Source: a virus (taxonomy: Duplodnaviria > Heunggongvirae > Uroviricota > Caudoviricetes). Taken from it: DNA of 64,000 nucleotides. How positions within the stretch are numbered: position 1 is the first letter of the stretch; every line of letters begins with the position of its first letter. A program made the translations under genes and the position numbers. This document shows positions 1 through 64,000 of this stretch, piece after piece. Below the pieces are notes generated by a model. The model was not told the DNA's origin. It saw only the letters and a list, made by a program, of their open reading frames with translations, and searched no databases. Where the stretch lies: positions 512-64,511 of IMG/VR virus record IMGVR_UViG_3300043568_002650. One strand, given 5' to 3'.

Positions 1-130
1 TAATTAAATACATTAATACGTTAGGACAGGAGGTCGATGCGACGACTAAAGGGTTATTAATAAAAGTATATGAGGATGGCAGTCTAGAAAAAATATACAA
101 TTAAGATAAATAATAAAAAAGACTTAGTTT

Positions 131-1954
131 ATGTCGAGTTTAACACTAAACGAGAGTCAGATTCAGCAATTAGACGCATTAAATTCAGTATTTGAAGCAG
201 CTGAGCCTAGACTTTCTAAGATTCTTACCTTTGATAACTTAGTAAATGAGGCACATGCCTTAAGAGTAATTGAATCAAATATTCCAGAAAGTTTACGATT
301 TGACCTTCATCTAGATATGATATTAGGTGAAAGTAGTTATAATATTGCTGATTACTATCGATCACTCTCTAATGGGACAAACTATATTTTAGAGGCAGCT
401 CGAAAAGTATTACCTGATTCTCCATCAATCACTGAATCTATTGAGAGTCTTAAAGAGTACTTAGGTTCTTTACTAAATGAGGAGTCATTAACTTTAGGTA
501 TGCCAACCGATGTTATGTCAATGGCCGCTCCATTAAAGCCACGAAGTGGAGGTTTTTGGGGAACACTTAAAAGCCTATGGAATGCCGTTACTGAAGGAGG
601 ATCAGTTATAGGAATTATTCATTTTATAATCGATATTATTGGTTTAGTTGGTGACTTTATCTTTCCGGGAGTAGGTGTAGTTGCCGACATTATCAATGCA
701 ATTATTTATGCTATTCGTGGAGAATGGTTAATGTGTGCAATCTCAGTTATTGCAGCAGTAGTTATTGGAGCCGGCGATGCTCTAAAACTCGTTAGATTTG
801 CGGCTAAGCCTGGACAAAAAGTATTAACTACTCTTGCAAAAGAAGGAGGATCTAAACAGGCAGCAGAGATGTTGGCAAAAATGCCAGCCAAAGAAAAAGG
901 AGGAGTTATTAAACTTCTTACTGGAATTTTTGGAAATCTTGGTGGAGCTCTAGGAAAAGCTACTTCTCTATTTGGCCAGTTTGTTTCAGCATTCGGTAAA
1001 GTCACAAGCTACATTCCTGGATTAGGCGGAGCTTTAAAATGGATATTTGATGGGCTTGGTAAAACGTTAACTAGTTTTGGAAAAAAAATGTCACTATGTA
1101 GTGCTAACTTTAAATTAGCAACATCTGCTTCTAAAAAAGCGGCAGCTACCGCCGTTGATGCTACACTTAAGGGCGGAGGAGACTTTGTATTTGATGGTCC
1201 TTGGGTAAAAGTATTTAATAAAGAGGGAAAACAGGTAGGTAAGTATCCTGCTAAACAGTTTGAAAAGATCTCAGGTGAAGCTCTTGCTGAAATAACAGCT
1301 AAAAAGGCTGGTTCAAAGGAAGCATCTAAGATTCTATATAAGAATGGTGATGATGTTGCTAAAGTGACTAAGACTTTAGAAAGTCCAGCAGTTCAAGCAT
1401 CTATGAGAAAGAGAGCATATGCTTTCTTTGATACTACGTCATTTTGGAAAGGATCTAAAAGACTATTCAACATAAAAAATCTTTCATTCTTTATTGGTAA
1501 ACAAATCTATAAAATAATTCATAAAACTGATTGGACTGATGGTAAAAAAAATAAGTGGTCTAAGCGAGAAGTTGAAGGTCACGGCAACGGCGCAATGAAT
1601 GATTGGATTGGCGATAAGATAAAGGAAGAAGGAAAACAGGATAAAATATTAATACTTGATTCATCTGATCAAGAAGTAGTAGACCGTGTAACAGATTACC
1701 AAAATCATTTTGCTAAGCTCAATAACGAGCGTAGTGTAATGCAGGTAGTCACTAAACAGTATGACAAGAATGGTCCAGGTGCAGAATTTGCAGATTTCTT
1801 TGATCAAGTCGCAAAAGGTGAAGTTACACGAGGTGGAGCCGGTGATATGGTCGATCATACTATAGCAGATGAACTAAACGTCAAATCTAAACTTACTGAG
1901 AGTGTCGCTACGCTAGTTAGAAAAGTATCAAATTTTTCAGATTTTAATAGATGA
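131..1954 (+). CDS. hypothetical late protein, Gly/Ala-rich hydrophobic segments (possible virion/membrane-active protein)
   Basis: 607 aa ORF after ATAAATA at 106-112; hydrophobic stretch IIGIIHFIIDIIGLVG...VIAAVVIGAG. Confidence 0.7.
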   Translation: MSSLTLNESQIQQLDALNSVFEAAEPRLSKILTFDNLVNEAHALRVIESNIPESLRFDLHLDMILGESSYNIADYYRSLSNGTNYILEAARKVLPDSPSITESIESLKEYLGSLLNEESLTLGMPTDVMSMAAPLKPRSGGFWGTLKSLWNAVTEGGSVIGIIHFIIDIIGLVGDFIFPGVGVVADIINAIIYAIRGEWLMCAISVIAAVVIGAGDALKLVRFAAKPGQKVLTTLAKEGGSKQAAEMLAKMPAKEKGGVIKLLTGIFGNLGGALGKATSLFGQFVSAFGKVTSYIPGLGGALKWIFDGLGKTLTSFGKKMSLCSANFKLATSASKKAAATAVDATLKGGGDFVFDGPWVKVFNKEGKQVGKYPAKQFEKISGEALAEITAKKAGSKEASKILYKNGDDVAKVTKTLESPAVQASMRKRAYAFFDTTSFWKGSKRLFNIKNLSFFIGKQIYKIIHKTDWTDGKKNKWSKREVEGHGNGAMNDWIGDKIKEEGKQDKILILDSSDQEVVDRVTDYQNHFAKLNNERSVMQVVTKQYDKNGPGAEFADFFDQVAKGEVTRGGAGDMVDHTIADELNVKSKLTESVATLVRKVSNFSDFNR

Positions 1955-2799
1955 AATTAAAAAATTTTAAAAGTTACTCAAGTCACTATTCAAAGGATCC
2001 AAAAAACTTTGAAAAAAGGATTGCTCTTGCCTCAACTGGTGGGGAGTCTCCATTATTTGATAACTATTCAACCTTTGAGGATACTCTAAGTATCGAAAAA
2101 TCAGTTCCTGTCATAATTTGGGGTAATTTTAAATTTTCAAATATTAATGAAAATTTCTGTAGCGTAGTATATAACCAAAAAAATATTCCAACTAGAGACG
2201 AAATATCATCTGCTTTTCAAGAAGAGGACTTTATTCCAAATATAGTAAAGGATCGATCTTCAATAAAGAAGATGAAATTTCCAATCGTTGGGGTTTCCGG
2301 TGAAGACGAAGAGGAATTTAAAACATACGGACAATTTAAGAAATCTGAGAAATTCTTCAATCACTTTAGAGAAAAATTAACACCTACTTCTAGATTTGAA
2401 ATATTAGTAGTGGATGATACACCAGTTCATGCACAAAAGAAGATTGCTAATACTCCATTTGATATTGACTTAAGTCGATGGAAACACCTAGGTGAAGCTG
2501 AGTCAATCTGTAAAAAGATTCACTCTAAATATTCTCCTGAATTCTATATCGTAACTGTTCTTGAAGCTAATGGAAAAATCTATCTTGATTCAATTACTAG
2601 AAATGTAAATCTTACACCAGTGCAGAGCGTAAAATTATATGAATCTGCATATCAAAAATATTATGAAACTAGTCTACCTTCGTGGTTTAGAAAAAAGACA
2701 TTTGACGATCATATAAAACCATACTATACTAAAAAGTATTATGATACTCTGCTATTTAAACCTACTGGAGTAATCGATTACCAGAAATACTTAGATTAA
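1951..2799 (+). CDS. hypothetical protein, weak ATP-grasp-like resemblance
   Basis: 282 aa ORF overlapping upstream stop (ATGA); KMKFPIVG...FREK...RFEILVVDD loosely RimK-like. Confidence 0.55.
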   Translation: MKLKNFKSYSSHYSKDPKNFEKRIALASTGGESPLFDNYSTFEDTLSIEKSVPVIIWGNFKFSNINENFCSVVYNQKNIPTRDEISSAFQEEDFIPNIVKDRSSIKKMKFPIVGVSGEDEEEFKTYGQFKKSEKFFNHFREKLTPTSRFEILVVDDTPVHAQKKIANTPFDIDLSRWKHLGEAESICKKIHSKYSPEFYIVTVLEANGKIYLDSITRNVNLTPVQSVKLYESAYQKYYETSLPSWFRKKTFDDHIKPYYTKKYYDTLLFKPTGVIDYQKYLD

Positions 2800-2829
2800 T
2801 AATTATCAAACATAACTCTAAAGATAACA

Positions 2830-3324
2830 ATGTTAAGTTTTAACGACTTTTTAAACGAAAAATGGGGAGAGGACATTCAATTAAAAGAGCGTCGTGCCGT
2901 CGGTATTGTAGTGTTATGGAATAACCGAATACTCTTGATCCATCCAACTAATTCATCGTGGAAGAAATCTACATGTGGAATACCTAAAGGTAAGCTTGAA
3001 CAGGGCGAAGATTTTTTAGCTGGCGCTCTTAGAGAACTTGAAGAAGAGACTGGAATAAGATTAGACGCGTCTCAATTGGATCCAGAGCAACACAAAATTG
3101 ATTTCTATAATCACAAGAATGAAGTCGATGGTCACTTAATATATTTTGTTTGCGAGATTATGGACCTCTCAGAAATAGGCCTGGTATCTGACCGACTACC
3201 TAAAAGTCAACTTCAATTAGAAGAGGTAGATTGGGGTAAATTTGTCACCGCGGAAGAAGCATATCCAATTATTTCTAGAAATCAAATGATCATTCTAGAT
3301 AGACATCTTACTCTAAATAAATAA
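2830..3324 (+). CDS. NUDIX hydrolase
   Basis: Nudix box GKLEQGEDFLAGALRELEEETGI; N-terminus MLSFNDFLNE. Confidence 0.92.
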   Translation: MLSFNDFLNEKWGEDIQLKERRAVGIVVLWNNRILLIHPTNSSWKKSTCGIPKGKLEQGEDFLAGALRELEEETGIRLDASQLDPEQHKIDFYNHKNEVDGHLIYFVCEIMDLSEIGLVSDRLPKSQLQLEEVDWGKFVTAEEAYPIISRNQMIILDRHLTLNK

Positions 3325-3342
3325 CTAAAATACTTTAATTTT

Positions 3343-4722
3343 GTGAGTTTACTTAATTTCAATACATGGCATAGTTTAAATGAAGCAGTTACATTTGATA
3401 AGAGTGCAAATTATGCAGATAAAACATTTGGTTATCCAGTAGGAGCAGTAGATACAACTAAAGTTTTTCTAGGCGGGACTGGTAGTGATTGGGGCGGTAG
3501 CATGCAACGAGCTCTATGGTTTGCGAGAACAGCAGACGATTGGGCAAAGTCAAATGGAAAAAATGGAAGTCTAATCAGCTCTCAAAAAAGATCTAGGGTC
3601 TTGACTGCTTCCGGTAATACCTCAGACCACTATAAAGGAAACAATAATACATATGCAGTAGATATTGCTGCTTCTGGAACAGAAGGTGATACTTTGCTTG
3701 CATACATAATGGAAAAGTTTGGGCATCCTGAATATAAAGGAGGTTCATGGTTTAATATCACAATTGATGGCTATCGATATCAAGTAGGATGGAAAGTAAA
3801 AAACCATTTTGACCACATTCATGTTGGTGTAAAGAGGACAGTCGGTGAAAGAATAGAATCAGCAGTTAATAAAGTAAAGGAGTCGCTAGGTGCAAAGCTA
3901 GTAAAAAATCCAAAGATTGCCGAATGGTTAAAGAAAAACATACCTAATGCAGTGACTAGTGAAAAACTTGATAGTATTTTAGCGGCTGATCCTAAGACAT
4001 TTGAATGGTTCAAAAGGACCTTTAACTTAAATGATGCTGGTGATTCACTAGTCTCGACTGACCTGACTACTGCAAATATAAAATCTAATTATACTGGAGA
4101 AAAAGCAACCAACATTAATTTATTAGTTAATGAAATAACTGCTCTTGGCGTCACCAATAAATATGCAATAGTCGGTATGTTATCTACTATAGGCAAGGAG
4201 AGCGGATTTGTTCCTAAGAATGAGATCCCATATAAGTCAACCAGTAATGCACGAATTCGAAAAATATTTGGATCCAGAGTAAAAGGATTAACTGACGATG
4301 AGTTAACTGCCCTAAAAAACAATGATATTAAGTTTTGGGATCGAGTATATGGATCAGATGATCCTACTGGAAAGTCACAACAGTATGGAAATAATAATCC
4401 TGGAGATGGAGCCAAATACTTAGGTCGAGGTTTTAATGGAATTACATTTAAAAGTAACTATAAAAAATATGGTGATGCAATCGGAATGGATCTTGTCGCT
4501 AATCCTGAATCTCTAAATGATCCAGCAGTTGCAGCAAAGGCTGCCGTAAAATTCTTGTTAAATGGACTAAAAACCAAAGGTATTGACCCAAATAGTTTTA
4601 CTGATAAAAAAGATGCTATTCATGCATTCGTACAAGTAAACGCTGGGCTTGGTTCAAATATCGAAGGTTCTGAGACTCTTGCAAATGCAATAAAAGTATC
4701 AGATAATTTTAATCTAGCCTAA
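3343..4722 (+). CDS. two-domain peptidoglycan hydrolase (M15-like peptidase plus GH19-like glycosidase)
   Basis: SDHYKG..AVDIA..HFDHIHVG metal motif; YLGRGFNGITFKSNYKKYG...DLVANPE GH19-like motif; GTG start. Confidence 0.75.
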   Translation: MSLLNFNTWHSLNEAVTFDKSANYADKTFGYPVGAVDTTKVFLGGTGSDWGGSMQRALWFARTADDWAKSNGKNGSLISSQKRSRVLTASGNTSDHYKGNNNTYAVDIAASGTEGDTLLAYIMEKFGHPEYKGGSWFNITIDGYRYQVGWKVKNHFDHIHVGVKRTVGERIESAVNKVKESLGAKLVKNPKIAEWLKKNIPNAVTSEKLDSILAADPKTFEWFKRTFNLNDAGDSLVSTDLTTANIKSNYTGEKATNINLLVNEITALGVTNKYAIVGMLSTIGKESGFVPKNEIPYKSTSNARIRKIFGSRVKGLTDDELTALKNNDIKFWDRVYGSDDPTGKSQQYGNNNPGDGAKYLGRGFNGITFKSNYKKYGDAIGMDLVANPESLNDPAVAAKAAVKFLLNGLKTKGIDPNSFTDKKDAIHAFVQVNAGLGSNIEGSETLANAIKVSDNFNLA

Positions 4723-4767
4723 AACCTGAACAGATTATTTAGTTTAATACTCTAAAATATTAAACAT

Positions 4768-5259
4768 ATGTCTGAAGAAACAATCAACATCGAAGAACAA
4801 GAAGTATTAATCGAAGATACTCAATCTGAAACTATGCCAGAATCTGAAGGAGTGGTAGAAGAACCTCAAGCCGAACTTAGTGAATTAGATAAAGCCATTC
4901 AAGCTAGAATGGGTCATTTTGCTATCAATATTTCACCAGCTGACCTGAAATATATTAAGAACTTGCTAAATAACAAGATCGAATGGAAAGGTCCAAATGA
5001 GGCTTATTTAATGCTAATGGCTCTTCTCTCTATCTCTAGCGAGCTTAAGGAGAGAGATTCATCATCAAATGAAAGATTACAAGTACAGTTGCCTTCAACT
5101 ACCTTAGAATCAATCAACTTCTTCTTAAATCGTGTTACTGGTAAAGGCGAAGAATCTGCACATAGACTGTTCGCAGTGTCAATGTTACTTCGACCATCAA
5201 TGGAAGAAATTAAAAAACTTGACGAAACTATCGAAAAGTTACAATCTGAGGAAAAATAA
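4768..5259 (+). CDS. hypothetical protein
   Basis: 163 aa ORF, acidic N-terminus. Confidence 0.75.
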   Translation: MSEETINIEEQEVLIEDTQSETMPESEGVVEEPQAELSELDKAIQARMGHFAINISPADLKYIKNLLNNKIEWKGPNEAYLMLMALLSISSELKERDSSSNERLQVQLPSTTLESINFFLNRVTGKGEESAHRLFAVSMLLRPSMEEIKKLDETIEKLQSEEK

Positions 5260-5297
5260 ATCTATCCTTAGATAAATAATAAAAAAGTTTATTAAAG

Positions 5298-5642
5298 ATG
5301 AAAGTAAAGAACTTTGCAGGATTTATGAAAACGCGCAAAATGAATGAGAACGAGGAATATTCAGAAAACCAATATGGTACTGATGAATATGGCGATGGCG
5401 AGTTCGAAGCAGGTATGTATGGAGCTAATCCAGAAGACGAAGAAGAGCCAGAAGAGGGTGCTGAAGAAGGTGCTGAAGAAGGTGAAGAAGAGTTGACAAT
5501 GGAAGATCTTAAAGCGATGATTGACGATCTTACTGAAAGAGTTAAGAAACTTGAGCCAGAAGAGGAAGAAGAACCTGAAGAAGGAGAAGAGGGAGCTGAA
5601 GGCGAAGAAGATGCTGAAGGCGAAGCTGAACCTGCCGTATAA
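5298..5642 (+). CDS. very acidic late protein (candidate head internal/core protein)
   Basis: ATAAATA at 5272; MKVKNFAGFMKTRKMNE then Glu-rich repeats. Confidence 0.75.
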   Translation: MKVKNFAGFMKTRKMNENEEYSENQYGTDEYGDGEFEAGMYGANPEDEEEPEEGAEEGAEEGEEELTMEDLKAMIDDLTERVKKLEPEEEEEPEEGEEGAEGEEDAEGEAEPAV

Positions 5643-5738
5643 TTCATAAATCACTTAATTAAGAAACTAAAGCGAATGGAAACATTCGCTTTTTTAGTTT
5701 ATCCAAATAAGATAAATAATAAAAACATTCTAAATAGA

Positions 5739-6056
5739 ATGAAAGTACATAATTTTACTCAATTTATAACTTCTCGTAAAACTAACGAAAACTCAGATCT
5801 TGACTGGAGTGATAAAAATTGGAGCGACCGAGATATTGAAGGAGTAAATCCACCTAACTCTGGTTTTGAAGGAACCAGTGCAGAAAAAATGGACTATACT
5901 GCAGGTGATTATGGTGAAACTGGCGAGAAAGATGCACTATTCGATGAAGAAGAGGATCCAATTAAAATTAAAGAGGGCATGGAAAATATGAAAGCCTTAA
6001 TTGATGATCTTACTGAAAGAATCAATATGCTAACCAAGAATAAAACTACTAAATAA
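5739..6056 (+). CDS. acidic late protein, paralog of 5298-5642
   Basis: ATAAATA at 5712 favours ATG 5739; shares MKV.NF..F...RK.NEN and KA.IDDLTER. Confidence 0.75.
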   Translation: MKVHNFTQFITSRKTNENSDLDWSDKNWSDRDIEGVNPPNSGFEGTSAEKMDYTAGDYGETGEKDALFDEEEDPIKIKEGMENMKALIDDLTERINMLTKNKTTK

Positions 6057-6493
6057 TGAGCCAGTTTGTAAGAAATAAAAGAGTATTACTATTCGAAGAG
6101 CACTGTAGAAAGAATGACATTGATGGTAAAGAGGTAGACGCTAAGATCTCAGGTGTACCACTAAAGTTAGTAGTTGCTTCAACTCCTCAAAGTCAAATGA
6201 AGGGATATAGCGATTCTAAAGCATCTCCCAGTGGAGATAATGGCATGCTCTTTGTATACGATGATGATCAGCCGCTCTCTTTTTGGATGAAGGGAGTAAA
6301 ATTTGGACTTGATATTATCTTTTTTGATACTAATATGCAATATATTGATCACCATGCCATGGAACCTGGACATGAAGTAGAAGAGAGGAATCTTCCTAAA
6401 TATCAGTCAAAGCAACCTGCCAGATTTGCAGTTGAGCTTCCTTCAGGTTGGTGTGAAAAAAACATGGACTCTGATTGTAAACTTTCTTTTTAA
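6056..6493 (+). CDS. DUF192 family protein
   Basis: ASTPQSQMKG...GMLFVY...SFWMKGVKFGLDIIFFD...FAVELPSG. Confidence 0.85.
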   Translation: MSQFVRNKRVLLFEEHCRKNDIDGKEVDAKISGVPLKLVVASTPQSQMKGYSDSKASPSGDNGMLFVYDDDQPLSFWMKGVKFGLDIIFFDTNMQYIDHHAMEPGHEVEERNLPKYQSKQPARFAVELPSGWCEKNMDSDCKLSF

Positions 6494-6521
6494 TTTAGTA
6501 CTTTAACTAAAAGGAAAAACT

Positions 6522-7826
6522 ATGCTCCATACAGAAGACTTTCGAGAACTCCGAGAATTTGTCAATGAGATGAATTCGTCTAATTCTACTAATCATAAAG
6601 TAGAAGTCCTTACGAAATACCAATATCATCCATTTATTAAACGAGTCCTATTCTATACGTATCATCCGTATTGGAATTTTGGATTAACCTCAGCCAATCT
6701 TAAAAAGCGCGAAGATCTTATTGCACCATCTGAAGTGTATGATGATCTCTTCTTAATGCTTGATGATTTTAATGAGCGGCATATGACTGGTCACTCTGCA
6801 ATTGAGGCAATGAATCGCTTTATTAAAGATTATGAAGCATGGTCTGACCTAATTTATCAAATAATTGATCGTAACCTTGAGACCCGAGCAACAGTTACCT
6901 TAATCAATCGAGTTAATCCCAAGTTTATTCCAACTTTTGATGTTGCCTTGGCTCATGATGCAGCTAAAGTAAAAGGTGTCAATATTTTTGATGGTACCTG
7001 GTTTGTTTCCAGAAAATTGGATGGAGTGCGATGTATCTGCTTTGTTCATGGTGATGATGTGAGATTCTTTTCACGTAATGGTAAAGAGTTCCTGACCTTA
7101 GGAAAGGTAGCAGAGGAAATTAGACGCTTAGGGATCACTGACCTAGTATTGGATGGTGAATTATGTCTCATGAATGAAGATGGCTCAGATGACTTCCAGG
7201 GAATCCTGAAACAAATACAACGTAAGGACCATACTATTGAGAATCCAAGATACCAAATCTTTGATATCCTGCAGGCTGGCGAATTTGCAGGTGATGATGA
7301 GTCTCCTCTATTTTCTACCCGAATCGATTGTAGAGAACACTGGTTAGGCGACTTAAAATCATCAACTATCTTGGAGATGCTGCCTCAAGTCAGAATTAAA
7401 GATGAGGATGCTCTAGAGGAATTAAAAGCTCAATCTAAAGATTCTAATTGGGAAGGACTAATTGCTCGACGAGATACCAACTATTCTTCAGGTCGGTCAA
7501 AACACATGCTTAAGATCAAAGAGTTTTTTGATGCTGAATATGTTGTTACTGGCTTGATTATGGGACCACAAAGGGTGATCGTTAATGGTAAAGAGGTTGA
7601 GGAGGACATGTTAAGTGCAGTCACAATAGATCATAAAGGTTCTCAAGTTCAAGTAGGAAGTGGTTTCACCATAGAACAACGTCGTCACTATTACCGAAAT
7701 ATTGGAGAGATTATGGGAGCAACGATTACAGTTCAATACTTCGAGGAAACAACTGATCAGCATGGCAATAATTCCCTAAGATTTCCAGTATTTAAAGGGA
7801 ACCATGGAAAAACTCGTAGTATATAA
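6522..7826 (+). CDS. lig: ATP-dependent DNA ligase
   Basis: KLDGVR adenylation motif, LDGEL, EGLIAR, LKIKEFFDAE, VGSGFT, LRFPVF. Confidence 0.95.
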   Translation: MLHTEDFRELREFVNEMNSSNSTNHKVEVLTKYQYHPFIKRVLFYTYHPYWNFGLTSANLKKREDLIAPSEVYDDLFLMLDDFNERHMTGHSAIEAMNRFIKDYEAWSDLIYQIIDRNLETRATVTLINRVNPKFIPTFDVALAHDAAKVKGVNIFDGTWFVSRKLDGVRCICFVHGDDVRFFSRNGKEFLTLGKVAEEIRRLGITDLVLDGELCLMNEDGSDDFQGILKQIQRKDHTIENPRYQIFDILQAGEFAGDDESPLFSTRIDCREHWLGDLKSSTILEMLPQVRIKDEDALEELKAQSKDSNWEGLIARRDTNYSSGRSKHMLKIKEFFDAEYVVTGLIMGPQRVIVNGKEVEEDMLSAVTIDHKGSQVQVGSGFTIEQRRHYYRNIGEIMGATITVQYFEETTDQHGNNSLRFPVFKGNHGKTRSI

Positions 7827-7830
7827 TACT

Positions 7831-8124
7831 ATGTCATTCAATAAGAAAAGAATACCTGAATTAGCTGAATTAAAACAAAATCACTCAGTATTAGGAGATA
7901 GTTATCTTGAGCAATTTAGATCATGTGATGCCCTAATCGGCCCAATTGATTCTGGAAAATATTTAGATGAATTTTTTAAATCTAAAAATCCTGACTCTAT
8001 TTCACAAGTACTCTCTCTTCTTATTGAGGCAAAGGAATTACTTCTTAATCGAGGAAGTTCAAAATACATGGATGATTTTAATAATCTACAGGAAGTAATT
8101 AATTCAATAACAAATAAACAATAA
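7831..8124 (+). CDS. hypothetical protein
   Basis: ORF in operon; ATG 7831 avoids overlap with ligase. Confidence 0.65.
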   Translation: MSFNKKRIPELAELKQNHSVLGDSYLEQFRSCDALIGPIDSGKYLDEFFKSKNPDSISQVLSLLIEAKELLLNRGSSKYMDDFNNLQEVINSITNKQ

Positions 8125-8127
8125 ATT

Positions 8128-8328
8128 ATGTATTACATCGCAAAAGTAAAGTTTGAGACAATTGATGATCAAACCGGAAGACCAAAAAAGATTTACGAAC
8201 AATATCTAGTAGATGCTGGATCGATCTCGGAAGCCGAAGAGCTACTAAAAGAAAGATTTAAAGATTCTATTGCTGAGTTTTCAGTAGTGAGTGTAGTTGA
8301 GTCCAAAATCATGGGAATCGTTAAGTAA
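8128..8328 (+). CDS. DUF4494-like protein (Bacteroidota-type)
   Basis: YIAKVKFE...KKIYEQYLVDAGSISEAE. Confidence 0.7.
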   Translation: MYYIAKVKFETIDDQTGRPKKIYEQYLVDAGSISEAEELLKERFKDSIAEFSVVSVVESKIMGIVK

Positions 8329-8330
8329 GT

Positions 8331-8636
8331 ATGAAAAAGATGCCAACCAAAGTCGCAGAACGTGTCTATGATGTGTTGTGCAAGTTTGCAGAAGCGAATC
8401 CGAATCACTATGAAAAGGAGACTTTCATTTTTCACTTCGGTGTCTTAAGTACAACGTCGTCAACCTATAAACTTAACTGCATGGATGATGCTCAACGAAC
8501 ATTCCATTGTAGTTCTACTGGAAAAATGAGAGTTGATGGAACCAATTCAGGTAAAGTCAATGGAATACTATGGAAAATGTCCGAAGAGCTAATGTCAAAA
8601 AACATTGAACCTGATGCAATTTCAAGTACCGATTGA
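8331..8636 (+). CDS. hypothetical protein
   Basis: ORF in tightly packed operon. Confidence 0.7.
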   Translation: MKKMPTKVAERVYDVLCKFAEANPNHYEKETFIFHFGVLSTTSSTYKLNCMDDAQRTFHCSSTGKMRVDGTNSGKVNGILWKMSEELMSKNIEPDAISSTD

Positions 8637-9042
8637 GAAAGATTTAGCCTTTACTCAGGATCTATTTTCCTTGATTTCAAAAAATATTTCTGACCTTGCC
8701 GGAGAATACGAAAAACTTCCTAGTAAAATAATCTTTATGGGAAACATTGGAGAGGAGCTATTAGCTTTTATCCAAGAGAAGGAATGGAATTTTAAAGGAT
8801 TTGAACTTGAGAGCGCTAGTAGTATATTAGACGCTCTCATTTTTAAATATAGTGCTCCACTTACCCAAGTGGATGGGCGAATGGGTACTCTATTTGATGG
8901 AGGTACTCTACACGGAAAGGAGATAAATGGAATCCCTGGACCAGAAACAGCACAAAAAATTATCTCAACGTATGCCTCTCCGAGTTTTATATTAGAGAGA
9001 ACAGTGAGACCGGAAAAACGAATATTATTAGTTAGAAAATGA
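8605..9042 (+). CDS. hypothetical protein
   Basis: ORF in operon; start uncertain (ATG 8614 possible). Confidence 0.65.
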   Translation: MNLMQFQVPIEKDLAFTQDLFSLISKNISDLAGEYEKLPSKIIFMGNIGEELLAFIQEKEWNFKGFELESASSILDALIFKYSAPLTQVDGRMGTLFDGGTLHGKEINGIPGPETAQKIISTYASPSFILERTVRPEKRILLVRK

Positions 9043-9560
9043 GTATAGTTCGATTTATTGCAGATCCTCATCTAGGTCACTTAAATATGGCAAAGCGTCG
9101 TGGGTTTAATTCTTTTGAAGAACATGATGAATACTTTATTAAGCAGTGGAACTCAGTAGTTGGTAAACGAGATCTTACCTATATCCTAGGAGACATTACA
9201 ATGGAATCCTCCAAATACTATCATCTATTAGATAGGTTAAATGGTCGAAAAATTGTAGTTGGCGGAAATCATGATAAACCAGGACATACTAAAGAACTGT
9301 TAAAATATGTAGAGTCAATTGTTGGAATGATTCAATATAAAGGTATCTTCTTGACCCACTGTCCAGTTCATCCACGAGAAATGGAATATCGAATTAAACA
9401 TAATATCCACGGACACATTCATGAAAATCGAATAGAATACAGCATACGATTTCTTGGTATCAAATTATTTTCTCGAGTAGATCGTCGATATCACTGTGTT
9501 TCATGTGAACATGTTAATTATACTCCAAAGACTCTAAAAGAATTGGGAATCACTCGATGA
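9039..9560 (+). CDS. calcineurin-like metallophosphoesterase
   Basis: ADPHLGH, LGD, GNHD, LTHCP, IHGHIH motifs. Confidence 0.9.
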   Translation: MSIVRFIADPHLGHLNMAKRRGFNSFEEHDEYFIKQWNSVVGKRDLTYILGDITMESSKYYHLLDRLNGRKIVVGGNHDKPGHTKELLKYVESIVGMIQYKGIFLTHCPVHPREMEYRIKHNIHGHIHENRIEYSIRFLGIKLFSRVDRRYHCVSCEHVNYTPKTLKELGITR

Positions 9561-9844
9561 TTAGATCAATAATTAATTGGGAACTTTGGCATAAACTTAA
9601 AGGAAAAGATCGCAAGATCGATACTGAATACGCATTTAAAAAAGAAAAAAGAATGGGACATAAGACTATTGAAGTTTGTTTAGGTGTTGGAATGAATCAA
9701 ATCTTTCCAGAATACACTAAGATTGAGATTCATCAGCTATCTAAAAAGGAGGAATATACTGAACGAGAAAGAAGATTAGCTGAGATGATGAAGCTTGATC
9801 AGGATCTTGGATTATATGACGAACTTCCACATGGAGAAAAATAA
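9557..9844 (+). CDS. hypothetical protein
   Basis: ATGA overlap with upstream stop. Confidence 0.65.
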   Translation: MIRSIINWELWHKLKGKDRKIDTEYAFKKEKRMGHKTIEVCLGVGMNQIFPEYTKIEIHQLSKKEEYTERERRLAEMMKLDQDLGLYDELPHGEK

Positions 9845-10004
9845 AAAGCCTCTTCCTTGTAATTTTGATCACAATGGGGAGTGTCTCATTTGCGATTGCT
9901 GGCCTGAAAACTGTGCATACACCAGATATTTGCAGGAAGACTATAAGTGGGAAACTAAAGAAGAACTAGAAGAAATGTTTAAGGACTATGAACAACCTCG
10001 ATAA
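9795..10004 (+). CDS. small Cys-rich hypothetical protein
   Basis: C..H..ECLICDCWPENC; true start probably downstream. Confidence 0.5.
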   Translation: MIRILDYMTNFHMEKNKKPLPCNFDHNGECLICDCWPENCAYTRYLQEDYKWETKEELEEMFKDYEQPR

Positions 10005-11322
10005 ACAATATCAAACACTACTCCAAACAATACTTGATTATGGTATTGAAAAAGGAGATAGAACAGGCACCGGAACCAAATCTATTTTTGGTTATACGAT
10101 TCGCCATAATATGAAGGAGGGATTCCCTCTTATCACAACTAAGAAGATGCCATTCCGTCTTATAGCAACCGAACTGATATGGTTCCTACGTGGTGATACA
10201 AACATTAAATTTCTTGTTGATAATGATTGTCATATTTGGGATGGTGATGCGTATAAGAACTATCTTAAAAATTGGAAACCCCAACCAATTATAGAAACAC
10301 AATCCTATTTGATAGAACAGGAGTATGTGAATGATAGACCACTACCAAAAGATATGTTTATTCATTGTATCAAAACAGATGATGAGTTTGCTAAGAAATG
10401 GGGTGATTTAGGTCCTGTGTATGGAGCACAATGGAGAGCTTGGGGAGGATATGATAGGATTCCATCTGGATATAATCATGGTTCAATAACCCATTTCAAA
10501 GAAGTACCTAAACATGACCAACTCGCAAACCTAATCAGTGACCTTAAGACAAACCCAGACTCAAGACGTTTGATGGTTACTGCTTGGAATCCTGCAGAAT
10601 TAGACCAAATGGTATTACCACCTTGTCATTATGGATTTCAAGTTTATACAAGAGAGTTGAGTTTGAAAGAGAGAATGAATTTATGTAAAGAACGATGGGA
10701 GGATATTGATGATGGACAACCTATGTTACCATCTGATATTGAATATTTTATGAATAATGAATGGAATATCCCAACCAGAGCAATCTCTTTAATGTGGAAT
10801 CAACGCTCAGTAGATACATTCTTAGGTTTACCATTCAACATTGCATCTTATGGATTGTTATTAGAAATCATTGCTAAATCAGTTAATATGGTTCCTGATG
10901 AATTGATTGGTAACTTAGGTGATACACATTTATATTCAAATCATATTGAACAAGCAAAAGAACAGATTGGTAGAGAGTTAACACACGAAGAGAGGCATGA
11001 AATGTTAAAAGTTGCAATGGGACCTTTAAGATACCAATCTGCAGTAGACGAACAAATGCCATTTGGTGGAGGTCTCTCTGAATACTATGAGTCTTATAAG
11101 ATTCCATATTACAGCAGAGAACCATATCCACTACCAACCTTAAACATCAACACTGAGTTTTGGCCAACAGAATCTGGAGAATGTGGAGAAGGACCGATTG
11201 ATGCTACTGCAGTATTTAATGGGTTTAGCAATGAACACTTCTGTAAATGTTTACTTGAAGAAGATTTACAATTAGGTAACTATCAATCACACGCACATAT
11301 TAAAGCTCCACTATCAAATTAA
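9988..11322 (+). CDS. thyA: thymidylate synthase ThyA with insertions
   Basis: DRTGTGT, ELIWFLRG, LGPVYGAQWR, LPPCH, QRSVDTFLGLPFNIASY, GDTHLYSNH. Confidence 0.97.
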   Translation: MNNLDKQYQTLLQTILDYGIEKGDRTGTGTKSIFGYTIRHNMKEGFPLITTKKMPFRLIATELIWFLRGDTNIKFLVDNDCHIWDGDAYKNYLKNWKPQPIIETQSYLIEQEYVNDRPLPKDMFIHCIKTDDEFAKKWGDLGPVYGAQWRAWGGYDRIPSGYNHGSITHFKEVPKHDQLANLISDLKTNPDSRRLMVTAWNPAELDQMVLPPCHYGFQVYTRELSLKERMNLCKERWEDIDDGQPMLPSDIEYFMNNEWNIPTRAISLMWNQRSVDTFLGLPFNIASYGLLLEIIAKSVNMVPDELIGNLGDTHLYSNHIEQAKEQIGRELTHEERHEMLKVAMGPLRYQSAVDEQMPFGGGLSEYYESYKIPYYSREPYPLPTLNINTEFWPTESGECGEGPIDATAVFNGFSNEHFCKCLLEEDLQLGNYQSHAHIKAPLSN

Positions 11323-11326
11323 ATAT

Positions 11327-11650
11327 ATGACAAGTATAGAAATTCAAAAATTTGGAGAAATCCAATACCTTAAAGGTAGACTCGATGAATTACACAAGGC
11401 TCTGCATAATGTGACTAGCATGGAAAAGAGCAGAAGACTTGATCAGCGAGTTGAAAAATACTTTAATAAGCTTCGCGAAGTAGATGAAGTTGCATATCAC
11501 CTCTATCAAGTTGAGCTTCGAAACAGACTCAGGGCTAAAGAAAAATCCAAAGAGGAGATGAAAGCTCTACTAGAGGAAATTATCAGTTCTGACAATCTAC
11601 AGGAATCTGAGTTAAAGGACAGAATACTTCACAAAATAAACACATATTAA
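11327..11650 (+). CDS. hypothetical coiled-coil protein
   Basis: ORF in operon. Confidence 0.7.
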   Translation: MTSIEIQKFGEIQYLKGRLDELHKALHNVTSMEKSRRLDQRVEKYFNKLREVDEVAYHLYQVELRNRLRAKEKSKEEMKALLEEIISSDNLQESELKDRILHKINTY

Positions 11651-11651
11651 T

Positions 11652-11924
11652 ATGAACTACACAAATCCAAATGATCTTGATCGTCATGACAAGCCAGAAG
11701 ACTGGTTAAACTCTTCCCTAATCTTTGCAAGAACACTAAGTCTAATCCTAAGAGAGGGAGAAGGTCTAGTTGTTGATATCGTAGGTGATGCAAAGTTTCA
11801 ACTAGATGAATCAGTACAGAAAGTAATAGTATTTAGTAGAGAAGGCCAAATCGTAGTGACTGAGTGTGAGGAAGACTTAGAGGAAGGTCAATTTGTAATG
11901 GTACATAACGAAAATCCAAACTAG
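11652..11924 (+). CDS. hypothetical protein
   Basis: ORF in operon. Confidence 0.7.
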   Translation: MNYTNPNDLDRHDKPEDWLNSSLIFARTLSLILREGEGLVVDIVGDAKFQLDESVQKVIVFSREGQIVVTECEEDLEEGQFVMVHNENPN

Positions 11925-11925
11925 A

Positions 11926-12117
11926 ATGAGTATGACTATAATAGGATTTGTAGATACCAATCCAGACACTGGAGAAGAGTATCCATTTGTTAAGATGTGC
12001 GAGTGTGAACATGAGTGGGCCGTAACCTGGATAGTTAGCGTATTAAAAAGAGATTTATCAGAAAACGCAGATGAGCCAAATCGAGAAATAAAAATAAAAA
12101 CTGATGAAAATACTTAG
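11926..12117 (+). CDS. hypothetical protein
   Basis: ORF in operon. Confidence 0.6.
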   Translation: MSMTIIGFVDTNPDTGEEYPFVKMCECEHEWAVTWIVSVLKRDLSENADEPNREIKIKTDENT

Positions 12118-12370
12118 ACCTGAAGTTGAAGCATGTATCGTAAATGGAGGAGGAATCCAGGACATGTTCGATAATGTAATAAAAGTCCTGTTTAATATTA
12201 CAGATGACGAATATGATTTTATTGCAGAAAGTGCAAGCGATGACGAGTTAAACATATTCTTAGCTGCACTTGGAGACATGGAAAAAGGTTCAAGCTTTAC
12301 TGAAAGACGTAAAGCATTGGAACTTCGAAACACGATATTAGCAAAATTTAACACTGAGGAAAAAGAATAA
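12104..12370 (+). CDS. hypothetical protein
   Basis: ORF in operon. Confidence 0.7.
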   Translation: MKILRPEVEACIVNGGGIQDMFDNVIKVLFNITDDEYDFIAESASDDELNIFLAALGDMEKGSSFTERRKALELRNTILAKFNTEEKE

Positions 12371-12801
12371 TGGAATTCTTAAACTCACACCCAATTAAAA
12401 AGTCAGACCTTGGATTTCATGGGAATCTATTCGGTGGAAAACTTCTTGCCTGGATTGATGCCTCCGCTGCTGGTTATGCAATGCAATTGTGTGATACTCC
12501 TCGTATGGTTACAGTAAGCATAGATAAGTGTAATTTTGAAAAACCTGCAAGGGAGGGTCAACTTATAAAAATCTATGGTTTTCCGCAAGCCATCGGTAAT
12601 AGCTCAGTTAACCTGTATATGGAAGCTAGAGCGCATAGCGTGTACACAGGCAAGCAGGCTATTGTGTTAAAAACACATATCCGGTTTGTACATATTGATG
12701 AGGATGGAAATCCTATTCCAATTGGTGAAAAAGGTAGAACCCGAATCCAACGATTAATTGAATCTGAATATGCGACGAGCGATGTTGATCTTACGAAGTA
12801 G
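12370..12801 (+). CDS. acyl-CoA thioesterase (hotdog fold)
   Basis: HGNLFGGKLLAWIDASA...VTVSID..NFEKP...FVHIDEDGNP. Confidence 0.9.
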   Translation: MEFLNSHPIKKSDLGFHGNLFGGKLLAWIDASAAGYAMQLCDTPRMVTVSIDKCNFEKPAREGQLIKIYGFPQAIGNSSVNLYMEARAHSVYTGKQAIVLKTHIRFVHIDEDGNPIPIGEKGRTRIQRLIESEYATSDVDLTK

Positions 12802-13177
12802 AGCAGACTTTCCTCAAAAGATTGAGGAGATGCAAGTAATGTATCCATCTAAGGCAGAAGCAATGATGGAAGTAGACCATGCGATTGACTACTTGCATAA
12901 AGTCAGAATATACCGACAGTATACTGAGTCTGATGACATGTTTCATTATCAAGTAGTACTTCACATGCAACTTAAGAACTACTTAGAAAATGTGCCAGAC
13001 TGGAAGATAGAACCTGAAGTGAAACCTTCCTTCTTTTCAAAAGCCTTTCATTTAATAACTACATGGCATGTACAAGTGTTAGTATGGATGGTTAAAAACT
13101 TTCCTAAACTCTTTGCTAAACTACGAAAAAGAGTACTGGTAAAACATGCTGAGTTAAAAAAGAAGAATTTAATTTAA
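12758..13177 (+). CDS. hypothetical protein
   Basis: ORF; start uncertain. Confidence 0.6.
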   Translation: MNLNMRRAMLILRSRADFPQKIEEMQVMYPSKAEAMMEVDHAIDYLHKVRIYRQYTESDDMFHYQVVLHMQLKNYLENVPDWKIEPEVKPSFFSKAFHLITTWHVQVLVWMVKNFPKLFAKLRKRVLVKHAELKKKNLI

Positions 13178-13227
13178 AACTTACTTTAAAAAGAGTATTA
13201 TAATTAAAACCTTTTAAATTTAACCAA

Positions 13228-13470
13228 ATGGCATTACGCACTTACATCATCGGTACCGAGAATGTTGGACTAACAACTCACAGAGAAGCAGCTGACTCTA
13301 ATCTTCTTAAAATGAAGGCAAAAAGCGTTGAACACGTACTTCAAACACTTAAAGAAGATTACGATTGGGGCGAATACGAAAAGGGAGGAACCTTCTTCGA
13401 CAAATGGTATTTTCCAAAGGATCAAGTAATAGTTTGCATTGACACACTAGCAAATCTTGATGAATTGTAA
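13228..13470 (+). CDS. hypothetical protein
   Basis: own TTTAAA-N20-TATAAT promoter at 13173-13204. Confidence 0.7.
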   Translation: MALRTYIIGTENVGLTTHREAADSNLLKMKAKSVEHVLQTLKEDYDWGEYEKGGTFFDKWYFPKDQVIVCIDTLANLDEL

Positions 13471-13548
13471 AATAAATTTTTCAACAATTGAAACTTTTTA
13501 TATTTTTGCAGTATAAATAATACAACAAAATAACTATTGATACTTTCA

Positions 13549-13632
13549 ATGAAACAATTAACAAATATCTCAATCCTTAGAACGGCCCTTCTGATAGAAG
13601 CAGGCGAGGGAAGAGTACGGTTAATAAGTTGA
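13549..13632 (+). CDS. putative leader peptide 1 (27 aa, MKQLTNISILRTALLIEAGEGRVRLIS)
   Basis: lies between TATAAATA (13512) and terminator 13654-13684. Confidence 0.55.
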   Translation: MKQLTNISILRTALLIEAGEGRVRLIS

Positions 13633-13653
13633 GTCAAAAATATAAGAATATTT

Positions 13654-13684
13654 AAACCTCAACCCAAAAAGTTGAGGTTTTTTT
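13654..13684 (+). terminator. intrinsic terminator/attenuator
   Basis: AAACCTCAAC/GTTGAGGTTT stem followed by U tract. Confidence 0.85.
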
Positions 13685-13724
13685 GTTTTAATGTGATTGT
13701 AAAAAGAGTATTATAACATTATAT

Positions 13725-13797
13725 CGCGGAGTAGAGAAGTTGGTATCTCGCAAGGCTCATAACCTTGAGGTCGTTCGTTCGAGTCGGACCTCCGCTA
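13725..13797 (+). tRNA. trnM: tRNA-Met(CAT), initiator-like
   Basis: cloverleaf, loop CTCATAA, C1:U72 mismatch. Confidence 0.9.
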
Positions 13798-13811
13798 CTA
13801 AAAAAGAAAAC

Positions 13812-13820
13812 GTTCTTTGA
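13812..13820 (+). promoter_or_regulatory. boxA-like antitermination site (also at 14444-14460, 16709-16725, 19740-19749)
   Basis: GTTCTTTGA(C/A)A repeated four times near starts of RNA blocks. Confidence 0.6.
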
Positions 13821-13827
13821 AAAAATT

Positions 13828-14096
13828 AAGAGTGCTGAGATTACAGGACGAATGTGAAAAACGGAACTTGTTCCAACCACACGGCAGAAGATGCCCTTAA
13901 TAATATTGCAAAAAGTTCGATAGATCTATATTAAGACCCAGGGCACAAATCCGTGTGAGGGAGGCTGAGTAGAAGAAGAACCTGCTATAGAATAATGTAC
14001 GTACACGTACTAATATATAAAGTCCTGAATGTGAGTATGGCAAGGGAGTTGATAATACCGGTTAAAAACAACTTTATTCTATAGATAGCAATACTT
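13828..14096 (+). ncRNA. candidate structured ncRNA (~270 nt, pseudoknotted)
   Basis: CAGGAC/GTCCTG, CACACGG/CCGTGTG, GCCCT/AGGGC, 11-bp CTATAGAATAA/TTATTCTATAG; no ORF. Confidence 0.55.
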
Positions 14097-14168
14097 GTTC
14101 CCATCGTCTAACGGTTAGGACGTTAGGTTTTCATCCTAGAAATCGGAGTTCGATTCTCCGTGGGAATA
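14097..14168 (+). tRNA. trnE: tRNA-Glu(TTC)
   Basis: cloverleaf, loop TTTTCAT. Confidence 0.93.
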
Positions 14169-14174
14169 CAAAAT

Positions 14175-14315
14175 GGTTCCGAATGGATATACTCATAAAC
14201 GTAATGAGTCACTACCGAACGGTGGGTATTAGAAAAATTAAGGCAGTATCTGACGGGGTACTAGTGCTAAGATTGGATGAATATCATGCAGGTTCGACCC
14301 CTGCCGGAATCACCA
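14175..14315 (+). ncRNA. oversized tRNA-like RNA with encoded CCA
   Basis: acceptor GGTTCCG/CGGAATC-A-CCA and T arm GCAGGTTCGACCCCTGC; non-tRNA interior. Confidence 0.65.
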
Positions 14316-14321
14316 AATTAT

Positions 14322-14394
14322 TGTGGAGTAGAGAAGTTGGTATCTCGTTGGGCTCATAACCCAAAGATCGGCAGTTCGAGTCTGTCCTCCGCTA
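14322..14394 (+). tRNA. trnfM: tRNA-fMet(CAT)
   Basis: anticodon stem with GGG/CCC, 1:72 mismatch. Confidence 0.92.
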
Positions 14395-14470
14395 CAACCA
14401 GTATCTGGTAGATAATTAATTTTATCTAACAGATCTAACAAATGTTCTTTGACATATTGGATCTAAAAAC

Positions 14471-14544
14471 GGTTCCGTAGCTCAGCCGGATAGAGCAACG
14501 CCCTTCTAAGGCGAAGGTCGCACGTTCGAATCGTGCCGGGATCA
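14471..14544 (+). tRNA. trnR: tRNA-Arg(TCT)
   Basis: cloverleaf, loop CTTCTAA. Confidence 0.95.
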
Positions 14545-14603
14545 CGGGAGTGTATGCAGTAGAGTTCAGCTTATGAGCAGATGTAACACGCACTTAAAGA
14601 TGG

Positions 14604-14756
14604 GGTTACAAGGTGATAGGCCGTTTGTTCAGCTTTGGCGATAAAAGCTGTCGATTTAAGTCACAAGTTTATCGTAAAAACATATGTTGACCGTGATGTT
14701 ATTGGGTCTGATCACCCGTTTCACGTTAACGGCGAAACCCTCCCAAGGGAGTAGCC
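14604..14756 (+). ncRNA. candidate structured spacer ncRNA
   Basis: GGTTAC/GTAGCC closing stem; GCCGTT/AACGGC, CAGCTTT/AAAGCTG, CTCCC/GGGAG. Confidence 0.4.
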
Positions 14757-14761
14757 AACTT

Positions 14762-14835
14762 GCAGGTATAGCTCAATTGGCTAGAGCGTCGCCCTTCCAA
14801 GGCGAGGGTTGTCGGTTCGAGTCCGACTACCTGCT
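14762..14835 (+). tRNA. trnG: tRNA-Gly(TCC)
   Basis: cloverleaf, loop CTTCCAA. Confidence 0.95.
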
Positions 14836-14840
14836 CTATT

Positions 14841-14915
14841 GGGTTGTTAGCTCAGATTGGCTAGAGCACTGCACTTGCACTGCAGGGGTCAAGGGTTCGA
14901 GTCCCTTACGATCCA
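14841..14915 (+). tRNA. trnA: tRNA-Ala(TGC)
   Basis: cloverleaf, G3:U70, loop CTTGCAC. Confidence 0.95.
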
Positions 14916-14975
14916 CAAAAAGCCTTAACGATTATTTGTACAGTAATCACCGACGGTTAGGCTGCCGTCTCATTT

Positions 14976-15128
14976 GGTTCTATAGCATAACGTGGGTAGC
15001 TCCCAGCAGTCGCGAGTGGGTAAATGATGATAGATTGTCAGTAACACTCCTTAATACTAGGATCGGAGTAAAAGGTTAGGGCATTCTATATGTAGTTTAC
15101 AAGGTGGGTTCGATTCCTACTAGAGCCA
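14976..15128 (+). ncRNA. oversized tRNA-like RNA
   Basis: acceptor GGTTCTA/TAGAGCC-A and T arm GTGGGTTCGATTCCTAC. Confidence 0.55.
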
Positions 15129-15288
15129 CAAAGTGTTGTTCCCTTGAGAAAGGAATATTTTTAGATGATACCTTACTATGCACCTAATCAGTGATTAGGT
15201 AAGGAGTGATAAGGCTGAACGTAACTTAATGCCAAACCATAGTTGAAAATGGTAGATAAAGACAACACAGAGGTTCTCAACCTCAACT

Positions 15289-15370
15289 GCACGAGTGGTG
15301 GAATTGGTAGTCACGCTGGTCTTAGGAACCAGTGCCGTAAGGTGTGAGGGTTCGAGTCCCTCCTTGTGTA
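15289..15370 (+). tRNA. trnL: tRNA-Leu(TAG)
   Basis: cloverleaf with variable arm, loop CTTAGGA. Confidence 0.93.
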
Positions 15371-15447
15371 CGATGTTGGGTAATTCCCAAATGAACTTAG
15401 GGCGGTATCGGGCTAGCCTAAGAGAGATCGACAAAAAGCCCGTCCAT

Positions 15448-15551
15448 AGTCAGGTGGCGGAACGGTAGACGCTAAAATAATGGGTGGATAGCGTGCCATT
15501 GGGGTAGAACCAAGAAAGTTACGCATACAGGTTCGAATCCTGTCCTGACTA
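15448..15551 (+). ncRNA. AGTCAGG-family tRNA-like RNA A (pseudoknot in place of anticodon arm)
   Basis: acceptor AGTCAGG/CCTGACT, Leu-like D arm, T arm; near-copy at 19572. Confidence 0.7.
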
Positions 15552-15717
15552 CAGGTAGCCCTCTGCCTAGCGCTGGGTATGGATCGAAGATGGGGATAGC
15601 CTCTTGAACGTTAGTTAGAATACTTCGGTATCCTTTAATCAATGCGCACTACTCCTTCCGAATCGTGTGTCGGCACAGTTTGTACGTTCTGGGGATAATC
15701 CAAAAACGTGCATTTTT

Positions 15718-15832
15718 AGTCAGGTGGTGGAATGGTAAAGCACCTGGTGAGCGGTAAATGGTAGGGAGTCATGACCTGAGAGTATACGTTAAGTCTTGCC
15801 ATGAGATGCAGGTTCGACCCCTGTCCTGACTA
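15718..15832 (+). ncRNA. AGTCAGG-family tRNA-like RNA C
   Basis: same acceptor, D and T arms; 115 nt, no canonical anticodon arm. Confidence 0.65.
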
Positions 15833-15894
15833 CGCAAAAAACACTGGGCTAAGTTTCCTTACCTCGCGAGAGACGGGTTTTATATGCCTAACAT

Positions 15895-16016
15895 AGTTAG
15901 GTGGTGAAATGGTAGACCGCCCCTTCTCATCAAAGGGGAGATGGAGTTCGAATCTCTGAAGTTGAGTAAAATCAACGAGTATAGTACTATTACAGGTTCG
16001 AATCCTGTCCTGACTA
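15895..16016 (+). ncRNA. AGTCAGG-family tRNA-like RNA D (CAT loop, multi-arm variable region)
   Basis: CCCCTT-CTCATCA-AAGGGG arm, second TTCGAAT loop, canonical T arm. Confidence 0.65.
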
Positions 16017-16177
16017 CAAACTTTTACTTGACTCCGATAGGATAGTAAAGCTCATTGGGAATTCGGAAATACCGTGAATGAGGGCGCAAGTAACGGAAAC
16101 TTGCAATGGCGGAGTGCCAAATACACTAGAAACGAGTCCTTGGGTGATCAATGGATGGTCTGAAATCTCCGCTAACT

Positions 16178-16251
16178 GGTCCTTTAACTCAGTCTGGTAG
16201 AGTGCCGCGCTCATAACGCGAGAGTCGTAGGTTCAAATCCTGCATGGACCA
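16178..16251 (+). tRNA. tRNA-Met/Ile2(CAT)
   Basis: cloverleaf, loop CTCATAA; elongator-like. Confidence 0.88.
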
Positions 16252-16382
16252 CTGGAAAATATTTTAAATAAAAATGAAAAAATATTTTACTTATTAAAAT
16301 AAAAGGTGTATATTAGCAACCTCAAACGATCAAATAGATCCAATACGTTAAAAATTAGAAATTGATAAGATAAATAAACACG

Positions 16383-16538
16383 ATGAAAAACATTAACAAC
16401 ATATTAAACACGTCATATCAGACTTTACCTAGTTCGCCGATGAGCTGGAGTTCGATCTGTGACTTTAATGTTGTGCGTTTAAATAACACGTTTATTGATC
16501 CTAAACAACACTTAAAAAATACTCGGGAATTGATGTAA
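16383..16538 (+). CDS. putative leader peptide 2 (51 aa, MKNINNILNTSYQ...)
   Basis: lies between ATAAATA (16370) and terminator 16564-16594. Confidence 0.55.
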   Translation: MKNINNILNTSYQTLPSSPMSWSSICDFNVVRLNNTFIDPKQHLKNTRELM

Positions 16539-16563
16539 ATCTTTAATTATATCAAACTAAAAT

Positions 16564-16594
16564 AAACCCGAGTCCAAAAGATTCGGGTTTTTTT
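16564..16594 (+). terminator. intrinsic terminator/attenuator
   Basis: AAACCCGAGTC/GATTCGGGTTT stem followed by U tract. Confidence 0.85.
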
Positions 16595-16602
16595 GTTTTA
16601 TT

Positions 16603-16675
16603 GCTTTCGTAGCTCAGTCGGTAGAGTGCCTCACTTGTAATGAGGATGTCATCGGTTCGAACCCGGTCGAAAGCT
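16603..16675 (+). tRNA. trnT: tRNA-Thr(TGT)
   Basis: cloverleaf, loop CTTGTAA. Confidence 0.95.
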
Positions 16676-16733
16676 CAAAAGATTGTTGAACTTCAATCTA
16701 AAAAAAATGTTCTTTGACATATTGGCTTTAAAT

Positions 16734-16804
16734 TTTCCCCTCGTCTAACGGCAGGACACGTGGTTTTGGTCCACGGAATCGAGGTTCGAATCCTTGGGGG
16801 AAAA
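16734..16804 (+). tRNA. trnQ: tRNA-Gln(TTG)
   Basis: cloverleaf, loop TTTTGGT. Confidence 0.93.
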
Positions 16805-16810
16805 CAATAA

Positions 16811-16896
16811 GGAAGTTTAATTAAGCTGGCGCTTAACCTAGTCTTGAAAACTAGTGGTACTGAAATATGTATGGGGATCGATACCTCAGGCTTCCT
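16811..16896 (+). tRNA. trnS: tRNA-Ser(TGA)
   Basis: long variable arm, loop CTTGAAA. Confidence 0.88.
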
Positions 16897-16958
16897 CAAA
16901 AGCGATCCACTGTGCGCTATATAAAAAGTCTTGCTTCGGCATGCTACACAGTGGACAA

Positions 16959-17031
16959 CTAGGCATGGGAAAGTTGGTAATCCGCGTGGTTTGGGACCAC
17001 GAGACCGCAGGTTCGAGCCCTGCTGCTTAGA
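16959..17031 (+). tRNA. trnP: tRNA-Pro(TGG)
   Basis: cloverleaf, loop TTTGGGA. Confidence 0.93.
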
Positions 17032-17127
17032 CGATATGGCTCATTTAGAAGTATTTTATGGATCAAATACTAGTCTAAATGAGCCATAAGTAGAAACAAG
17101 ATGATCCACAAATAAAAAATTAAACTC

Positions 17128-17346
17128 ATGGAGACAACCGTAATTAAAAAAGAGCTTTATAAACAAAAGCCTATTGCAAAATTAAAATTCATCAGATTAG
17201 GAGTAGCTTATTATTCAGCCCCAATTGAACATGAAAGTAAAACAGTAGATATTGAATTTCAAGTTCCAATTACAGACATGGGAGATACTGATTTTTATCC
17301 ATTAATGGATGCAAAATTATTAAACAGATACATCACAAACCTTTAA
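17128..17346 (+). CDS. hypothetical protein inside tRNA array
   Basis: 72 aa ORF with A-rich leader. Confidence 0.7.
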   Translation: METTVIKKELYKQKPIAKLKFIRLGVAYYSAPIEHESKTVDIEFQVPITDMGDTDFYPLMDAKLLNRYITNL

Positions 17347-17399
17347 AAAAATCCAAAGATTATGGAAAGTGACAAGAGCGACAAGAGTCGCAAACGAGA

Positions 17400-17474
17400 G
17401 ATCTCGTAGCTCAGTTGGTTTAGAGCACCTCACTTTTAATGAGGGAGTCGTGGGTTCGAGCCCCACCGGGATCA
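17400..17474 (+). tRNA. trnK: tRNA-Lys(TTT)
   Basis: cloverleaf, loop CTTTTAA. Confidence 0.95.
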
Positions 17475-17478
17475 CACA

Positions 17479-17600
17479 TGGGGAAGAATGCAAAACAATT
17501 CGCTCTTTTGCCGTTCTTCAGCAATGATAGTAATTAAAGAGTTTCATCGCAATTAAACAGTAAATTTAATGATTTGGCCCTAAGAAGCCCTTCCCCACCA
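17479..17600 (+). ncRNA. candidate CCA-ending structured RNA upstream of TROVE gene
   Basis: TGGGGAAG/CTTCCCCA stem then CCA; AATGCAAAA shared with the 19759 RNA. Confidence 0.5.
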
Positions 17601-17667
17601 ATTCAATAAACACAAATTTGTATCAATAAACTAGTCCTGTTTATTGTAACAAAAATGAGTTTATTAT

Positions 17668-17740
17668 GCACCTTTAGCTCAGCTGGTAGAGCGCTTGTTT
17701 TACATGCAAGATGTCACAGGTTCGATCCCTGTAGGGTGTA
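17668..17740 (+). tRNA. trnV: tRNA-Val(TAC)
   Basis: cloverleaf, loop TTTACAT. Confidence 0.95.
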
Positions 17741-17839
17741 CAAAACCTTTTTCGAAAAAAGTTTAAGCAAAAAGTGAAACTATCAGTTTTTATATTGTAT
17801 AGTATTAATCACAAAACAAAAAATTAATTCCTTGTACTA

Positions 17840-19468
17840 ATGACAAAGTTTAGAAACGACAAACTTCGTTCGACGCTAGCTGGAATGCAGCCTCAAGCGA
17901 ATCTGGTAGAAGCGGTGAAAATCCCAAAACCAGACACTAAGAATCGTCAAGGACATGCAGCTTATTCACAAGATAAGTGGCTTAGACTCTTGACGATGTT
18001 AAACACACTAAAGCTAGAAAATCAATTCTATCGTTCTGAGACAGAAACGATGAGGGAGTTGAAAGGACTAGTCGATGAGTGTGCAAAAGAAGACGCTTAC
18101 TTCGTAGCTCAATCTATCGTGTATTCACGATGTGTTGGTGAAGGAATGAGATCAATTAACCACCTTGCGGCAAGCTACCTAGCTCCACACTGTGCGGGTC
18201 AAGAATGGGCAAAACGTTTCTATTCCCTATGGAACAAACGTACTCAATCCGGAGGAACATTATTTCGTCCAGATGATATGGCTGAAATCGTTGCATGCTT
18301 CTCAGCATTAAACGGGACTAAAGTCACAAATGCAATGAAAAAAGGATTTGCTGATGCTCTTGAAAACTTAGATGCTTATGCATTACTAAAATACAAGAGC
18401 TCTCTAGTTGACGTAATCAACTTAGTTCACCCAAATCCATCAGCGTCTAGTGCAGTAGCAGAGGTAAATGGAGAAAAAGTTCCAGTTCTTTCGGCTATCA
18501 TGAAAGGCTTATCAGTATCTGCGGATACTTGGGAAGTTGCTCAGTCTGATGCAGGTCAAGAAGTTGCGAAAGCAGTTAAAGAAGGTAAAATCGACAAGTC
18601 AGAAGCTGAAACTATCCTAAAGGAAGCTAAGGCTGAAAACTGGGATGCTCTTTTAACTGACGGTAAACTTGGAATCCTAGCTGCTCTTCGAAATATTAGA
18701 AATGTATTGAAGACAGTTAACAAAGGAGACACGGTTACTAAATTGACTGCTCTTTTATCTAGTCCAGATGCAATCCGAAAAGGAAAGATTATGCCATACC
18801 AAATTGACCTAGCTCACGAGGTAACGATCTCAGAATTCTCTGATTCTAATGCTAGAGCGATTGCACAAGCATTACTTAAAGGATATGAAGCAGCTGTGCC
18901 AAACCTTTCAGAGATGCTTCCTGGTAAGACTCTAGTAATGGTGGATTTCTCTGGATCAATGGGTACACCAATGACGGATGGCGCAAGAAGCGGAAAACGT
19001 TATACTAGTCGATGCATGGATAAAGCGGCTTTGATCGCAGCAACCATTGCAAAGGCAACAAATGGAGATGTAATCCGATTTGGTTCAAGTGCTGAATACG
19101 TAAAATGGAACGCTAACTCTGATGTATTCTCTATTGCTAGCGCAATGAAGAGAGATATGGGAGGAACTAACTTATCAGCAGCATGGGCAGTAGCTCAAAT
19201 GTCTGGACGTCAGTACGACCGAGTGTTCATCTTATCTGATAATGAGTGTAACCGTGGAAACTCTTACAAAGCATACGAGACATACACAAAAGCATGCGGA
19301 AGCCCATACGTTTACTCGGTGGATCTAGCAGCTTACGGAACGACTCAACTTGCTGGAGATAAAGTTCGTTTCTACTATGGATACGGATACTCAATGTTCG
19401 ATGATATCGCAAAAAGCGAGTTCAATCCAAATTATCACTTAGAGAAAGTTCGCAAGATCAAAATCTAA
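17840..19468 (+). CDS. rsr: TROVE/vWA RNA-binding protein (Ro60/Rsr family)
   Basis: helical TROVE-like region (LKYKSSLVDVINLVHP, ALRNIRN, IMPYQI) and vWA MIDAS VDFSGSM...GGTNL...FILSDNE. Confidence 0.85.
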   Translation: MTKFRNDKLRSTLAGMQPQANLVEAVKIPKPDTKNRQGHAAYSQDKWLRLLTMLNTLKLENQFYRSETETMRELKGLVDECAKEDAYFVAQSIVYSRCVGEGMRSINHLAASYLAPHCAGQEWAKRFYSLWNKRTQSGGTLFRPDDMAEIVACFSALNGTKVTNAMKKGFADALENLDAYALLKYKSSLVDVINLVHPNPSASSAVAEVNGEKVPVLSAIMKGLSVSADTWEVAQSDAGQEVAKAVKEGKIDKSEAETILKEAKAENWDALLTDGKLGILAALRNIRNVLKTVNKGDTVTKLTALLSSPDAIRKGKIMPYQIDLAHEVTISEFSDSNARAIAQALLKGYEAAVPNLSEMLPGKTLVMVDFSGSMGTPMTDGARSGKRYTSRCMDKAALIAATIAKATNGDVIRFGSSAEYVKWNANSDVFSIASAMKRDMGGTNLSAAWAVAQMSGRQYDRVFILSDNECNRGNSYKAYETYTKACGSPYVYSVDLAAYGTTQLAGDKVRFYYGYGYSMFDDIAKSEFNPNYHLEKVRKIKI

Positions 19469-19480
19469 ATAAAAAATAAG

Positions 19481-19564
19481 ATTGCTGGGTGGCAAGTTAC
19501 AGAGTTACTTCTTTATATCTGAAACATAAAACCAAAATACTCTCGACAGTATTCCCCCAGCAAT
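19481..19564 (+). ncRNA. Y-RNA-like RNA 1 (minimal)
   Basis: 9-bp ATTGCTGGG/CCCAGCAAT stem, interrupted helix, TTACTTC motif, 13 nt after TROVE stop. Confidence 0.6.
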
Positions 19565-19571
19565 TTTTTAT

Positions 19572-19675
19572 AGTCAGGTGGCGGAATGGTAGACGCTACA
19601 TTAATGGGTGGATAGTGTGCCATTGGGGAAGAACCATAAAAGTTACACATATGGGTTCGATTCCTGTCCTGACTA
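19572..19675 (+). ncRNA. AGTCAGG-family tRNA-like RNA B
   Basis: near-copy of 15448-15551 with compensatory GCGT/ACGC to GTGT/ACAC change. Confidence 0.7.
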
Positions 19676-19696
19676 CAAAAAAATATTAAGAATAAT

Positions 19697-19728
19697 TTTA
19701 AACGTAAAAGGATTCTTAGTATTATAAT
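19697..19728 (+). promoter_or_regulatory. middle-class promoter TTTAA(A/T)-N19-20-TATAAT (also 13173, 13687, 59434, 60679)
   Basis: five + strand copies with AGTATTATA(A/G) core and near-constant spacing. Confidence 0.6.
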
Positions 19729-19758
19729 CAAGTAAACAAGTTCTTTGAAAAAAATTAA

Positions 19759-19889
19759 TTATCGGGTAGTAATGCAAAAGGTTACTTCTTAGCTCAGCGG
19801 TTGAGCAATTTTCTTAAACAAAATAGGCCGCGGGTTCAATTCCCGCAGAAGCGCGAAAGCGTTACACCTTTGCAACTTTCTCCTGATAA
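19759..19889 (+). ncRNA. Y-RNA-like RNA 2 with embedded tRNA-like cloverleaf
   Basis: TTATCGGG/CCTGATAA stem, bulged TGCAAAAGGT/ACCTTTGCA helix, D arm, CTTAAAC loop, T arm. Confidence 0.7.
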
Positions 19890-19895
19890 ACTTAT

Positions 19896-20034
19896 TAAAG
19901 GTAATAGTAATCTAAACCGTTACTTCGTCTGTTAAACGAGAGGTCGTTGGTTCGAATCCAACATGGGGAGTAATCTTCATTAGCTCAGCTGGCTAGAGCG
20001 CTAAAATCTCGGTTGGAAACTTTCTTTACCTTTA
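19896..20034 (+). ncRNA. Y-RNA-like RNA 3 with circularly permuted tRNA-Asn(GTT)
   Basis: TAAAGGTAA/TTACCTTTA stem; order: anticodon arm, T arm, ATGGGGA-GTAA-TCTTCAT closed acceptor, D arm. Confidence 0.75.
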
Positions 20035-20040
20035 TCATTT

Positions 20041-20245
20041 GGAAGATATTCCCTCAGTTATGAGCTAATAGCAGTTTATTCTAGTTTCCTATAAAACTAG
20101 AGGTGCTGTTGACTGGGGCCAGAATCAGTTAATGCCTTTTTAGAGAGCGAAGAGTTTGGAAGCGAAGCTCTACCTTTGATCAGATGCTAGCATGAAGATC
20201 AAGCATAAGAGGCCGGAAGATGGAATGTAAGCCGGCCTCTTTTTT
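20041..20245 (+). ncRNA. candidate structured ncRNA ending in a GC hairpin plus U tract
   Basis: TCTAGTTT/AAACTAGA, TTGACTG/CAGTTAA, TTGATC/GATCAA, AAGAGGCCGG/CCGGCCTCTT. Confidence 0.4.
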
Positions 20246-20259
20246 AAAATCAATTTATT

Positions 20260-20338
20260 GGAGTGTTGAGCATTTGGCTGGCTCGCTTGACTGTAAATCA
20301 AGTCCTAACGGCATGGGGGTTCGAATCCCTTCACTCCA
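20260..20338 (+). tRNA. trnY: tRNA-Tyr(GTA)
   Basis: variable arm, loop CTGTAAA. Confidence 0.92.
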
Positions 20339-20341
20339 ACG

Positions 20342-20478
20342 AAAGATAGTGGCCTTCTCTGTCGATGCTGTCGACAAGCTAAGCAGATCAAAGAATTTCA
20401 TCACCCTTTGCTGAGGCCTCATTAAAACTCAGGAAGCAATTAAGATTGGAGCGAGACGGGTACTCCATCACTATCTTT
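20342..20478 (+). ncRNA. candidate structured spacer ncRNA
   Basis: perfect 10-bp AAAGATAGTG/CACTATCTTT closing stem with internal hairpins. Confidence 0.55.
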
Positions 20479-20487
20479 TATTTTTTC

Positions 20488-20561
20488 GGTCTGTCAGTCC
20501 AGTTGGAGTGGACGCCTGCCTGTCACGTAGGAGATCACGGGTTCGAGTCCCGTACGGACCG
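20488..20561 (+). tRNA. trnD: tRNA-Asp(GTC)
   Basis: cloverleaf, loop CTGTCAC. Confidence 0.95.
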
Positions 20562-20614
20562 CCGGGAATATTTTGTACCTTCATTGAGATAAATAATCAA
20601 AATGAAGGTACACT

Positions 20615-21271
20615 ATGGCAAGAAAGGAACATCAATATCATTACATTTACAAGACTACTTGTAATGTTACTGGAAGATATTACATCGGGATGCACTCGAC
20701 TTCTAACTTAGAAGATAGATATATTGGAAGCGGGACTAGATTATGGAAGTCACTCAATAAACATGGAAAGGAGAATCATTCAATTGAAATATTAGAATGG
20801 TATTCAGATAGAAATTCATTGAAACTAAGAGAAAAAGAATTAGTTAATGAGGAAACTCTTAATGATCCAATGTGTATGAATTTAATGATTGGTGGAGGAG
20901 GTGGAAAAATATCAGACGAGCAACAAAGGTCTAGATCAATCACTGGAGGTCGTGCATTTGCTAATAAATTAAAAAGTGATCCTGAGTTATTAAAACACGT
21001 TCAAATGATTGCATCAAATAACTTGAAAAAATTACATGAGAAAGGAGATTTCAATTATAATACTTTTCAAGGAAAGACGCATTCCGATGAGACTAAAAAT
21101 AAAATTGGAGCAGCAAATTCAATTAAGCAGAGTGGATATAATAATTCACAATATGGAACTTGTTGGATAACTAATGAAATTGATTCTAAGAAAATTCATA
21201 AGGGCGATCTTATCCCAAGTGGATGGAGATTAGGTCGAAAAGCCCTCAAAATAAGAAGTCGTAACTCCTAG
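20615..21271 (+). CDS. GIY-YIG homing endonuclease with NUMOD3-like motif (Seg-like)
   Basis: YIYKTTCNVTGRYYIGMHST...YIGSG; GKTHSDETKNKIG. Confidence 0.88.
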   Translation: MARKEHQYHYIYKTTCNVTGRYYIGMHSTSNLEDRYIGSGTRLWKSLNKHGKENHSIEILEWYSDRNSLKLREKELVNEETLNDPMCMNLMIGGGGGKISDEQQRSRSITGGRAFANKLKSDPELLKHVQMIASNNLKKLHEKGDFNYNTFQGKTHSDETKNKIGAANSIKQSGYNNSQYGTCWITNEIDSKKIHKGDLIPSGWRLGRKALKIRSRNS

Positions 21272-21301
21272 TAAAAACCTAGGCTAATTTCTTGTTTATC
21301 T

Positions 21302-21377
21302 GGACTCATAGCTCAATTGGTAGAGCATCGCACTGTTAATGCGAGGGTTGTAGGATCGTGCCCTGCTGAGTCCGCCA
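21302..21377 (+). tRNA. trnN: tRNA-Asn(GTT)
   Basis: cloverleaf, encoded CCA, atypical T loop ATCGTGC. Confidence 0.9.
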
Positions 21378-21389
21378 AAAATTGAATAT

Positions 21390-21463
21390 ATCCATGTATT
21401 TCAGCTGGTTAGAATATCACCCTGATAAGGTGAAGGTCGAAGGTTCAAGTCCTTCCATGGATA
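21390..21463 (+). tRNA. trnI: tRNA-Ile(GAT)
   Basis: cloverleaf, loop CTGATAA. Confidence 0.93.
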
Positions 21464-21519
21464 CAAAGGGGAGTAACTTGCGTGGGTGCCCCAAGTGCTG
21501 CAGCATTACCACGCTCTAC

Positions 21520-21611
21520 GGAAATGTGTCAGAGTGGTTTATTGTACTTCCCTGCTAAGGAAGTGGTCGCTGCAAAGAGGCCCGTTGGTTCGAATCCAGC
21601 CATTTCCGCCA
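21520..21611 (+). tRNA. trnS: tRNA-Ser(GCT)
   Basis: long variable arm, loop CTGCTAA, encoded CCA. Confidence 0.95.
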
Positions 21612-21614
21612 AAC

Positions 21615-21684
21615 ATCGTGACTTAGTGGAAAAGAACGAGCTCTCATAAGGCACGTCAAGTGAGTTCGAACCTCACGCACGATA
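21615..21684 (+). tRNA. degenerate tRNA(CAT)
   Basis: good T arm and CTCATAA loop; weak D and anticodon stems. Confidence 0.55.
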
Positions 21685-21702
21685 CTAAAAAATAAAAAAA
21701 TT

Positions 21703-21858
21703 ATGAAAGTAATAATGACAGGAAATTTCGAATCATCTAAATTGATGCTTCGAGGAAGAGACCCATCGCCCAAAGGACGAAAGGGATGGCGTAGTCGGGC
21801 CGCACAAGTCTGCATCAAGTTTACGAATAAATTGACGAAGGCCAAGTCAATGGTGTAA
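21703..21858 (+). CDS. small basic hypothetical protein (51 aa)
   Basis: A-rich leader; below the ORF-track size cutoff. Confidence 0.45.
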   Translation: MKVIMTGNFESSKLMLRGRDPSPKGRKGWRSRAAQVCIKFTNKLTKAKSMV

Positions 21859-21891
21859 ATCGACTCTCCCCACTTACGGAGTGGGGTTTAT

Positions 21892-21966
21892 GGTGGTTGT
21901 AGCTCAGTTGGTTAGAGCGCTGGTTTGTGGTACCAGAGGTGGTGGGTTCGAGACCCATCTTCCACC
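21892..21966 (+). tRNA. trnH: tRNA-His(GTG)
   Basis: G-1:C73, loop TTGTGGT. Confidence 0.9.
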
Positions 21967-21979
21967 CAAAAAACAAAAT

Positions 21980-22062
21980 GCCTCGATGGTGGAATTGGTA
22001 GTCACGTCGTGTTTAAGCCGCGATATCTTTAAGGTGTGAGGGTTCGACTCCCTCTCGAGGTA
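21980..22062 (+). tRNA. trnL: tRNA-Leu(TAA)
   Basis: variable arm, loop TTTAAGC. Confidence 0.9.
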
Positions 22063-22064
22063 CT

Positions 22065-22183
22065 AAAGGAATGGTAAGTGAAGCTGTTAGGTACGATAAG
22101 GTTTAATCACCCAAAGCATTAAAAAAAGGGTTTGGAGTAAACGTACAAACCAGAAACCCCGAGAGACCCGAGGCCATTCCTTT
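22065..22183 (+). ncRNA. candidate structured spacer ncRNA
   Basis: perfect 10-bp AAAGGAATGG/CCATTCCTTT closing stem. Confidence 0.5.
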
Positions 22184-22188
22184 TCTTT

Positions 22189-22262
22189 ACACCTTTAGCT
22201 CAGCTGGATAGAGTCTCTGATTACGGATCAGATGGTCGGGAGTTCGAATCTCTCAAGGTGTA
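22189..22262 (+). tRNA. trnR: tRNA-Arg(ACG)
   Basis: cloverleaf, loop TTACGGA. Confidence 0.93.
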
Positions 22263-22308
22263 CTCTTATAGAATCCGATGTCGGTCCCGATCTAGGTCGG
22301 GCAAATAC

Positions 22309-22381
22309 ACAGACATAGCTCAGTTGGTAGAGCACTGGTCTCCAAAACCAGGTGTCGGGAGTTCGAGCCTCTCTGTCTGTG
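22309..22381 (+). tRNA. trnW: tRNA-Trp(CCA)
   Basis: cloverleaf, loop CTCCAAA. Confidence 0.95.
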
Positions 22382-22388
22382 CTCAATT

Positions 22389-22464
22389 GGTGAAGTAGCA
22401 AAGCTGGTCTATGCAGCGGACTGAAAATCCGATGATGGCGGTTCGACTCCGTCCTTCACCACCA
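22389..22464 (+). tRNA. trnF: tRNA-Phe(GAA)
   Basis: cloverleaf, loop CTGAAAA, encoded CCA. Confidence 0.93.
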
Positions 22465-22482
22465 AAAGCCAATATGTTTCAT

Positions 22483-22552
22483 GGTCAGGCTAGTCGCGGC
22501 GGCTAGTTGGTCTGCAAAACCACCGGAGTGAGTTCGACTCTCACCCTGACCT
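22483..22552 (+). tRNA. trnC: tRNA-Cys(GCA)
   Basis: loop CTGCAAA, U73; atypical D arm. Confidence 0.88.
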
Positions 22553-22573
22553 CTTTTTAATATGTCTCCTCAG

Positions 22574-22580
22574 ATAAATA
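22574..22580 (+). promoter_or_regulatory. T4-like late promoter (G/T)ATAAATA (also 106, 3317, 5272, 5712, 13513, 16370, 20589, 28586; - strand near 32225, 34140, 36418, 38320, 39310, 42958, 63323)
   Basis: recurrent ATAAATA 10-40 nt before starts; resembles the T4 late promoter TATAAATA. Confidence 0.7.
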
Positions 22581-22598
22581 ATAAAAAGTCTTATTGGG

Positions 22599-24278
22599 TT
22601 GGCACCTTTTCATATATTTGCAAAGAAAAATGCAAAGAAACTTTCAAATTTTAAAGTAGGAGTTAGCCTACGAATAAAGATAAAATTAGCAATTGCTGCA
22701 ATTCTAATGATTGCATATATGTGCGTTAAAATTTCAATTCTTGCTGGATTGCGTGAGTCTACTGAGGTTACTCGATGGATAGAATTTGTTGGTGTTATTT
22801 CATATATTCTAATATCAATCCTATTAATTAAAGACTTTATCAATTTAACTAAACATTCAGTATCTAAGGAATCTATTGATAAGATGAGTGAGTTAGAAAA
22901 TTTCTTAGACTCTTCGTCAATTATATCTAAGGCTGATGCTAAAGGTAAAATTACTTATGTAAATGATAAATTCACTAAGGTTTCTGGTTACTCACTAGAA
23001 GAAGTGCTTGGAAAAGATCACTCTATTGTAAATTCAGGAGATCAACCTGATGGATATTGGGGAAAAATGTATGCTCAAGTTCTTACTGGAAAAATATGGA
23101 ATGATGTAGTCACAAATAGAGCAAAGGATGGCTCTCTATATTATGTAGATACTTATATCAAAGCTCAATTTAATCAGCATGGTAAGCTTGAAGGATTTAT
23201 GTCGATTCGCCAAGATGTTACTGAGCTACGAAGAAGGGAGGCTGAGATATCTAATAGAATGAATGCAATTAATAGATCAAATGCTGTTATTGAATTTGAC
23301 CTAGATGGAAATATTAAATTTGCAAACGATTTATTTTTAAAAACATTAGGCTACTCCTTAAATAGTGAAATTATAGGAAAACACCATAGTTTATTTGTTG
23401 AAGATGAAGTAATAGATACTGATGAATATCGAGACTTTTGGAAAACATTGGGCACTGGCAAATTCTTTATGGGAGAGATCACTCGAAAGAAGAAAGACGG
23501 ATCACTAATCTATCTTCAAGCAACATATAATCCTATTATAGGCACTGATGGAAAGCCATATCGAGTAATGAAAATCGCTACTGATATTACTCAAAGTTTT
23601 AATCAACAAGCTGAAATTGAAAAGAAGAATACTTATCTTGAGCATGCGGCAAAGATTCTACGGCATGATATGCATAGTGGAATCAATACCTATATGCCTC
23701 GAGGATTATCATCACTAGAACGAAGACTTTCAGATGACCAGATAAAAGAGCTTAAGATTGAAGCTCCACTAAAAATGATTAAAGAAGGATTACGACACAC
23801 TCAAAAAGTATATAAAGGAGTTTACGAATTTACTAATCTAGTAAAAAAGGATGTTGTTCTTACTCGCGAAGACTTAAATCTCAAAGACATACTCGAGGAC
23901 TATTTGTCCTCGACTGCATATAGACCGCAAGTAATAATCTCAGATCTAGGTCAGTCTAGTGTTAATGAAGCATTATTTTGTACTTCATTAGATAATCTTA
24001 TTCGTAATGGTTTAAAGTATAATGACAGTCCTAGTAAACTAGTTAAGATATACCGTATTGATGATATTCTTTATGTTGAAGACAATGGACGCGGTTTAAG
24101 CCAAGAAGATTTTAACCATCTTTCCAAACCATATACACGAAAAGAAGGACAGCAGGAATCAGGAACTGGTCTTGGGCTTAATATCTGTATTGCAATTCTT
24201 GAAGAACATGGATTCTCTATTACTTGTTCTAAACTTTCACAAGTTGGAACGCAAATGAAAATACGACTAAGCAGATAA
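22599..24278 (+). CDS. PAS/PAC sensor histidine kinase
   Basis: 2 TM helices, two PAS-PAC units, H box RHDMHSG, N box DNLIRNGLKY, G1 EDNGRG, G2 GTGLGL. Confidence 0.92.
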   Translation: MAPFHIFAKKNAKKLSNFKVGVSLRIKIKLAIAAILMIAYMCVKISILAGLRESTEVTRWIEFVGVISYILISILLIKDFINLTKHSVSKESIDKMSELENFLDSSSIISKADAKGKITYVNDKFTKVSGYSLEEVLGKDHSIVNSGDQPDGYWGKMYAQVLTGKIWNDVVTNRAKDGSLYYVDTYIKAQFNQHGKLEGFMSIRQDVTELRRREAEISNRMNAINRSNAVIEFDLDGNIKFANDLFLKTLGYSLNSEIIGKHHSLFVEDEVIDTDEYRDFWKTLGTGKFFMGEITRKKKDGSLIYLQATYNPIIGTDGKPYRVMKIATDITQSFNQQAEIEKKNTYLEHAAKILRHDMHSGINTYMPRGLSSLERRLSDDQIKELKIEAPLKMIKEGLRHTQKVYKGVYEFTNLVKKDVVLTREDLNLKDILEDYLSSTAYRPQVIISDLGQSSVNEALFCTSLDNLIRNGLKYNDSPSKLVKIYRIDDILYVEDNGRGLSQEDFNHLSKPYTRKEGQQESGTGLGLNICIAILEEHGFSITCSKLSQVGTQMKIRLSR

Positions 24279-24886
24279 TGACAAAAATCCTTCACTTATT
24301 CTTCTTTCTTTTTTTATCATTTTTATCATACACACAAAATGACTACCCAGTTCAAACTGTTTTGAAAGGTGATTCTGTGGTAATCTATACAGTTGAGCAA
24401 AATAATGATATAGAGTTTCTTTTAGCAAACCAGAGAAACCGTGTAAACTATTTTAAAAATAATATTGCTAGACAAGAAGAGATTATTGATAGTCTAAATC
24501 GGCTAGTACAAAAGCAAAAACTTTTTGCTGACAGTTTACAGCTGATCCTAAACACAAATTCTAGTGATTATGATAGTTTATATGCAAAGTATCGCAATAC
24601 AGAAAAATGGCTTTATAATACAGCAGTTGACAATGCATTTATTTATTATTCATTTGAAAACTCTGCAGTCATGGCTATTGATTTAACCTCATATGTTTTA
24701 GTAGGTTATAAAAGATCTGGTAATTTTTTATTAGCACGCAGAGGACCAGTGTATGATGATCTGTACTGGAAAGAGTATAATCGAAACTACCCAAGTGAGC
24801 CTAACAACGATTGGCTTACCTTTTACAAAATACGTTGGAGGCCTTCGTTAGTGCAGTTTCCTTATCGAATAAACCCACAGCCATGA
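24278..24886 (+). CDS. exported hypothetical protein with coiled coil
   Basis: signal-peptide-like N-terminus MTKILHLFFFLFLSFLSYTQ. Confidence 0.75.
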   Translation: MTKILHLFFFLFLSFLSYTQNDYPVQTVLKGDSVVIYTVEQNNDIEFLLANQRNRVNYFKNNIARQEEIIDSLNRLVQKQKLFADSLQLILNTNSSDYDSLYAKYRNTEKWLYNTAVDNAFIYYSFENSAVMAIDLTSYVLVGYKRSGNFLLARRGPVYDDLYWKEYNRNYPSEPNNDWLTFYKIRWRPSLVQFPYRINPQP

Positions 24887-26331
24887 AAAAACTACTTATC
24901 ACAGCAATATTAATACTATTTGGTATTAGTTTTACAAGCGCTCAATACTCTGTAAAAGATCAAGAGAAAAAAATTGTTTGGGTTAGCGGCATACCTACCT
25001 GTCCAAGTGATCCACAAATAACGGCCTTAATCGAAAAAGCTGGACTTGAAAACTTAAAAAAGCCTAAAAAAGGAATTACTAGAGCTGAATCTAATACTTG
25101 TCGGGAACTCGGTAAAGTGTTTAACCAAAGGGAAATGTATGAAGGTGCAGATTGGTATCTAGAGAGAGTGAAAGGTTATGTTGAAGTTATTAATTTAGCA
25201 CCTGATGCAGTATTTGAAATGCCAAAGGAAATTGAGGAAATGCCATTATCCGAAGATAATGTAAAATCATTAGAGTCAGATAAAGCATTCTTAGAAAATC
25301 TCCCACAAAGCTACGATGACGTTTCCCCTAATGACATGAAAAAACTTGCTAGTGAAATTGGAAATAAACTAAAAGCTCTAATTGCAGAAAAGGAAGCTCT
25401 ACTCACAAGTCATGCTCCGCAAGAAGTAATCGACGTAAAGGACGCTACTATTGGAACTCTTGGAAAAGAGAAAAAAATTATCGATCTATCAATTAAAAAA
25501 GATGGATTGGAAGTTGAAGTTGATGACTTAGAAGTTGAAAAGAAAACTTTGACCAAATGGTTATGGTTGTCATGTGCAAGTATATTAGTCGCTTTCTTAG
25601 GGATCATTGCACTACTTCAAAGAAAAACAATTAAAGTAAAAGACGGTGAGATTGAAAGACAGCTGGCAGATATTAATAAAAAGAATACTTATTTAGAATA
25701 TGCGGCACGAATCATTCGTCATGATATGCATAGCGGAATCAATACTTATATGCCTCGAGGATTAAGTGGTTTACAAAAGCGAATTACTCCAGAGATTATT
25801 GCCGAACTTAAAATTGGATCCTCTATACAAATGATACAAGAAGGTCTTTTACATACACAAAAAGTTTATAAAAATGTTTATGAATTTACTAATCTTGTAA
25901 AGGTGAAATCTGAGTTTAATAAAGTGGAAATTGATGCTAAAATCTCATTAGAAAAGTACTTATCAAGCACATCGTATAGTAAACAAGTAAAGATTTTAGA
26001 TCTCGGTACACTATTAGCAAATGAACAATTGTTATGTAATGCTATAGATAATTTAATTAAGAATGGACTTAAATATAATGACCACACGATCAGAACAATC
26101 AAAATATATAAATTAAAAGATTTTATTATTGTTGAAGATAACGGCAAAGGTCTTACCTCTCAAAAATTTGAAGAGTACGTGAAAAGAGGAGTAGATATTG
26201 AAGCTGAAACAGGATTAGGTTTAGGGATTGCGAAAGCAATTATTGAAGAGCATGGATTTAAGCTATCCTGTGAAGAAATACCTTCAGGTGGAACAAAAAT
26301 GAAAATTAAAATAACAAATAATAATGATTGA
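24883..26331 (+). CDS. membrane sensor histidine kinase
   Basis: start MKKLLITAIL (signal peptide), one TM helix, RHDMHSG H box, DNLIKNGLKY, EDNGKG, GLGLGI. Confidence 0.9.
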   Translation: MKKLLITAILILFGISFTSAQYSVKDQEKKIVWVSGIPTCPSDPQITALIEKAGLENLKKPKKGITRAESNTCRELGKVFNQREMYEGADWYLERVKGYVEVINLAPDAVFEMPKEIEEMPLSEDNVKSLESDKAFLENLPQSYDDVSPNDMKKLASEIGNKLKALIAEKEALLTSHAPQEVIDVKDATIGTLGKEKKIIDLSIKKDGLEVEVDDLEVEKKTLTKWLWLSCASILVAFLGIIALLQRKTIKVKDGEIERQLADINKKNTYLEYAARIIRHDMHSGINTYMPRGLSGLQKRITPEIIAELKIGSSIQMIQEGLLHTQKVYKNVYEFTNLVKVKSEFNKVEIDAKISLEKYLSSTSYSKQVKILDLGTLLANEQLLCNAIDNLIKNGLKYNDHTIRTIKIYKLKDFIIVEDNGKGLTSQKFEEYVKRGVDIEAETGLGLGIAKAIIEEHGFKLSCEEIPSGGTKMKIKITNNND

Positions 26332-26755
26332 TTCAATTTTACTAGTGGATGACGAAAGTTTATTTCACCTAGTTTTCGAGGATGCATGTAGTCTCCTTGA
26401 TATCTCTCTTACTTTAGAGAGCATTGACAGTTCAGACGAAGCTGCGAAGCTGTTTGAAGGATGGCAAAAAGATTCAGACGGTAAACCCGAATGCGTATTT
26501 GTGGACCTAAATATTATAGGTTCATCATATGATGGAATTGAACTTATTCGTAAGATTAATTTTGAATACGGTAATAACGTAGTAATTGGAATTATCTCTT
26601 CTTCTGATGAACCGGAAGAGCAGGCAAAAGCAGTTCAATCTGGAGCACAGTTTTGGATTATTAAATCTGACGAAATAGAACCTAGATTAGAAGAGTTTAG
26701 AAATGACTATGAATCATACCGAAATAGAACAGCTCCATTTAAAATATACAGATAA
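26324..26755 (+). CDS. single-domain response regulator (receiver)
   Basis: ILLVDD, phospho-acceptor FVDLN, IISSS, IIKS. Confidence 0.92.
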   Translation: MIDSILLVDDESLFHLVFEDACSLLDISLTLESIDSSDEAAKLFEGWQKDSDGKPECVFVDLNIIGSSYDGIELIRKINFEYGNNVVIGIISSSDEPEEQAKAVQSGAQFWIIKSDEIEPRLEEFRNDYESYRNRTAPFKIYR

Positions 26756-27408
26756 TGAAGTTTAGTAGAGAAGCTATTGATTCAATTATTGCTCTAAAAA
26801 AGAGAAACATCTATTTAGAAGGAAATATTATCAAGCTCATTGAGTCAGATGATGAAGATTTCACTCAATATTTAGCTGAAGCTTTGGCTAAGGATAAAGA
26901 GAATCGTAAGCGCCGCCTTGATGTTACTAAACAAATACAGGGACAAAATTCTGAACTACTTAAAAAGAGAGCAGAAAACGAAAATCTTATGCTTGAACTT
27001 AGAGAAACTTTAGCTGAGATGGAGGAATCTAAATCTCAAATAGAATTTCAAAATACTGAACTTGTTCAGTGGAAAGAAAAGAATGAAATTATTGGAGAAG
27101 AGCTAAAGGCCGCACTAGAGCATGCAGAAAAAGCAAAAGATCTTGCTGAAACAGATTTAGACATGCTACAAAAAAGAACTCAATTTGAATTGATTGGGAC
27201 AATTGTCAAAGTTGCCTTATACGTTATTATAGGAGTCGGTGCCGTGACTACTGTCATGTATAGTATCGCTCTTTTTGCAGATAAGGACACTCAAATTATT
27301 GGATCTACGTGGAGTAACATGTTTGGGATATTATTAACTAACGCATTTTCTATAATCGGTACGATTATGGGTGTAAAATACGCTAGTGAAAAACCCAAAA
27401 AAGAATAA
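26755..27408 (+). CDS. coiled-coil protein with two C-terminal TM helices
   Basis: long heptads then IVKVALYVIIGVGAVTTVMYSIALF and MFGILLTNAFSIIGTIMGV. Confidence 0.8.
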   Translation: MKFSREAIDSIIALKKRNIYLEGNIIKLIESDDEDFTQYLAEALAKDKENRKRRLDVTKQIQGQNSELLKKRAENENLMLELRETLAEMEESKSQIEFQNTELVQWKEKNEIIGEELKAALEHAEKAKDLAETDLDMLQKRTQFELIGTIVKVALYVIIGVGAVTTVMYSIALFADKDTQIIGSTWSNMFGILLTNAFSIIGTIMGVKYASEKPKKE

Positions 27409-27422
27409 AAAAATAAATTAAA

Positions 27423-27731
27423 ATGGCTGAGAAAAAACAAACAAAGGGAAACTTATTTTTCGGATGGGAAAATATTAAGTGGTTTATTAAAGAAATTAGA
27501 GAAATGTATTCATCAAGTAATTCATATTTTTCTAAAAAGAGAATTGAATCAGGCGTAGCATTTGCAGTAGCTCAATGGGGAATGATTTTCTTCCTACTTG
27601 AGAAGCACACTGAAATGACATCTTCTGATCTTGCAATTTGGGCAGGTATTGAGTTTGCTGTATCTGGATATATCGTTAATCAGATCCAAAAGGAGAAGAA
27701 AGGGTCTTCAGATGAGTCTGAGAACTCATAA
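27423..27731 (+). CDS. small two-TM protein, holin candidate
   Basis: 102 aa, two hydrophobic helices, charged tail, directly before the endolysin. Confidence 0.55.
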   Translation: MAEKKQTKGNLFFGWENIKWFIKEIREMYSSSNSYFSKKRIESGVAFAVAQWGMIFFLLEKHTEMTSSDLAIWAGIEFAVSGYIVNQIQKEKKGSSDESENS

Positions 27732-27751
27732 TAAAAATAATACAATAACTT

Positions 27752-28579
27752 ATGTTACTAAAGAAAGGATCCTCTGGAGAGGACGTAAAAAGACTTCAGA
27801 TAAAATTAGGCCTTACTCCAGATGCGGGTGTTGCACAGTTTGGTCCAAAGACGGAATCCGCTGTTAAATCATGGCAAAAAGCAAATGGTTTAGAAGATGA
27901 TGGTATAGTAGGTGATACTACTTGGGGAAAACTATTTGGTGTAACTGATCAGATCACAGATGCAGTTACTCAAGTTCAAGGTCTTGCTCTAGATAAACTA
28001 AAGGGGCATATTGCAGAGGTAGTATTTCAACAAATCGCAGGAGTATGTAAGGCATTTAATATTACAAATAATTTAAGACTAGCTCATTTTCTTGCACAGT
28101 GTTCACATGAATCAGGTGGATTTAAAGCAGTGAGTGAAAACTTAAATTACTCAGCAGATGGACTAAAGAAAATATTTCCAAAATATTTTCCAGGAAACCT
28201 AAATGAGTCATATGCAAGACAACCTGAAAAGATTGCAAGCAGAGTCTATGGCGGTCGTATGGGAAATGGTGATGAGTCAACTAAGGAAGGTTACAAGTTT
28301 AGAGGTCGCGGATATATCCAATTAACTGGTAAAAGCAATTATGAAACATTTACTAAATTTATTGGCGAAGACTGTATTGCTAATCCTGACCTAGTTGCAA
28401 CAAAATATCCATTAGCATCAGCTGCATTCTTCTTTAATAAAAATGGACTATGGTCAATTTGTGATAAAGGAGCAGATGACACGACTGTTACTGCTGTGAC
28501 TAAAAGAGTAAACGGTGGAACGATTGGATTAGCGGATCGTATTAAACACTTTAAGGAATATTATAATCTACTTAAGTAA
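27752..28579 (+). CDS. endolysin: PG-binding domain plus GH19 glycosidase
   Basis: LKKGSSGEDVKRLQ..FGPKTESAVKSWQ..DGIVG; AHFLAQCSHESGGF; FRGRGYIQLTG; VTKRVNGG. Confidence 0.93.
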   Translation: MLLKKGSSGEDVKRLQIKLGLTPDAGVAQFGPKTESAVKSWQKANGLEDDGIVGDTTWGKLFGVTDQITDAVTQVQGLALDKLKGHIAEVVFQQIAGVCKAFNITNNLRLAHFLAQCSHESGGFKAVSENLNYSADGLKKIFPKYFPGNLNESYARQPEKIASRVYGGRMGNGDESTKEGYKFRGRGYIQLTGKSNYETFTKFIGEDCIANPDLVATKYPLASAAFFFNKNGLWSICDKGADDTTVTAVTKRVNGGTIGLADRIKHFKEYYNLLK

Positions 28580-28633
28580 AGAGGTATAAATAACAAAGGG
28601 AGAACTGGTCTCCCTTTAAAATAATTCACACCT

Positions 28634-28864
28634 ATGAATAAAGGAGAGCGCTTCATATTCTATGGCAAATCAGGTGTGGTTAAAGGTATTGTTGCTAACT
28701 CTTTTGAAAAAGTGACATATGATCTTAAACACGGAGTAAAAGTCATAACACCCTATATTGTTTCGACTGACGATGAAACATATAATGAAAAATTGTGTTT
28801 AAAAATTGATTCAGAGATAGGACCAACTTTTTTAAAGAAGTTATTAAACTTCTTTAGTCGGTAA
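28634..28864 (+). CDS. hypothetical protein
   Basis: TATAAATA at 28585 upstream. Confidence 0.65.
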   Translation: MNKGERFIFYGKSGVVKGIVANSFEKVTYDLKHGVKVITPYIVSTDDETYNEKLCLKIDSEIGPTFLKKLLNFFSR

Positions 28865-29750
28865 TTTGATCGAGCGCCTTTTTTATCTCCTTAACTCCAC
28901 CTACCTCCTTAAGTAGGATTCTAAAATTATCAATTAGAGAATCTGCAGTCAAGTTAGATTCAATATCTTGAGTAGAGGATTTAGAAAGAAGATCCTTTTG
29001 AAAAGCTAATACTTCTCTTAACTTCTCAGATTTTTCAGTATCTTGTAGAGAACTGAATCCGATTGATTTTACACGTTCACGTTTTCCTTTTATATCAGCA
29101 GATATCTCTTCAATATTTGGAGTAACTTCAGATACCATAAATCTCTTTAGACTTTCTTTAACTGCAGAATATCGTAAGTATTGATTTAAGTTATTTGTAA
29201 ATTCTTGTTGCTTTTTCTCAATATTTGTAGATTCATCATAGAGAAGATCTAAAAAATCAGATGCATCAATTGTTGGAGCATCATCTCCATTTGGTGTAAT
29301 TCTATTTGTTGCAGCAGTAAGTAGTCCAGTAAGTTCATTTGGTAAAATTGTAAATCGAATAATTTTTGATTCGTTTCGATCAATGATCTTCTTAGAATGA
29401 TGCACGATAGATAGTCGGTCAGCTACTATTTTATTAGAAATGTTTGCGTATCGTCCATAAGAGTAATTAGATGATCCTGGGGAAGTAAGATATATTTTTA
29501 AGTCCTTTGAATCTCCGTATATTGATGATAATAATTCATTTTGAACTGGGCGTAGTGTTAACTCGATTGAGCCTTGTGAAGAAGTGGATATGATATACAT
29601 TGACTCTGGAAAAGATGACATAAGAGTAGTCAGAGCATTCATATATTCTTCATCAAGTTCAGTAAGCTGACGTTCTGGAATCTCAAAAGAATAATAAGTC
29701 TTTTGAGATTCATTTAAAGAGATCCAATATTTAAAGTCAAGTAAATTCAT
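28854..29750 (-). CDS. hypothetical late protein with capsid-targeting-like N-terminus
   Basis: MNLLDFKYWISLNE. Confidence 0.75.
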   Translation of the reverse strand: MNLLDFKYWISLNESQKTYYSFEIPERQLTELDEEYMNALTTLMSSFPESMYIISTSSQGSIELTLRPVQNELLSSIYGDSKDLKIYLTSPGSSNYSYGRYANISNKIVADRLSIVHHSKKIIDRNESKIIRFTILPNELTGLLTAATNRITPNGDDAPTIDASDFLDLLYDESTNIEKKQQEFTNNLNQYLRYSAVKESLKRFMVSEVTPNIEEISADIKGKRERVKSIGFSSLQDTEKSEKLREVLAFQKDLLSKSSTQDIESNLTADSLIDNFRILLKEVGGVKEIKKALDQITD

Positions 29751-30109
29751 TAGTAGTTTAAAAAGTCTAATCCGTTTGCCGCAATGAGATCAAAGAAGGA
29801 ATCTGCTGAGTCCTCATATACAAGTATTTCACCTAAGCTAAGGAGTGCACGATTTTCATCTATATTAAGTTCAAGTAGATATTTGGAACCACTATAGTTA
29901 AACTTGATCTCAATAATTCCATCGCCTACCATTCCTCTCACATTTGATGCACCCGACTCTTCTAAGTATTCTTGAATTCGATGAGAGTGATCTAATAATT
30001 GGAACTCAGATCCATCTTCATTAGGAGCTTCAAAATCACGAAGCTCACCCGAATCATCGATGTAAGCTTCGTTAATAAATTGTTGATATGTCTTTGCTCT
30101 TCCTATCAT
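29750..30109 (-). CDS. hypothetical late protein with capsid-targeting-like N-terminus
   Basis: MIGRAKTYQQFINE. Confidence 0.75.
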   Translation of the reverse strand: MIGRAKTYQQFINEAYIDDSGELRDFEAPNEDGSEFQLLDHSHRIQEYLEESGASNVRGMVGDGIIEIKFNYSGSKYLLELNIDENRALLSLGEILVYEDSADSFFDLIAANGLDFLNY

Positions 30110-30122
30110 TGTACCAAGAGAC

Positions 30123-32201
30123 TTATTTTTTTACACTCTTTATTGCTCGTTTGTATATTGCAAGGTATGTATTAAAATATACTGTTGCTGGGTTGTCGCT
30201 ACCTATTACATATTTTAGTTCAACTGCAGCTAATGAATCAATTAACCCATTAGCCTTAATGACTGCAAATACTTTACTCCATTCTTCTGAATCAAGATCG
30301 TCTCTAAGCCAATAACTTAAAGCTATGTCCTGATTTGCAGAGTCTTTCTTAAATGCTGTATGCAAGGCAACAAGATCGGCTTTTGTCTTTATTTTCTTGT
30401 ATACACGAACGATTTCAGTAATAACTGTACCTGCGTCATCCATTGCAAGAATTAAATTATGTGCTAGACCAGCCATTGCGTCCTTACTGATAGTTCCGCC
30501 AGCTGAACTAGAAGAAGTTACTCCGCCAATACCATATGTATCAATTAATGGTTTCGGATCATTTACTTTTTCCCAAGCTCCAACTCCATTTAAACTGACG
30601 TTCCATACTTTATTGACTACTTTATATAGGTGCTTGTCTGCTCTAGATGGAACACCACCAGTATTTACGATTTTAATAAAATGACCATCAGCAGATGGTG
30701 CTTTTTCAATTAATGTTTTTATTGAAGACGGATTAAGAAGTATCGTTAGAGGTCCTTTATCTTTTTTAGAATACCATACTTTATCTTTTACGAAATAACT
30801 ATAATCGTTCTTTCCTTGTAAAAAGTAAGCGTTTGAATCTACTTTATTACTATTATTATTTTGAGTATTTAGGTTACGTGTTGAAGTAGTAGTCGATTTG
30901 CTCGGAGCAACTGTCTCTGCGTTTGCAAAATTAAATTCAGATTCAATGATTAGACTCATTCCATCTAATCCAATATAGTTAGAAACTGACTCATTAACTT
31001 TTTGAACCATGTTAACAAATTCAGGTTCAATAACTGAACCATTATTATTAGGATATTTTGGATTCTCTGCAATAATTTTTAAAAGTTTAACCAGTGCACT
31101 AGTTAATGAGCCATAATTTCCAAGGTAACCCTTTGCCCCAGCTTTCTTAAACGCTTGATACGTTGAATGGTTTGCAAGGTGTCTTGCAAATTTCTTAGCT
31201 AATAAATCTTGGAATTTCTTTAATTCTGGATTATTTTGCATACCTTCAATAAATCCAGTAGCCGGAACTTTAATATCTCCGGTATTTGCTTGTGAACTAT
31301 TTGCAATACCTAAGAATTCGCCTACATCAAATCCTCTAATTACATCTGACTCTGACTCTACAATTCGAGTAGCAGAAAGATCTAAATAAAATTCTTTAGA
31401 TTCTGCAGTATACGAGATCATATCAACTAGTTTTTGAGTAATCTCGTCGGCTTCAATTTCTCCAGCAAATTCACTATCTGGAATAGCGAATCCTGCATTT
31501 ATAGCTTTAATAAATAGCTGTGATGATTGTCCTAATTTCTTAGCACCAGCTTCTGCTCTTACGTTAGCCATAATAGGGGCAGCCTTTGCTCTAGGCTCAG
31601 TTAATATTTTATTGTATGCAAGAATAACAAAACTAATTAATTTAGGATCAGTTGAGTCCATCATTGCAGCAATAGGATAAGGTAATTTAAAACCAGTAGT
31701 ACTAGTATTAGATCCTTTTGTTTGACCAGATACAATATTTGAAATTGCTTTAGTATTTAATATTGCTCCGCCTAGTGCTTGAGCTAATTCGGTTGAGCTA
31801 ACAAATCTAACTTGTGAATTAATTCCAGGCTGCGTTGGGTCCTGCATCTTAAGAGCATTCTTATTATAGATCTTAAAGATAACTACCTGTTTTCTATCAT
31901 TGTCTTTACCTACTTCGTATACAACAACATTATTTGTGAGATCTTTTAATGCAGAATAGTAACTAATTATTTCACCTTGACTTTGTATCCAAGCTAGGAG
32001 AGCATCGAAGCCATCGATTGTCATTCTACCGTTACCGTCAATAATATCTGCATCATTAACAATCTTTAGCTTTAACGTGCTTTTATCAATAGGTATCGCA
32101 ACGATCTTATTATTTTTATCTCCACTTTCTCTTTCTCTTCCTGGAAGGTCAGCTTCATTTATTTTCTTCCAGTCTCCGAATTTTTGAATGATATGGCTCA
32201 T
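30123..32201 (-). CDS. large hypothetical virion-associated protein
   Basis: 692 aa; MSHIIQKFGDWKKINE; internal RIVESE and LIIESE repeats. Confidence 0.75.
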   Translation of the reverse strand: MSHIIQKFGDWKKINEADLPGRERESGDKNNKIVAIPIDKSTLKLKIVNDADIIDGNGRMTIDGFDALLAWIQSQGEIISYYSALKDLTNNVVVYEVGKDNDRKQVVIFKIYNKNALKMQDPTQPGINSQVRFVSSTELAQALGGAILNTKAISNIVSGQTKGSNTSTTGFKLPYPIAAMMDSTDPKLISFVILAYNKILTEPRAKAAPIMANVRAEAGAKKLGQSSQLFIKAINAGFAIPDSEFAGEIEADEITQKLVDMISYTAESKEFYLDLSATRIVESESDVIRGFDVGEFLGIANSSQANTGDIKVPATGFIEGMQNNPELKKFQDLLAKKFARHLANHSTYQAFKKAGAKGYLGNYGSLTSALVKLLKIIAENPKYPNNNGSVIEPEFVNMVQKVNESVSNYIGLDGMSLIIESEFNFANAETVAPSKSTTTSTRNLNTQNNNSNKVDSNAYFLQGKNDYSYFVKDKVWYSKKDKGPLTILLNPSSIKTLIEKAPSADGHFIKIVNTGGVPSRADKHLYKVVNKVWNVSLNGVGAWEKVNDPKPLIDTYGIGGVTSSSSAGGTISKDAMAGLAHNLILAMDDAGTVITEIVRVYKKIKTKADLVALHTAFKKDSANQDIALSYWLRDDLDSEEWSKVFAVIKANGLIDSLAAVELKYVIGSDNPATVYFNTYLAIYKRAIKSVKK

Positions 32202-32223
32202 AGTTATGGGCTTATTATTTTTA

Positions 32224-32571
32224 TTATTTATCTGAGTTACCCTCTTCAGTTTGATGTAATTCTTCCCAATATTTATCGGATTCTTCCTGTAGAGTTAGCT
32301 TTTCCTCATCTGTCAATGGACGTGATTCTTTTTCCCAAATCGATGCTACCATTTCTTGTAGATGATGTGGTAAAAAGTGCCATGCCATGACGTCTAGTCC
32401 ATTCTGGTCTAACATGGATTCTAAATATATTCCGGTGTCACAAAACTCCCTTAGTGTCTTGCAAGTATCTCTTCTTACATGCTGAGTAAGAATAGTAAAT
32501 CGTGAATTGTCGTGAATCGAGACTTCCCATTTTTCAAGAAAATCTAGTCTTTTTGAGTCTGTAATTTGCAT
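32224..32571 (-). CDS. hypothetical protein
   Basis: 115 aa ORF. Confidence 0.65.
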   Translation of the reverse strand: MQITDSKRLDFLEKWEVSIHDNSRFTILTQHVRRDTCKTLREFCDTGIYLESMLDQNGLDVMAWHFLPHHLQEMVASIWEKESRPLTDEEKLTLQEESDKYWEELHQTEEGNSDK

Positions 32572-32672
32572 ATTTTTCTTTAATTTATTTAAACTCTTAA
32601 TTTTTTTTTAGTTCTTTAATCAAACTAACAACGTTTAATTATTTAAAAAAGTAAACATTAATTTAAGAAATT

Positions 32673-33557
32673 GTGAGACAATTAAAAATTACACCAAACA
32701 ACTTGACCGGCCGAACTGATAATATCTCAAGATATTTCACAGACGTTTCAAGCTGCACAATGCTTGGTCCAGAAGAAGAATTTAGTATTGGACTACGAGC
32801 TCAACAGGGTGATGAAGAAGCCATTGAAAAATTAATTTCATCAAACTTAAGATTTGTAGTTTCTGTGGCAAAGCAGTATGCATCATCTGGTGTCCTATTA
32901 GAAGACCTAATCTGTCAGGGAAATATTGGTTTGTGTGACGCAGCTAGAATGTTTGACCCGACTCGAGGATTCAAGTTTATTTCATTTGCCGTATGGCATA
33001 TCAGAAAAGAGATCTTGTCCTACCTAAATTCAGATCACCGAACGGTTAGGATTCCTCAAAATGTACTAAATGATTTAACTAAGGTTAGACGAGCGGATGA
33101 GGTTATTCTTCAGGAAGAGGGCCGATATGGCACAGCTGATGAATTGCAAGAAACTATTTCTAAGACGGGAAAAGATTTTACAGTCGATCATATTAAAAGG
33201 ATTACTAATGCAGACACTCGATCAGTTCCACTAGAATCTGATAAACCGGATGAATATAGCGGACCGCTAGATTGGTTAAGTAGTGGAAGCACCGCTACTC
33301 AATTTACGGATGAATCTGACATGAGTGAGATGGCAAAAATTGTCCTTGCTAAATTAACAAATATTCAAAAGGATATTGTTACTCGAAGACTTGGAATAGA
33401 TGGCTGTGAACCTGAAACCTTTTCAACGATTGCAGGTAGATATGAAAGAACTCCTGAATGGGCACGAGCAATCTATGTTAAATCAATTAGAGGTATGCGA
33501 AGTAGACTAAACAGATCTCACATCACTCGAGATAGAGTAATAAATTGCGAGATTTAA
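32673..33557 (+). CDS. RNA polymerase sigma70 factor (RpoD/RpoS-like) 1
   Basis: SNLRFVVSVAKQY, DLICQGNIGL..AARMFDPTRGFKFISFAVWHIR, region 4 HTH. Confidence 0.93.
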   Translation: MRQLKITPNNLTGRTDNISRYFTDVSSCTMLGPEEEFSIGLRAQQGDEEAIEKLISSNLRFVVSVAKQYASSGVLLEDLICQGNIGLCDAARMFDPTRGFKFISFAVWHIRKEILSYLNSDHRTVRIPQNVLNDLTKVRRADEVILQEEGRYGTADELQETISKTGKDFTVDHIKRITNADTRSVPLESDKPDEYSGPLDWLSSGSTATQFTDESDMSEMAKIVLAKLTNIQKDIVTRRLGIDGCEPETFSTIAGRYERTPEWARAIYVKSIRGMRSRLNRSHITRDRVINCEI

Positions 33558-34123
33558 TCCTGATCAAAGTATCCCTTACGAGTCTTATGTTTAACTGAGA
33601 ATTCTGGATCTTCTAAATCGACATGATCAAGTATCCATCGCATAGCAACTCGATAAAATTGATCTTCTGGTGTAGAACGAAGGTCTATAATTCTAATATC
33701 CATTGATCCATATCCATATGGCCTTCTACCTCGTACTCCAGTCCATATTCCTTTTGGAGTCATTCGACGAATCACCTTTGGTCCAGGAAAAAGACCAATT
33801 GCATATTTATCATGTGGACGATATCCAGGAAAACCGAAAAGTATTGATCCATTTAATAATTGAGTCTTAGAAGAGACTAATTCAAGTCCATGGGATTGAA
33901 GTTCAGCATATTCTGGACTGCTTACGATAGCTTGAATCTCCGGAACGTTGTCTATAATTGAAGGGACTCCTCTCTTTCTTAGAAAAGCCGTGATTTCACG
34001 GTCATCGATCATTCCAAGATAAACAAGTTGGCGCAAATCTTCTATTTTTTGGTTTATGTCCTCTTCTGACTCGTTTTCAAATACTCTTGACCACTTTCCA
34101 AAACCTGTTACAAAATTCTCCAT
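33554..34123 (-). CDS. hypothetical late protein (targeting-like plus SHOCT-like motif)
   Basis: FGKWSRVFENE; KIEDLRQLVYLGMID. Confidence 0.7.
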   Translation of the reverse strand: MENFVTGFGKWSRVFENESEEDINQKIEDLRQLVYLGMIDDREITAFLRKRGVPSIIDNVPEIQAIVSSPEYAELQSHGLELVSSKTQLLNGSILFGFPGYRPHDKYAIGLFPGPKVIRRMTPKGIWTGVRGRRPYGYGSMDIRIIDLRSTPEDQFYRVAMRWILDHVDLEDPEFSVKHKTRKGYFDQD

Positions 34124-34207
34124 CGCGGTAGTTTTTATTATTTATTCAAAAAGAAAGCCCGAACTCTCGCTCGGGCCAACCGTAAATCGCCTAGGGTAGC
34201 AGACGAT

Positions 34208-34606
34208 TTATAATAATCCTAATTCTTTAAGTAGATCATCAGCACTTCTTTCTTGACGAGTTTCATCATTTGAAAGTTGCTTATACCTCTTAATTTGCAT
34301 AATATCATTTTTAGTAAGCTCCCTATTATCCATATTAAGTATAGGATAAATTGATCTAAAATATTTAGCCCATATCATTTTCATCTTTTTAAAGATTAAA
34401 CCCTTTAGTGTAGAGTTATCATAAAGATCCATCATGCCATGAAACCAAATCATTAGGTCAGCAGTCTTAAGTTGACCTTGGGAAGCAGCCTCCTCAAATT
34501 CTCTATTTAGGGTGTCAGCGCGATCAGTGATTTGCTGTTCATCCTCATTATTCTCATTTAGTCTAACCCAGTTTCTAAATGTTGTTACATACATATGTTG
34601 AGCCAT
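34208..34606 (-). CDS. hypothetical late protein
   Basis: FRNWVRLNE. Confidence 0.7.
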   Translation of the reverse strand: MAQHMYVTTFRNWVRLNENNEDEQQITDRADTLNREFEEAASQGQLKTADLMIWFHGMMDLYDNSTLKGLIFKKMKMIWAKYFRSIYPILNMDNRELTKNDIMQIKRYKQLSNDETRQERSADDLLKELGLL

Positions 34607-34625
34607 CAGTATCCTAATTTTATTT

Positions 34626-34988
34626 TTATTTATTTGCGTAACGTATTAGTAATTCGCCAATCACCTCAATCTTGCCAACAAGCCTTTGAAACTCGACCTG
34701 TTCCAACTTAATCTTACTAGAAGTTCCGCGAGCAAGTTCTTTTACGAGTGAACTTAATTCAGATTGTAGAGATTTAGTATCTATCTTGCCAGAGGCTGCC
34801 CTCTTGTAATACGGAAGTTTTACAACAAAGTGTTGATACGTAAGTAGAGCAGATCCGCCTTTCTCCTTAGCTGCATTTGAAATTTTAGTTGCTCCTTCTA
34901 GACGAGCTTTTGAAAACTCCTCAAAGGTTAGGTCTTGTGTTTTAGCTTCATTAATGAATAGTGAATACGCTTTAATTAGGTCTTCCAT
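34626..34988 (-). CDS. hypothetical late protein
   Basis: MEDLIKAYSLFINE. Confidence 0.7.
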   Translation of the reverse strand: MEDLIKAYSLFINEAKTQDLTFEEFSKARLEGATKISNAAKEKGGSALLTYQHFVVKLPYYKRAASGKIDTKSLQSELSSLVKELARGTSSKIKLEQVEFQRLVGKIEVIGELLIRYANK

Positions 34989-35002
34989 TGATACAAATTA
35001 TT

Positions 35003-35200
35003 TTAACTTCCTAGGAATTGGATATTTTCAGGTCGCCATTCAACTACTCCATTTGCCTCGTAAGGGAATGAACCCATGGTTGCTTTAGCTAACTTATCTA
35101 GAGGATCCTCGATCTTAGGAGTAGGCAGGGGCCCATATTGAACTTCACTTTTAGGTGAATCAATATTCTTAATTATCTTACCGTTGAATAGTCCGTCCAT
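35003..35200 (-). CDS. hypothetical protein
   Basis: 65 aa ORF in operon. Confidence 0.6.
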   Translation of the reverse strand: MDGLFNGKIIKNIDSPKSEVQYGPLPTPKIEDPLDKLAKATMGSFPYEANGVVEWRPENIQFLGS

Positions 35201-35203
35201 TTT

Positions 35204-35776
35204 CTAATTGTCATTATTTGTCAAGTCACTAACTAGCTCTTGGATAGATTCAGTAATATACCCATTGGATATTTCTATGTGGCCTAGTACTTCATTTGGG
35301 TTAAGTTGCCTCATAATAGGTTCTTTATAATAGTCAAGAATATCTCTATTTCTCGTGGTACCGTCTGACTCTTCCCAAGTGAGTCTCTGTTCAGGGCCTA
35401 GGTCTGGATAGAACATACTCACATCAATCGTGCCATTTAGATATACTTGCCACATAAGTTCAACATTAAATGATTGTGTTATATAATCATCAAACGCTTC
35501 CTCCTCATTGGGTGAGTCAAATACATATTGAAAGTCTAGTGCTTCATCCTTGACCCATTCTTCAATCTCCTCTTCCAGCTCTAAATCAAGTAGTGAGATT
35601 TCTGACTTACTTAATTTTGTGAGTTTTCCGAGAGATGCCTGAATCTTAATACGATCACGTATCAAATCCTCTGCACTAATCATACCAATATCATATAAGT
35701 GTTCAATATCTGCAAGTTGACTCTCCCCAGAATATTCAGAGTTTTCATTAATCCATTGAGTAAAGTTTAGTATCAC
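35204..35776 (-). CDS. acidic late protein (targeting-like plus SHOCT-like motif)
   Basis: MILNFTQWINE; QLADIEHLYDIGMISAED. Confidence 0.7.
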   Translation of the reverse strand: MILNFTQWINENSEYSGESQLADIEHLYDIGMISAEDLIRDRIKIQASLGKLTKLSKSEISLLDLELEEEIEEWVKDEALDFQYVFDSPNEEEAFDDYITQSFNVELMWQVYLNGTIDVSMFYPDLGPEQRLTWEESDGTTRNRDILDYYKEPIMRQLNPNEVLGHIEISNGYITESIQELVSDLTNNDN

Positions 35777-35792
35777 TAGATAAATCGTCTTT

Positions 35793-36398
35793 TTATACTT
35801 CTTTTCCTCCTCCTAGAGTGGGAGCACTAGTTGATGTCATACTGCTTGCGAGTGAAGCAATACCATTTGAGAGTTCAGGATTTTTAAAGTGATCTACGAA
35901 ACCTAACATATTGGCAATCTTGTAACGATTTAGTTTTACCTGATCTGATGAGTTACCGTCGACCGAGACAAAGGAGTCTCCCTCAACCTTAACTACAATA
36001 CCGGTGTGTCCACCGCCAATACGCGACTTGATAAAGATTTGTCCAGGTTTTACTAGTGAAGGGTCAGCCATTGCTGCTTTAGCATCGATACAACTATCTG
36101 GACTCTTCTTTTTGGATTCATTCCAAAAGTTAAGTACTGCTCCTGTCTTATATAGTGGAGTTGCAAGCCCCTTACCTTTACAAAATTCTTCAAATATCGC
36201 ATAGACAAATGCCATACACCAAGGATTACCAGTTCCGAGTCCAATTGACTTAAGAAAACCTTTGACCATCTCACCAGCGTTATTACCCTCTTCCCGCTTA
36301 CCAACATACTTTTTAAGTATGCCGACTAGATTACCAGCATCTGCTGGACCGACTGCAATCGTGTCTTCATTGATAAATTCGCGAAATGATTTTAGCAT
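35793..36398 (-). CDS. CHAP-domain amidase/peptidase
   Basis: GNPWCMAFV...GHTGIV...DGNS; MLKSFREFINE. Confidence 0.88.
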   Translation of the reverse strand: MLKSFREFINEDTIAVGPADAGNLVGILKKYVGKREEGNNAGEMVKGFLKSIGLGTGNPWCMAFVYAIFEEFCKGKGLATPLYKTGAVLNFWNESKKKSPDSCIDAKAAMADPSLVKPGQIFIKSRIGGGHTGIVVKVEGDSFVSVDGNSSDQVKLNRYKIANMLGFVDHFKNPELSNGIASLASSMTSTSAPTLGGGKEV

Positions 36399-36421
36399 CA
36401 GGGTTGGGTAATTTTTATTAT

Positions 36422-37042
36422 TTATTTCTGAAAATGCTTGGCTATTCGATTGCTTAGTCGAACTCTAGGATCTTCCGGATCTCTTGATAACACCGCGTAT
36501 GGTAACATAAAACCAAAACTAAGTAGTATTCTCCTTGACCTAAATGGAGCTGGCGTCCAGTGTTTGTAGAGGCTGGCCTCAAAACAATACATGTCAGACT
36601 GATTGATAGTTAAAGTGTCGGGGTCAATACAAAAATCATAGGGTTCTGCAAGCACACTGATATTACACTTATAGTTGATATGACCCTCTACTGCAGCATC
36701 ATAGTGTTTCTGTACCTCTCCTCCGGTAGACATGTCAATCACTTGTAAAAAACTATTGTCTACTGGTATATTAAGTTGAGAACTGATCTTTTCCCTAATC
36801 GAGTAGATAAATTGAGGTACCTCACTCTGTACTACACTAGATATTGACTGAAACTCGGTGATGTAATTAGTTAGTTCAGTATTTGAGAGATCAAACATTG
36901 CACTAGTGCCACTTAGAGACTTTGATAATTTATCTAGGTGGTGATTGGGTTTACCTGTACGTGTGACTAGACCCGATGCCCAATCAACTATTTTAGCGCT
37001 CTCCTCCTCATCTATAAAATTTTTAAAGTGCCGGTAACTCAT
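36422..37042 (-). CDS. 2OG-Fe(II) oxygenase-like protein
   Basis: GGEVQKHYD...KCNISV...YKHWT..RILLSFGF. Confidence 0.7.
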   Translation of the reverse strand: MSYRHFKNFIDEEESAKIVDWASGLVTRTGKPNHHLDKLSKSLSGTSAMFDLSNTELTNYITEFQSISSVVQSEVPQFIYSIREKISSQLNIPVDNSFLQVIDMSTGGEVQKHYDAAVEGHINYKCNISVLAEPYDFCIDPDTLTINQSDMYCFEASLYKHWTPAPFRSRRILLSFGFMLPYAVLSRDPEDPRVRLSNRIAKHFQK

Positions 37043-37371
37043 TTTCCCCAGCTAGATTTAATTCTCTTTAATCCGTGCTCTGCTAAGAACTCACTAGGTA
37101 CCCGATCCTCCCCAATAATAGTATGCATTTGAGAAGCTAGCATGTTTTGGTGCATTGCCTCATTTACGTTAATAAAGCAGAACCAGTGAGTTGCTGGTAA
37201 TTCTCCAGTTGAGGAAAGAGGTATTTTTAGGTGATCTAGTGAAATATCTTCACCCTTTTTCTTTTTTAATTCAAGTAACCCTTCAGTTAATTTAAGTTGC
37301 GGTAAAACAGTAGTTGCTCTTTCACGAGCATCGGTGATGTTTGAGTCTTCACATAGTATACATAATCTCAT
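37039..37371 (-). CDS. hypothetical protein
   Basis: 110 aa ORF in operon. Confidence 0.7.
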   Translation of the reverse strand: MRLCILCEDSNITDARERATTVLPQLKLTEGLLELKKKKGEDISLDHLKIPLSSTGELPATHWFCFINVNEAMHQNMLASQMHTIIGEDRVPSEFLAEHGLKRIKSSWGK

Positions 37372-37385
37372 ATAATTAAATTTTT

Positions 37386-38300
37386 TTAGAAACTGGTGAT
37401 TGAAAGTATGGCAACATTCTCGGCTGACTCAATAAGTAAATCTTTAACGAAAGTCAAATAATATGGGGTGACAGCTCCGCCAGTGTCAGTGTCCATTTTA
37501 AATAGCCCAATGCTCGAATTATCTTCAGGATCTAACCATGATGCGTCTACATATACTACACCTTTGTGCTCAACTGCTCCAAATACAGTATCGATTGACT
37601 GAATATTTGGTTCGCTTGGTGAAGGCAACAGTACATTACTATAGGTAAACTCGCCAGTCTCAATATTGAATGGGCCAGTAATAAATTGTGGTAGCGCATT
37701 ATCTATTGCAATTGCCCAGGTAGCTCCTTCATACAGGAATAGGTTCCTAAGTAAGTATCCAGTCTCCTCTGGGTCCACTTCTGAAACTACAGTTGCCGTT
37801 GCTTCTGGTAAAAGAGGATCAAGCTCAATTCGAATAATACTACTAATCGCTTTTTTAAAGAAGTTATCCAGGTAGATAAAGTTTCCTTCCCCTTCATAAT
37901 AGAGAGAAGAGGCGCCTTTTGCAGCATAGTCTGAAATATCGTTCTCGATAAATTCAAGTTCTCTTGTAGTACGATCAATCCTTACAAAGGAAACCTCACC
38001 TTCAACATCAACAGTCGCATATACTAATCCATCGTCTGTGTTTAGGGTGGCCTGTGTAATATCAGGAAACGGTGCATAATTAAAGGACCAGTTTGCCTCG
38101 CCTCTACCTAGGCTATATGCAAGACCAGTTGCGGCTACTCCATATAGACCAGCCAATGGATCTAGTCCGCCGGAACCGGCGGCTGCAGCGGCAGCTACTG
38201 CCGCGCTGTATGACATCTGTTCAAACATCATCTGCTCTTCCATCTCTCGACGAATTTTAAGCTGTTCTGGACTCTCTGAGCCCCAATTGATAAATGACAT
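37386..38300 (-). CDS. hypothetical beta-rich protein with poly-Ala/Gly linker
   Basis: 304 aa; SAAVAAAAAAGSGG then acidic beta-repeat-like region. Confidence 0.7.
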   Translation of the reverse strand: MSFINWGSESPEQLKIRREMEEQMMFEQMSYSAAVAAAAAAGSGGLDPLAGLYGVAATGLAYSLGRGEANWSFNYAPFPDITQATLNTDDGLVYATVDVEGEVSFVRIDRTTRELEFIENDISDYAAKGASSLYYEGEGNFIYLDNFFKKAISSIIRIELDPLLPEATATVVSEVDPEETGYLLRNLFLYEGATWAIAIDNALPQFITGPFNIETGEFTYSNVLLPSPSEPNIQSIDTVFGAVEHKGVVYVDASWLDPEDNSSIGLFKMDTDTGGAVTPYYLTFVKDLLIESAENVAILSITSF

Positions 38301-38328
38301 ACTAAAAAGTTATTTTAATTATTTATCT

Positions 38329-38856
38329 CTAGTATGAAGTATGTAGAGTTAAGTTAAAAAGATCGTGTATAAATGTCTCCTCATCATCCGTTGCCTCGTA
38401 TTTATCAAAAATCACATTAACATCCTTAACTGCTGGATTGAAAGACGTACCATTGACTGTAATGCTTGACCAGTGACCATCAACCCAACTGTATTCAAAG
38501 ATTAGGGTGTCACCAGTTGAAAGTAGTATATTTGCTTGGTAACCATCGTTCCATGCAGTACCGAATACATACAAGGCGACTTCTCCTCGAGGACCAGTCC
38601 AATTCCTAATCCACTCTCCAACTCGACCATCCACTTCCCAATCACCAGTCTCTTCAATCTCAAAATAATAATCATCAGGTCGAATCATTGACTCAATTGG
38701 GGTGTCAGTCTCTACTGATATCTTAATAATCGCCTCAATTAATTCCTTTTTATCAATTATGCTAAGATCAAATAGGTAACGTACATCCTCTAATTTAGAG
38801 ACGGGTGCAGACTCTGACTCGTGAAGTACTCCTCGATATTTAATGATATGCTTCAT
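38329..38856 (-). CDS. acidic late protein (SHOCT-like motif)
   Basis: YRGVLHESE; KLEDVRYLFDLSIIDKKE. Confidence 0.7.
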   Translation of the reverse strand: MKHIIKYRGVLHESESAPVSKLEDVRYLFDLSIIDKKELIEAIIKISVETDTPIESMIRPDDYYFEIEETGDWEVDGRVGEWIRNWTGPRGEVALYVFGTAWNDGYQANILLSTGDTLIFEYSWVDGHWSSITVNGTSFNPAVKDVNVIFDKYEATDDEETFIHDLFNLTLHTSY

Positions 38857-38862
38857 ATAGAT

Positions 38863-39204
38863 TTATTTACGACGAATTGACCAGCCACTTTGTGAAGCTC
38901 GTTCCTCCGCCTTTTCCTCTGCTGACATTGCGTTGTATTCTTCCCACTTGCTTTTCATCTCCTTAACCGCTTCCTTCATTGCCTTTTTAACTTCAGCAAT
39001 TGTTTTGTATTTAGAGAGACCTGTTTTAAATCTGGATAATATATTAAGCTCATCTAATTCTTTTGCTAAATCCTGAATCTCGTCCTGGTCCTTTGTTGAA
39101 AGTTCTCGATATTGATCGCGTAAACGAGTACTACCTTGAGGTAGTGCATGATAGAATTTCGCCTCATTAATAAATTGACCAAAGTTTTTTACTACTTGTT
39201 TCAT
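38863..39204 (-). CDS. hypothetical late protein
   Basis: MKQVVKNFGQFINE. Confidence 0.7.
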   Translation of the reverse strand: MKQVVKNFGQFINEAKFYHALPQGSTRLRDQYRELSTKDQDEIQDLAKELDELNILSRFKTGLSKYKTIAEVKKAMKEAVKEMKSKWEEYNAMSAEEKAEERASQSGWSIRRK

Positions 39205-39367
39205 TGTTAAATTATTTTTTTATTTATTTCTATTATATGTATGTAGACCAGTCCAAGCGTGAGCATCTAGAGCAAGTTGATAAATGACATACTAAAAAGT
39301 TATTTAGGTTATTTATACGAAAAAAGGCTCCATGAAAGGAGCCTCTATCTAATTTAAAGATCTTGGA

Positions 39368-39691
39368 TTAGTAACGACTCTCACGTGAACGAAAGATCTC
39401 GTCCATGTCACTAGGATCGTCGTACTTGTAGCTGTCAGCCGTCTCTCTTTCCAGTGCCTCGATTTGATCTGCAGGTCCGTGAAGTGTAAAGAATGCCGGT
39501 TCGTTTGCATTGCCATTATTCTCTGTTTGGATATCCATGATAATACAGTCAGGCGCAGTCTTGGCGATAATCATTAGGTATTCAGCCATCTCAGCTGCAC
39601 CTATTCCCAATACCATCTCAAGGTGGATCTCCTTGTCAAAGCGTGACCCTTCATTTAAGAACTGACCAAAGTTTTTTACTTGAGTTTTCAT
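39368..39691 (-). CDS. hypothetical late protein
   Basis: MKTQVKNFGQFLNE. Confidence 0.7.
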   Translation of the reverse strand: MKTQVKNFGQFLNEGSRFDKEIHLEMVLGIGAAEMAEYLMIIAKTAPDCIIMDIQTENNGNANEPAFFTLHGPADQIEALERETADSYKYDDPSDMDEIFRSRESRY

Positions 39692-39709
39692 ATTATTCTA
39701 CGTTTTTAG

Positions 39710-39901
39710 TTATTTATCAAGGGGGAAATCCTCTGGGTGCTGCTGAACCCTCTCAACCATACGATCAAGCTCTTCGGAGATCTCCTGTAAGAGAATATTA
39801 TGAACGGCTACTCCCCGCTCTTCCCAGCTAATAAAACCCAATTCATGAAGCTGGTTAAGATCCTCCAGCCGGGTATCAAATGTATCACTCCACTCCTTCA
39901 T
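39710..39901 (-). CDS. small SHOCT-like protein
   Basis: RLEDLNQLHELGFISWEE. Confidence 0.6.
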   Translation of the reverse strand: MKEWSDTFDTRLEDLNQLHELGFISWEERGVAVHNILLQEISEELDRMVERVQQHPEDFPLDK

Positions 39902-39939
39902 TAGATACTATTATACATAATAGCCTGGAGCCAATTAAA

Positions 39940-40860
39940 AATTCCTGGGGGATTTTTTCCCGGTGGAGAGGGGACACTTATCCAAGGGGGCGAGGTCACA
40001 AAACTCTTGGTACTCTATAATTATAAGGGGTACACGGGCAGGCATACACGGGGAGATACTTGGGGAGTATACCTGGGGGAGAGAAACAAGAAACCCTGAG
40101 TTAAACTAACCCAGGGTACCTTCTTACCTAAAACCTTTAATAAAAATGAAAAACAGAGGAATTCAAGCTCCGTTATATTGTTATTATACATAGAGTCTTG
40201 GCTGGATTAAAATAGGAGGAGGAAAAAAGGCCAGGAAAGGGCTCCTAGCCATGGGGGATTCTCGGGGCCCGGTGAGGGGACGGATTTTCGGGGCCAGGGC
40301 GGCCTATAGTCACAAAATTTAACTCGAAATTGCTAGCTAGTCTATCTAGCCTATCTAGTCTATCCTGATAGGCGCTCGGCCAGGGGCTCCTGGGGGCCTG
40401 CCAGGCGGTAAAATGTACCCCTGGGGCTGTCTCCTGGCCGACTGGTCCATGCCTACTGGCCAGACCGGCTCCTGGAGCTGATTCCTGCTAGTCTAGCCAG
40501 CTAGCTATCGAATAGTCCGGTCTCAGGCGCTCGGCCAGGCGCGGTTCTGGTTCCTAGCTAGGCGAATTATTAATCCAATAGCGTCTCTGGCTAGGCGAGC
40601 TTGACAGGTCTGCCGGTTGTGTCGGCTTGGCTTAATCCATTCGTGTCTCTGCTCGACTCTTGACCTGTGCTAAACCCTAAGCTAGACTGTTGCTTAGCGT
40701 CTCTGTTCGAAAAAGATCTATGCACTCGTGTCTCTAGTAATTTTTAGAGACCGCTTGATCTAGCACAGATCCTGGAAGAAAACGCTTCTTCTGCGGGTGC
40801 TAACACCTTTTCCGGTCTCCCGACTTTTATGCTTGGAAGATTGTCAGGGTTAATATAGAT
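39940..40860. other. GC-rich non-coding strand-switch region (candidate genome end, origin or packaging region)
   Basis: no ORF in the track; G runs, CCWGG and CTAG clusters, GGCGCTCGGCCAGG twice; divergent gene blocks either side. Confidence 0.6.
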
Positions 40861-41012
40861 TGGTTATATTTACTATCAGGCTCGGTCCATGGGGAATGAG
40901 ACTTTTTGCTAAGCTAAATACAACTTGTACTCTCTTGATATTTAATCTAGTAAACGCATTACCGATTGGAACTAATTGGTTATATTTACTATATAACTTA
41001 AAACATGAAAGT

Positions 41013-41192
41013 ATGACAACATCAGACATTAGAGCAGAGATCGTAGAGTTAATTAATTCAGGAATCTTAAACGTTCCTAAGATAGTAAAATACTTTCGTC
41101 AGTATCGACCTGAAGCGGATCTAGAGAAGGTCAAGGAAGAGGCAAAAGAATTAGTTGCGCAGGCGAGAGAAACTATTAAGCGTGGATATTAA
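41013..41192 (+). CDS. early hypothetical protein
   Basis: ATG after early promoter; terminator 41199-41222. Confidence 0.7.
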   Translation: MTTSDIRAEIVELINSGILNVPKIVKYFRQYRPEADLEKVKEEAKELVAQARETIKRGY

Positions 41193-41321
41193 GTTTAGAA
41201 CCCGAGCAATCGGGTTTTTTAGTGCAGACTGGCCATGGGTCTCCAGCTTTTTATTATCCTAATTTCTACCGAGGTTAATAAAAAAGTATTATATTTACTA
41301 TATAACTTAATAACAAAGAAG

Positions 41322-41474
41322 ATGAAGATAGTATTATTGTTTATCGCAGTATGTGCAGGTGTATGGACATGGAATCATCCTTTCCCGCCGAGAGTAAACG
41401 ACTTTAGCATAGCAGTTTTAGTAACGTTCGGCATTTACAGAGAATTGAGAAAATTAGTAGAAAACGAAAAATAG
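41322..41474 (+). CDS. early small membrane protein
   Basis: two hydrophobic segments after promoter. Confidence 0.65.
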   Translation: MKIVLLFIAVCAGVWTWNHPFPPRVNDFSIAVLVTFGIYRELRKLVENEK

Positions 41475-41482
41475 AGTAATAT

Positions 41483-41719
41483 ATGAAACGAGTAAGTAAG
41501 CGTATTGAGTTCGGGAATACCGCGTGTCATGGTCTATTACTACCAGTTAAATGGTTTTTAGATGAGGTAGAGGTAACCGAAATGGAATACTATGGTATTA
41601 CACTCCAAACTACGATTGAGGATATAGGCAAGGAGCCTGCAGACATGTTGGACTATCAAGAGTGGCTGATGAAGAGGAGTCTAATTAGGCATAGAGACGG
41701 AGTAGACTTCTTATTTTAG
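41483..41719 (+). CDS. early hypothetical protein
   Basis: 78 aa ORF. Confidence 0.7.
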   Translation: MKRVSKRIEFGNTACHGLLLPVKWFLDEVEVTEMEYYGITLQTTIEDIGKEPADMLDYQEWLMKRSLIRHRDGVDFLF

Positions 41720-41847
41720 GCGAGGTCAAGGCGAGCACAGCGGTTCGCCTTTTTCATGCAGACAGGCGGAGTGTCTCCCGACTTTTATTATTAGAAACGC
41801 ATTACCGATTAGAATAGATTGGTTATATTTAACCATAACTTAAAAAC

Positions 41848-41997
41848 ATGAAGATTATGAAAAGTTTATTAAATGTAGTATTGCTTAGTGTTGGACTTAT
41901 CCTAGTTGCTTTTGGAAATGATTGGGGATTATTAGGCATGGTGCCAGCCTTCTTTCAGATGTTAAAAGAGGATGTTAAAGAGGAGATAGAATTCTAG
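41848..41997 (+). CDS. early small membrane protein (49 aa)
   Basis: ATG directly after promoter module. Confidence 0.6.
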   Translation: MKIMKSLLNVVLLSVGLILVAFGNDWGLLGMVPAFFQMLKEDVKEEIEF

Positions 41998-41999
41998 TC

Positions 42000-42152
42000 A
42001 TGGAAGTATTAAACCTGATTACCGTTGAGCTGGCTAGGCTCGCTCTTCGGCTCGTACCTGGGAGGGTAGAGACACGTGGATACCTGTTGACTGTTCGTAA
42101 GTCGGAACATCGATGCCAAAGAGTCGCCTACAACCGGACACAGAAGAAATAA
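42000..42152 (+). CDS. early small basic protein (50 aa)
   Basis: follows previous stop by 2 nt; terminator at 42156. Confidence 0.45.
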   Translation: MEVLNLITVELARLALRLVPGRVETRGYLLTVRKSEHRCQRVAYNRTQKK

Positions 42153-42207
42153 CGAAGGCGGGAAATTACTCCCGCCTTTTATTGGTCTAGTATGTTCAGG
42201 TCTCTAC

Positions 42208-42939
42208 TTATGCAAGCAGTGTAATCGCGTAGTCAAGTCCGATAGAGACTGGCTGGATCTCATAGATCACGTGTGGAAGAATAGTCATAGTGCTTAGGAA
42301 ACCCGACTTATCTGTCCATGTAAATGGAATCGATCCTCCGTTGATTGCTGCTCCACGTGCTGGCGAGTAAAGGATAGCTGTAATTGGAGTGTCTCCCTTG
42401 GTCGGTACTTCAGGAGAAGAGAAGGTAATCCTAATACTTTCAAGTCCTAAAGCTCGAAAGAAGTCAGCTCGTAAATATATTGTCTCTTCTGTAATCTTAT
42501 CGATAAACTCGCTGAAGTCACCCTCAGTTACAGCCTTAATAATCTCCATTTCCCAATATTTCCTAATCTTGGCTAGTTTAGTATCGTCTCCACCTGCATC
42601 TTCAATAAACTTTTTAACAGTATCTGCATTGGGTACTAGATTCGATGCAACTGCTCTAACACTAAATAGCTCTGCTCGAGTCTGCATATCACTAAATCTT
42701 TGATATAGAGAAGCGCGTTTAGTCCTTTCGATAGGGAGAAATTCAATAGTCGTAGTTACACCATCCGTTTCTACTTCTTCTGATACAATATCTAGTGCAT
42801 AGAAAGTCTCTTGAATCCAGTTGGAAGAAGGAGTAATATTTAACATAGGTTTAAGTCTTGTTGGAGTCTCCTCAGCAGTCAGTTGGGGATCAGCCGCTGC
42901 AATGGGTGAAGGTAATTGGTAAGCTCTAGTATATGGCAT
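42208..42939 (-). CDS. hypothetical late-promoter gene inserted in early region
   Basis: 243 aa; GATAAATA upstream on - strand. Confidence 0.75.
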   Translation of the reverse strand: MPYTRAYQLPSPIAAADPQLTAEETPTRLKPMLNITPSSNWIQETFYALDIVSEEVETDGVTTTIEFLPIERTKRASLYQRFSDMQTRAELFSVRAVASNLVPNADTVKKFIEDAGGDDTKLAKIRKYWEMEIIKAVTEGDFSEFIDKITEETIYLRADFFRALGLESIRITFSSPEVPTKGDTPITAILYSPARGAAINGGSIPFTWTDKSGFLSTMTILPHVIYEIQPVSIGLDYAITLLA

Positions 42940-43069
42940 TCAGTAATAATTTTTTATTATTTATCGGATCTAGTAGATCAATCGGGTCTCCCGCTATTTT
43001 TATTTAGAAACGCATTACCGATTAGAGTAAATTGGTTATATTTACTATATAACTTAAAAACAACGAGAT

Positions 43070-43213
43070 ATGAAAAGATTAGAGTTAATTACATTAAGAG
43101 CTATGCAAGGATTAACTATTACATTGGGAACAATGGTAGTAATTGCAATTGGTTACGCATTCATTCAGGTTGCAACTGGTAATATCCACAGTAGCGCAAG
43201 TTTCGAGTTTTAG
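43070..43213 (+). CDS. early small membrane protein (47 aa)
   Basis: ATG after promoter; TM helix. Confidence 0.6.
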   Translation: MKRLELITLRAMQGLTITLGTMVVIAIGYAFIQVATGNIHSSASFEF

Positions 43214-43430
43214 CGACACCAATCTTCTTGGAAATAGATTACTGGCGGGCCTCAAAGCTCGCCTTTCTTGTTTCCATTTATTGTAGATAGGTGGAGCGTC
43301 TCCTATTTCTACCCACAAAAAAGATGTTACTAAAATTTAGTAACACCGATCTCTTGATAATTATTATTGGAAACGCATTACCAGATTGTATAAATTGATT
43401 ATATTTACTTATAACTTAAAACACAAGACT

Positions 43431-43631
43431 ATGAATCAGATTATTAAAATGGCACTAGAAAATGTTGTACTTTGCAGAGGTACAAACACAGCGAGTGAAT
43501 CTTATGATTACGCTAAGCGAATGGAGCGAGTAATTAAAGATAACCTTGTTGAGAGACTTAAAGAGATTGCCCTAAATCCTGGAACGGCATTGGAAGAACT
43601 TGATAATTTTATTACCCAACTAGAAAAATAA
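43431..43631 (+). CDS. early hypothetical protein
   Basis: ATG after promoter. Confidence 0.7.
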   Translation: MNQIIKMALENVVLCRGTNTASESYDYAKRMERVIKDNLVERLKEIALNPGTALEELDNFITQLEK

Positions 43632-43637
43632 GAGGAG

Positions 43638-43943
43638 ATGATAAGAAAGAAGAGAGAACAGAAGGAACTAGTAATCGATCTTACTGGACCAGACGGAAAT
43701 GTATTTGTGCTAATGGGATACGCTCGTACGCTGAGTCGTCAAATACGAGAGCTGTATGAGGACGAGATGACAACTAATCGTGAACATAATCAGATTCTAC
43801 TAAAGCTAGGCATGGCAGATGCTAAAGCTTTTCCTGAAAACTTGGCTGATCGGATCATTGCAGAGATGACATCATCAGACTACGAGAACGCGGTGGAAGT
43901 ATTCGACCGATATTTTGGGAGCTTCGTGATATTGGACCGATAG
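43638..43943 (+). CDS. early hypothetical protein
   Basis: IDLTGPDGNVFVLMG motif. Confidence 0.75.
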   Translation: MIRKKREQKELVIDLTGPDGNVFVLMGYARTLSRQIRELYEDEMTTNREHNQILLKLGMADAKAFPENLADRIIAEMTSSDYENAVEVFDRYFGSFVILDR

Positions 43944-44229
43944 AAGGTGTTTGTTTTAAGTTGGAGACTTGGGGTTGGCTTGTGCCAGCCCTTTGTTGTT
44001 TACTCCGTAGTGACAGTTTTAGATCAAGACCTGATCGGGCTGTCTCTAGGAATTCTTGGAGACGGGCTAGCCTGCACAATTGCTGTGTACATGACCTGTT
44101 GATGACAACTCTTTAAACGGTTGCAAACAACTTTTGTGTCTCCCGCATTTTATTACTTTTTATTTTCGAAAACGCATTACCCATCCAAAGATTATAGTTA
44201 TATTTACTTATAACTTAAAAACAAAAGAT

Positions 44230-44442
44230 ATGAAAGCTAATGTAAAAGAATTAATGATGAATGCTAAAGAGGCCCTATCTAAAGGTAATCAAATGGTTGC
44301 AAGCGATCACTTAAATAAGGGAATAATCGTCCTCGCTCGATTAACACAAGAGGGAGTGGTAAATACCGAAGGTGCGTCAGTTGACCGATGGAAAGAGAGA
44401 TTTTGGTTTGAGTTAGAAGTCAACGATCTCATCGAAGATTAG
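44230..44442 (+). CDS. early hypothetical protein
   Basis: ATG after promoter; terminator 44462. Confidence 0.7.
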   Translation: MKANVKELMMNAKEALSKGNQMVASDHLNKGIIVLARLTQEGVVNTEGASVDRWKERFWFELEVNDLIED

Positions 44443-44534
44443 AGACACTCAAGATCCTTCTAAACCCGGTTAATCCGGGTTTTTTTATGGAACCTACCCT
44501 CGATTTGGAGTATATAATAAAAAGGAGACCCGCT

Positions 44535-44726
44535 ATGGAAGAACAAATCGAACGTACCCTAGACCAATATTACGACTGGAACAGACCCGAGATAAAAGAT
44601 CTGCAGATACTTGAAGAGTCTCCTGACTTGGGAATCCTGTGTATCCGATGGAGACACCGTGACAAGACCATTACAGTAAAGTCGATATTACAAGATACTA
44701 CACTATTATTAACTGTGTTGAGATGA
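44535..44726 (+). CDS. hypothetical protein
   Basis: ORF; start 44487 or 44535. Confidence 0.55.
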   Translation: MEEQIERTLDQYYDWNRPEIKDLQILEESPDLGILCIRWRHRDKTITVKSILQDTTLLLTVLR

Positions 44727-45022
44727 TGAAGAAACCTTTTAGAGAATGGGCACGCGATCTAGAAGTGGAGATAATATTGGACCGTGATGGAATCAATTTC
44801 TTCCAATGGACTCTCGAAGACGAGTACGAGTCTAGACTGAGTGAAGCTCTGGAATATTTCAGTCAGCGCCCCGACTACTTGAGACAAGAGTGTCAGGAAC
44901 ATCTAATCGAATTAGACCACTTAGAGACTCGCTTTGTCGAGATCGAAGAGTACGAGAAATGTGCCGCCATCCGAGACTTACGTATCGATCTCCAATCTAG
45001 ATATAAGGAATTCTTGGATTAG
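44723..45022 (+). CDS. UVR-motif protein
   Basis: FVEIEEYEKCAAIRDL. Confidence 0.65.
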   Translation: MMKKPFREWARDLEVEIILDRDGINFFQWTLEDEYESRLSEALEYFSQRPDYLRQECQEHLIELDHLETRFVEIEEYEKCAAIRDLRIDLQSRYKEFLD

Positions 45023-45138
45023 CAAGTATCCAAACGTCTCTTGACAAATCTGAAATTATTTAGAAAAAAAGTGTTAAAAAGTTTTTCCCGTTAAAATAAA
45101 ATAGTTATATTTACTTATAACTTAAAAACAAGCACAAC

Positions 45139-45360
45139 ATGAAAAACAAACTAGATATTAAAAGTGATGCTGCTGACATAGTAGAGATGACTCGACCTTA
45201 TCTTGAGATCCCTACCAGCATGATTATAACTATTAAAAAGAATCTTAACTCACTTCTTAAAGAGGAGGCAGAGGGCGACCCAATGGCGATCGCTGCTATT
45301 CGTGCCGCATGGCATATGGAGATATTTGATGCGGATGTTGAACTTGTAAAAAGAAATTAA
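45139..45360 (+). CDS. early hypothetical protein
   Basis: ATG after promoter. Confidence 0.7.
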   Translation: MKNKLDIKSDAADIVEMTRPYLEIPTSMIITIKKNLNSLLKEEAEGDPMAIAAIRAAWHMEIFDADVELVKRN

Positions 45361-45452
45361 GATGTATAGAAGAAAAAGAGCAATACTGAAGGACTACGTC
45401 TCCTTAATTGTAAAGAGACGTGCACAGTACAGAACAATCCAGACTGTTAACA

Positions 45453-45614
45453 ATGAAGAAGGTTGTTAGAGACCCGCACAAGATCAGGCTCACAGCTAGT
45501 CGCGAGTCGCAGAAGAGTCAAGGATTCTTCGATGGTAGATTCGTAGCGAGAGCAGAGGAGTCGAAGAAGAGTTATAAACGTAAACCCAAACACCCAAACG
45601 GAGATGAGGACTAA
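45453..45614 (+). CDS. small basic protein, ArfA-like C-terminus
   Basis: GRFVARAEESKKSYKRKPKH. Confidence 0.5.
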   Translation: MKKVVRDPHKIRLTASRESQKSQGFFDGRFVARAEESKKSYKRKPKHPNGDED

Positions 45615-45834
45615 AGAGTTATTTGCAGAAGACCTAGGTAATGGTAAGACGAGAGTATTTGGACCGTGTGTCTTTACTGGAGAAGAATACAGTTGTGAAG
45701 TACCTACGCAAGGTCTCGAGAGACACCTAGCAGGGGAGCATGCACAGACCGCAATGCCGTCGGTTAGCGCCGATGACAGAGAGTTCCTGATCTCGGGAAT
45801 CTCGCCAGCTGGCTGGAAAAAAACTTTCGGCTAG
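45604..45834 (+). CDS. early hypothetical protein
   Basis: C..TG...C; SADDREFLISGISP..W. Confidence 0.7.
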   Translation: MRTKELFAEDLGNGKTRVFGPCVFTGEEYSCEVPTQGLERHLAGEHAQTAMPSVSADDREFLISGISPAGWKKTFG

Positions 45835-46010
45835 TCAAGTTTTTAAGTTATCGAAGAAGGGGAGCTCGCAAGGCTCCCTTTCCGGTTTACTCCGTAGTGG
45901 CTATTTTAGATCAAGACCCGATCAAGGTGTCTCTAGTCTTTTATTACCCAGTATTCTACCAGTGTATAATAAAAATTATTATATTTACTTATAACTTAAA
46001 ACTAAAGAGT

Positions 46011-46166
46011 ATGACAAAAGGATTTAAAGAGTTACTAAAATTAGCTAAGTCTGCAAAGGTAACAACGTATGATGAATTACAAAACTTGGTCTATGAGTGT
46101 ACCAACGAGATTACTGGAGCCGATTTCGAATGCGTTAGGCAACAGTTAAAGATTAGAATGTTTTAG
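46011..46166 (+). CDS. early hypothetical protein
   Basis: ATG after promoter. Confidence 0.65.
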   Translation: MTKGFKELLKLAKSAKVTTYDELQNLVYECTNEITGADFECVRQQLKIRMF

Positions 46167-46385
46167 ATAATCTTTAAACCCGAGCAATCGGGTTTTTTCA
46201 TGCAGCTTGCTCGCGGGTCTCTGGGAATTCTTAGAGACGAGCCTGATCGGGCAGATGTCTTAGGGGTCCGCGAGTTGTTAACGTCGGCTGGCAACTAAAT
46301 TAGTCTCTTGCTATTTAATTACCCAATCCCTACCAACGTATATAAGAAATTATTATATTTACTATATAACTTAATCCACTAGACC

Positions 46386-46691
46386 ATGACAAAGAAGATA
46401 AACTGCACAGACGTGTATCAAGCTATTCAGGACTTTCTCGGCGGAGAGAACGGTAGTCCACTAATGAACGAACCTTATCGTGACTCGGACGGAGACATAG
46501 TATTTGCAGATTACAATGGAGTAGAGTTTTACGAGCACGCTCTACTTGATTGGTATCGTTCTCTAGTTGAGGATAAGCTTATTGCTGACTCTTTGGAGAC
46601 AGCCGGTGTCAGCATTGAATTGGTTGACGATTATGATTGGCTGGAATCAGACGACCAATTGGATGACGATGAGGATGAAGAAGATTATTAA
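46386..46691 (+). CDS. early highly acidic protein
   Basis: D/E-rich tail. Confidence 0.7.
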   Translation: MTKKINCTDVYQAIQDFLGGENGSPLMNEPYRDSDGDIVFADYNGVEFYEHALLDWYRSLVEDKLIADSLETAGVSIELVDDYDWLESDDQLDDDEDEEDY

Positions 46692-46861
46692 AGTATTGTT
46701 TTAAGTTAAGAATCAGCTCGAGTAATCGGGCTTTTTCTTTTTTGGTTGGATTAGGATCAGGCTGGCGAGTCTCTAGACTTTTATGTAAAAATAGTTACTC
46801 AAGAAGTGTACTAATTAATAAATTATAGTTATATTTACTATATAACTTAAAAACAAAAAGG

Positions 46862-47017
46862 ATGTACAGTTTAAAATGTGATTACTACACAAAGGAGTTC
46901 CCAACGCTAGAGGAGCTCATCGATGATGTTATGGCCAGCGGAATGGACCCCAACCATGAGGTGACAAGAGACGGTCGAGGTACTGGCGAAGATGCCATTG
47001 ATTTTATCATGTTCTAA
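46862..47017 (+). CDS. early small protein (51 aa)
   Basis: ATG after promoter. Confidence 0.65.
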   Translation: MYSLKCDYYTKEFPTLEELIDDVMASGMDPNHEVTRDGRGTGEDAIDFIMF

Positions 47018-47019
47018 TT

Positions 47020-47220
47020 ATGGAGACGTCACTACTTAGCATGTTCCACGAGTTGAATTCATTCGTGCCATGCGCTCAGTACTTCAAATCGGCCAGCGAC
47101 TCTGGAATCACGGTCAGTAATAATAGAAAATTCGCAGGTCTCGTAAGGGAGTGGTCCGCTGGAGACTACGACGAGTGTCCAGACTTGCTAGTACAGAGAT
47201 TAACCAACTTAATCCATTAA
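47020..47220 (+). CDS. early hypothetical protein
   Basis: ORF in operon. Confidence 0.65.
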   Translation: METSLLSMFHELNSFVPCAQYFKSASDSGITVSNNRKFAGLVREWSAGDYDECPDLLVQRLTNLIH

Positions 47221-47223
47221 GCC

Positions 47224-47400
47224 ATGTCAACAAGTGTAAAGTTAATTAGAGGAAATGCAATAGAGATTGAGGTAGGAACCCGTGTAGAGTTCACAGTCGG
47301 CGACGAAGTATTAAGTGATACTATAACCTTTATTGGAGACGACACAATAGAAGGCGAGAAGTTTGACCTAACCCATACTCGATTCCGAGTAGTAGAGTAA
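47224..47400 (+). CDS. early small protein (58 aa)
   Basis: ORF in operon. Confidence 0.6.
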   Translation: MSTSVKLIRGNAIEIEVGTRVEFTVGDEVLSDTITFIGDDTIEGEKFDLTHTRFRVVE

Positions 47401-47620
47401 CAAAGAGCAGCCTAAGCGAGTGTCTCGGCCGGGTAAAGGTGCCGCCGCCAAGAAAGAGACAGGACAGGGGTCAGCGAGAGCTGGCCCTTTCCGGTTTACT
47501 CCGTAGTAACCGTTTTAGATCAAGGCTGGATCCGAGTGTCTCTAGACTTTTATTTCTGCAGGATTTTTTTATTTAAAAGATTATAGTTATATTTACTATA
47601 TAACTTAAAAACAAAAAGAA

Positions 47621-48034
47621 ATGAAAGCAGGAAAGTATTTTATTGGTGACCTATGCTATGTATTAGGAGACCGTTGGGATGAGGTATGCAGCCTCATTAT
47701 TATTGACCATAGTTGTTTGGACGGAGAGTTCGAGCTTAGTGATGGGACCAAATTTGCGATCTATGGCACCGCACATGGAGATGGCGTATATCCTGATCAG
47801 AGAGGCAATGGGTATCCAGTAGATTCGGGTTCGATTGGTTGTGTACTAGTTGATGATATAACAGAGGGAGAATTGGATGAATCCCTAGGAAATATCCATG
47901 ATTTTGAGGAGGACTTTAAGACCGGTGAGGAGAATGGAATAATTAGGATCGGTGATGTTGATATCGATACTCGAGGAGAGTGTGATGACGAGGACCTAGA
48001 TGAATATTTTGAGGACGAAGATGAAGATTACTAG
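47621..48034 (+). CDS. early acidic protein
   Basis: YFIGDLCYVL...TAHGDGVY..VDSGSIG. Confidence 0.75.
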   Translation: MKAGKYFIGDLCYVLGDRWDEVCSLIIIDHSCLDGEFELSDGTKFAIYGTAHGDGVYPDQRGNGYPVDSGSIGCVLVDDITEGELDESLGNIHDFEEDFKTGEENGIIRIGDVDIDTRGECDDEDLDEYFEDEDEDY

Positions 48035-48190
48035 AGTATTGTTTTAAGTTAAGGGTTGGCTCGAGTGATCGGGCCTTTTCTTTGTTTAATCCACGAGTGT
48101 CTCTAGACTTTTGTGCCCAAAAGTTTCTGCAAGATTTTTTTATTTAAAAGATTATTGTTATATTTACTATATAACTTAATAACATAACCT

Positions 48191-48427
48191 ATGTCAGTAG
48201 CAAAAAACAAAGAAGAATGGTGGAGCCTAGTAAGAAGGGACCTCGCTAAGTGGAATGCAGAGAACCATCCAGAAGATCGCATGGGTATTCAAGACTGGAT
48301 CGGCGAAGTTGGACCTAAGATTCATGGATGGATCGCTTTCAGAGATGATGATGGCGATTGGGATGCTTCGTTGAGCGGATTTCCAGAGTACGACGATGAG
48401 GACGAGGATGATGATTACAATTACTAA
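48191..48427 (+). CDS. early acidic protein
   Basis: ATG after promoter. Confidence 0.7.
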   Translation: MSVAKNKEEWWSLVRRDLAKWNAENHPEDRMGIQDWIGEVGPKIHGWIAFRDDDGDWDASLSGFPEYDDEDEDDDYNY

Positions 48428-48438
48428 AAAATAAGAGT

Positions 48439-48660
48439 ATGAAAGTATATCAATTACAGCTATGGGCAACTATCTCATACACACCAGGAGGAGTGTGTCT
48501 AGAGGTAGGTAAGACTTTTGCCAACCGGGAAGATGCCGACAAGGAACTCGATAAGCTCAATAAGAAACTATCCAGAGAATACGACGAGGACGAGGAATTC
48601 CGAGGATTCGAATTGGATTGCGAACCGAACTGGTATATTGAAGAAATAAAAATAAAGTAG
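48439..48660 (+). CDS. early hypothetical protein
   Basis: ORF in operon. Confidence 0.7.
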   Translation: MKVYQLQLWATISYTPGGVCLEVGKTFANREDADKELDKLNKKLSREYDEDEEFRGFELDCEPNWYIEEIKIK

Positions 48661-48771
48661 CCAAGCCCGCGGCCCGCGTCTCTTGTAAAACTTTCAAAAA
48701 AGTTTCCGCAGAATTGTCAAGATTAAAAGATTATGGTTATATTTACTATATAACTTAAAAACATAAAGAGT

Positions 48772-49017
48772 ATGGTATTAGAACCAATTGCACCAGAAAC
48801 GTTACGCGCTCGCCTAAGAGAGGGAGTCGTACAGTTCGCTTTCAAGAAAGTGGACGGAACATTGAGAACCGCTGTAGGCACCACAAACCTTGCCACGATT
48901 CCTGTAGAGAATCATCCAAAGGGCACAGGAACACCTTCCGACAAGTCGGTAAGATTCTTCGACGTGGAGAAGAGAGAGTGGAGAAGTGTGAGTATCCTAC
49001 GTGAAATCTATCTATAA
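48772..49017 (+). CDS. SH3-like beta-barrel (WYL_2/DUF2693-like) protein
   Basis: LREGVVQFAFKKVDGTLRTAVGTTN...FFDVEKREWRS. Confidence 0.75.
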   Translation: MVLEPIAPETLRARLREGVVQFAFKKVDGTLRTAVGTTNLATIPVENHPKGTGTPSDKSVRFFDVEKREWRSVSILREIYL

Positions 49018-49018
49018 G

Positions 49019-49234
49019 ATGAGCACACTAAAGGTAGGAGACACAGTAATGTGGCGTGGCGGATTCGGGAGTGAACCGCCGCGCAAAGCAAAAGTGATTG
49101 GACTAGAGGTATGCCCAGCCGGAGAAAAGTATGGGGAGAGCAGAGACCATGTTGAGTGGAGCAAGATTCACTCCGTAGTGGTAGACCTCGATAATGGTCA
49201 CTGGGCGAAGGGTCATCAAATCTCTCCGCTATGA
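49019..49234 (+). CDS. early hypothetical protein
   Basis: LKVGDTVMWRGGFG. Confidence 0.7.
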   Translation: MSTLKVGDTVMWRGGFGSEPPRKAKVIGLEVCPAGEKYGESRDHVEWSKIHSVVVDLDNGHWAKGHQISPL

Positions 49235-49392
49235 GTATCCTAAGGTTTACAGATGGTGAGAGCTTTGATACTTCAGGGCCCATCAGAAAGGAGGAACGTT
49301 ACGATGGATGGTACGTATTAGGAGACGGGAAGATGATTCCTGTAAGGGACGAGGAAGAAGCAGATAAGGTAATCGAGAGATTAACTAGATAG
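49231..49392 (+). CDS. early small protein (53 aa)
   Basis: ATGA overlap with upstream stop. Confidence 0.6.
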   Translation: MSILRFTDGESFDTSGPIRKEERYDGWYVLGDGKMIPVRDEEEADKVIERLTR

Positions 49393-49770
49393 GAAGTTGT
49401 TTTAAGTTAGGGAGACGATGGGTCAGCGAGAGCTGGCCCTTTGTTGTTCCTATAGGTTTACTCCGTAGTCCGGTTACCCTGCCCGTTGAGACCGGTAGAG
49501 ACCCTCGCTGCCATGGGTGTCGGAGCCCAATCTTAAATCCTACCTTTTTTGAATCACGACCAGTCTAAAGAGTCTCTACAACTATTTTTTCTACACGAGT
49601 GTCAAGTGTCAATTATTATAGTTATATTTACTATAGGGCGTCGTCCTGGAAAAGTACGCAAAATAAGTTAGGCTAAAAATAAAAAGTAGTCTCTGCAACT
49701 ATTTTTTCTACATGATTGTCAAGTGTCAATTATTATAGTTATATTTACTTATAACTTAAAAACAAAAGAG

Positions 49771-50070
49771 ATGAAAACTGTAGTAGAATTAATTATCCCA
49801 ATTGAATCTCAAAATCGTCACACGGGATATGATGAACCTCGTAAAGCAGAATACTTGGCATGTGATATTCAGTCGATGTTCGGAATCAAGCCGACATGCC
49901 TCTTCTTTACTGGAGAACTTAGGATTCAATTTGACCTTAACCAGTTCGAAAAAATTAAATGGTTTCATGGACGCAAGTGGAGGTCTAACGTCACTCACGA
50001 AGTAAAGAGACACGGTAAGATGAATGGATACTCTCCTAACTTAAGAGGCATGAAAATAATTGAAATTTAA
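49771..50070 (+). CDS. early hypothetical protein
   Basis: ATG after promoter. Confidence 0.7.
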   Translation: MKTVVELIIPIESQNRHTGYDEPRKAEYLACDIQSMFGIKPTCLFFTGELRIQFDLNQFEKIKWFHGRKWRSNVTHEVKRHGKMNGYSPNLRGMKIIEI

Positions 50071-50082
50071 TAAGATATAACT

Positions 50083-50382
50083 ATGGAGTGTTGGATAGAA
50101 AGAGGAGACCTTGTATCCTGGATGGATGCACGTAGGATTCAAACAAGAGTGGTCTCTCGAGACGCAGTTGATGGAGACCTGAATCAACAGACTGGCGAGT
50201 GGTTAGTGGTAAAGAGTGACGGAAGAGTCCAGTCCCTTGATGGGCGACTCTGTATTGTAATAAGAGTATTCTCTCACAGTGGACTCCGCGCTCGCTGGAT
50301 TGGAGACCAGGTGCAGGTGCAAGAAAGGGATGGGCGGACCAGAATTTACGATTCCCGCGGATTCTTGCAAAGAGTCTGCTAG
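50083..50382 (+). CDS. early hypothetical protein
   Basis: 99 aa ORF, GAGAC-rich. Confidence 0.5.
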   Translation: MECWIERGDLVSWMDARRIQTRVVSRDAVDGDLNQQTGEWLVVKSDGRVQSLDGRLCIVIRVFSHSGLRARWIGDQVQVQERDGRTRIYDSRGFLQRVC

Positions 50383-50470
50383 GCCGTGTCTCCATACTTT
50401 TATTACCCAATAATTGTCAAGTGTCAATTATTATAGTTATATTTACTTATAACCTAAAAACCTAAACACC

Positions 50471-50680
50471 ATGACAAAAATCAAGTATGACCTTAGCGTG
50501 GACAATCGCTACTTACGAAGAGTAAAAAGTTCCCTTAAAAACGATGAAATAAAGATCCTTGAGAAACACGATCTTCCGGATTGTGGGACCTTGCTCGTTA
50601 TCGAAGGGCCCATTGAAGATATCAAGCATTGGTGTCTATGGAACGAGTTTGACTTTAGTGAAACTAACATTATTCAATAG
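50471..50680 (+). CDS. early hypothetical protein
   Basis: ATG after promoter. Confidence 0.7.
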   Translation: MTKIKYDLSVDNRYLRRVKSSLKNDEIKILEKHDLPDCGTLLVIEGPIEDIKHWCLWNEFDFSETNIIQ

Positions 50681-50685
50681 TGATT

Positions 50686-50928
50686 ATGAAACTAAAGGAA
50701 TTAAAGAAGGAAAATCTCACTGCACACGATGCTTTGATAGAGATGTGGAGCGAGCTCTCACTGTGTTCGCTAGCGACCGCTCGACGATACTTGGTAGCGG
50801 ACATAGGAGACCGCTACCGTTTGGAAAAGACCCTCGATGGTGTCTTTATATTTCATGACTCGGAAGCAGGAGATACGTGGAAGTATTCCGAGAAATTAAA
50901 TGGCTGGACCTGGTTGATAAGCTTTTAA
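50686..50928 (+). CDS. early hypothetical protein
   Basis: ORF in operon. Confidence 0.6.
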   Translation: MKLKELKKENLTAHDALIEMWSELSLCSLATARRYLVADIGDRYRLEKTLDGVFIFHDSEAGDTWKYSEKLNGWTWLISF

Positions 50929-51024
50929 AGCAGGTCACCGAGTCTCTTGACTTTCTTTTTGGCAGGATTGTACTTATTCAAAGATTATTGTTATATTTAC
51001 TATATAAACTTAAAAACAAACAAG

Positions 51025-51249
51025 ATGAAAAAATTATTTTGCGCAGTAGTGTCTGACCCAGACGACGTTTATGGATTAGTGAGTCCAATCATTTACCATA
51101 TTAAGGGTAATAACTCGACTCAAGTAGAGGATGCGGTTCGAGAGATGTTGGAAGACGAATATGATTACGAACCGAAATGGATTGAACAATTAGATATTTT
51201 TACGTTTGAGGTGACTGACGTGGAGATTATTGAATTAGATACACTATAA
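51025..51249 (+). CDS. early acidic protein
   Basis: ATG after promoter; terminator 51255. Confidence 0.7.
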   Translation: MKKLFCAVVSDPDDVYGLVSPIIYHIKGNNSTQVEDAVREMLEDEYDYEPKWIEQLDIFTFEVTDVEIIELDTL

Positions 51250-51375
51250 GATTAAACCCGAGAGATCGGGTTTTTTCATGCACTAGATCTAAGTGTCTCT
51301 TGACTTTTGTTACCGGAAAATTGTACTATGTCAATTATTATAGTTATATTTACTTATAACTTAAAAACAAACAGG

Positions 51376-51741
51376 ATGAATTTAAACGTAACATTAATAG
51401 AGCCTCAAAAGAAAGATTATGAAAGAGTAATCAATTTTGATTGGGACACTACATTCGGTAAGGCAAGTTTCTATGGAAGCGGTGCTCCTTTCTCTCATAA
51501 CGCAGAGAAGATGTCTAAGCTCATCAAAGACCCCGTTAAATTAGTACGTAGAGCTAAGGCAGTTGCGGCTGTATGGGGATTGAACGACTATCATGGAGGT
51601 GTAGGCGGTGGTAATTGGAAAGTCGAGAATGTTTGGACTCCATTTGAGAGAGCTCTACGTTCGATGGGATTTACCCATTCCCAAATTGCAGAGATCGGTC
51701 GTCATGATGTTGATCGAGAATTTATAAGAAGTTTACGCTAG
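51376..51741 (+). CDS. early hypothetical protein
   Basis: ATG after promoter. Confidence 0.7.
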   Translation: MNLNVTLIEPQKKDYERVINFDWDTTFGKASFYGSGAPFSHNAEKMSKLIKDPVKLVRRAKAVAAVWGLNDYHGGVGGGNWKVENVWTPFERALRSMGFTHSQIAEIGRHDVDREFIRSLR

Positions 51742-51797
51742 GATTGTCAAGTATCAAGAATTCTTTGTATATTTAACCATAACTTAAAACTAAAAAG

Positions 51798-52112
51798 ATG
51801 CCAGCATTCACAGAAGGACAAGAGGAGAGAATCCAGCAAGCAGTAAGAACACGGGTTGAAGAATATGTGTCACAGGGCAGAGACGTTGCGTTCAGCCTAG
51901 TAGCATCGACCCATGATAACAGTGACCATATCGTTAGGATCGGCACAAGTATCCTATGTACTCGATGGGGAGTCGGTTATCCAGGCGGAAGCTTTGCACA
52001 GGCAATCGTTGATAACAACTTGAGCGAGGCATTTGGCCGAGCAGATAGTATTAATGTAAATGCTATCCGATTTTATGTAACATTATTATACAATCAAAGT
52101 TACGTATCATGA
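51798..52112 (+). CDS. early hypothetical protein
   Basis: PGGSFAQAIVDNNLSEAFGRAD. Confidence 0.7.
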   Translation: MPAFTEGQEERIQQAVRTRVEEYVSQGRDVAFSLVASTHDNSDHIVRIGTSILCTRWGVGYPGGSFAQAIVDNNLSEAFGRADSINVNAIRFYVTLLYNQSYVS

Positions 52113-52360
52113 GAGCACAGCAAATACACGCACTAATTAATATGGGAGCTGGCGATAGAGTTCGTCAGTATCTCAAGAAGCTGAGTCTAAAGGATCGCCT
52201 ACCTGCTCTGCATGACCTTATTCCTTATGTAGACCAGACTCCGGAGAATTTAAAATTCTTTAGAGACCATTTTTCACAGGAGATCGGCGCCCTGATCTCG
52301 GCTAAATACGATTACGTAAAGGCAGAGAAGTTGTATAACACAGCCAAGTTATTAAAATAG
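52109..52360 (+). CDS. early hypothetical protein
   Basis: ATGA overlap. Confidence 0.65.
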   Translation: MRAQQIHALINMGAGDRVRQYLKKLSLKDRLPALHDLIPYVDQTPENLKFFRDHFSQEIGALISAKYDYVKAEKLYNTAKLLK

Positions 52361-52527
52361 TTTACTCCGTAGTAATAAGATGTTTTGTTTTAAGTTGTAT
52401 AGGATTGGGCTGGAGAAATCTAGCCCTTCTTTTTGTCTGTATCCACCGAGTCTCTAGCTATTTTTATTCCACCCGATTTTTTATATTCAAAGATTATTGT
52501 TATATTTACTATATAAACTTAAAGACC

Positions 52528-53094
52528 ATGGGATTAGATATTAGCGCATTGAGTAATATTAAACGTTCTGAAGTACAGGACCCAGAAGATTACGATAGTA
52601 TTCGTATCTGGAAACAGACCAACTTTCCTGACCACTGTGAATTGGAAGAGGGTTCATATGAAGAGACCGCTGACACTCGCGGCCACCAGTTCAGAGCTGG
52701 TTCCTATTCAGGACATAATACATTTAGAAACGTCCTGGCTCTGTGTACTCTTGGAGTAAAGGCTGAGACTGTTTGGGAAGCTGATGATATTTTTATGAGT
52801 CGACCATTCTTTAACCTAATTAATTTCTCAGACTGTGAGGGTATAATTGGACCTGATTATAGTGCTGCACTATTCGAAGACTTTAGAGACAATCGAGAAA
52901 GATTCATACGTAACCTTAAGCAAGAAATAGATTTTACTAAGGAGACCGACGACCCGTTATCACTAGAGCCTGAATTTATCCTTGATGATTTTAACTTGAG
53001 TGATATGGATATCGAATATTATATTGAATTATACGACGATTGGACCTTGGCTTTTGAATTGGCAAAGGATGGTGGAATAGTTCAGTTCCGCTAG
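52528..53094 (+). CDS. early hypothetical protein
   Basis: MGLDI start; FRAGSYSG, LINFSDCEG. Confidence 0.75.
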   Translation: MGLDISALSNIKRSEVQDPEDYDSIRIWKQTNFPDHCELEEGSYEETADTRGHQFRAGSYSGHNTFRNVLALCTLGVKAETVWEADDIFMSRPFFNLINFSDCEGIIGPDYSAALFEDFRDNRERFIRNLKQEIDFTKETDDPLSLEPEFILDDFNLSDMDIEYYIELYDDWTLAFELAKDGGIVQFR

Positions 53095-53195
53095 GCAAGA
53101 CCAGGCTGGCGAGTCTCTTGACTTTCTTCACCCAAGAATTGTTAAGTGTCAAAAATTATAGTTATATTTACTTATAACTTAAAAACATAAAGTAT

Positions 53196-53660
53196 ATGAA
53201 AACAGTACACAGCATTTGGAACGTATTAGACGGAGATGGTCCGCTAAAAGGGGTTAAGACAAGTATCGGTAATAACTGTATCTTATTTGAAGTATCCTGT
53301 GATACAGATGATGGTACATATCCAACAGTCGCTTCCTATACTAGAGATGCGAATGCATTGGACAACGAAGGGGCAAGTCACTTCCTAAATAGATTGACTA
53401 GAAAAAAGGACAAGACTCAACTTGACTATGATGGAGTAAAGATTATCCGAGACTCTAAGTGGGACAGCGAAGCTACACTTGAGTTTAAGGAGCCAATTGA
53501 CGTGGTACTTGGATTTGATGGAGACCGTCCTATGATGGTAAAGGTAAAGAAGATTAGAGGCGAGTTTCATCACGAATTTTTCTGGACCAAGAATGGAAGA
53601 CAGAATAGGATCGCTAATGGTTATGAGATATGGTTTATAATATCTGAATATTCAGCATAA
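53196..53660 (+). CDS. early hypothetical protein
   Basis: ATG after promoter. Confidence 0.7.
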   Translation: MKTVHSIWNVLDGDGPLKGVKTSIGNNCILFEVSCDTDDGTYPTVASYTRDANALDNEGASHFLNRLTRKKDKTQLDYDGVKIIRDSKWDSEATLEFKEPIDVVLGFDGDRPMMVKVKKIRGEFHHEFFWTKNGRQNRIANGYEIWFIISEYSA

Positions 53661-53995
53661 TGGCAAAGGTGAGACTGTTTCATGCGACCTCAGCAAGGAA
53701 TGCGGAGAGCATTAGAGAAAAAGGACTCCTTTCCAAATGGGAAGGAGTATACCTTACTGACTCGGCAGAGAGTGCAGCACGTTGGATAGGTTTTAGATTG
53801 GCTGCGATGGGAGAACCGCAAATGATCGTAGTTGAGGTAGAGGTAGAGGAGAAGGGATTAGTTGAAGGTTGCGATCACAGTCCGCTAATGGTGCAGATAT
53901 TTGGAGTCGGTAAGAGCCTCGTCTCGCCCAAGACGATTCCTCCCAGCAAGATTAAAGGAATAGAGTATTACCAATTAAATGAACCGCATAGCTAG
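53660..53995 (+). CDS. ADP-ribosyltransferase-fold-like protein
   Basis: LFHAT...SIREKGL...GVYLTDS..A..W...IPPSKI. Confidence 0.55.
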   Translation: MAKVRLFHATSARNAESIREKGLLSKWEGVYLTDSAESAARWIGFRLAAMGEPQMIVVEVEVEEKGLVEGCDHSPLMVQIFGVGKSLVSPKTIPPSKIKGIEYYQLNEPHS

Positions 53996-54114
53996 CGGTT
54001 CATTTTTGGATCCTATGCCAAGTGTCTCCAGTCTTTTGTGCGGAAAAGTTTCAATAAGATTGTACTAATTCAAACTTTATAGTTATATTTACTTATAACT
54101 TAAAAACAAACAGG

Positions 54115-54240
54115 ATGGACAAGACAAAAGAAAAACAGGTTAAGAAGCCTAGGTGCCAGCACACAAGAACCTATGTGGCAGTGCGTCACCTATCTGGAAT
54201 ATCCCTAGTTAAATGCAGTGAATGCGGACAAGCGATATGA
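54115..54240 (+). CDS. small Zn-ribbon-like protein (41 aa)
   Basis: C.H...CSEC; ATG after promoter. Confidence 0.55.
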   Translation: MDKTKEKQVKKPRCQHTRTYVAVRHLSGISLVKCSECGQAI

Positions 54241-54491
54241 ATTGGGGACCAATCAAAGACCGAGTAGTAGAAGCCAAGAACGAGAGAGCTCGGTGCTGGA
54301 TTAAGCTGGACAGGGAGGGTAAGGTCGTATCTCTTTACGTAAAGACCAGGCCTGAATCAATCTCAAAGTTCTTTCCCGACGACGCGTTTGAAGAGACACT
54401 GGATGGAGCCAAGCTAAGAGCCGAGATTGAGGTAGAGAGATACTACATGGCTGACGAAATTGCTAAACTTAATAGTAAAAGGAGAGTATAA
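54237..54491 (+). CDS. early hypothetical protein
   Basis: ATGA overlap. Confidence 0.65.
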   Translation: MNWGPIKDRVVEAKNERARCWIKLDREGKVVSLYVKTRPESISKFFPDDAFEETLDGAKLRAEIEVERYYMADEIAKLNSKRRV

Positions 54492-54494
54492 GAT

Positions 54495-54827
54495 ATGATG
54501 AAGTTTATTGAAGAATATGATGAAGTGTCGGGAACAACATTTATCATTCCAGAGTTTGAGATTGAGATTGAGGATGCAACGGATCTTCAAGGATACGTAG
54601 ATTCTAACCGGGATCTAGTCACTAAAGCAATTGCTGCAGCGGCTGACCTGATGGTGGAGTTTGAGCTAGACGAGATTCCGTGCTTTGTAATCAAGAATAT
54701 TAATACTATATTTAAACTAAATAGAGCTGAGGCGGTTTACTCCGTAGACCAGTGTATACAATATTTCTTGGAGATAGAGGACTACGAGAAATGCGCAAGA
54801 TTAACTAACGTAAAATCAAGATTATGA
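54495..54827 (+). CDS. UVR-motif protein
   Basis: YFLEIEDYEKCARL. Confidence 0.65.
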   Translation: MMKFIEEYDEVSGTTFIIPEFEIEIEDATDLQGYVDSNRDLVTKAIAAAADLMVEFELDEIPCFVIKNINTIFKLNRAEAVYSVDQCIQYFLEIEDYEKCARLTNVKSRL

Positions 54828-55036
54828 GCAAACAAAGAGCATTAGGCTTTAAGCAATTGGCCTGCAAACTGTGCGGTGAGATCGTACACAAAGTAGATAT
54901 TAACGCGGATGCAATTACCTGTTCTGACTGTGTACAGAAGGAATTGAATGGCGGATTCTCCATGACGGAGGACCAGTATTGGGAAGCGGTAAGAGCAGGC
55001 AGAGTAGTCTCTTGCAAAAGTGACGAGGAGGAGTAA
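54824..55036 (+). CDS. small zinc-finger protein
   Basis: CKLC...CSDC. Confidence 0.7.
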   Translation: MSKQRALGFKQLACKLCGEIVHKVDINADAITCSDCVQKELNGGFSMTEDQYWEAVRAGRVVSCKSDEEE

Positions 55037-55111
55037 AAATATTTTTGCCAGGATTGTACACTGTCAAGAATTATTGTTACATTTACTATATAACTTAAAA
55101 ACTAAAAGATT

Positions 55112-55831
55112 ATGAGATTCGAAACATCAGAAAATTTGCCGAAGTATTTTAAGACAATTCAAAAAAGCAAACCATTAACAGTTGCTGAAGAGGGTCAATT
55201 AGTATTAGATATCCAGACTGGAGACTCGCAAGCAGTTGCGGCACTGGTGCAGGCAAACTTAAAGTTTGTAGTAAAAGTAGCTAATCGACATATGGGACAA
55301 GGCGTGCCAATTGATGACCTAATCCAGGAAGGGAACATAGGTTTGATAGAGGCTGCTCAAGCGTTCAAGCCGCGTGAAGGACAGAGATTTATTAACTATG
55401 CTCAACTGTGGATCAGGAAACGTATCAACGAGTCAGTCGCTAAGACTGGCCGAATCGTTCGCTTACCTCACAACCAAGAGTACGAGATCTTTAAGTCTAA
55501 AAGAAAAGGAGAAGAGGTTGAGGCGCCAACTCGAGTAAGCATTGACAAGAAGATTGGAGATGAGGGCGAGAACACGCTAGGAGATATTATCCTTAAAACT
55601 GGATCTGAAGTAGAGTTTGCAATGGAGATGGACTCAATCAAGTTCAGAGTAAAGCAGGCTCTTAGTGTTCTTAAAGAACGTGATCGTGGAATTATCATGG
55701 ACTACTTTGGTATTGAGAGAGAGTACGAGGTGCCAACTGACATGATCGCCGAGAAATACTCAATGACTAATGTTCGAGTGTGCCAAATCGTAAAGGCATC
55801 AGTTGAAAAGATGAAATTAACAATTATATAA
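55112..55831 (+). CDS. RNA polymerase sigma70 factor (RpoD/RpoS-like) 2, early
   Basis: ANLKFVVKVANRH, DLIQEGNIGLIEAA..F..RFINYAQLWIR, region 4 HTH. Confidence 0.93.
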   Translation: MRFETSENLPKYFKTIQKSKPLTVAEEGQLVLDIQTGDSQAVAALVQANLKFVVKVANRHMGQGVPIDDLIQEGNIGLIEAAQAFKPREGQRFINYAQLWIRKRINESVAKTGRIVRLPHNQEYEIFKSKRKGEEVEAPTRVSIDKKIGDEGENTLGDIILKTGSEVEFAMEMDSIKFRVKQALSVLKERDRGIIMDYFGIEREYEVPTDMIAEKYSMTNVRVCQIVKASVEKMKLTII

Positions 55832-55847
55832 TTTACTCCGTAGTAAG

Positions 55848-56183
55848 ATGAAGAAGGTAATATTATTCAACGGTGAGGACGAAGTAATCGTAACTCCCGA
55901 AGAGATTAAAGAGATGGGGAAATGTGCACCAAAAGAATTAGTATCCTACTTCCAGGCAACTACGATCTATAGAGACGTGATGAAGGATCTCATCAAGGAC
56001 TTGGGCAAGGCAGTGTTAAGTGTTAACGATGAAGAGTTAACTGATCTACGTATCCGGATGGTAGAGTCAGGATATCAAACTATCGCGGCCGAACTGATTG
56101 AAGTATTTGGTGAAGACACTGCTGCCATGATCATGGCTCAAACATATAACGCTATAAACCTAGAGAAAGATGGAAGCATTTGA
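55848..56183 (+). CDS. hypothetical protein
   Basis: ORF in operon. Confidence 0.7.
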   Translation: MKKVILFNGEDEVIVTPEEIKEMGKCAPKELVSYFQATTIYRDVMKDLIKDLGKAVLSVNDEELTDLRIRMVESGYQTIAAELIEVFGEDTAAMIMAQTYNAINLEKDGSI

Positions 56184-56427
56184 TGATCAAGAATTTATCG
56201 CTAAATTAGAAGAGTTAAAGGAGAAAGATATCGACGGATTCATGGGTCTAGTTCTTCTTTCTCTAAAAACCCATCCCGATGTCGCAGTACAAGCTAATAC
56301 ACCCATTGAGAACAAGGTCACGGCCATGAAGAGGGTACTAAAACATTTCGAAGAGAGGGAGGACTATGAGGACTGTGCCTTTCTTCGAGACCTACAAAAA
56401 AGGATTGAAGATGCAGAGGAGAGATAA
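56170..56427 (+). CDS. UVR-motif protein
   Basis: HFEEREDYEDCAFLRDL. Confidence 0.65.
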   Translation: MEAFDDQEFIAKLEELKEKDIDGFMGLVLLSLKTHPDVAVQANTPIENKVTAMKRVLKHFEEREDYEDCAFLRDLQKRIEDAEER

Positions 56428-56668
56428 GTATCTTGTAATGAGTAATAAAGATTTAGACCTTGATTGGGAGCAAGCGCTGAGAGAGACACTCGGCGTTTGT
56501 CATACAGTAAAGCAAGCATATCAAATCGCTCTTTTTCTTGGAGAGATAAGCAAGCCTGATTCAAGTTATCGTAAAGTACTAGAAACTATTAAAGTAAAGG
56601 GTGCTTATACTATTCACCAAAAGGGAGGAGATCAGGCTGCGACAATCGTACAAATAAAACACTATTAA
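56411..56668 (+). CDS. hypothetical protein
   Basis: ORF in operon; start uncertain. Confidence 0.6.
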   Translation: MQRRDKYLVMSNKDLDLDWEQALRETLGVCHTVKQAYQIALFLGEISKPDSSYRKVLETIKVKGAYTIHQKGGDQAATIVQIKHY

Positions 56669-56669
56669 C

Positions 56670-56864
56670 ATGGCAAAGAAAGAAACACCTGAATTACTAG
56701 CTCAAGAGAAGCTAGAGCGCGTCTCTACTTTTGTAGAGGACCGCAAAGAGATTTATTTACAAGAACACAGAGACGCAAGTACCGATGTCGAGAAATTTAT
56801 TTGGTCGGAAATGATTGGATTACTTGATGAAATCTCGATGATTACCGAAGCCGAGAGTCTCTAG
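56670..56864 (+). CDS. hypothetical protein
   Basis: ORF in operon. Confidence 0.65.
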   Translation: MAKKETPELLAQEKLERVSTFVEDRKEIYLQEHRDASTDVEKFIWSEMIGLLDEISMITEAESL

Positions 56865-56938
56865 CTTTTTATTTCTGCCGGATTGTCATGGTTAGGATTA
56901 ATTGGTTATATTTACTTATAACTTAAAAACTAAAGCAG

Positions 56939-57181
56939 ATGACTAAAGAAGAATTTAAAGCTGGCGTTCTATTTCTACACAACGTAAAGAACGATTATCA
57001 ATTTAATCCTAATGATCCAGGATATTTAGGCTTCCTCAACTGTGGAGAGGATATTACAGACGATCCAGGATTTATGATAGTCGTCGATAATCAGGAAGAG
57101 TTCGAGCCAATCATGGAGGAATTAGGACTTACCACCGAACAAGGCATCCATGCTGAAGAGACAGTATTCACCCTAATCTAA
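56939..57181 (+). CDS. early hypothetical protein
   Basis: ATG after promoter. Confidence 0.7.
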   Translation: MTKEEFKAGVLFLHNVKNDYQFNPNDPGYLGFLNCGEDITDDPGFMIVVDNQEEFEPIMEELGLTTEQGIHAEETVFTLI

Positions 57182-57187
57182 GACGAC

Positions 57188-57343
57188 ATGGACTTTTACA
57201 AATGTAAACAATCAGGAGACATATTCACTGAGAACGAGATGTTAGACGAAGTAGATGAGGATGATAACTTAGATTCTTTCTACCACATCGGAGATTTTAA
57301 GACACAGGAAGAAGCAGAACAATTTCTAAAAACACTAAGATGA
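57188..57343 (+). CDS. early small acidic protein (51 aa)
   Basis: fills operon gap; stop overlaps next ATG. Confidence 0.6.
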   Translation: MDFYKCKQSGDIFTENEMLDEVDEDDNLDSFYHIGDFKTQEEAEQFLKTLR

Positions 57344-57609
57344 CACAAGAACAAGCGCAAGTAGTAGCACAAATCCTAGAGAGATTTGATTTTGAGAAAG
57401 TACTCAAGCACATGCAATCAGTAGATTGGAAGTGGTTCGATGAGGTGCCTGATATGGATGATATTAAAGGTACTGCCACTCGTCTCCTAGTCGAAGCTCA
57501 AATGGATCCGCAAGAGGTGGTATCAATGGGAACAGGAGGATTCAGAGTTTACAAACTTCCTTGGGGAATCGAACTTATCTTCTCAATCGAAAGAGGAGGA
57601 AGCTTCTAG
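57340..57609 (+). CDS. early hypothetical protein
   Basis: FDFEKVLKHMQSVDWKW...GTGGF. Confidence 0.7.
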   Translation: MTQEQAQVVAQILERFDFEKVLKHMQSVDWKWFDEVPDMDDIKGTATRLLVEAQMDPQEVVSMGTGGFRVYKLPWGIELIFSIERGGSF

Positions 57610-57711
57610 TCTGGCAGCGGGCCGAGTCTCTTGACTTTTGTTCGAGCCCGATTGTCAAGATTAAAAGGAAATTATTATATTTACTTAAGTCAAATCACTA
57701 AAAATAAAATT

Positions 57712-58092
57712 ATGGCAACTAGAAGCAGAATTGGAGTAGAATTAAAAGGAGGCAAAGTTATTTCAGTGTATTGTCACCACGATGGATACATTACCGGAGT
57801 CGGTTTAGATCTCATAAAGAAGTTCCCACTCATGACCGATCCAAAAATCGTAGAGGCCTTTATCAGGGAGGGCGATCGTTCATCAATCGACCTGTCTTAT
57901 AAAGAATGGAGAGACGAGAAGTGTCCGCCACAAAAACGTGCATCAGTACCACTATTTTTCAATGGAGATATTGAGGCGTATGGATACCTTTACACGGCAG
58001 AGGGAGAATGGTTGGTAAAGAAGGCGGGTTCACAAGTAGAACCGGACCCTGTCCCACTAGATTATGTATTAACTGGAATCATAAACCTGTAA
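57712..58092 (+). CDS. early hypothetical protein
   Basis: MATRSRIG...SVYCHHDGY. Confidence 0.75.
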   Translation: MATRSRIGVELKGGKVISVYCHHDGYITGVGLDLIKKFPLMTDPKIVEAFIREGDRSSIDLSYKEWRDEKCPPQKRASVPLFFNGDIEAYGYLYTAEGEWLVKKAGSQVEPDPVPLDYVLTGIINL

Positions 58093-58095
58093 GCT

Positions 58096-58281
58096 ATGTG
58101 GTATGAAATCAATGTAAGTAAAGATGGGAAGCACTACTTTGCCACCGATGAGAGATCAATCAGTACAATTGATAAGGCGACTGAAATTAGAGACCGACTT
58201 AGACTGGCCATGCCAGAAGACGAAGGATTTATGTATACAATTACACAGTGGCAAACATCCGGTGTACAGTTAGAGAATTAG
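58096..58281 (+). CDS. early hypothetical protein
   Basis: YEINVSKDGKHYFAT. Confidence 0.7.
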   Translation: MWYEINVSKDGKHYFATDERSISTIDKATEIRDRLRLAMPEDEGFMYTITQWQTSGVQLEN

Positions 58282-58464
58282 ACCAAGGTTCCTGCATTTC
58301 CTGGTCGGGTCAGCTTCTTAAGGGGCTGGCCTTTTTTGGGTCCACTCCGTAGTAAAGTTTCTAATTCCTACAGCACAGCGTCTCTAGCTTTTTTATTCTG
58401 CAGGATTGTCATGGTTAGGATTAATTGGTTATATTTACTATATAAACTAATAAACACGATACCG

Positions 58465-58902
58465 ATGAAATTAAAAATCTGTAATAATCTTCACCTCATC
58501 GATGGAAAGATCATAAGCTATTCAACTACGGTAGGTCGAGTGACTCCAACTGGAATAAAAGTAAATGGTAAATATAGCAGGTCTACCACTAAGCATGTTG
58601 AGAAAATCGCTGGAATATTAGGTATTCCAATAGAGTATATTAGCAAGGAAAACCAATGGTTTGATTGGTACGAACTTGGAGCTAACGTCGAATACGATGG
58701 AGCGATTAGTCAAAAATCAACACTAGTTATCTTATCAAAAATACGAGAGACTGGTTGCAGTCTAGTCAATGCGGCAGTACTTGCCTTATCTGAAATAAAA
58801 GGAAAGGACCAGCTTAACTGTATAAACCAACTACTTAAAAAAGGAGTTGATCGTCAGAGAATAGATGACATTCTTACGCTAAGCCAACTTGGATTAATAT
58901 GA
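58465..58902 (+). CDS. early hypothetical protein
   Basis: ATG after promoter; KYSRSTTKH. Confidence 0.7.
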   Translation: MKLKICNNLHLIDGKIISYSTTVGRVTPTGIKVNGKYSRSTTKHVEKIAGILGIPIEYISKENQWFDWYELGANVEYDGAISQKSTLVILSKIRETGCSLVNAAVLALSEIKGKDQLNCINQLLKKGVDRQRIDDILTLSQLGLI

Positions 58903-59000
58903 TCGTTCAGGCACCAGTGTCTCTTGACTTTCTTCACCATATAATTGTCAAGGTTAAAAGATAATGGTTATATTTACTCTATAACTAATATAAAAAGCAG

Positions 59001-59432
59001 ATGAAAAAGAAACTAATTATTTTTAGATTTGGCTCAGCGATGCCGACCCAAAAAGAGCATGCGATTATTAGCAAAATCACAGGCGGTACCGGCGAGGCAG
59101 TCGGGTGCTCAACTACGTTTGGTGTATTGTCAATCGTCAACACGAGCATGGCACCCGCTGAGGTGACCGGATTATTTAATCGAGTGGCTACCGAAACTGA
59201 TGATGCCTTACCGACCATCGTCTTTGAAGCGGATGGGCCAGTGGGCTTCAACTTTCACCCAGAATTCTTTGAGCACTTCGCACAGCTTAACCAGGCATTC
59301 GATGAAGAGTACGGCACGCCGATCAATCGATGTGTACTAAGCTTAGACGAGTTACTCGACTTGGTGAAGTCAAAGGGTCTCGACAATTTCACTGAAGTAG
59401 AACTGACAAGACTAAAAGAATTGTCAAGATAG
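59001..59432 (+). CDS. early hypothetical protein
   Basis: ATG after promoter. Confidence 0.7.
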   Translation: MKKKLIIFRFGSAMPTQKEHAIISKITGGTGEAVGCSTTFGVLSIVNTSMAPAEVTGLFNRVATETDDALPTIVFEADGPVGFNFHPEFFEHFAQLNQAFDEEYGTPINRCVLSLDELLDLVKSKGLDNFTEVELTRLKELSR

Positions 59433-59493
59433 TTTTAATAGTTCTTCAGTTTTTAGTATTATAATCTAGTCAAACCAATAAAATATAAGCAGT

Positions 59494-60642
59494 ATGATCG
59501 AAATCAAAGGAGGTAGAAAAGAACAGGTAGTTCGACAGTGGTTTAACGACACCCATGATGGGATCGTACCACGAGCAAAGGTATTAGATATGTTCAACGA
59601 GTTTGAGCTAGTACCTAAAGACGAGGATATCTCGTACGGGCTCTTCAATGGAGTAATTAAAAAGATACAGGCAGAGGGCCATGGCGCGAGCTCAGCCCAG
59701 GCTCAAGAGTCAAGTGGCCCTCGCCTAATTCACTCCGTAGTAGACTGTGAGCCTAATATTATTAACGTGGAGGACATGGAGTTTCCAAGCTTTGGACTCT
59801 TTCCTACTGGCAAGAAGATCGACGATCTCTTCTCAGACCATGAAGCGGGTGGTGGACTCTACGGCGGCACTGTGAATATCGTAATTGGAGAGTCAGGTGT
59901 CGGCAAGAGTACCGTGATGCTGGACCTCTTAGCCTCTATTGTGGACCAGAATCCAGAAGCTAAGATACTCTATATCTCCAGCGAGATGACTCGTAACGAT
60001 ATCATGTTCTACTATAGAAAGACACCTGCTATTGGCAAGGTGCCTACCCTACTCCTAATGGACTATGTTAAGAACGGTCAATTGGCCCAAGTCTTGGAGA
60101 AGAGTTTCAATGGGGAGCACGACGTTATCTTATTAGACTCTTATCAAGATGTCTTGGTAAAATTGAAGGAGGTACATGGTTGGAAGTCAACTAAAGCAGA
60201 AAGCTGGTTAACTAACATGATGATTGATGCTGCAGAGAAATGTGGTAATGCCGTCTTGGCAATTCAGCACATGACTAAAGGTGGTCAGTATGTTGGTTCT
60301 ACTTATCTTAAGCATGCCACTACCGCGATGTTAGAGATACGTTTCGACTTGACAGGTCAGCGTTATATCGAGTTCTCAAAGAACAGACGAGGCGGTAGCG
60401 GTACTGGTAAGAGACTCTACTACAAGCTTGACGAGACCGGTGCAGTAGTATACGATACCGCTCGCTTTACTGAGACAGAGGAGATGCGTAACTTTGAGAA
60501 CGTGGAAACCCTACGCCAACAGGACTTGACAGCCCAGTTCGAGAATATCTTTCTAGGCGGTAATCGACACCTAGACGAGGACTCCGTAGAAGAGGAGTCG
60601 GGCGAAGTCAAATCGTCAGAGTTCTGGCCAGTTGAAGAATAA
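59494..60642 (+). CDS. RadA/Sms-like RecA-family ATPase
   Basis: Walker A GESGVGKST, LYISSEM, Walker B LLDSYQ, HMTKGG..GSTYLKH. Confidence 0.85.
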   Translation: MIEIKGGRKEQVVRQWFNDTHDGIVPRAKVLDMFNEFELVPKDEDISYGLFNGVIKKIQAEGHGASSAQAQESSGPRLIHSVVDCEPNIINVEDMEFPSFGLFPTGKKIDDLFSDHEAGGGLYGGTVNIVIGESGVGKSTVMLDLLASIVDQNPEAKILYISSEMTRNDIMFYYRKTPAIGKVPTLLLMDYVKNGQLAQVLEKSFNGEHDVILLDSYQDVLVKLKEVHGWKSTKAESWLTNMMIDAAEKCGNAVLAIQHMTKGGQYVGSTYLKHATTAMLEIRFDLTGQRYIEFSKNRRGGSGTGKRLYYKLDETGAVVYDTARFTETEEMRNFENVETLRQQDLTAQFENIFLGGNRHLDEDSVEEESGEVKSSEFWPVEE

Positions 60643-60741
60643 AATATTACTGGGGAGTTGAAATATTACTCCCCAAATTTTAAAGCTTAGTGCATAAATA
60701 GTATTATAGTATTAGTCAAAACAACTTAAAAAATTTTAACC

Positions 60742-61917
60742 ATGAGAGAAGTATCAAATCAACAGTTCGACCTAATTCGAGAAACAATGACCGCTAACGA
60801 GCATGCTACAAAGCAGGTTCCAATCACGGCAATCAAACTTACCGAGCACTCGTTTGCTAGAAATCAAATCGAGATCGGTGGTCAACCAGTAAAGGTATCC
60901 AATGGATTCTTCTTACGAATGGCAAGTATGCTAAAGATGAATGCATCCTTGACCCGAGAGTTTATCAAGAACGACAATTCAAAAGTTGCTGCGGCAATGA
61001 TGAATGCTCTAAACGAGTATCGCCGTTCACAAGGAGGTAAGGACGTCCTAGTCATCGCCAACCCTGAGACCAGAGAGGTGATTGATATCTGTGACCCTAA
61101 ACGTTACAGACGCTTGACTAACGAGTCCTTATTCGACATGACCTCAAAAATCATGAATGAACACCCGTCCCTAATTATAGAGACAGTAGACCACAGTCCA
61201 AGTGGAGGTAATACTTCTATCAACTTCTTGAATTCAGAGGAGGTAGGATTTCCAGGAGCAGGCAATGACGAGTTCTTTAAGTTCGGCTTCTCCATCACAC
61301 AGACTTCTAAAGACACTATCGTCGAGACCTACAATACTCGATTGGTATGTTCCAATGGAATGCGTGTAAGCTTTGGAAGTGGTTCAATCGGTGGTAATCG
61401 TGACATACACTTCGAGGAGAGATTTAAACTAGGAGGAACGGAAGCTGATGATATTAGAACCTTCCTTAACCGAGTGGATGCCATGAAGAAGGCTGGCTTT
61501 GTACCTGGAGGATTCCAACACGCTATCCAATCTGCAGTCGGCACTAAGGCAAGTCTAGCCGAGGTCGAGAACGCAATGATGTTGGCTCAACGTAAAGTTA
61601 GAGAGGACGATCCTCAATTCAAGAAAGGATTTATTGATGCAATCGAACGTAACTACTTCGGCGGTCACCAAGATACCTTAGCACGTATTATGCAAAAGGG
61701 ACAAGACCCATACAAATTGAACGACAAGCAGAAAGGATTTATCAAGACAGGCATGTCAGTATGGGACGTAATCAACTCGCTTACCTACTTAGGTTCAAAT
61801 AACTCAGGCATTGAGTTGGCTGACAAGTACGAGTTGAAAGCACAGGCAGGAGACTTATTCGCCAAAGGATCGAACTCAGGTTTTGACCTACAATTCGCTC
61901 AGTACGCGCAATTATAA
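60742..61917 (+). CDS. DUF932-like protein
   Basis: TYNTRLVCSNG motif; 391 aa. Confidence 0.7.
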   Translation: MREVSNQQFDLIRETMTANEHATKQVPITAIKLTEHSFARNQIEIGGQPVKVSNGFFLRMASMLKMNASLTREFIKNDNSKVAAAMMNALNEYRRSQGGKDVLVIANPETREVIDICDPKRYRRLTNESLFDMTSKIMNEHPSLIIETVDHSPSGGNTSINFLNSEEVGFPGAGNDEFFKFGFSITQTSKDTIVETYNTRLVCSNGMRVSFGSGSIGGNRDIHFEERFKLGGTEADDIRTFLNRVDAMKKAGFVPGGFQHAIQSAVGTKASLAEVENAMMLAQRKVREDDPQFKKGFIDAIERNYFGGHQDTLARIMQKGQDPYKLNDKQKGFIKTGMSVWDVINSLTYLGSNNSGIELADKYELKAQAGDLFAKGSNSGFDLQFAQYAQL

Positions 61918-61935
61918 GTTGGTTTGACGACGGGA

Positions 61936-61960
61936 AAGGGAGCTTCGGCTCCCTTTTTTT
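61936..61960 (+). terminator. intrinsic terminator
   Basis: AAAGGGAGC-TTCG-GCTCCCTTT followed by U tract. Confidence 0.85.
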
Positions 61961-62225
61961 GTGCCTAATATTTTACTCCGTAGTCCGGGTCTCTGCTATC
62001 GCGCGTCGTAACACGCCCGCCCGTACACGGGAGCAGGCCCGGGTCTCTGGTTTTCCCTGCCCGCCGGGGCTCATGACAGCCTAGTCTACCATGGAGCTCG
62101 AGGCCCAATCTAAGGAGGCACAGTTTCCCTTGGCGAGGCTTTGTCACATGACCGGTAAGTTTCTATATAGACGAGAAGAGGGTCCCTTAGAGAGAGCCTG
62201 TTAGACTGATGTCATGAAGTAACTA

Positions 62226-62600
62226 TTAGAAGCCTTTGAATAGACGGTGATGTATGAGTCTATCCATACCTCCTTCACGTAGAGACTGGAGATCCTGTAA
62301 ATTAATTAGGATTACCTGGGCAGGAGAGCTACCACCGCCATCGTCAGTATCGTCCATGATCCAGACAGCATTTACCCCAGGCAGGAGCTCATGCACGCTA
62401 CTCTCTACCTCGCCACTCTTAGTCAGCGGTAAGATATTATTAAAGGTAGTAAGCATCCCATCAAGCTCGGCCCAGATAGGATCCTTCTCGGTGACGGTCA
62501 CGATTGGAGACTCTATCCGCTTTAAGATCGCGGCACGTTGCCAGTCATAGAGTATCTCGTCTATCTCTTCGGGCAGGTTAGGTATAGTATAGTGCTTCAT
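62226..62600 (-). CDS. hypothetical protein
   Basis: 124 aa; C-terminal LFKGF resembles its neighbours. Confidence 0.65.
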   Translation of the reverse strand: MKHYTIPNLPEEIDEILYDWQRAAILKRIESPIVTVTEKDPIWAELDGMLTTFNNILPLTKSGEVESSVHELLPGVNAVWIMDDTDDGGGSSPAQVILINLQDLQSLREGGMDRLIHHRLFKGF

Positions 62601-62603
62601 AAG

Positions 62604-62963
62604 TTAAAAATCTTTAAATAGGTAGGTTATCGCCGAATTCCCATTAAAGTCCCGAACAGCAAGTAAATAGCGTGGGGTCGTCTTAACGTAGGCGGGGATA
62701 TACGTTTCGCCGAAATTGAAGCAGTACATATTGTTGAGGTCATATTCAGTACTACTCCAATAGGATGCAAGTTGCCATTTGCTGGCTCTAACATTAGGAA
62801 TCTTTGAGACATTCGGCAGGAGGATCCTTTTAAATTCATCAAGTGTCGGTGCCCTCCAATTTGGACCTAGTGCAGCCATAGCATCTAGCGCTTCTCCCCA
62901 AGTCATCTTGCCAAAATCCTCTGGCCAAACCTGTAAATCCTCTATTATTATCACGTCTTCCAT
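62604..62963 (-). CDS. DUF1566 (C-lectin-fold) protein B
   Basis: MTWGEA..WRAPTLDEF..YWSSTE..AVR. Confidence 0.85.
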   Translation of the reverse strand: MEDVIIIEDLQVWPEDFGKMTWGEALDAMAALGPNWRAPTLDEFKRILLPNVSKIPNVRASKWQLASYWSSTEYDLNNMYCFNFGETYIPAYVKTTPRYLLAVRDFNGNSAITYLFKDF

Positions 62964-62966
62964 AAG

Positions 62967-63317
62967 TTAAAAGTTTTTTAGTAATAAGCCAATCGCAATC
63001 TCTCCAGTAATGTCCCGAACCGCACGCACATAAGATGTGGTGAGCTTAAAGTAGTCGTGAGCATTCCCATTGTAGACGTTGAAGAACCACGCGATGTTGG
63101 CGTCACGCTCTGTACTACTCCAATAGTAGGCGAAGGATATAGTTTTTCCAAACAGTTTCTCCCTATTTGGATAGAGTACCTCCCTAAATTCTTCAATGGT
63201 CGGCAGGCGCCAACCTGGACCTAGCTTAGCTACTTCAGCTGTAGCTTCGTCCCAAGTCATCTTACCAAGATCCTCGGGCCAAATTTCTAACTCCTCTATT
63301 ATTAGCGCGTCTCTCAT
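62967..63317 (-). CDS. DUF1566 (C-lectin-fold) protein A
   Basis: MTWDEA..GWRLPTIEEF..YWSSTE..AW.FN..G....YVRAVR. Confidence 0.88.
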   Translation of the reverse strand: MRDALIIEELEIWPEDLGKMTWDEATAEVAKLGPGWRLPTIEEFREVLYPNREKLFGKTISFAYYWSSTERDANIAWFFNVYNGNAHDYFKLTTSYVRAVRDITGEIAIGLLLKNF

Positions 63318-63328
63318 AAAGATATTTA

Positions 63329-64000
63329 TTACATTAAGTCGGAAAGATTCTCCTTGCTAGGAGTCTCTGGCTTGTCCTCCCAATTAGGTGTGATCTTGCC
63401 GGGGTGCTCGCGTCTCTGCTTTTTCCTTGGCACAGGTAAGACATCCCCGTCTAGCTTGTCTAACCTGTCTACCCCTGCTTTAAGTAGGAGATTCGTGAGA
63501 TCCTTCTCCTGTTCTAACCTATACTCTGGCACCGTGATGGCCGAGTTGATTACCACCACCTCTACCCCATAATATCGGAACCAGGCCGGAAAGATCTCCC
63601 AGCCTACTCGAGCCAGTCTGTCCGGCGTCTCTACTATAATCACCGACACCTTCTTTTTAATTACATCTTGGATTAGCTCATGCAGACCGGGTCTCCAGTC
63701 CAGAGAGAAGTCAGTAGCCGGGCACCAGTCGTCGTAGAGCTTTTCCAGAGAGATACCCCGCTGTGCTGACCAGTTTCGGACTAGTTGTTGTTGTCTCTGC
63801 ATGAGGGCTCGGTCGGACTCCGTAGTCCCGGCTACCCTACAATAGGCTACAGCCCAGTTATCTCGCACAAGTCTCTTGCCGAGTAGAGCATAGATGTCGT
63901 CGTCCCAGTACATCTTACGACCTTTGGCGTCTTCGCTATACCTGATCCTACCTTTCTTGGTCCATGACTTTAGGGTGTTATAGCTACAGCTGAGTACCTC
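63329..64000 (-). CDS. tnpA: IS607-type serine recombinase (MerR-like HTH plus resolvase), 5' end outside the window
   Basis: frame open to the edge (CSYNTLKSWTKKGRI); AYCRVA, QRQQQ, ETPDRLARVG. Confidence 0.85.
   Translation of the reverse strand, partial: EVLSCSYNTLKSWTKKGRIRYSEDAKGRKMYWDDDIYALLGKRLVRDNWAVAYCRVAGTTESDRALMQRQQQLVRNWSAQRGISLEKLYDDWCPATDFSLDWRPGLHELIQDVIKKKVSVIIVETPDRLARVGWEIFPAWFRYYGVEVVVINSAITVPEYRLEQEKDLTNLLLKAGVDRLDKLDGDVLPVPRKKQRREHPGKITPNWEDKPETPSKENLSDLM

What the first reader, a model, noticed from the sequence alone, without database searches (positions are those of the whole stretch)
17479..20034. Phage Ro60/TROVE protein with a family of Y-RNA-like RNAs inside the tRNA array
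Seen: a 542-aa TROVE/vWA gene followed by three RNAs (19481, 19759, 19896) with one shared architecture: terminal stem, internal loop (5' T(A/G)G(T/C)AA, 3' pyrimidine-rich ACTTTCT/AGTATTC), bulged helix, conserved TTACTTC, then a variable tRNA-derived domain showing anticodon-like loops CTGAAAC, CTTAAAC and CTGTTAA. Known: bacterial Rsr binds Y RNAs, YrlA mimics tRNA, and rsr is often linked to RNA repair induced by tRNA damage. Inference: a phage RNP system with interchangeable tRNA-mimic modules that decoys, senses or repairs targets of anticodon nucleases, or redirects host nucleases. The putative Ro site differs from the canonical bulged-C helix, so this may be a new Y-RNA class. Best candidate for an undescribed system here.
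Basis: partly seen in the sequence, partly recalled or inferred. Interest (0 to 1): 0.9.

Follow-up and report, generated by a model that had tools for sequence, protein, structure and literature searches.

The report
Phage Ro60 gene with three Y-RNAs
A large uncultured lake phage encodes a Ro60-type RNA-binding ring protein followed by three small RNAs that share one conserved docking stem, two of them carrying tRNA look-alikes; the pairing is a known kind (Ro60 with Y RNAs), here as an expanded, uncatalogued phage variant of untested function.

Summary
ORF 17840-19468 is a Ro60/TROVE-vWA protein by Pfam, by a PDB profile search (phage phiLo Ro60, E 1e-24) and by fold. Three RNAs follow it: 19482-19563, 19759-19889 and 19897-20033. 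They share an 8-bp terminal stem, a conserved UAGYAA/AAYWUUCU segment, a 7-9-bp helix and an invariant UUACUUC.

A covariance model built only from short relatives finds exactly these three in the 128.5-kb record. It gives 83 hits in 32 other loci, all on the TROVE strand. Covariation is strong.

RNA3 is YrlA-like (permuted tRNA body) with an added anticodon arm. RNA2 holds a natural-order cloverleaf whose acceptor end is capped. RNA1 is a short YrlB-like RNA with no tRNA module.

Anticodon-like loops keep U33 and R37, but the triplet varies among orthologues, so these are mimics and not decoders.

The handle is not a new Y-RNA class. It sits where YrlA carries GNCGAA, and UUACUUC recurs beside TROVE genes in Xanthomonas, Caulobacter, Gordonia and crAss phages.

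Phage Ro60 with Y RNAs is published (2014, 2025), and this scan has seen such arrays on other DNA many times. The function (exonuclease adaptor or anti-defence decoy) is untested. No RtcB was found in the held half-genome.

The parts
17840..19468 (+). Ro60/TROVE-vWA protein gene (542 aa)
   Evidence: Pfam TROVE and vWA_Ro60. PHROG 850 'RNA-binding protein', E 3e-35. PDB profile hits: 9KOP phiLo Ro60 1e-24, 1YVP 8e-12, 2NVO 2e-7. AF2 model pLDDT 77, with the 13 best Foldseek hits all Ro60 structures. The MIDAS-type D369-x-S371-x-S373 is invariant in 13 homologues.
19482..19563 (+). RNA1: short Y RNA (YrlB-like). Handle plus a small variable hairpin, no tRNA module. It starts 14 nt after the TROVE stop codon and is followed by T6 (19564-19569).
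   Evidence: R1 75.5 bits, E 2e-14; RNA1 is a training member of R1. Fold z-score -4.2. Orthologues sit directly after TROVE in L001, L007, L009, L013, L020, L027 and L030. Pair counts on A4: 80.8% paired, against 37-49% when the partners are slid.
19759..19889 (+). RNA2: Y RNA whose handle encloses a natural-order cloverleaf. It has a 5-bp acceptor, D arm, anticodon-like arm ATTTT-CTTAAAC-AAAAT and T arm. The acceptor 3' strand runs straight into a GNRA-capped hairpin (CGC-GAAA-GCG).
   Evidence: R1 38.4 bits, E 7e-6; this type was not in the training set. In 14 orthologues, 16 of 28 alifold pairs show compensatory changes. ARAGORN and Rfam call its core a tRNA (19783-19854; 52.8 bits).
19897..20033 (+). 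RNA3: YrlA-type Y RNA. The handle encloses a circularly permuted tRNA body in the order anticodon-like arm (TTCGT-CTGTTAA-ACGAG), T arm, closed 7-bp acceptor hairpin, D arm.
   Evidence: Rfam YrlA partial match of 30 bits, E 3e-4, model positions 24-84. R1 39.5 bits, E 4e-6. My structure counted on 13 orthologues: 96.5% of cells paired, 19 of 37 pairs with compensatory change, 0 of 500 shuffles as high, slid controls 30-51%. The core is conserved as far as Xanthomonas phages and CcrColossus.

Best explanation
This is a phage Ro60/Y-RNA module.

The TROVE-vWA ring protein (17840-19468) most likely binds the conserved handle of each of the three downstream RNAs. The handle consists of a terminal stem, the UAGYAA/AAYWUUCU segment, an inner helix and UUACUUC. 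This gives three RNPs.

By analogy with bacterial Rsr-YrlA/Yrn1-PNPase and with phage phiLo Ro60-Yrl-PNPase, the variable part acts as an adaptor. In RNA2 and RNA3 that part is a complete tRNA body, and it would present the RNP to host proteins that recognise tRNA shape. The first candidate is a 3'-5' exoribonuclease such as PNPase. RNase P, modification enzymes or tRNA-directed nucleases are also possible. The phage would use this to reshape RNA turnover or tRNA surveillance during infection.

Shown here:
- The identity of the protein.
- The reality, structure and family membership of the RNAs.
- Their tight linkage to the gene, on the same strand.

Inferred: binding, the partner, and the benefit to the phage.

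My odds:
- Ro60 plus genuine Y-type RNAs: about 0.85.
- These RNAs bind this protein: about 0.75.
- The exonuclease-adaptor reading specifically: about 0.35.
For: Protein: (Ro60 by sequence profile and by fold).

RNAs:
- Shared architecture in 109 instances, 98 of them distinct, with 65 different terminal-stem sequences that stay complementary.
- Covariation.
- Model R1, built from short-type RNAs only, recovers RNA2 and RNA3 and nothing else in the 128.5-kb record.

Linkage:
- 83 of 83 R1 hits in 32 loci are on the TROVE strand.
- 19 of 19 hits in five whole contigs of 171-294 kb are on the TROVE strand and lie within 18 kb of the gene.
- No other conserved protein neighbour exists.
- The same handle lies next to TROVE genes in Xanthomonas, Caulobacter, Gordonia, crAss and a 635-kb phage.

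Precedent:
- Rsr binds YrlA and YrlB, and Y RNA tethers PNPase (PMC4201824).
- phiLo Ro60 binds Yrl1 and Yrl2 and forms ternary complexes with host PNPase (PMC12135203).

Expression hint: contigs of four lake metatranscriptome runs cover 23-28 of 30 bins of the TROVE/RNA stretch, but only 5-7 of 30 bins of the next 20 kb.
Against: - There are no binding, transcript-end or processing data for this phage.
- The RNA-library evidence comes from contigs of runs that were chosen because they hold this stretch, so it cannot show strand, ends or expression level.
- The host is unknown, so no PNPase partner can be named.
- Rfam YrlA reaches only 30 bits against a gathering score of 69. The CcrColossus Y RNAs also score only 30-42 bits.
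- Nothing explains why the bodies keep full anticodon arms, which canonical YrlA lacks. A pure exonuclease-tether role would not obviously need them.
Confidence: 0.7

Rival explanations
1. Anti-defence decoy or sensor. The Ro60-bound RNAs display anticodon stem-loops that soak up, sense or redirect host anticodon nucleases or other tRNA-directed defences. Different paralogues would cover different isoacceptors.
For: - 63 of 84 family members that have a T arm carry a 5-bp stem plus 7-nt loop at the exact anticodon position. U33 is kept in 57 of 63 and R37 in 62 of 63, yet there are at least 20 different triplets, which change between close orthologues.
- RNA3's loop CUGUUAA is conserved from this phage to Xanthomonas phages.
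- The arrays gain and lose members quickly: a relative with 99% TROVE identity has 5 RNAs, this window has 3.
- The Ro60-like gp130 of phage Bas63, which also sits next to tRNA genes, counters the Ppl defence system (bioRxiv 10.1101/2024.10.10.617714).
Against: - Triplet variation fits relaxed constraint equally well.
- No anticodon nuclease or host is known for this phage.
- The triplets show no visible preference for the classic targets (Lys-UUU, or the QUN set).
- RNA1-type and several other family members have no anticodon arm at all.
Confidence: 0.15
2. Caged or precursor tRNAs. The handle is a leader-trailer duplex of unusual pre-tRNAs. The tRNA bodies are released, or nicked by RNase P and given CCA, and then serve in translation. 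Ro60 acts as their chaperone or quality control.
For: - Some relatives enclose a full cloverleaf with a 7-bp acceptor stem (for example L001:6746-6882).
- Several permuted members carry N73-CCA directly after the acceptor 3' strand: L006:3835, L013:5666, L010:3812, L004:1982 and L010:3310 (read by eye).
- M. smegmatis YrlA, which has a 7-bp acceptor, is cut by RNase P and receives CCA in vivo (PMC4201824).
- The module sits inside a 25-gene tRNA array.
Against: - The anticodon triplet changes among orthologues of one RNA, including the stop-reading triplets UUA and UCA. That is unlike decoding tRNAs.
- RNA2 has only a 5-bp acceptor, and its 3' strand continues into a conserved GNRA hairpin, so there is no free 3' end.
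- RNA3's acceptor is a closed hairpin with a 4-nt loop.
- The phage already encodes ordinary tRNA-Leu(UAA), tRNA-Asn(GUU) and tRNA-Phe(GAA). The mimic bodies are no closer to those tRNAs than to any other tRNA.
Confidence: 0.07
3. The RNAs are unrelated to the protein. They would be tRNA pseudogenes, repeats of a mobile element, or terminator-like structures that merely accumulate in tRNA arrays.
For: - GIY-YIG and other homing endonuclease genes litter the same arrays.
- RNA1 ends in a T-run and could help terminate the TROVE transcript.
Against: - The handle sequence is invariant while the stems covary. That indicates selection on an RNA, not decay.
- The handle RNAs accompany TROVE genes in phage lineages whose proteins share only 23-33% identity.
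- Strand bias is 102 of 102.
Confidence: 0.05

Closest known systems
YrlA (Rfam RF02553) with Rsr/Ro60 in Salmonella Typhimurium, Mycobacterium smegmatis and mycobacteriophages (Chen et al. 2014, PMC4201824)
   Same: - An RNA gene lies next to a Ro60 gene.
- The 5' and 3' ends pair into a long stem that carries a conserved 5'-strand motif.
- The body is a permuted tRNA (T arm, closed acceptor, D arm), exactly as in RNA3.
- A 7-bp acceptor, as in M. smegmatis YrlA, makes RNase P cleavage plausible.
- By the primer sequences in that paper, M. smegmatis YrlA begins ...UGGUGAUG... and contains CACUUC. That is the same two boxes in the same order (my inference).
   Different: - The motif is UAGYAA or UGGCAA, not GNCGAAN0-1G.
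- There is an extra 8-bp terminal stem outside the motif.
- RNA3 adds a complete anticodon-like arm, which YrlA lacks.
- The Rfam score is 30 bits against a gathering score of 69.
- Relatives carry three to six paralogues per phage, against one or two.
Thermus phage phiLo Ro60 with Yrl1 and Yrl2 (PMC12135203; PDB 9KOP, 9L5Y)
   Same: - It is the closest solved relative of the protein (E 1e-24; Foldseek rank 1).
- It is a phage-encoded Ro60 with adjacent Y-like RNAs of stem-bulge-stem form.
- RNA binding and ternary complexes with host PNPase have been shown in vitro.
   Different: - About 20% protein identity.
- The phiLo RNAs lie upstream of the gene, carry the CGAA motif, and are not described as carrying tRNA bodies.
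- Here the RNAs lie downstream, inside a tRNA array.
Deinococcus radiodurans Yrn1 and S. Typhimurium / M. smegmatis YrlB
   Same: - Yrn1 has its D- and T-like elements in the opposite orientation to YrlA, plus a possible anticodon arm. That parallels RNA2's natural-order body.
- YrlB is a short second Ro60-bound RNA, which parallels RNA1.
   Different: - Yrn1's tRNA likeness is partial (6-nt loop, no V arm), whereas RNA2 is a near-complete cloverleaf.
- Here both orientations share one handle within a single locus.
Bas63 (Felix O1-like) gp130, a Ro60-like protein next to tRNA genes that counters the Ppl defence (bioRxiv 10.1101/2024.10.10.617714)
   Same: - A phage Ro60-like gene abuts a tRNA array.
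- The authors suggest that some annotated tRNAs there are really Y RNAs. Here ARAGORN likewise calls RNA2 a tRNA-Leu.
   Different: - The RNAs were not characterised in that work.
- No defence phenotype is known for the present phage.

Membership tests
Ro60 / TROVE (Rsr) proteins | TROVE (HEAT-repeat ring) domain recognisable by sequence | tested here: met
   Pfam PF05731 30.3 bits, above the cut-off of 23. A profile of 13 homologues hits 9KOP at 1e-24, 1YVP at 8e-12, 9NEN at 3e-9 and 2NVO at 2e-7.
Ro60 / TROVE (Rsr) proteins | C-terminal vWA domain with a MIDAS motif | tested here: met
   PF25045 vWA_Ro60 scores 25.7 bits, just under its 27.7 cut-off. D369, S371 and S373 (DxSxS) are invariant in alignment A3. 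The AF2 model has an alpha/beta domain at 360-515 that matches vWA structures.
Ro60 / TROVE (Rsr) proteins | Overall ring fold like solved Ro60 structures | tested here: met
   Foldseek ranks 1-13 are all Ro60 structures (9KOP, 2NVO, 9L5Y, 1YVR, 1YVP, 9NEN and others). E values are 4e-14 to 9e-11 over 526-571 columns, with TM 0.39-0.63. The model is of moderate quality (pLDDT 77, pTM 0.60).
YrlA (RF02553) | Reaches the Rfam gathering score (69 bits) | tested here: not met
   RNA3 scores 30 bits, E 3e-4, and only over model positions 24-84. RNA1 and RNA2 give no hit. Calibration: the Y RNAs of CcrColossus score 42, 30.5 and 29.9 bits, and those of Xanthomonas phage Tabio score 52 and 37 bits. 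All are also below the cut-off.
YrlA (RF02553) | Permuted tRNA-like module in the order T arm, closed acceptor stem, D arm | tested here: met
   Met by RNA3. T arm 5 pairs (4 with compensatory change), acceptor 7 pairs (all 7 compensatory), D arm 4 invariant pairs. RNA2 has the natural order and RNA1 has no module, so for those two the feature is not met.
YrlA (RF02553) | GNCGAAN0-1G motif in the 5' strand of the terminal stem (putative Rsr site) | tested here: not met
   The same position carries UGGCAA(G) in RNA1 and UAGUAA in RNA2 and RNA3. Related phage lineages show intermediates: UGGCGUAG, UGGUGAAG, AUGCGAAG. This is a derived variant, not the canonical motif.
YrlA (RF02553) | Encoded next to, and bound by, a Ro60 orthologue | tested here: inconclusive
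   Adjacency is met: the RNAs lie 14-430 nt downstream on the same strand, and this holds in 33 loci. Binding cannot be tested with these tools.
Functional tRNA (RF00005), applied to RNA2's core | 7-bp acceptor stem with a free 3' end, and an anticodon conserved among orthologues | tested here: not met
   The core scores 52.8 bits for model positions 3-68 only. The acceptor has 5 bp and then runs into a GNRA hairpin. The triplet varies among 14 orthologues: UAA, UUA, UCA, GCA, UUU, UUG, AUC.

The most novel reading that the evidence does not exclude
The phage displays a rapidly diversifying panel of anticodon-bearing tRNA look-alikes on one Ro60 platform. The panel acts as bait for host tRNA-directed defence nucleases, absorbing or sensing them. 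Turnover of the anticodon triplet among close relatives would then record an arms race with those nucleases.
Probability: 0.12. Interest if true: 0.85.

Novelty: new variant of a known kind. Interest (0 to 1): 0.5.

Why it matters
Ro60 and Y RNAs are conserved from bacteria to humans, where Ro60 is a lupus and Sjogren autoantigen. What the RNA's effector module does is still unclear outside two or three bacteria.

This phage clade offers a natural experiment. One invariant handle carries many different bodies: none, a natural-order tRNA, or a permuted tRNA, with at least 20 anticodon-like triplets. That separates the protein-docking part of the RNA from the effector part.

It also points to cultured phages with the same handle in which binding, processing and anti-defence roles could be tested: Xanthomonas phage Tabio and its relatives, CcrColossus, and crAss001.

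There is a practical consequence for annotation. Such RNAs are currently called tRNAs (RNA2 is called tRNA-Leu by ARAGORN), called small hypothetical CDSs (Gordonia phage Neville gp88-90 overlap them), or left blank.

Tried and rejected
- Rfam at gathering threshold found only tRNAs in the window. With E-value thresholds only a partial YrlA match appeared.
- RtcB (PF01139): no hit in the 128.5-kb record.
- The PF09414 hit is the ATP-dependent DNA ligase at 6522-7826, not an Rnl2.
- The PF09511 (Rnl1) search was uninformative, because nothing rang in any control genome. The record is only about 51% complete, so absence of repair genes proves little.
- I tested whether the mimic bodies are recent copies of the phage's own cognate tRNAs. 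They are not. RNA3 against tRNA-Asn is 67% identical, with a median of 63% over all tRNAs, and RNA2 gives similar figures.
- I looked for a conserved protein partner around TROVE in 34 loci. Only homing-endonuclease-like ORFs and an antisense artefact recur.
- I considered pairing of TAGTAA with TTACT (a perfect 5 bp in this window) and rejected it. Most orthologues have TAGCAA, while TTACTTC never changes.
- R1 with default filters missed RNA3 in the window. With filters off it gave only a local 14.9-bit match. The genome search scored it at 39.5 bits over the full model. I rely on that run and on the RNA3 orthologue hits, and I flag the inconsistency.
- My control that used foreign 5' strands is inflated, because orthologues share stems. 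I therefore use the slid-partner controls instead.
- No protein-RNA complex prediction was possible with the tools offered.
Full report
**Setting**

The window is bases 512-64511 of a 128.5-kb IMG/VR virus record. CheckV rates it 51% complete, so the genome is probably a jumbo phage. Sequencing runs that hold the stretch are lake and freshwater metagenomes.

The window carries 25 tRNA genes between 13725 and 22553. The finding lies inside this array.

**The protein**

ORF 17840-19468 (+, 542 aa) is a Ro60 homologue. The evidence:
- It matches Pfam TROVE above the cut-off and vWA_Ro60 just below it.
- It matches PHROG 850 'RNA-binding protein' at 3e-35.
- A profile of 13 homologues (A3) hits the crystal structure of Thermus phage phiLo Ro60 (9KOP) at 1e-24. 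It also hits Xenopus Ro60 (1YVP) at 8e-12, human Ro60 (9NEN) at 3e-9 and Deinococcus Rsr (2NVO) at 2e-7.
- The AlphaFold2 model (pLDDT 77, pTM 0.60) has Ro60 structures as its 13 best Foldseek matches, over essentially its whole length.
- The MIDAS-type DxSxS (D369, S371, S373) is invariant.

**The three RNAs**

The sequence and single-sequence folds (z-scores -4.2, -3.1, -2.2) give RNA1 at 19482-19563, RNA2 at 19759-19889 and RNA3 at 19897-20033.

All three share the same plan:
- an 8-bp terminal stem;
- a 5' segment U(A/G)GYAA facing a 3' segment AAYWUUC(U/C);
- an inner helix of 7-9 bp;
- then UUACUUC.

RNA1 starts 14 nt after the TROVE stop codon and is followed by T6.

**Relatives**

A protein-based scan of IMG/VR gave 33 loci whose TROVE proteins are 37-99% identical to this one.

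In these loci plus the genome, the 5' half-motif T[AG]G[CT][AG]A-N6-13-NTACTTC occurs 127 times. Shuffles give 0-6. Nearly all occurrences are on the TROVE strand.

For 109 instances (98 distinct) the full architecture is present:
- There are 65 different terminal-stem sequences, and each is complementary to its own partner.
- G3, A6 and the whole of UACUUC are invariant, as is the UUC of the 3' segment.
- Each phage has one to six copies within 4 kb of the gene, most of them three to six.

**Covariation**

Orthologue alignments show strong covariation.
- RNA2: 16 of 28 predicted pairs have compensatory changes.
- RNA3: my hand-drawn structure has 96.5% of cells paired and 19 of 37 pairs with compensatory change. 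No shuffle out of 500 is as high, and slid-partner controls give 30-51%.

**An independent test with a covariance model**

I built model R1 from 16 short-type RNAs only (A4). The structure counted on A4 is 80.8% paired, against 37-49% when the partners are slid.

Results with R1:
- In the whole 128.5-kb record it finds exactly three matches: RNA1 at 75.5 bits, RNA3 at 39.5 bits and RNA2 at 38.4 bits.
- In 32 other loci it gives 83 matches at E <= 0.01, all on the TROVE strand.
- In five whole contigs of 171-294 kb, all 19 matches are on the TROVE strand and lie within 18 kb of the gene.

Apart from homing-endonuclease-like ORFs, no protein gene is a conserved neighbour. The conserved unit is therefore TROVE plus the handle RNAs.

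**What the variable bodies are**

- RNA1-type RNAs (74-92 nt) have only a small, non-conserved hairpin. In this window CTGAAAC sits in a 9-nt loop. I therefore do not accept it as tRNA-derived.
- RNA2 encloses a natural-order cloverleaf. Its acceptor has only 5 bp, and the 3' strand runs directly into a hairpin capped by GAAA, GCAA or GAGA that covaries among orthologues. No free 3' end exists.
- RNA3 is a permuted tRNA body, as in YrlA (T arm, closed 7-bp acceptor, D arm). It is preceded by a complete anticodon-like arm, and the loop-closing pair of that arm covaries (U-A, G-C, A-U).

Across the family, 63 of 84 RNAs with a T arm carry a 5-bp stem and a 7-nt loop at the correct tRNA position. 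U33 is kept in 57 of 63 and a purine at position 37 in 62 of 63. At least 20 different triplets occur.

Among 14 orthologues of RNA2 the triplet reads UAA, UUA, UCA, GCA, UUU, UUG or AUC. RNA3 mostly keeps GUU, with GAU in one orthologue and UCC in four.

A decoding tRNA would keep its anticodon. These bodies keep the shape and not the identity, so I read them as mimics. They are also not recent copies of the phage's own tRNA-Leu(UAA) or tRNA-Asn(GUU).

**Relation to known Y RNAs**

Chen et al. 2014 (PMC4201824) found YrlA RNAs next to Ro60 genes in more than 250 bacteria and phages. They described a 5' motif GNCGAAN0-1G as the likely Rsr site, and they showed that M. smegmatis YrlA (7-bp acceptor) is cut by RNase P and receives CCA.

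The handle here is a derived form of that arrangement:
- RNA1 reads UGGCAAG, which is GGC(G)AAG.
- Other phage lineages show intermediates at the same position: UGGCGUAG in CcrColossus, UGGUGAAG in Xanthomonas phage Tabio, AUGCGAAG in Gordonia phage Neville, UAGUGUA in crAss001, and UAGUAA in the 635-kb phage LR745206.
- In every one of these the motif is followed, one helix later, by (U/A/C)UACUUC.

Position 2 of the 5' segment covaries perfectly with position 8 of the 3' segment (A-U 91, G-C 7). G3 faces an invariant C, and A5 faces U. The 'internal loop' is therefore probably an irregular helix with a bulged U and a Y.U mismatch. It corresponds to the stem that Rfam draws through the GGCGA motif of YrlA.

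So the site is not the metazoan bulged-C helix and not the canonical CGAA box. It is a lineage variant of the same element, not a new class.

The low Rfam score (30 bits against a gathering score of 69) is not decisive. The Y RNAs of CcrColossus, a phage cited in the literature as having Y RNAs, score only 30-42 bits, and those of Tabio score 37-52 bits.

**Expression**

Contigs from four lake and freshwater metatranscriptome runs, from related strains at 90-99% identity, cover 23-28 of 30 bins of 17300-20400. They include a 2182-nt contig over TROVE plus RNA1, and short contigs at 19654-19900 and 19916-20034.

The same runs cover only 5-7 of 30 bins of the adjacent 20 kb. This argues against simple DNA carry-over. 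However, the runs were selected because they hold this stretch, and contigs give no ends, strand or expression level. I count this as a hint only.

**RNA repair**

No RtcB was found. The single PF09414 hit is a DNA ligase. The Rnl1 search was uninformative. Half the genome is missing, so the link to RNA repair remains open.

**Mechanism**

The best-supported reading is an Ro60/Y-RNA particle. The protein docks on the invariant handle, and the tRNA-shaped body serves as the adaptor.

The published precedents are Rsr-Y RNA-PNPase in Deinococcus and Salmonella, and phiLo Ro60-Yrl-PNPase in vitro. Hijacking of a host exoribonuclease is therefore my first choice, at about 0.35.

The full anticodon arms and the fast turnover of triplets and of array membership keep the anti-defence decoy reading alive, at about 0.15. 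The report that the Ro60-like gp130 of Bas63 counters the Ppl system also supports it. On array turnover, L001 with 99% identical TROVE has five RNAs, against three in this window.

A precursor-tRNA reading fits a few relatives that have 7-bp acceptors or an encoded N73-CCA. It does not fit RNA2 or RNA3.

**Novelty**

The pairing is a known kind. I found the following in no paper searched:
- multi-copy arrays that share one handle;
- permuted and natural-order complete tRNA bodies coexisting on that one handle;
- variable anticodon-like triplets.

This scan has already met such phage Ro60 handle-RNA arrays on other DNA many times. One later check priced a bold functional reading at 6 in 100. 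I therefore class this as a new variant of a known kind, of moderate interest.

Noticed in passing
window 15718-15832, 15895-16016, 19572-19675: Three tRNA-like RNAs share one acceptor/D/T scaffold (AGTCAGG...TGGCGGAATGGTAGACGC...GGTTCGA..CCTGACTA, with a class-II Leu-like D arm). In place of the anticodon and variable region each has a different 44-60-nt insert. Rfam tRNA scores are 30-35 bits and ARAGORN calls none of them. Copies occur in L001, L003, L027, L028 and L029. In RNA-run contigs the central part of 19591-19654 is replaced by other letters. One copy lies between RNA1 and RNA2.
   Followed up: partly
L001:6029-6193 and L001:6746-6882, compared with window 20034-20258: A relative with 99% identical TROVE carries five handle RNAs where this window has three. 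It lacks the AGTCAGG-scaffold RNA between RNA1 and RNA2. The array therefore gains and loses members on a very short time scale.
   Followed up: partly
L006:3835-3985, L013:5666-5821, L010:3812-3971, L004:1982-2143, L010:3310-3466: In several permuted family members the acceptor 3' strand is followed by one base and then CCA, before the spacer that closes the 'acceptor loop'. This is what RNase P cleavage plus 3' trimming would need to produce a CCA end, as reported for M. smegmatis YrlA. I read it by eye and did not test it statistically.
   Followed up: no
window 17128-17346: A 72-aa ORF between tRNA-Pro and tRNA-Lys is similar to part of a 380-aa Sir2-family protein (Pfam SIR2, 1e-39) found at the same place in four related loci, for example L010:1014-2156. 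It is probably a remnant of that gene.
   Followed up: partly
window 20615-21271: A GIY-YIG / NUMOD3 homing-endonuclease gene sits inside the tRNA array. Homologues occur in 17 of the related loci.
   Followed up: partly
window 22599-24278 and 24811-26331: Two phage-encoded histidine-kinase-like proteins (a PAS-PAS-HATPase protein and a second HATPase protein) lie directly after the tRNA array and upstream of an endolysin at 27752-28579.
   Followed up: no
window 9988-11322: The thymidylate synthase ORF is 444 aa. Residues 6-333 align to only profile positions 1-228 of 266, which suggests an insertion of about 100 aa.
   Followed up: no
L044 (Gordonia phage Neville) 2304-2714: The annotated small hypothetical CDSs gp88-gp90, upstream of the Ro-like gene, overlap four handle-type RNAs (AUGCG(A/U)AG ... 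UUACUUC). These CDS calls are probably wrong.
   Followed up: partly

What the first reader, a model, noticed from the sequence alone, without database searches (positions are those of the whole stretch)
19896..20034. Circularly permuted tRNA-Asn embedded in a Y-like RNA
Seen, 5' to 3': anticodon arm TCGT-CTGTTAA-ACGA, variable GAGGTC, T arm GTTGG-TTCGAAT-CCAAC, acceptor 3' half ATGGGGA, GTAA loop (its first G at the discriminator position, as in tRNA-Asn), acceptor 5' half TCTTCAT, D arm GCTC-AGCTGGCTA-GAGC. The break is between the D and anticodon arms and is joined to the terminal stem. Known: YrlA has a loop-closed acceptor stem. Keeping a complete GUU anticodon arm suggests decoy function or a processable cryptic tRNA.
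Basis: partly seen in the sequence, partly recalled or inferred. Interest (0 to 1): 0.8.

Follow-up and report, generated by a model that had tools for sequence, protein, structure and literature searches.

The report
Phage Y RNA mimicking a tRNA
This is a small non-coding RNA of a known type (a YrlA-class "Y RNA") that sits beside a lake phage's Ro60-like protein gene and imitates a tRNA in scrambled order; it is one more member of a family already described in bacteria and phages, with the extra detail that it keeps a very convincing anticodon arm.

Summary

It is not a chance look-alike or a decayed tRNA pair. It lies 429 nt downstream of a 542-aa TROVE + Ro60-vWA gene (rsr). The same architecture occurs in 69 viral contigs and 24 bacterial genome contigs, and 55 of the 69 viral loci carry rsr nearby on the same strand. 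All six helices covary.

It is therefore a YrlA-class Y RNA (Chen 2014; Wang 2018), a kind already reported in phages. This scan has also found the kind before on other DNA.

The "anticodon arm" is what Chen 2014 called the V stem-loop. Across the family it keeps anticodon-loop grammar: a 7-nt loop, U33, U36-A37 or G36-G37, and A38. Positions 34-35 vary, so "tRNA-Asn" is not a conserved identity.

A processable cryptic tRNA is very unlikely. A decoy role stays open and untested.

Verdict: new member of a known kind, moderate interest.

The parts
17840..19468 (+). rsr: 542-aa Ro60-like protein (TROVE domain plus Ro60 vWA domain), the presumed protein partner of the RNA
   Evidence: Pfam TROVE E 3.2e-7 and vWA_Ro60 E 1.3e-5. 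The best solved-structure match is Thermus phage phiLo Ro60, PDB 9KOP/9L5Y, E 8e-13. Homologs lie beside the related RNAs in 55 of 69 viral loci.
19897..20033 (+). The Y RNA of the finding (YrlA class), whole molecule as far as pairing shows. True 5' and 3' ends are unknown.
   Evidence: The only full-length match to family model R1 in the window: 19897-20032, 108 bits (it is one of the training sequences). Partial Rfam YrlA match 19939-20002. Direct reading.
19897..19919 (+). 5' strand of the terminal, presumed Ro-binding, stem: outer stem 19897-19904, internal loop UAGUAAUCUA 19905-19914 (holds the degenerate counterpart of the GNCGAA motif), inner stem 19915-19919
   Evidence: Direct reading. 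Both stems covary in the family (helices 1 and 2: 90.9% and 90.5% paired, all 10 pairs with double changes). The motif assignment is by alignment to relatives with AGUGAAAG / GGCGUAG and is inferred.
19920..19923 (+). UUAC linker, the conserved YUAY of YrlA RNAs
   Evidence: Conserved in the family alignment. Chen 2014 (PMC4201824) names a conserved YUAY that begins the V loop.
19924..19940 (+). Anticodon-arm mimic (the 'V' stem-loop of Chen 2014): 5-bp stem and 7-nt loop C32 U33 G34 U35 U36 A37 A38
   Evidence: Direct reading. The two loop-proximal pairs show 25 and 38 double changes. Loop statistics, column entropy.
19941..19945 (+). Class-I variable loop AGGUC. C48 can pair with G15 (19988), the Levitt pair.
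   Evidence: Nearly invariant in the family (entropy 0-0.4 bits). Direct reading.
19946..19962 (+). T arm GUUGG / UUCGAAU / CCAAC
   Evidence: Direct reading. 100% paired, with double changes in 4 of 5 pairs. Rfam YrlA and tRNA models align it.
19963..19980 (+). Loop-closed acceptor-like stem: 7 bp with a GUAA loop
   Evidence: Direct reading. All 7 pairs covary in the family. In the close relative L058, 19976 U>C turns a G.U into a G-C.
19981..20000 (+). U8 A9, D arm GCUC / AGCUGGCUA / GAGC, and G26
   Evidence: Direct reading. Invariant in the family, though partly by design of the search pattern.
20001..20033 (+). A-rich linker CUAAAAUCU 20001-20009, then the 3' strand of the terminal stem: inner 20010-20014, pyrimidine-rich internal loop 20015-20025, outer 20026-20033
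   Evidence: Direct reading. GCUAAAA was part of the search pattern, so its conservation in the pattern-selected set is not informative. Related U-A-A-A runs recur in copies found only by the model.
19481..19564 (+). First Y-like RNA of the cluster (minimal: terminal stem, UGGCAA loop, UUACUUC). Context, not the finding.
   Evidence: MFE fold z -3.9. Shares the frame with the other two by eye. Nearly identical in L058. Not tested further.
19759..19889 (+). Second Y-like RNA: the same frame around a non-permuted cloverleaf, called 'tRNA-Leu(taa)' by ARAGORN (19783-19854). Context, not the finding.
   Evidence: Rfam's tRNA model matches only positions 3-68 (5-bp acceptor). Identical in L058. Not tested further.

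Best explanation
Window 19897-20033 encodes a roughly 137-nt YrlA-class Y RNA. It is the third of three tandem Y-like RNAs directly downstream of the rsr (Ro60-like) gene of a freshwater phage, inside the phage's 25-tRNA island.

Shown here: the two ends pair into an interrupted stem, and the middle is a tRNA-shaped domain in permuted order (anticodon-like arm, variable loop, T arm, closed acceptor, D arm). The domain has all the nucleotides needed for the tRNA elbow and core contacts: U8-A14, G15-C48, G18G19 with U55C56, and T54-A58.

Inferred by homology to characterised systems: the terminal stem binds the phage Rsr ring. The tRNA-like domain is the effector or gate module that brings Rsr together with a host tRNA- or RNA-handling protein. 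The most likely partner is PNPase, in a RYPER-like particle as for D. radiodurans, Salmonella and Thermus phage phiLo. The particle would reshape host RNA decay or tRNA surveillance during infection.

The anticodon-like hairpin is a selected feature of this phage-rich subfamily, but its ligand is unknown.
For: - The rsr gene has TROVE and Ro60-vWA domains and ends 429 nt upstream on the same strand. Its nearest solved structure is phage phiLo Ro60.
- There is a partial match to Rfam YrlA. The YrlA hallmarks named in Chen 2014 are present: T arm before D arm, closed acceptor stem, a fourth stem-loop upstream of T, and the YUAY motif.
- The family comprises 69 viral and 24 genome loci. rsr lies on the same strand, mostly within 1 kb, in 55 of the 69 viral loci, and most of the rest have short flanks.
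- rsr is the only recurrent neighbouring protein: 54 loci, against 9 or fewer for any other cluster, and those are antisense ORFs.
- All six helices covary.
- Many loci carry 2-3 copies. The window has three Y-like RNAs that share UUACUUC and the loop motifs.
- Literature: YrlA binds Rsr and carries tRNA modifications (PMC4201824). The Salmonella YrlA domain has a tRNA L-shape (10.1101/312249). Phage phiLo Ro60 binds two phage Y-like RNAs and host PNPase in vitro (PMC12135203). The Ro60-like gp130 of phage Bas63, upstream of its tRNA genes, counters the Ppl defence (PMC11482910).
Against: - No binding, transcript-end or modification data exist for this RNA.
- The Rfam YrlA score (30 bits) is far below the gathering score (69). 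That model has no place for the hairpin.
- The Ro-binding motif GNCGAA is degenerate here (AGUAAU).
- No RtcB was found in the 128.5-kb record, so an RNA-repair-operon context is absent. The record is only about 51% complete.
- Which helix stacks under the D stem, the hairpin or the terminal stem, cannot be decided from sequence.
- The PNPase partner is assumed by analogy only.
Confidence: 0.85

Rival explanations
1. Bait or decoy. The hairpin is a true anticodon-stem-loop mimic presented on the Rsr particle. It would titrate, sense or divert host enzymes that act on anticodon loops: anticodon nucleases of anti-phage systems, or position-34/37 modification enzymes. This would protect the phage's and host's tRNAs. 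The idea refines the best explanation rather than replacing it.
For: - Anticodon-loop grammar is kept while the stem covaries: 7-nt loop in 72 of 79, U33 in 66 of 72, A38 in 68 of 72, and positions 36-37 are U-A (48) or G-G (15).
- Positions 34-35 are the most variable unpaired positions of the core (1.65 and 1.70 bits, against 0.35 for position 33 and 0.22 for position 38). They differ between otherwise near-identical relatives, for example L049 GUU against L023 UCU.
- The 36-37 spectrum differs from that of real tRNAs in the same loci: U-A 36%, A-A 21%, C-A 14%, G-G 13%; chi-square p about 2e-8, not corrected for phylogeny.
- Established knowledge: U36-A37 marks tRNAs that receive t6A37, and G36-G37 is the TrmD determinant.
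- Hughes 2020 proposed that YrlA might competitively inhibit an anticodon nuclease (PMC7790460).
- PARIS AriB recognises the tRNA-Lys anticodon loop (10.1101/2024.01.02.573894).
- Bas63 gp130 counters a defence system (PMC11482910).
Against: - There is no experimental link between any YrlA hairpin and a nuclease or a modification enzyme.
- Salmonella YrlA has no such loop yet belongs to the same family.
- The lower three stem pairs (UUC/GAG) are sequence-conserved and are shared with the two other Y-like RNAs of the window, where UUACUUC forms other helices. Part of the hairpin may therefore be a protein-binding motif rather than a tRNA mimic.
- Sequences are related, so the counts are not independent events.
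- The scan's earlier 'bold readings' of such modules were priced low on later checks.
Confidence: 0.2
2. Nicked tRNA mimic. As in M. smegmatis YrlA, RNase P cuts 5' of U19974 because the acceptor stem has exactly 7 bp. The GUAA trailer is then trimmed and CCA is added. The result is a two-piece, open-ended tRNA-like RNA still held together by the terminal stem. In the extreme version it is charged by AsnRS.
For: - The window's acceptor is 7 bp with a 4-nt loop.
- Among 62 relatives, the run of uninterrupted pairs from the base of the acceptor hairpin is 7 bp in 15 and 8 bp in 14.
- G follows the 3' half of the stem, as G73 does in tRNA-Asn (direct reading; the identity rule is from established knowledge of E. 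coli tRNA-Asn).
Against: - Acceptor length and the 'discriminator' base are not conserved, even among GUU-type relatives: C in the Caulobacter phages, and 8-10 bp stems in L026, L028 and L040.
- No read-level data exist. The metatranscriptome material is contigs only.
- Charging has not been seen for any Y RNA.
Confidence: 0.2
3. Permuted pre-tRNA. The RNA is processed through a circular intermediate into a working tRNA-Asn(GUU), as in Cyanidioschyzon or Thermofilum.
For: - ARAGORN accepts the permuted sequence as tRNA-Asn.
- Wang 2018 notes the formal resemblance of YrlA to permuted pre-tRNAs.
Against: - There is no bulge-helix-bulge at the break. The linkers are 4 and 9-10 nt next to a long irregular stem.
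- No splicing endonuclease is known in bacteria or phages (Wang 2018).
- Relatives carry 'anticodons' that do not fit their bodies (GCU with a 5-nt variable loop), loops of 6 or 8 nt, and acceptor hairpins of 15-49 nt.
- A normal tRNA-Asn(GUU) lies 1.3 kb downstream.
- Linkage to rsr is tight.
Confidence: 0.03
4. No function. The element is a decaying pair of adjacent tRNA genes (the 3' part of one and the 5' part of the next) that happens to fold.
For: - Tandem tRNAs in the window give partial matches to the family model, for example Gly-Ala 14789-14870 at 41.6 bits.
- The Synechococcus phage S-T4 blastn hit is just such a tandem.
- A dimeric-tRNA origin is the published model for YrlA.
Against: - The two acceptor halves pair with each other, and all 7 pairs covary.
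- The terminal stems covary.
- The architecture is conserved across very different phages and bacterial phyla, together with rsr.
- The near-identical relative L058 has only two changes, one of them pair-improving.
Confidence: 0.02

Closest known systems
YrlA (Y RNA-like A; Rfam RF02553) of Salmonella Typhimurium and M. smegmatis, with phage examples such as Caulobacter phage CcrColossus (Chen et al. 2014, PMC4201824; Wang et al. 2018, 10.1101/312249)
   Same: - Encoded next to rsr.
- The ends form the Ro-binding stem.
- The tRNA-like domain has the T arm before the D arm and a loop-closed acceptor stem.
- YUAY motif, Levitt-pair potential, and a fourth ('V') stem-loop upstream of the T arm in many members.
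- The CcrColossus RNA has the same CUGUUAA hairpin.
   Different: - Salmonella YrlA 'lacks the anticodon loop', and its terminal stem runs straight into the D arm as the anticodon stem. Here a closed 5-bp/7-nt hairpin precedes a full 5-nt variable loop, and the terminal stem is joined through 4-nt and 9-nt linkers.
- The Ro motif is degenerate.
- The Rfam model scores only 30 bits.
- There is no rtcBA operon context.
Thermus phage phiLo Ro60 with Yrl1/Yrl2 (NAR 2025, PMC12135203; PDB 9KOP, 9L5Y)
   Same: A phage-encoded Ro60 homolog (best solved-structure match of the window's Rsr) with two or more Y-like RNAs encoded beside it. It is the only phage Ro60-Y RNA system with biochemistry that I found: RNA binding through a CGAA bulge, and a ternary complex with host PNPase.
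   Different: - The phiLo RNAs lie upstream of the gene and are described as stem-bulge-stem RNAs. That paper reports no tRNA-like domain.
- Here the RNAs lie downstream and two of the three carry tRNA-shaped domains.
Circularly permuted tRNA genes of Cyanidioschyzon merolae and Thermofilum pendens (cited in Wang 2018)
   Same: The 3' half of the cloverleaf is encoded before the 5' half, the acceptor ends are joined by a short loop, and the RNA termini pair.
   Different: - Those genes have a bulge-helix-bulge at the break and are cut and ligated by the archaeal/eukaryal splicing machinery into real tRNAs.
- Here there is no such motif and no such enzyme, the 'anticodons' vary, and the partner is an Ro60 protein.
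Class II tRNA long variable arm
   Same: If the terminal stem is taken as the anticodon stem (the Chen 2014 drawing), the hairpin sits where a long variable arm would.
   Different: As I recall, long variable arms of class II tRNAs have 3-7 bp stems, 3-5 nt loops and only 1-2 nt before the T stem. Here the hairpin has 5 bp, a 7-nt U-turn-type loop, and a complete AGGUC class-I variable loop after it.

Membership tests
YrlA-class Y RNA | Encoded adjacent to an Ro60/Rsr (TROVE) gene | tested here: met
   rsr is at 17840-19468 on the same strand, 429 nt upstream. 55 of 69 related loci also have rsr.
YrlA-class Y RNA | tRNA-like domain with the T arm 5' of the D arm and a loop-closed acceptor-like stem between them | tested here: met
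   Direct reading. Aligned by Rfam YrlA model positions 24-84. Covariation.
YrlA-class Y RNA | Nucleotides for the tRNA tertiary contacts (U8-A14, R15-Y48, G18G19 with U55C56, T54-A58) | tested here: met
   All are present by direct reading of 19941-19999. Whether the contacts form was not tested.
YrlA-class Y RNA | Conserved YUAY before the V loop | tested here: met
   UUAC at 19920-19923, conserved in the family.
YrlA-class Y RNA | 5'/3' terminal stem carrying the GNCGAA(N)G Ro-binding motif near the 5' end | tested here: inconclusive
   The stem is present and covaries. The motif position holds UAGUAAU here, where relatives have AGUGAAAG, AGCGAAAU or GGCGUAG.
YrlA-class Y RNA | Reaches the Rfam RF02553 gathering score (69 bits) | tested here: not met
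   30 bits, partial match. The model consensus has 4 nt where this RNA has a 17-nt hairpin plus a 5-nt loop. This is a curation threshold, not a biological criterion.
YrlA-class Y RNA | Bound by Rsr; carries pseudouridine-55 and dihydrouridine | not testable with these tools
   Needs immunoprecipitation or EMSA, and modification mapping.
Circularly permuted pre-tRNA (processed to a working tRNA) | Bulge-helix-bulge motif at the junction of the termini | tested here: not met
   At the break (20000/19924) there are unequal single-stranded linkers of 4 and 9-10 nt beside a 5-bp helix. There are no 3-nt bulges separated by 4 bp.
Circularly permuted pre-tRNA (processed to a working tRNA) | Anticodon, body and acceptor identity kept together in orthologs | tested here: not met
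   The anticodon varies (GUU 15 of 72), there are class-I bodies with GCU, and acceptor length and discriminator vary.
Circularly permuted pre-tRNA (processed to a working tRNA) | Circular intermediate and a mature, re-ordered tRNA detectable | not testable with these tools
   Only contigs of metatranscriptomes were available.
Canonical tRNA gene | Called by tRNA finders in native order | tested here: not met
   ARAGORN gives no call at 19897-20033. The Rfam tRNA model gives only a partial 23-bit match to the anticodon and T arms.

The most novel reading that the evidence does not exclude
The so-called V stem-loop of phage-type YrlA RNAs is an anticodon-stem-loop mimic under selection: a 7-nt loop with Y32, U33, then U36-A37 or G36-G37, then A38. 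Its 'anticodon' positions 34-35 turn over quickly. If so, phage Rsr-Y RNA particles display a bait anticodon arm for host anticodon-directed enzymes, meaning anti-phage anticodon nucleases or the t6A37/m1G37/Q34 machinery. The window's GUU version, with its exact 7-bp acceptor, would additionally be opened by RNase P into a tRNA-Asn-like two-piece RNA.
Probability: 0.15. Interest if true: 0.7.

Novelty: new member of a known kind. Interest (0 to 1): 0.38.

Why it matters
The function of the tRNA-like half of bacterial and phage Y RNAs is still unknown, and no effector has been found. This element adds nothing categorically new. It is one of a large phage-borne subfamily, below the Rfam threshold, whose extra hairpin obeys the rules of an anticodon loop. 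That gives concrete, cheap experiments: look for t6A, m1G or queuosine in the hairpin, and test cleavage or binding by anticodon nucleases. These could reveal what the Rsr-Y RNA particle does during infection, at a time when tRNA-targeting defence and phage counter-defence is an active field. Practically, it also warns that some 'tRNA' calls next to phage Ro-like genes are Y RNAs rather than decoding tRNAs. Examples are the window's tRNA-Leu(taa) at 19783-19854 and the 74-nt tRNA-Ser(gct) of Streptomyces phage Alone3.

Tried and rejected
- Folding energy: the z-score is only -1.2 to -1.8, so stability alone is no evidence.
- Rfam at gathering thresholds: nothing at this place.
- Promoter and terminator scan of 17600-20700: counts are no higher than in shuffles, and no unit boundaries could be set.
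- RNAalifold on the MAFFT alignment missed the hairpin and the terminal stems because of misalignment. I therefore counted pairs on structures I named.
- The structure I gave for model R1 was one base out of register for the window's inner stem. The model consequently aligns the window as UAAAC/GGUUG with one mismatch. The better pairing, AACCG/CGGUU, is by direct reading.
- The search for related loci with a 16-sequence Rsr alignment failed because no stretch was conserved enough. I could therefore not collect bacterial rsr loci without bias, and I have no direct sample of classical cellular YrlA hairpins.
- RtcB (PF01139) in the phage record: none found. The record is about half complete, so this is not evidence of absence.
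- Metatranscriptomes: lake-water RNA-library contigs cover rsr to 19599 in two runs of one study. One 119-nt contig covers 19916-20034 and one 195-nt contig covers 19969-20162. Contigs show neither ends, strand nor level, and DNA may be present, so I do not count this as proof of expression.
- A recent copy of the phage's own tRNA-Asn: rejected.
- A pairing of UUAC with G(C)UAA that would extend a Salmonella-like anticodon stem: possible on paper, but it cannot be tested because GCUAAAA was fixed by my search pattern.
- The reviews by Sim and Wolin 2018, Boccitto and Wolin 2019, and Sim et al. 2020 are not held. I therefore cannot exclude that the anticodon-like nature of the V loop is already noted there.
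- My recollection that PARIS also cuts tRNA-Asn and tRNA-Thr was not found in the preprint I could read, and I do not use it.

Full report
**1. What is there**

The window is a stretch of a 128.5-kb viral record (IMG/VR type, about 51% complete). It carries 25 ARAGORN-called tRNAs between 13.7 and 22.6 kb. DNA runs from many lake-water studies hold the stretch, so this is a freshwater phage.

- an 8-bp outer stem (19897-19904 with 20026-20033);
- an internal loop;
- a 5-bp inner stem (19915-19919 with 20010-20014);
- UUAC;
- a hairpin UUCGU-CUGUUAA-ACGAG (19924-19940);
- AGGUC;
- the T arm GUUGG-UUCGAAU-CCAAC;
- a 7-bp stem AUGGGGA/UCUUCAU closed by GUAA;
- UA;
- the D arm GCUC-AGCUGGCUA-GAGC;
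- G;
- a 9-nt A-rich linker.

ARAGORN does not call the native order. After manual permutation it calls tRNA-Asn(gtt), 77 nt.

**2. What it belongs to**

The ORF that ends 429 nt upstream (17840-19468) is a TROVE + Ro60-vWA protein. Its best solved relative is the Ro60 of Thermus phage phiLo.

The Rfam YrlA model aligns to the T-acceptor-D core at 30 bits (gathering score 69). blastn found the same arrangement, including the CUGUUAA hairpin, in Xanthomonas phage Tabio (just upstream of a 440-aa ORF) and in Caulobacter phage CcrColossus (upstream of its TROVE gene). A third hit, in Synechococcus phage S-T4, is only a normal tRNA tandem.

**3. The family**

I searched with a pattern that fixes only the T loop, the D arm and the following GCUAAAA. 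It says nothing about the hairpin or the stems.
- It found 69 IMG/VR contigs and 24 bacterial genome contigs from many phyla.
- An iterated Rsr profile finds rsr on the same strand, mostly within 1 kb, in 55 of the 69 viral loci. Most of the others have too little flank.
- rsr is also present in 17 of the 24 genome loci.
- rsr is the only neighbour that recurs. The protein and its RNA travel as a self-contained module.

A covariance model (R1) built on 61 members gave these results:
- It finds exactly one full-length copy in the window (108 bits).
- It finds 2-3 copies in many other loci.
- It finds weaker members beside Ro-like genes of Rhizobium, Gordonia and Streptomyces phages.

On the model-based alignment all six helices covary. 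Paired cells are 93.7%, against 61.5% in shuffles and 32-45% with slid partners, and 29 of 31 pairs show double changes. That alignment is fitted to the model. The MAFFT-based counts, which are not fitted, agree for the hairpin, the T arm and the acceptor.

The close relative L058 differs in the RNA at two positions only. One of them turns a G.U of the acceptor into a G-C.

**4. The hairpin**

Chen et al. [quoted passage not shown] Wang et al. 2018 state that Salmonella YrlA lacks the anticodon loop.

In the family collected here it is far from nondescript.
- 72 of 79 members have a 7-nt loop on a 5-bp stem.
- U33 occurs in 66 of 72 and A38 in 68 of 72.
- Positions 36-37 are U-A in 48 and G-G in 15.
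- Positions 34-35 are the most variable unpaired positions of the core.
- The hairpin is always followed by an almost invariant AGGUC, a complete class-I variable loop.
- ARAGORN accepts 59 of 62 permuted constructs as tRNAs.
- Real tRNAs called in the same loci have a broader 36-37 spectrum: U-A 36%, A-A 21%, C-A 14%, G-G 13%.

The hairpin therefore looks like an anticodon arm that has been kept as such, favouring the two classes whose position 37 is modified by the t6A machinery or by TrmD. That last link comes from established knowledge and was not tested.

Two cautions apply.
- The sequences are related, so the counts are not independent events.
- The lower stem (UUC/GAG) is sequence-conserved, and UUACUUC recurs in the window's two other Y-like RNAs, where it forms other helices. 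Part of the hairpin may be a protein-recognition motif.

**5. What it is not**

The "anticodon" is GUU in only 15 of 72. GCU (10 members) sits on a body with a 5-nt variable loop, which is not a bacterial tRNA-Ser. Acceptor hairpins range from 15 to 49 nt, and the base after the stem is not conserved among GUU-type members.

The domain is no closer to the phage's own tRNA-Asn than to its other tRNAs. There is no bulge-helix-bulge at the break. A working, processable tRNA-Asn is therefore very unlikely.

A decayed tRNA tandem is excluded by the covariation of the acceptor and terminal stems. A dimeric-tRNA origin, the published model, fits well. Here the first tRNA would have contributed the anticodon arm, variable loop, T arm and 3' acceptor strand. 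The second would have contributed the 5' acceptor strand and the D arm. The window's own Gly-Ala tandem scores 41.6 bits against the family model.

**6. Mechanism**

Shown: the RNA architecture, its conservation, and its linkage to rsr.

Inferred from characterised relatives:
- The terminal stem binds the Rsr ring.
- The tRNA-like domain engages a host factor.
- In D. radiodurans and Salmonella the partner is PNPase (Chen 2013/2014).
- Phage phiLo Ro60 binds its two Y-like RNAs and host PNPase and damps its activity in vitro (PMC12135203).
- The Ro60-like gp130 of phage Bas63, also upstream of tRNA genes, counters the Ppl defence (PMC11482910).

[quoted passage not shown] A decoy or bait role of the hairpin toward anticodon-directed enzymes is attractive but untested. 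Hughes 2020 suggested competitive inhibition of an anticodon nuclease by YrlA.

Metatranscriptome contigs from lakes touch the locus, including a 119-nt contig at 19916-20034. They cannot prove a transcript.

**7. Novelty**

YrlA-type RNAs next to phage rsr genes have been known since 2014, and CcrColossus was among the examples according to PMC12135203. This scan has also reported such modules in many other genomes.

The element is a new member of a known kind. The family-wide anticodon-loop grammar of the V hairpin is, as far as the papers I could read show, not described.

Noticed in passing
window 19759-19889: ARAGORN's 'tRNA-Leu(taa)' (19783-19854) sits inside the same Y-RNA frame: terminal stem, UAGUAAU loop, UUACUUC, and a pyrimidine-rich 3' loop. 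It has only a 5-bp acceptor followed by a CGC-GAAA-GCG hairpin. It is probably a second, non-permuted tRNA-mimic Y RNA rather than a decoding tRNA. It is identical in relative L058.
   Followed up: partly
window 19481-19564: An 84-nt minimal Y-like RNA lies directly after the rsr stop codon. It has a 9-bp terminal stem, a UGGCAA loop and UUACUUC, and no tRNA-like domain. The MFE z-score is -3.9.
   Followed up: partly
L058:~3127-3300 (-), between the counterparts of window 19889 and 19890: The near-identical relative carries a fourth Y-like cassette of about 173 nt: T arm, closed acceptor, Leu-type D arm, same UUACUUCG frame. It is flanked on both sides by AACUUAUUA, so the Y-RNA cassettes appear to be gained or lost as units.
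   Followed up: partly
window 19572-19675 (also 15718-15832 and 15895-16016): These are tRNA-model matches with a 44-nt or longer insert where the anticodon arm should be, sharing the acceptor AGUCAGG/CCUGACU. In L058 the insert of the 19572 copy is replaced by a shorter, unrelated sequence.
   Followed up: no
family alignment A3, loop positions 36-37: The two adjacent loop positions co-vary as U-A (48) or G-G (15), with almost no A36 or C36. G-G-A loops dominate in the bacterial genome hits and U-A-A loops in the viral ones.
   Followed up: partly
L110:1863-1990 (Streptomyces phage Alone3): A 74-nt 'tRNA-Ser(gct)', annotated just before the Ro-like gene, overlaps a full-length match to the family model (38 bits). 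Like the window's tRNA-Leu(taa), it may be a Y RNA annotated as a tRNA. An annotated tRNA-Asn(gtt) lies 500 nt further upstream.
   Followed up: partly
window 20130-20250: This structured stretch is conserved in L058 and ends in a strong hairpin plus U-run (20207-20243). The 90 nt before it (20040-20130) are not conserved. It may be another small RNA, or the 3' end of the Y-RNA transcription unit.
   Followed up: no
window 20615-21271: A GIY-YIG/NUMOD3 homing-endonuclease-like ORF lies inside the tRNA array, between tRNA-Asp and tRNA-Asn.
   Followed up: no
window 22599-26331: Two histidine-kinase-type ORFs (PAS-PAS-HATPase, and HATPase) are encoded by the phage directly after the tRNA island and upstream of a GH19/peptidoglycan-binding endolysin (27752-28579).
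   Followed up: no
L105 (Bacteroides crAss-like phage PhiCrAssBcn24) and L108 (Halogranum virus HGTV-1): TROVE genes also occur in crAss-like phages and in an archaeal tailed virus. The family model gives only a 27-bit match downstream of the crAss gene and none in HGTV-1, so their partner RNAs, if any, are of another kind. A band-7/SPFH gene lies 2 kb from the crAss TROVE gene.
   Followed up: no

What the first reader, a model, noticed from the sequence alone, without database searches (positions are those of the whole stretch)
22599..28579. Phage two-component signalling module upstream of the lysis genes
Seen: from one late promoter, with abutting or overlapping ORFs: PAS-PAS kinase, exported protein, periplasm-sensing kinase, stand-alone receiver, coiled-coil 2-TM protein, holin-like 2-TM protein, GH19 endolysin. 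Both kinases share an atypical H box (KNTYLE.AA.I.RHDMHSGINTYMPRG). The receiver has no DNA-binding domain. Inference: phosphorelay control of lysis timing by protein contact, integrating cytoplasmic (PAS) and envelope signals; functionally analogous to T4 lysis inhibition but by a different mechanism.
Basis: partly seen in the sequence, partly recalled or inferred. Interest (0 to 1): 0.78.

Follow-up and report, generated by a model that had tools for sequence, protein, structure and literature searches.

The report
Phage sensor relay wired to lysis
An uncultured giant lake phage carries its own two sensor kinases, a small phospho-receiver and a new membrane protein directly in front of its cell-bursting genes, and comparison with hundreds of relatives suggests that these phages read the host's state to decide when to lyse, which no experiment has yet tested.

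Summary
Window 22599-28579 encodes, tightly packed on one strand:
- a 2-TM PAS-PAS histidine kinase;
- an exported protein;
- a kinase with a periplasmic domain;
- a 143-aa stand-alone receiver with all catalytic residues;
- a coiled-coil protein ending in a 2-TM hairpin ("CC2TM");
- a 102-aa membrane protein;
- a PG_binding_1+GH19 endolysin.

In 66 dereplicated relatives the invariant core is PAS-kinase, receiver, CC2TM. The second kinase and its exported partner are optional.

Cell-wall hydrolase genes lie within 2 kb of the cassette in 39 of 66 loci and nowhere else in the 10-kb flanks. In at least one relative the endolysin is 24 kb away.

New here: the CC2TM hairpin also occurs fused directly to PAS-PAS or GAF sensors, again just upstream of endolysins. 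Its N-terminal head occurs in Bacteroidota-like bacteria fused to a kinase, always beside a stand-alone receiver; one of these receivers is 72% identical to the phage's.

So head = receiver-docking input, coiled coil = transmitter, hairpin = membrane output.

Control of lysis timing is the best reading (about 0.55) but is untested. "One late promoter" is only partly supported.

No paper describing this was found. The scan has found the same module before on other DNA.

The parts
22574..22586 (+). Promoter-like motif ATAAATAATAAAA, 12 nt before the HK1 start
   Evidence: The pattern (one degenerate position allowed) has 9 copies in the window against 0.07 expected. Each lies 9-17 nt upstream of a start codon in the gene's orientation. 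The same motif precedes HK1 in close relatives. Timing class unknown.
22599..24278 (+). HK1: membrane-anchored (2 TM) PAS-PAS histidine kinase, 559 aa, TTG start
   Evidence: Pfam PAS_9/PAS_3/PAS (two stretches) and HATPase_c. TM helices at 20-52 and 57-84. PAS-A matches the FAD-binding PAS domains of MmoS (3ewk, E 1.5e-26), Aer and NifL. The catalytic core matches HK853, QseC and EnvZ. Directly upstream of the receiver, or of EXP-HK2, in all related loci.
24278..24886 (+). EXP: exported 202-aa protein, accessory to HK2
   Evidence: Hydrophobic N-terminus ending in SYTQ. No Pfam or PHROG match. Nearly always co-occurs with the second kinase. AlphaFold2 gives a signal helix, a long helix and a small beta domain, pLDDT 73. 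No fold match.
24883..26331 (+). HK2: histidine kinase with a periplasmic domain of about 200 aa between two TM segments (482 aa from ATG 24883)
   Evidence: HATPase_c. TM/signal segment 1-22 and TM 223-247. Same H box as HK1. 21 IMG/VR loci at 46-78% identity; present in roughly a third of the cassettes.
26324..26755 (+). RR: stand-alone receiver, 143 aa
   Evidence: PF00072 only. D9, D10, D61, S92 and K114 are invariant in 49 distinct homologues; mean column identity 87%. D61 and K114 align with the phospho-Asp and Lys of solved receivers. 547 IMG/VR loci. 72% identical to a bacterial-context receiver.
26755..27408 (+). CC2TM: N-terminal head, roughly 100-residue coiled coil and conserved 2-TM hairpin, 217 aa; the proposed output of the relay
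   Evidence: Follows the receiver in 66 of 66 dereplicated loci with downstream DNA. AlphaFold2 gives helix 34-174 plus a hairpin. More than 7,400 homologue clusters, all unnamed viral or metagenomic. The hairpin also occurs fused to PAS-PAS or GAF, and the head fused to HisKA-HATPase_c. Predicted complex with RR: weak support.
27423..27731 (+). HOL: 102-aa membrane protein, holin candidate by position only
   Evidence: One clear TM (41-59) and a weaker second one. No family match. Lies between CC2TM and the endolysin only in the window's lineage; elsewhere it is directly upstream of HK1 (L001) or 3-7 kb away.
27752..28579 (+). Endolysin: PG_binding_1 + GH19, 275 aa, no signal or SAR segment
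   Evidence: Pfam. phrog_181 at 2.4e-67. No hydrophobic segment.
28595..28617 (.). 9-bp-stem hairpin just after the endolysin stop; possible end of the transcription unit
   Evidence: Terminator-like scan, T-run on the minus-strand side only.

Best explanation
This is a phage-borne phosphorelay that ends in a membrane effector belonging to the lysis machinery.

Proposed sequence of events:
1. HK1, whose first PAS domain is of the flavin-binding MmoS/Aer/NifL type, reads a cytoplasmic redox or energy signal.
2. In this phage HK2, with its exported partner, reads a periplasmic signal.
3. Both kinases autophosphorylate on the His of the shared RHDMHSG box and pass the phosphate to Asp61 of the stand-alone receiver.
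4. The phosphorylated receiver docks on the N-terminal head of the coiled-coil protein CC2TM.
5. The long coiled coil, continuous with TM1, carries the change to the nearly invariant 2-TM hairpin.
6. The hairpin acts in the inner membrane to set the moment at which the holin fires and the cytoplasmic GH19 endolysin reaches the wall.

The same hairpin co-occurs with three unrelated holin candidates. I therefore favour a holin-independent action, such as a signal-gated small lesion or loss of membrane potential that triggers whichever holin is present, over specific antiholin binding.

Shown: gene content, intact catalytic residues, synteny, domain swaps.
Inferred: phosphotransfer, receiver-head docking, and every effect on the membrane or on lysis, including its sign (advance or delay).
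For: (1) All parts are intact. The receiver's DD/D/S/K residues are invariant in 49 homologues.

(2) PAS-kinase, receiver and CC2TM are contiguous in every related locus that has DNA, with receiver and CC2TM nearly abutting (1-nt overlap in the window; 0-60 nt apart in relatives). This holds for 66 of 66 loci, and also for distant relatives and four MAG contigs.

(3) In the +-10 kb flanks of 66 dereplicated cassettes, GH19 and M15 wall-hydrolase genes lie only within 2 kb of the cassette edge:
- 37 in 0-1 kb;
- 5 in 1-2 kb;
- 0 in 2-9 kb, although 34-103 flanks reach those bins.
They are found upstream or downstream, on either strand, with different genes in between.

(4) Domain swaps:
- GAF-coil-hairpin (7 members from several sources) is followed by a 77-aa 2-TM protein, a 64-aa ORF, a GH19 protein and a glucosaminidase.
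- PAS-PAS-coil-hairpin is followed by two small ORFs and a PG_binding_1+GH19 endolysin.
- Neither locus has a kinase or receiver nearby.

(5) Head-coil-HisKA-HATPase_c proteins, in four 50%-identity clusters, sit in bacterial contexts next to a stand-alone receiver in 4 of 4 places read. One cassette is kinase (same H box, 56% identical), receiver (72%), head-kinase (head 54%), with the same 1-nt receiver/head overlap.

(6) Predicted RR-CC2TM(1-150) complex: weak support. Score 0.56, best of 3 controls 0.00. The mark was reached by 58 of 80 solved complexes and 2 of 110 mismatched pairs. At 0.60 or under, only 7 of those 80 solved complexes reached it, as did both mismatches that passed. The runs agree in at least 100% of contacts; partner pLDDT at least 86.

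(7) A bona fide holin (Phage_holin_10, 57.8 bits) directly follows the endolysin in loci of the form CC2TM-endolysin.

(8) PAS-A matches MmoS at E 1.5e-26.

(9) Contigs from two lake metatranscriptome runs of one study, belonging to a relative about 90% identical, bridge HK1-RR-CC2TM-HOL-endolysin-orf76. This is consistent with expression, but DNA carry-over is not excluded.
Against: - No experiment exists on any member.
- 16 of 66 loci show no recognisable lysis gene within the available flanks. In one relative the GH19 endolysin lies about 24 kb from the cassette. Two distant trios have no annotated hydrolase within 6 kb.
- The loci are related phages, so the counts are not independent events.
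- CC2TM matches no holin family: Phage_holin_9 at E 0.02, 15 bits against a cut-off of 27. At 217 aa it is unlike typical holins.
- The complex prediction is only 'weak support' and no interface was given.
- Relatives carry a promoter-like motif directly before the endolysin, so endolysin and relay need not share a transcript.
- The near-invariance of the receiver and hairpin could equally reflect a conserved host target.
Confidence: 0.55

Rival explanations
1. CC2TM is a classical antiholin or holin partner: its hairpin binds the phage holin in the membrane, and the receiver switches that binding on or off.
For: It lies immediately next to the endolysin and to holin candidates. It has the 2-TM, N-in/C-in layout typical of class II holin/antiholin pairs (own knowledge).
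Against: The hairpin is nearly invariant, yet it co-occurs with three unrelated holin candidates: the 102-aa ORF, the 77-80-aa 2-TM protein and Phage_holin_10. It is also found in loci with no recognisable holin nearby. A specific binder would be expected to vary with its partner.
Confidence: 0.15
2. The relay controls a membrane function unrelated to lysis, such as superinfection exclusion, host respiration or transport. It merely sits in a region where late membrane and envelope genes cluster.
For: About a quarter of loci have no lysis gene nearby, and one has the endolysin 24 kb away. No holin family match. A different 2-TM protein follows CC2TM in one lineage.
Against: Wall hydrolases in the flanks are confined to within 2 kb of the cassette, in several different arrangements. 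The two sensor-hairpin fusion architectures in other phage lineages are also just upstream of endolysins.
Confidence: 0.2
3. The phage copies a host signalling cassette in order to interfere with it: the phage receiver or kinases cross-talk with the host's kinase / receiver / head-kinase pathway, and CC2TM is a decoy or sink.
For: A bacterial-context cassette has a receiver 72% identical, a kinase 56% identical with the same H box, and a head domain 54% identical. Kinase relatives are named from Bacteroidota/Cytophagales. The receiver is the most conserved gene of the cassette.
Against: The phage encodes its own complete input-to-output chain, and the trio is never split. The bacterial cassette is rare: only 4 hits in about 185,000 species genomes, all looking like mis-binned phage contigs, and about 22 metagenomic clusters for the head-kinase. 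Most hosts would therefore lack the supposed target.
Confidence: 0.1

Closest known systems
T4 lysis inhibition (holin T, antiholins RI and RIII)
   Same: Signal-dependent resetting of the lysis clock by phage-encoded proteins acting at the inner membrane, with both a periplasmic and a cytoplasmic input (own knowledge of the T4 system).
   Different: T4 uses direct binding of small antiholins to the holin's soluble domains. It has no kinase, no receiver and no phosphorylation. No T4-type lysis proteins were recognised in the PHROG or Pfam scans of the cassette.
LytSR two-component system controlling the holin/antiholin-like LrgAB and CidAB proteins of Firmicutes
   Same: A two-component system linked to holin-like membrane proteins and cell lysis (own knowledge).
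   Different: LytSR is bacterial and acts through transcription via a LytTR DNA-binding regulator, with a multi-TM LytS sensor. Here the receiver has no output domain, the kinases are PAS or periplasmic types, and the link is by protein contact in a phage.
Single-domain response regulators acting by protein contact (CheY-FliM, DivK-DivL/PleC, CpdR, Spo0F)
   Same: A receiver-only protein with all catalytic residues, whose output must be binding to another protein.
   Different: The proposed target is an undescribed head domain at the tip of a coiled coil that ends either in a 2-TM hairpin (phages) or in a histidine kinase (bacteria).
MmoS / Aer / NifL flavin-binding PAS redox sensors
   Same: HK1's PAS-A matches the MmoS tandem PAS structure 3ewk at E 1.5e-26, and also matches Aer and NifL PAS domains.
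   Different: Flavin binding is not shown. The downstream pathway is unrelated.
Pam3 gp28-type holins (Pfam Phage_holin_10) and GH19 endolysins
   Same: The lysis genes beside the cassette are ordinary members: GH19 endolysin in the window and Phage_holin_10 in relatives.
   Different: The window itself has no Phage_holin_10 gene. Its holin candidate is the unclassified 102-aa ORF.

Membership tests
Classical two-component system (class I histidine kinase + receiver) | HATPase_c catalytic domain with N, G1 and G2 boxes | tested here: met
   PF02518 in both kinases. Matches HK853, QseC and EnvZ structures. DNLIRNGLKYND, EDNGRG and GTGLGL are visible in the sequence.
Classical two-component system (class I histidine kinase + receiver) | Dimerisation/phosphotransfer helix with an H box recognised as HisKA | tested here: inconclusive
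   No HisKA-type Pfam model matches, even at E<=10. A conserved His sits in RHDMHSG, in the register of SHELRTPL, and is shared by both kinases, all relatives and the bacterial homologue.
Classical two-component system (class I histidine kinase + receiver) | Receiver with acidic pair, phospho-Asp, Ser/Thr and Lys | tested here: met
   D9, D10, D61, S92 and K114 are invariant in 49 sequences. D61 and K114 align with solved receivers.
Classical two-component system (class I histidine kinase + receiver) | Phosphotransfer from kinase to receiver | not testable with these tools
   Needs a biochemical assay.
Flavin-binding PAS redox sensors (MmoS/Aer/NifL) | Sequence membership of the PAS-A domain | tested here: met
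   3ewk E 1.5e-26; Aer 1e-18; NifL 5e-14.
Flavin-binding PAS redox sensors (MmoS/Aer/NifL) | Bound FAD and redox response | not testable with these tools
   Needs purified protein.
Holins (for CC2TM and for the 102-aa ORF) | Match to a described holin family | tested here: not met
   CC2TM hairpin: Phage_holin_9 at E 0.02, 15 bits against a cut-off of 27. 102-aa ORF: no match.
Holins (for CC2TM and for the 102-aa ORF) | Small membrane protein encoded next to the endolysin | tested here: inconclusive
   The 102-aa ORF fits, but only in the window's lineage. CC2TM is adjacent to a wall hydrolase in 39 of 66 loci, but it is 217 aa with a 145-aa cytoplasmic domain.
T4-type lysis inhibition (RI/RIII/T) | Homologues of T, RI or RIII | tested here: not met
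   No such PHROG or Pfam hits for any cassette protein.
LytSR-LrgAB type | LytTR DNA-binding output and LytS-type sensor | tested here: not met
   The receiver has only PF00072. The kinases hit only PAS and HATPase_c.
GH19 endolysin | Glyco_hydro_19 catalytic domain with a cell-wall-binding domain | tested here: met
   PF00182 and PF01471 above cut-off; phrog_181 at 2e-67.

The most novel reading that the evidence does not exclude
The conserved 2-TM hairpin is a new class of signal-gated lysis trigger with exchangeable input modules: a receiver-docking head, PAS-PAS or GAF. On this reading, thousands of freshwater phages carry a modular sensory 'lysis clock' that reads host redox or energy state and envelope signals. 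The receiver-docking head domain would be an undescribed way for single-domain response regulators to control coiled-coil-coupled outputs, in bacteria as well as phages.
Probability: 0.35. Interest if true: 0.85.

Novelty: new variant of a known kind. Interest (0 to 1): 0.72.

Why it matters
Lysis timing sets burst size and phage fitness. The known ways of adjusting it after infection are few and rely on small antiholins.

A phage-encoded phosphorelay feeding a dedicated membrane effector would be a different principle: active sensing of the host's redox or energy state and of the envelope by the virus itself.

The family is very large. The membrane protein has more than 7,400 clusters at 90% identity, and the receiver is found at 547 IMG/VR loci, mostly in lake metagenomes. 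It could therefore affect how abundant freshwater Bacteroidota are killed.

The domain swaps also define two undescribed signalling modules that can be tested directly: the receiver-associated head and the 2-TM output hairpin.

Tried and rejected
- Isolated phage genomes: no nucleotide or protein match to the cassette.
- Six-frame PF00072 search of the window's own record found nothing, although the ORF passes Pfam's cut-off. I treat this as a sensitivity limit of that search.
- Sigma-70-type promoter scan: fewer sites than in shuffles, so uninformative.
- Protein Atlas look-ups for CC2TM, the 102-aa ORF and EXP: only unnamed viral clusters. There was a 0.90 lead to DUF2644 for the 102-aa ORF, which I did not pursue.
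- EXP structure (pLDDT 73) has no credible fold match in the AlphaFold DB clusters.
- No fold search was run on the CC2TM model, because a single long helix is uninformative.
- RNA evidence: no RNA holder was listed for the whole stretch. Two RNA runs holding a small share were laid. They hold a relative, not this phage, and being contigs they cannot show transcript ends or exclude DNA.
- Head-FecCD fusion P0180 (a single 1.5-kb contig) and P0159 (a 798-bp contig with a glycosyltransferase hit) were set aside as probable chimeras or spurious hits.
- CC2TM as the sole holin: rejected, because a Phage_holin_10 gene follows the endolysin in CC2TM-endolysin loci.
- CC2TM as a membrane anti-sigma factor for the phage sigma factor (32673-33557): no evidence was found and the idea was not pursued.
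- Literature: five full-text searches found no paper on a phage-encoded two-component system linked to lysis. The jumbo-phage survey PMC7824862 mentions only a different, kinase-independent receiver variant.
Full report
CONTEXT

The window is part of a 128.5-kb IMG/VR virus record estimated at 51% complete, so it comes from a jumbo phage. Near-identical DNA is held by many lake-water metagenomes. Immediately upstream of the finding lies an array of 25 tRNA genes, 13725-22553. No isolated phage genome matches the region at the DNA or protein level.

OBSERVATION

The seven ORFs are as described.

Pfam:
- HK1 (22599-24278): two PAS domains and HATPase_c.
- HK2: HATPase_c.
- 26324-26755: Response_reg only.
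- 27752-28579: PG_binding_1 plus Glyco_hydro_19; also phrog_181, endolysin, 2e-67.

Hydropathy adds:
- HK1 has two N-terminal TM helices.
- HK2, most likely starting at ATG 24883, has a signal/TM segment, about 200 periplasmic residues and a second TM.
- CC2TM (26755-27408) has two C-terminal TM helices.

AlphaFold2 makes CC2TM a short head, one helix from residue 34 to 174 and a TM hairpin, pLDDT 86.

Genes overlap by 1, 4, 8 and 1 nt, then are 14 and 20 nt apart.

Both kinases carry the same H-box region. No HisKA-type Pfam model recognises it, although the catalytic core aligns with HK853, QseC and EnvZ.

The receiver aligns with solved receivers, with D61 at the phospho-Asp and K114 at the conserved Lys.

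PROMOTER CLAIM

A 13-nt motif, ATAAATAATAAAA, lies 12 nt before the HK1 TTG, which supports that start codon. The pattern occurs 9 times in the window against 0.07 expected, each copy 9-17 nt before a start codon on the gene's strand.

It resembles the T4 late -10 element TATAAATA (own knowledge). The genes behind it are functionally mixed or unknown, so 'late' is unproven.

Inside the cassette there are only 2-mismatch copies, before the 102-aa ORF and the endolysin. In relatives where the endolysin directly follows CC2TM, a 0-1-mismatch copy sits at that junction, so the endolysin may have its own start site.

Contigs from two lake metatranscriptome runs (one study) belong to a relative about 90% identical that lacks EXP-HK2. 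They bridge HK1-RR-CC2TM-HOL-endolysin-orf76. This is compatible with expression as one unit, but contigs cannot show a single transcript and DNA carry-over is not excluded.

COMPARATIVE ANATOMY

The receiver has 547 related loci in IMG/VR; the 80 best are 78-99% identical. HK2 has only 21, at 46-78%.

tblastn of all cassette proteins against 100 fetched loci, dereplicated to 68 loci with a receiver, shows:
- A PAS kinase is always directly upstream of the receiver, or of EXP-HK2.
- CC2TM is directly downstream in all 66 loci that have DNA there.
- EXP and HK2 travel together and are present in roughly a third of loci.
- The 102-aa ORF lies between CC2TM and the endolysin only in the window's own lineage. 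Elsewhere it sits directly upstream of HK1 (L001) or several kb away.

The receiver is the most conserved gene: mean column identity 87% over 49 distinct sequences, with D9, D10, D61, S92 and K114 invariant.

In CC2TM, the head (about residues 18-68) and especially the loop and TM2 (179-210) are nearly invariant, while the middle of the coiled coil varies in sequence and length.

Four hits in about 185,000 species genomes are MAG contigs of inconsistent phyla with the same kinase-receiver-CC2TM order. They are probably binned phage DNA.

LINK TO LYSIS GENES

I measured distances from the cassette edges (first kinase start to CC2TM end) in 66 dereplicated loci.
- GH19 or Peptidase_M15_3 genes in the flanks lie only close by: 37 within 1 kb, 5 within 1-2 kb, and none in the seven further 1-kb bins, although 34-103 flanks reach those bins.
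- 39 loci have a wall hydrolase within 2 kb.
- 44 loci have some lysis-type gene within 2.5 kb.
- 16 loci have none recognisable.

The arrangements differ:
- CC2TM-endolysin with a 14-24 nt gap, followed by a 55-aa Phage_holin_10 gene (PF23987, 57.8 bits) and an N-terminally anchored coiled-coil protein.
- CC2TM-102-aa ORF-endolysin.
- Endolysin, with or without M15 peptidase, 1.7-4.8 kb upstream of the receiver on either strand.
- M15 peptidase plus an 80-aa 2-TM protein convergent on CC2TM.

Against a universal link:
- In the record of L054 the GH19 gene is about 24 kb from the cassette, with only a small TM ORF beside it.
- Two distant trios have no annotated hydrolase within 6 kb.
- Three loci carry an HK2-like kinase without a receiver nearby.

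DOMAIN SWAPS (the main new result)

A profile of CC2TM against 1.8 billion representatives finds 254 clusters. Several have other architectures.

(a) P0141: GAF + coiled coil + the same hairpin.
- 7 members from ENA, JGI, Logan and NCBI.
- Its gene is followed by a 77-aa 2-TM protein (77% identical to the one beside the M15 peptidase in L038), a 64-aa ORF, a GH19 protein and a glucosaminidase.
- No kinase or receiver is nearby.

(b) P0178: two PAS domains resembling HK1's + coiled coil + hairpin.
- It is followed by two small ORFs and a PG_binding_1+GH19 endolysin.
- It is a single contig, so less secure.

(c) P0236, P0256, P0266, P0267 and relatives: the CC2TM head + coiled coil + canonical HisKA + HATPase_c, without TM helices.
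- These lie among ordinary bacterial genes (homogentisate pathway, glutamine synthetase, AraC-type regulator).
- In 4 of 4 places read they are next to a stand-alone receiver.
- In L110 the order is kinase (301 aa, identical H-box core, 56% identical to HK1's core), receiver (143 aa, 72% identical) and head-kinase (head 54% identical), with the same 1-nt receiver/head overlap as in the phage.
- Full-length relatives of the head-kinase number about 22 clusters. One is named from a Bacteroidota MAG, and the kinase domains resemble those of Cytophagales.

Reading of the swaps:
- The head always travels with a stand-alone receiver, so it is the receiver-facing input.
- The coiled coil is the transmitter.
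- The hairpin is an output that can be driven by a receiver-bound head or directly by a PAS or GAF sensor.
- The phage trio probably derives from a Bacteroidota kinase / receiver / head-kinase cassette in which the second kinase was replaced by the hairpin. The direction of this change is inferred.

PREDICTED BINDING

Receiver against CC2TM(1-150): weak support.
- Score 0.56, best of 3 controls 0.00.
- The mark was reached by 58 of 80 solved complexes and 2 of 110 mismatched pairs.
- At 0.60 or under, only 7 of those 80 solved complexes reached it, as did both mismatches that passed.
- The runs agree in at least 100% of contacts; partner pLDDT at least 86.
- No interface was reported.

Because the pairing was likely beforehand from invariant adjacency in phages and bacteria, I count this as modest support.

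SENSING

HK1's first PAS domain matches the flavin-binding PAS domains of MmoS (3ewk, E 1.5e-26), Aer and NifL. This fits a redox or energy signal. It agrees with a lead from earlier notes of this scan on other genomes.

HK2's periplasmic domain and EXP have no recognisable family or fold. What they sense is unknown.

MECHANISM AND RIVALS

The best-supported chain is: sensor kinases, then receiver~P, then the head of CC2TM, then the coiled coil, then the hairpin in the inner membrane, then a change in when the holin fires and the cytoplasmic endolysin is released.

The endolysin has no signal or SAR segment, so it needs a holin.

The nearly invariant hairpin accompanies three unrelated holin candidates, and sometimes none. 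I therefore favour a holin-independent membrane action, for example a gated lesion that lowers the membrane potential. From established work on lambda S, such loss of potential triggers holins prematurely (own knowledge). I prefer this to specific antiholin binding.

Rivals:
- a true antiholin;
- a membrane function unrelated to lysis;
- interference with a homologous host pathway.

None is excluded. The sign of the regulation is unknown.

KNOWN SYSTEMS AND NOVELTY

- It works like T4 lysis inhibition in purpose and like CheY or DivK in receiver logic.
- It recalls LytSR-LrgAB in linking a two-component system to holin-like proteins.
- It is a member of none of these (see the membership table).
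- Five full-text searches found no description.
- This scan has met the same module on other genomes before, with similar readings.

Particular to this window and session are:
- the second, periplasm-facing kinase with its exported partner;
- the distance analysis;
- the sensor-hairpin and head-kinase fusions;
- the bacterial sister cassette.

VERDICT

- Observation: confirmed.
- Class: new variant of a known kind.
- Interest: 0.72.

Noticed in passing
window 13725-22553: Array of 25 tRNA genes ending 45 nt before the cassette. It is interrupted by a Ro60/TROVE-like gene (17840-19468, phrog_850) and a homing endonuclease (20615-21271) that carries the same upstream motif. Other notes of this scan cover the RNA island.
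   Followed up: no
window 106, 5272, 5712, 20589, 22574 (+); 32219, 34133, 36413, 42952 (-): Recurring motif ATAAATAATAAAA: 9 copies against 0.07 expected, each 9-17 nt upstream of a start codon. Probably a phage promoter class with very short leaders. The copy at 5712 lies inside ORF 5676-6056, whose true start may be later.
   Followed up: partly
window 3343-4722: A second GH19-containing protein of 459 aa (phrog_181, 3e-24). It may be a virion-associated or accessory lysin.
   Followed up: no
window 9988-11322: The thymidylate synthase ORF is 444 aa. It matches a 335-position profile over residues 1-341, with a second family matching in two stretches, which suggests an insertion or extension.
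   Followed up: no
window 32673-33557: Phage-encoded sigma factor (phrog_351, 5e-45), divergent from a block of minus-strand genes that carry the same upstream motif.
   Followed up: no
L110:179-2523 and L109:700-2169: Bacterial-context cassettes of kinase, stand-alone receiver and 'head'-coiled-coil-histidine kinase. The L110 receiver is 72% identical to the phage receiver. This looks like an undescribed receiver-controlled kinase architecture in uncultured Bacteroidota.
   Followed up: partly
L054:11129-11653 and homologues; L018:12699-13007: A 2-TM protein of about 170 aa with a Pro/Glu/Val-rich tail directly follows CC2TM in one lineage. It also lies near a lone HK2-like kinase in L018. 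Function unknown.
   Followed up: partly
L006:14355-14972 and homologues: An N-terminally anchored coiled-coil protein of about 200 aa lies downstream of the endolysin and Phage_holin_10 gene. It is i-spanin-like by layout only.
   Followed up: no
L016, L017, L018: HK2-like periplasmic kinases (46-47% identical) occur without any receiver or CC2TM within 10 kb.
   Followed up: no
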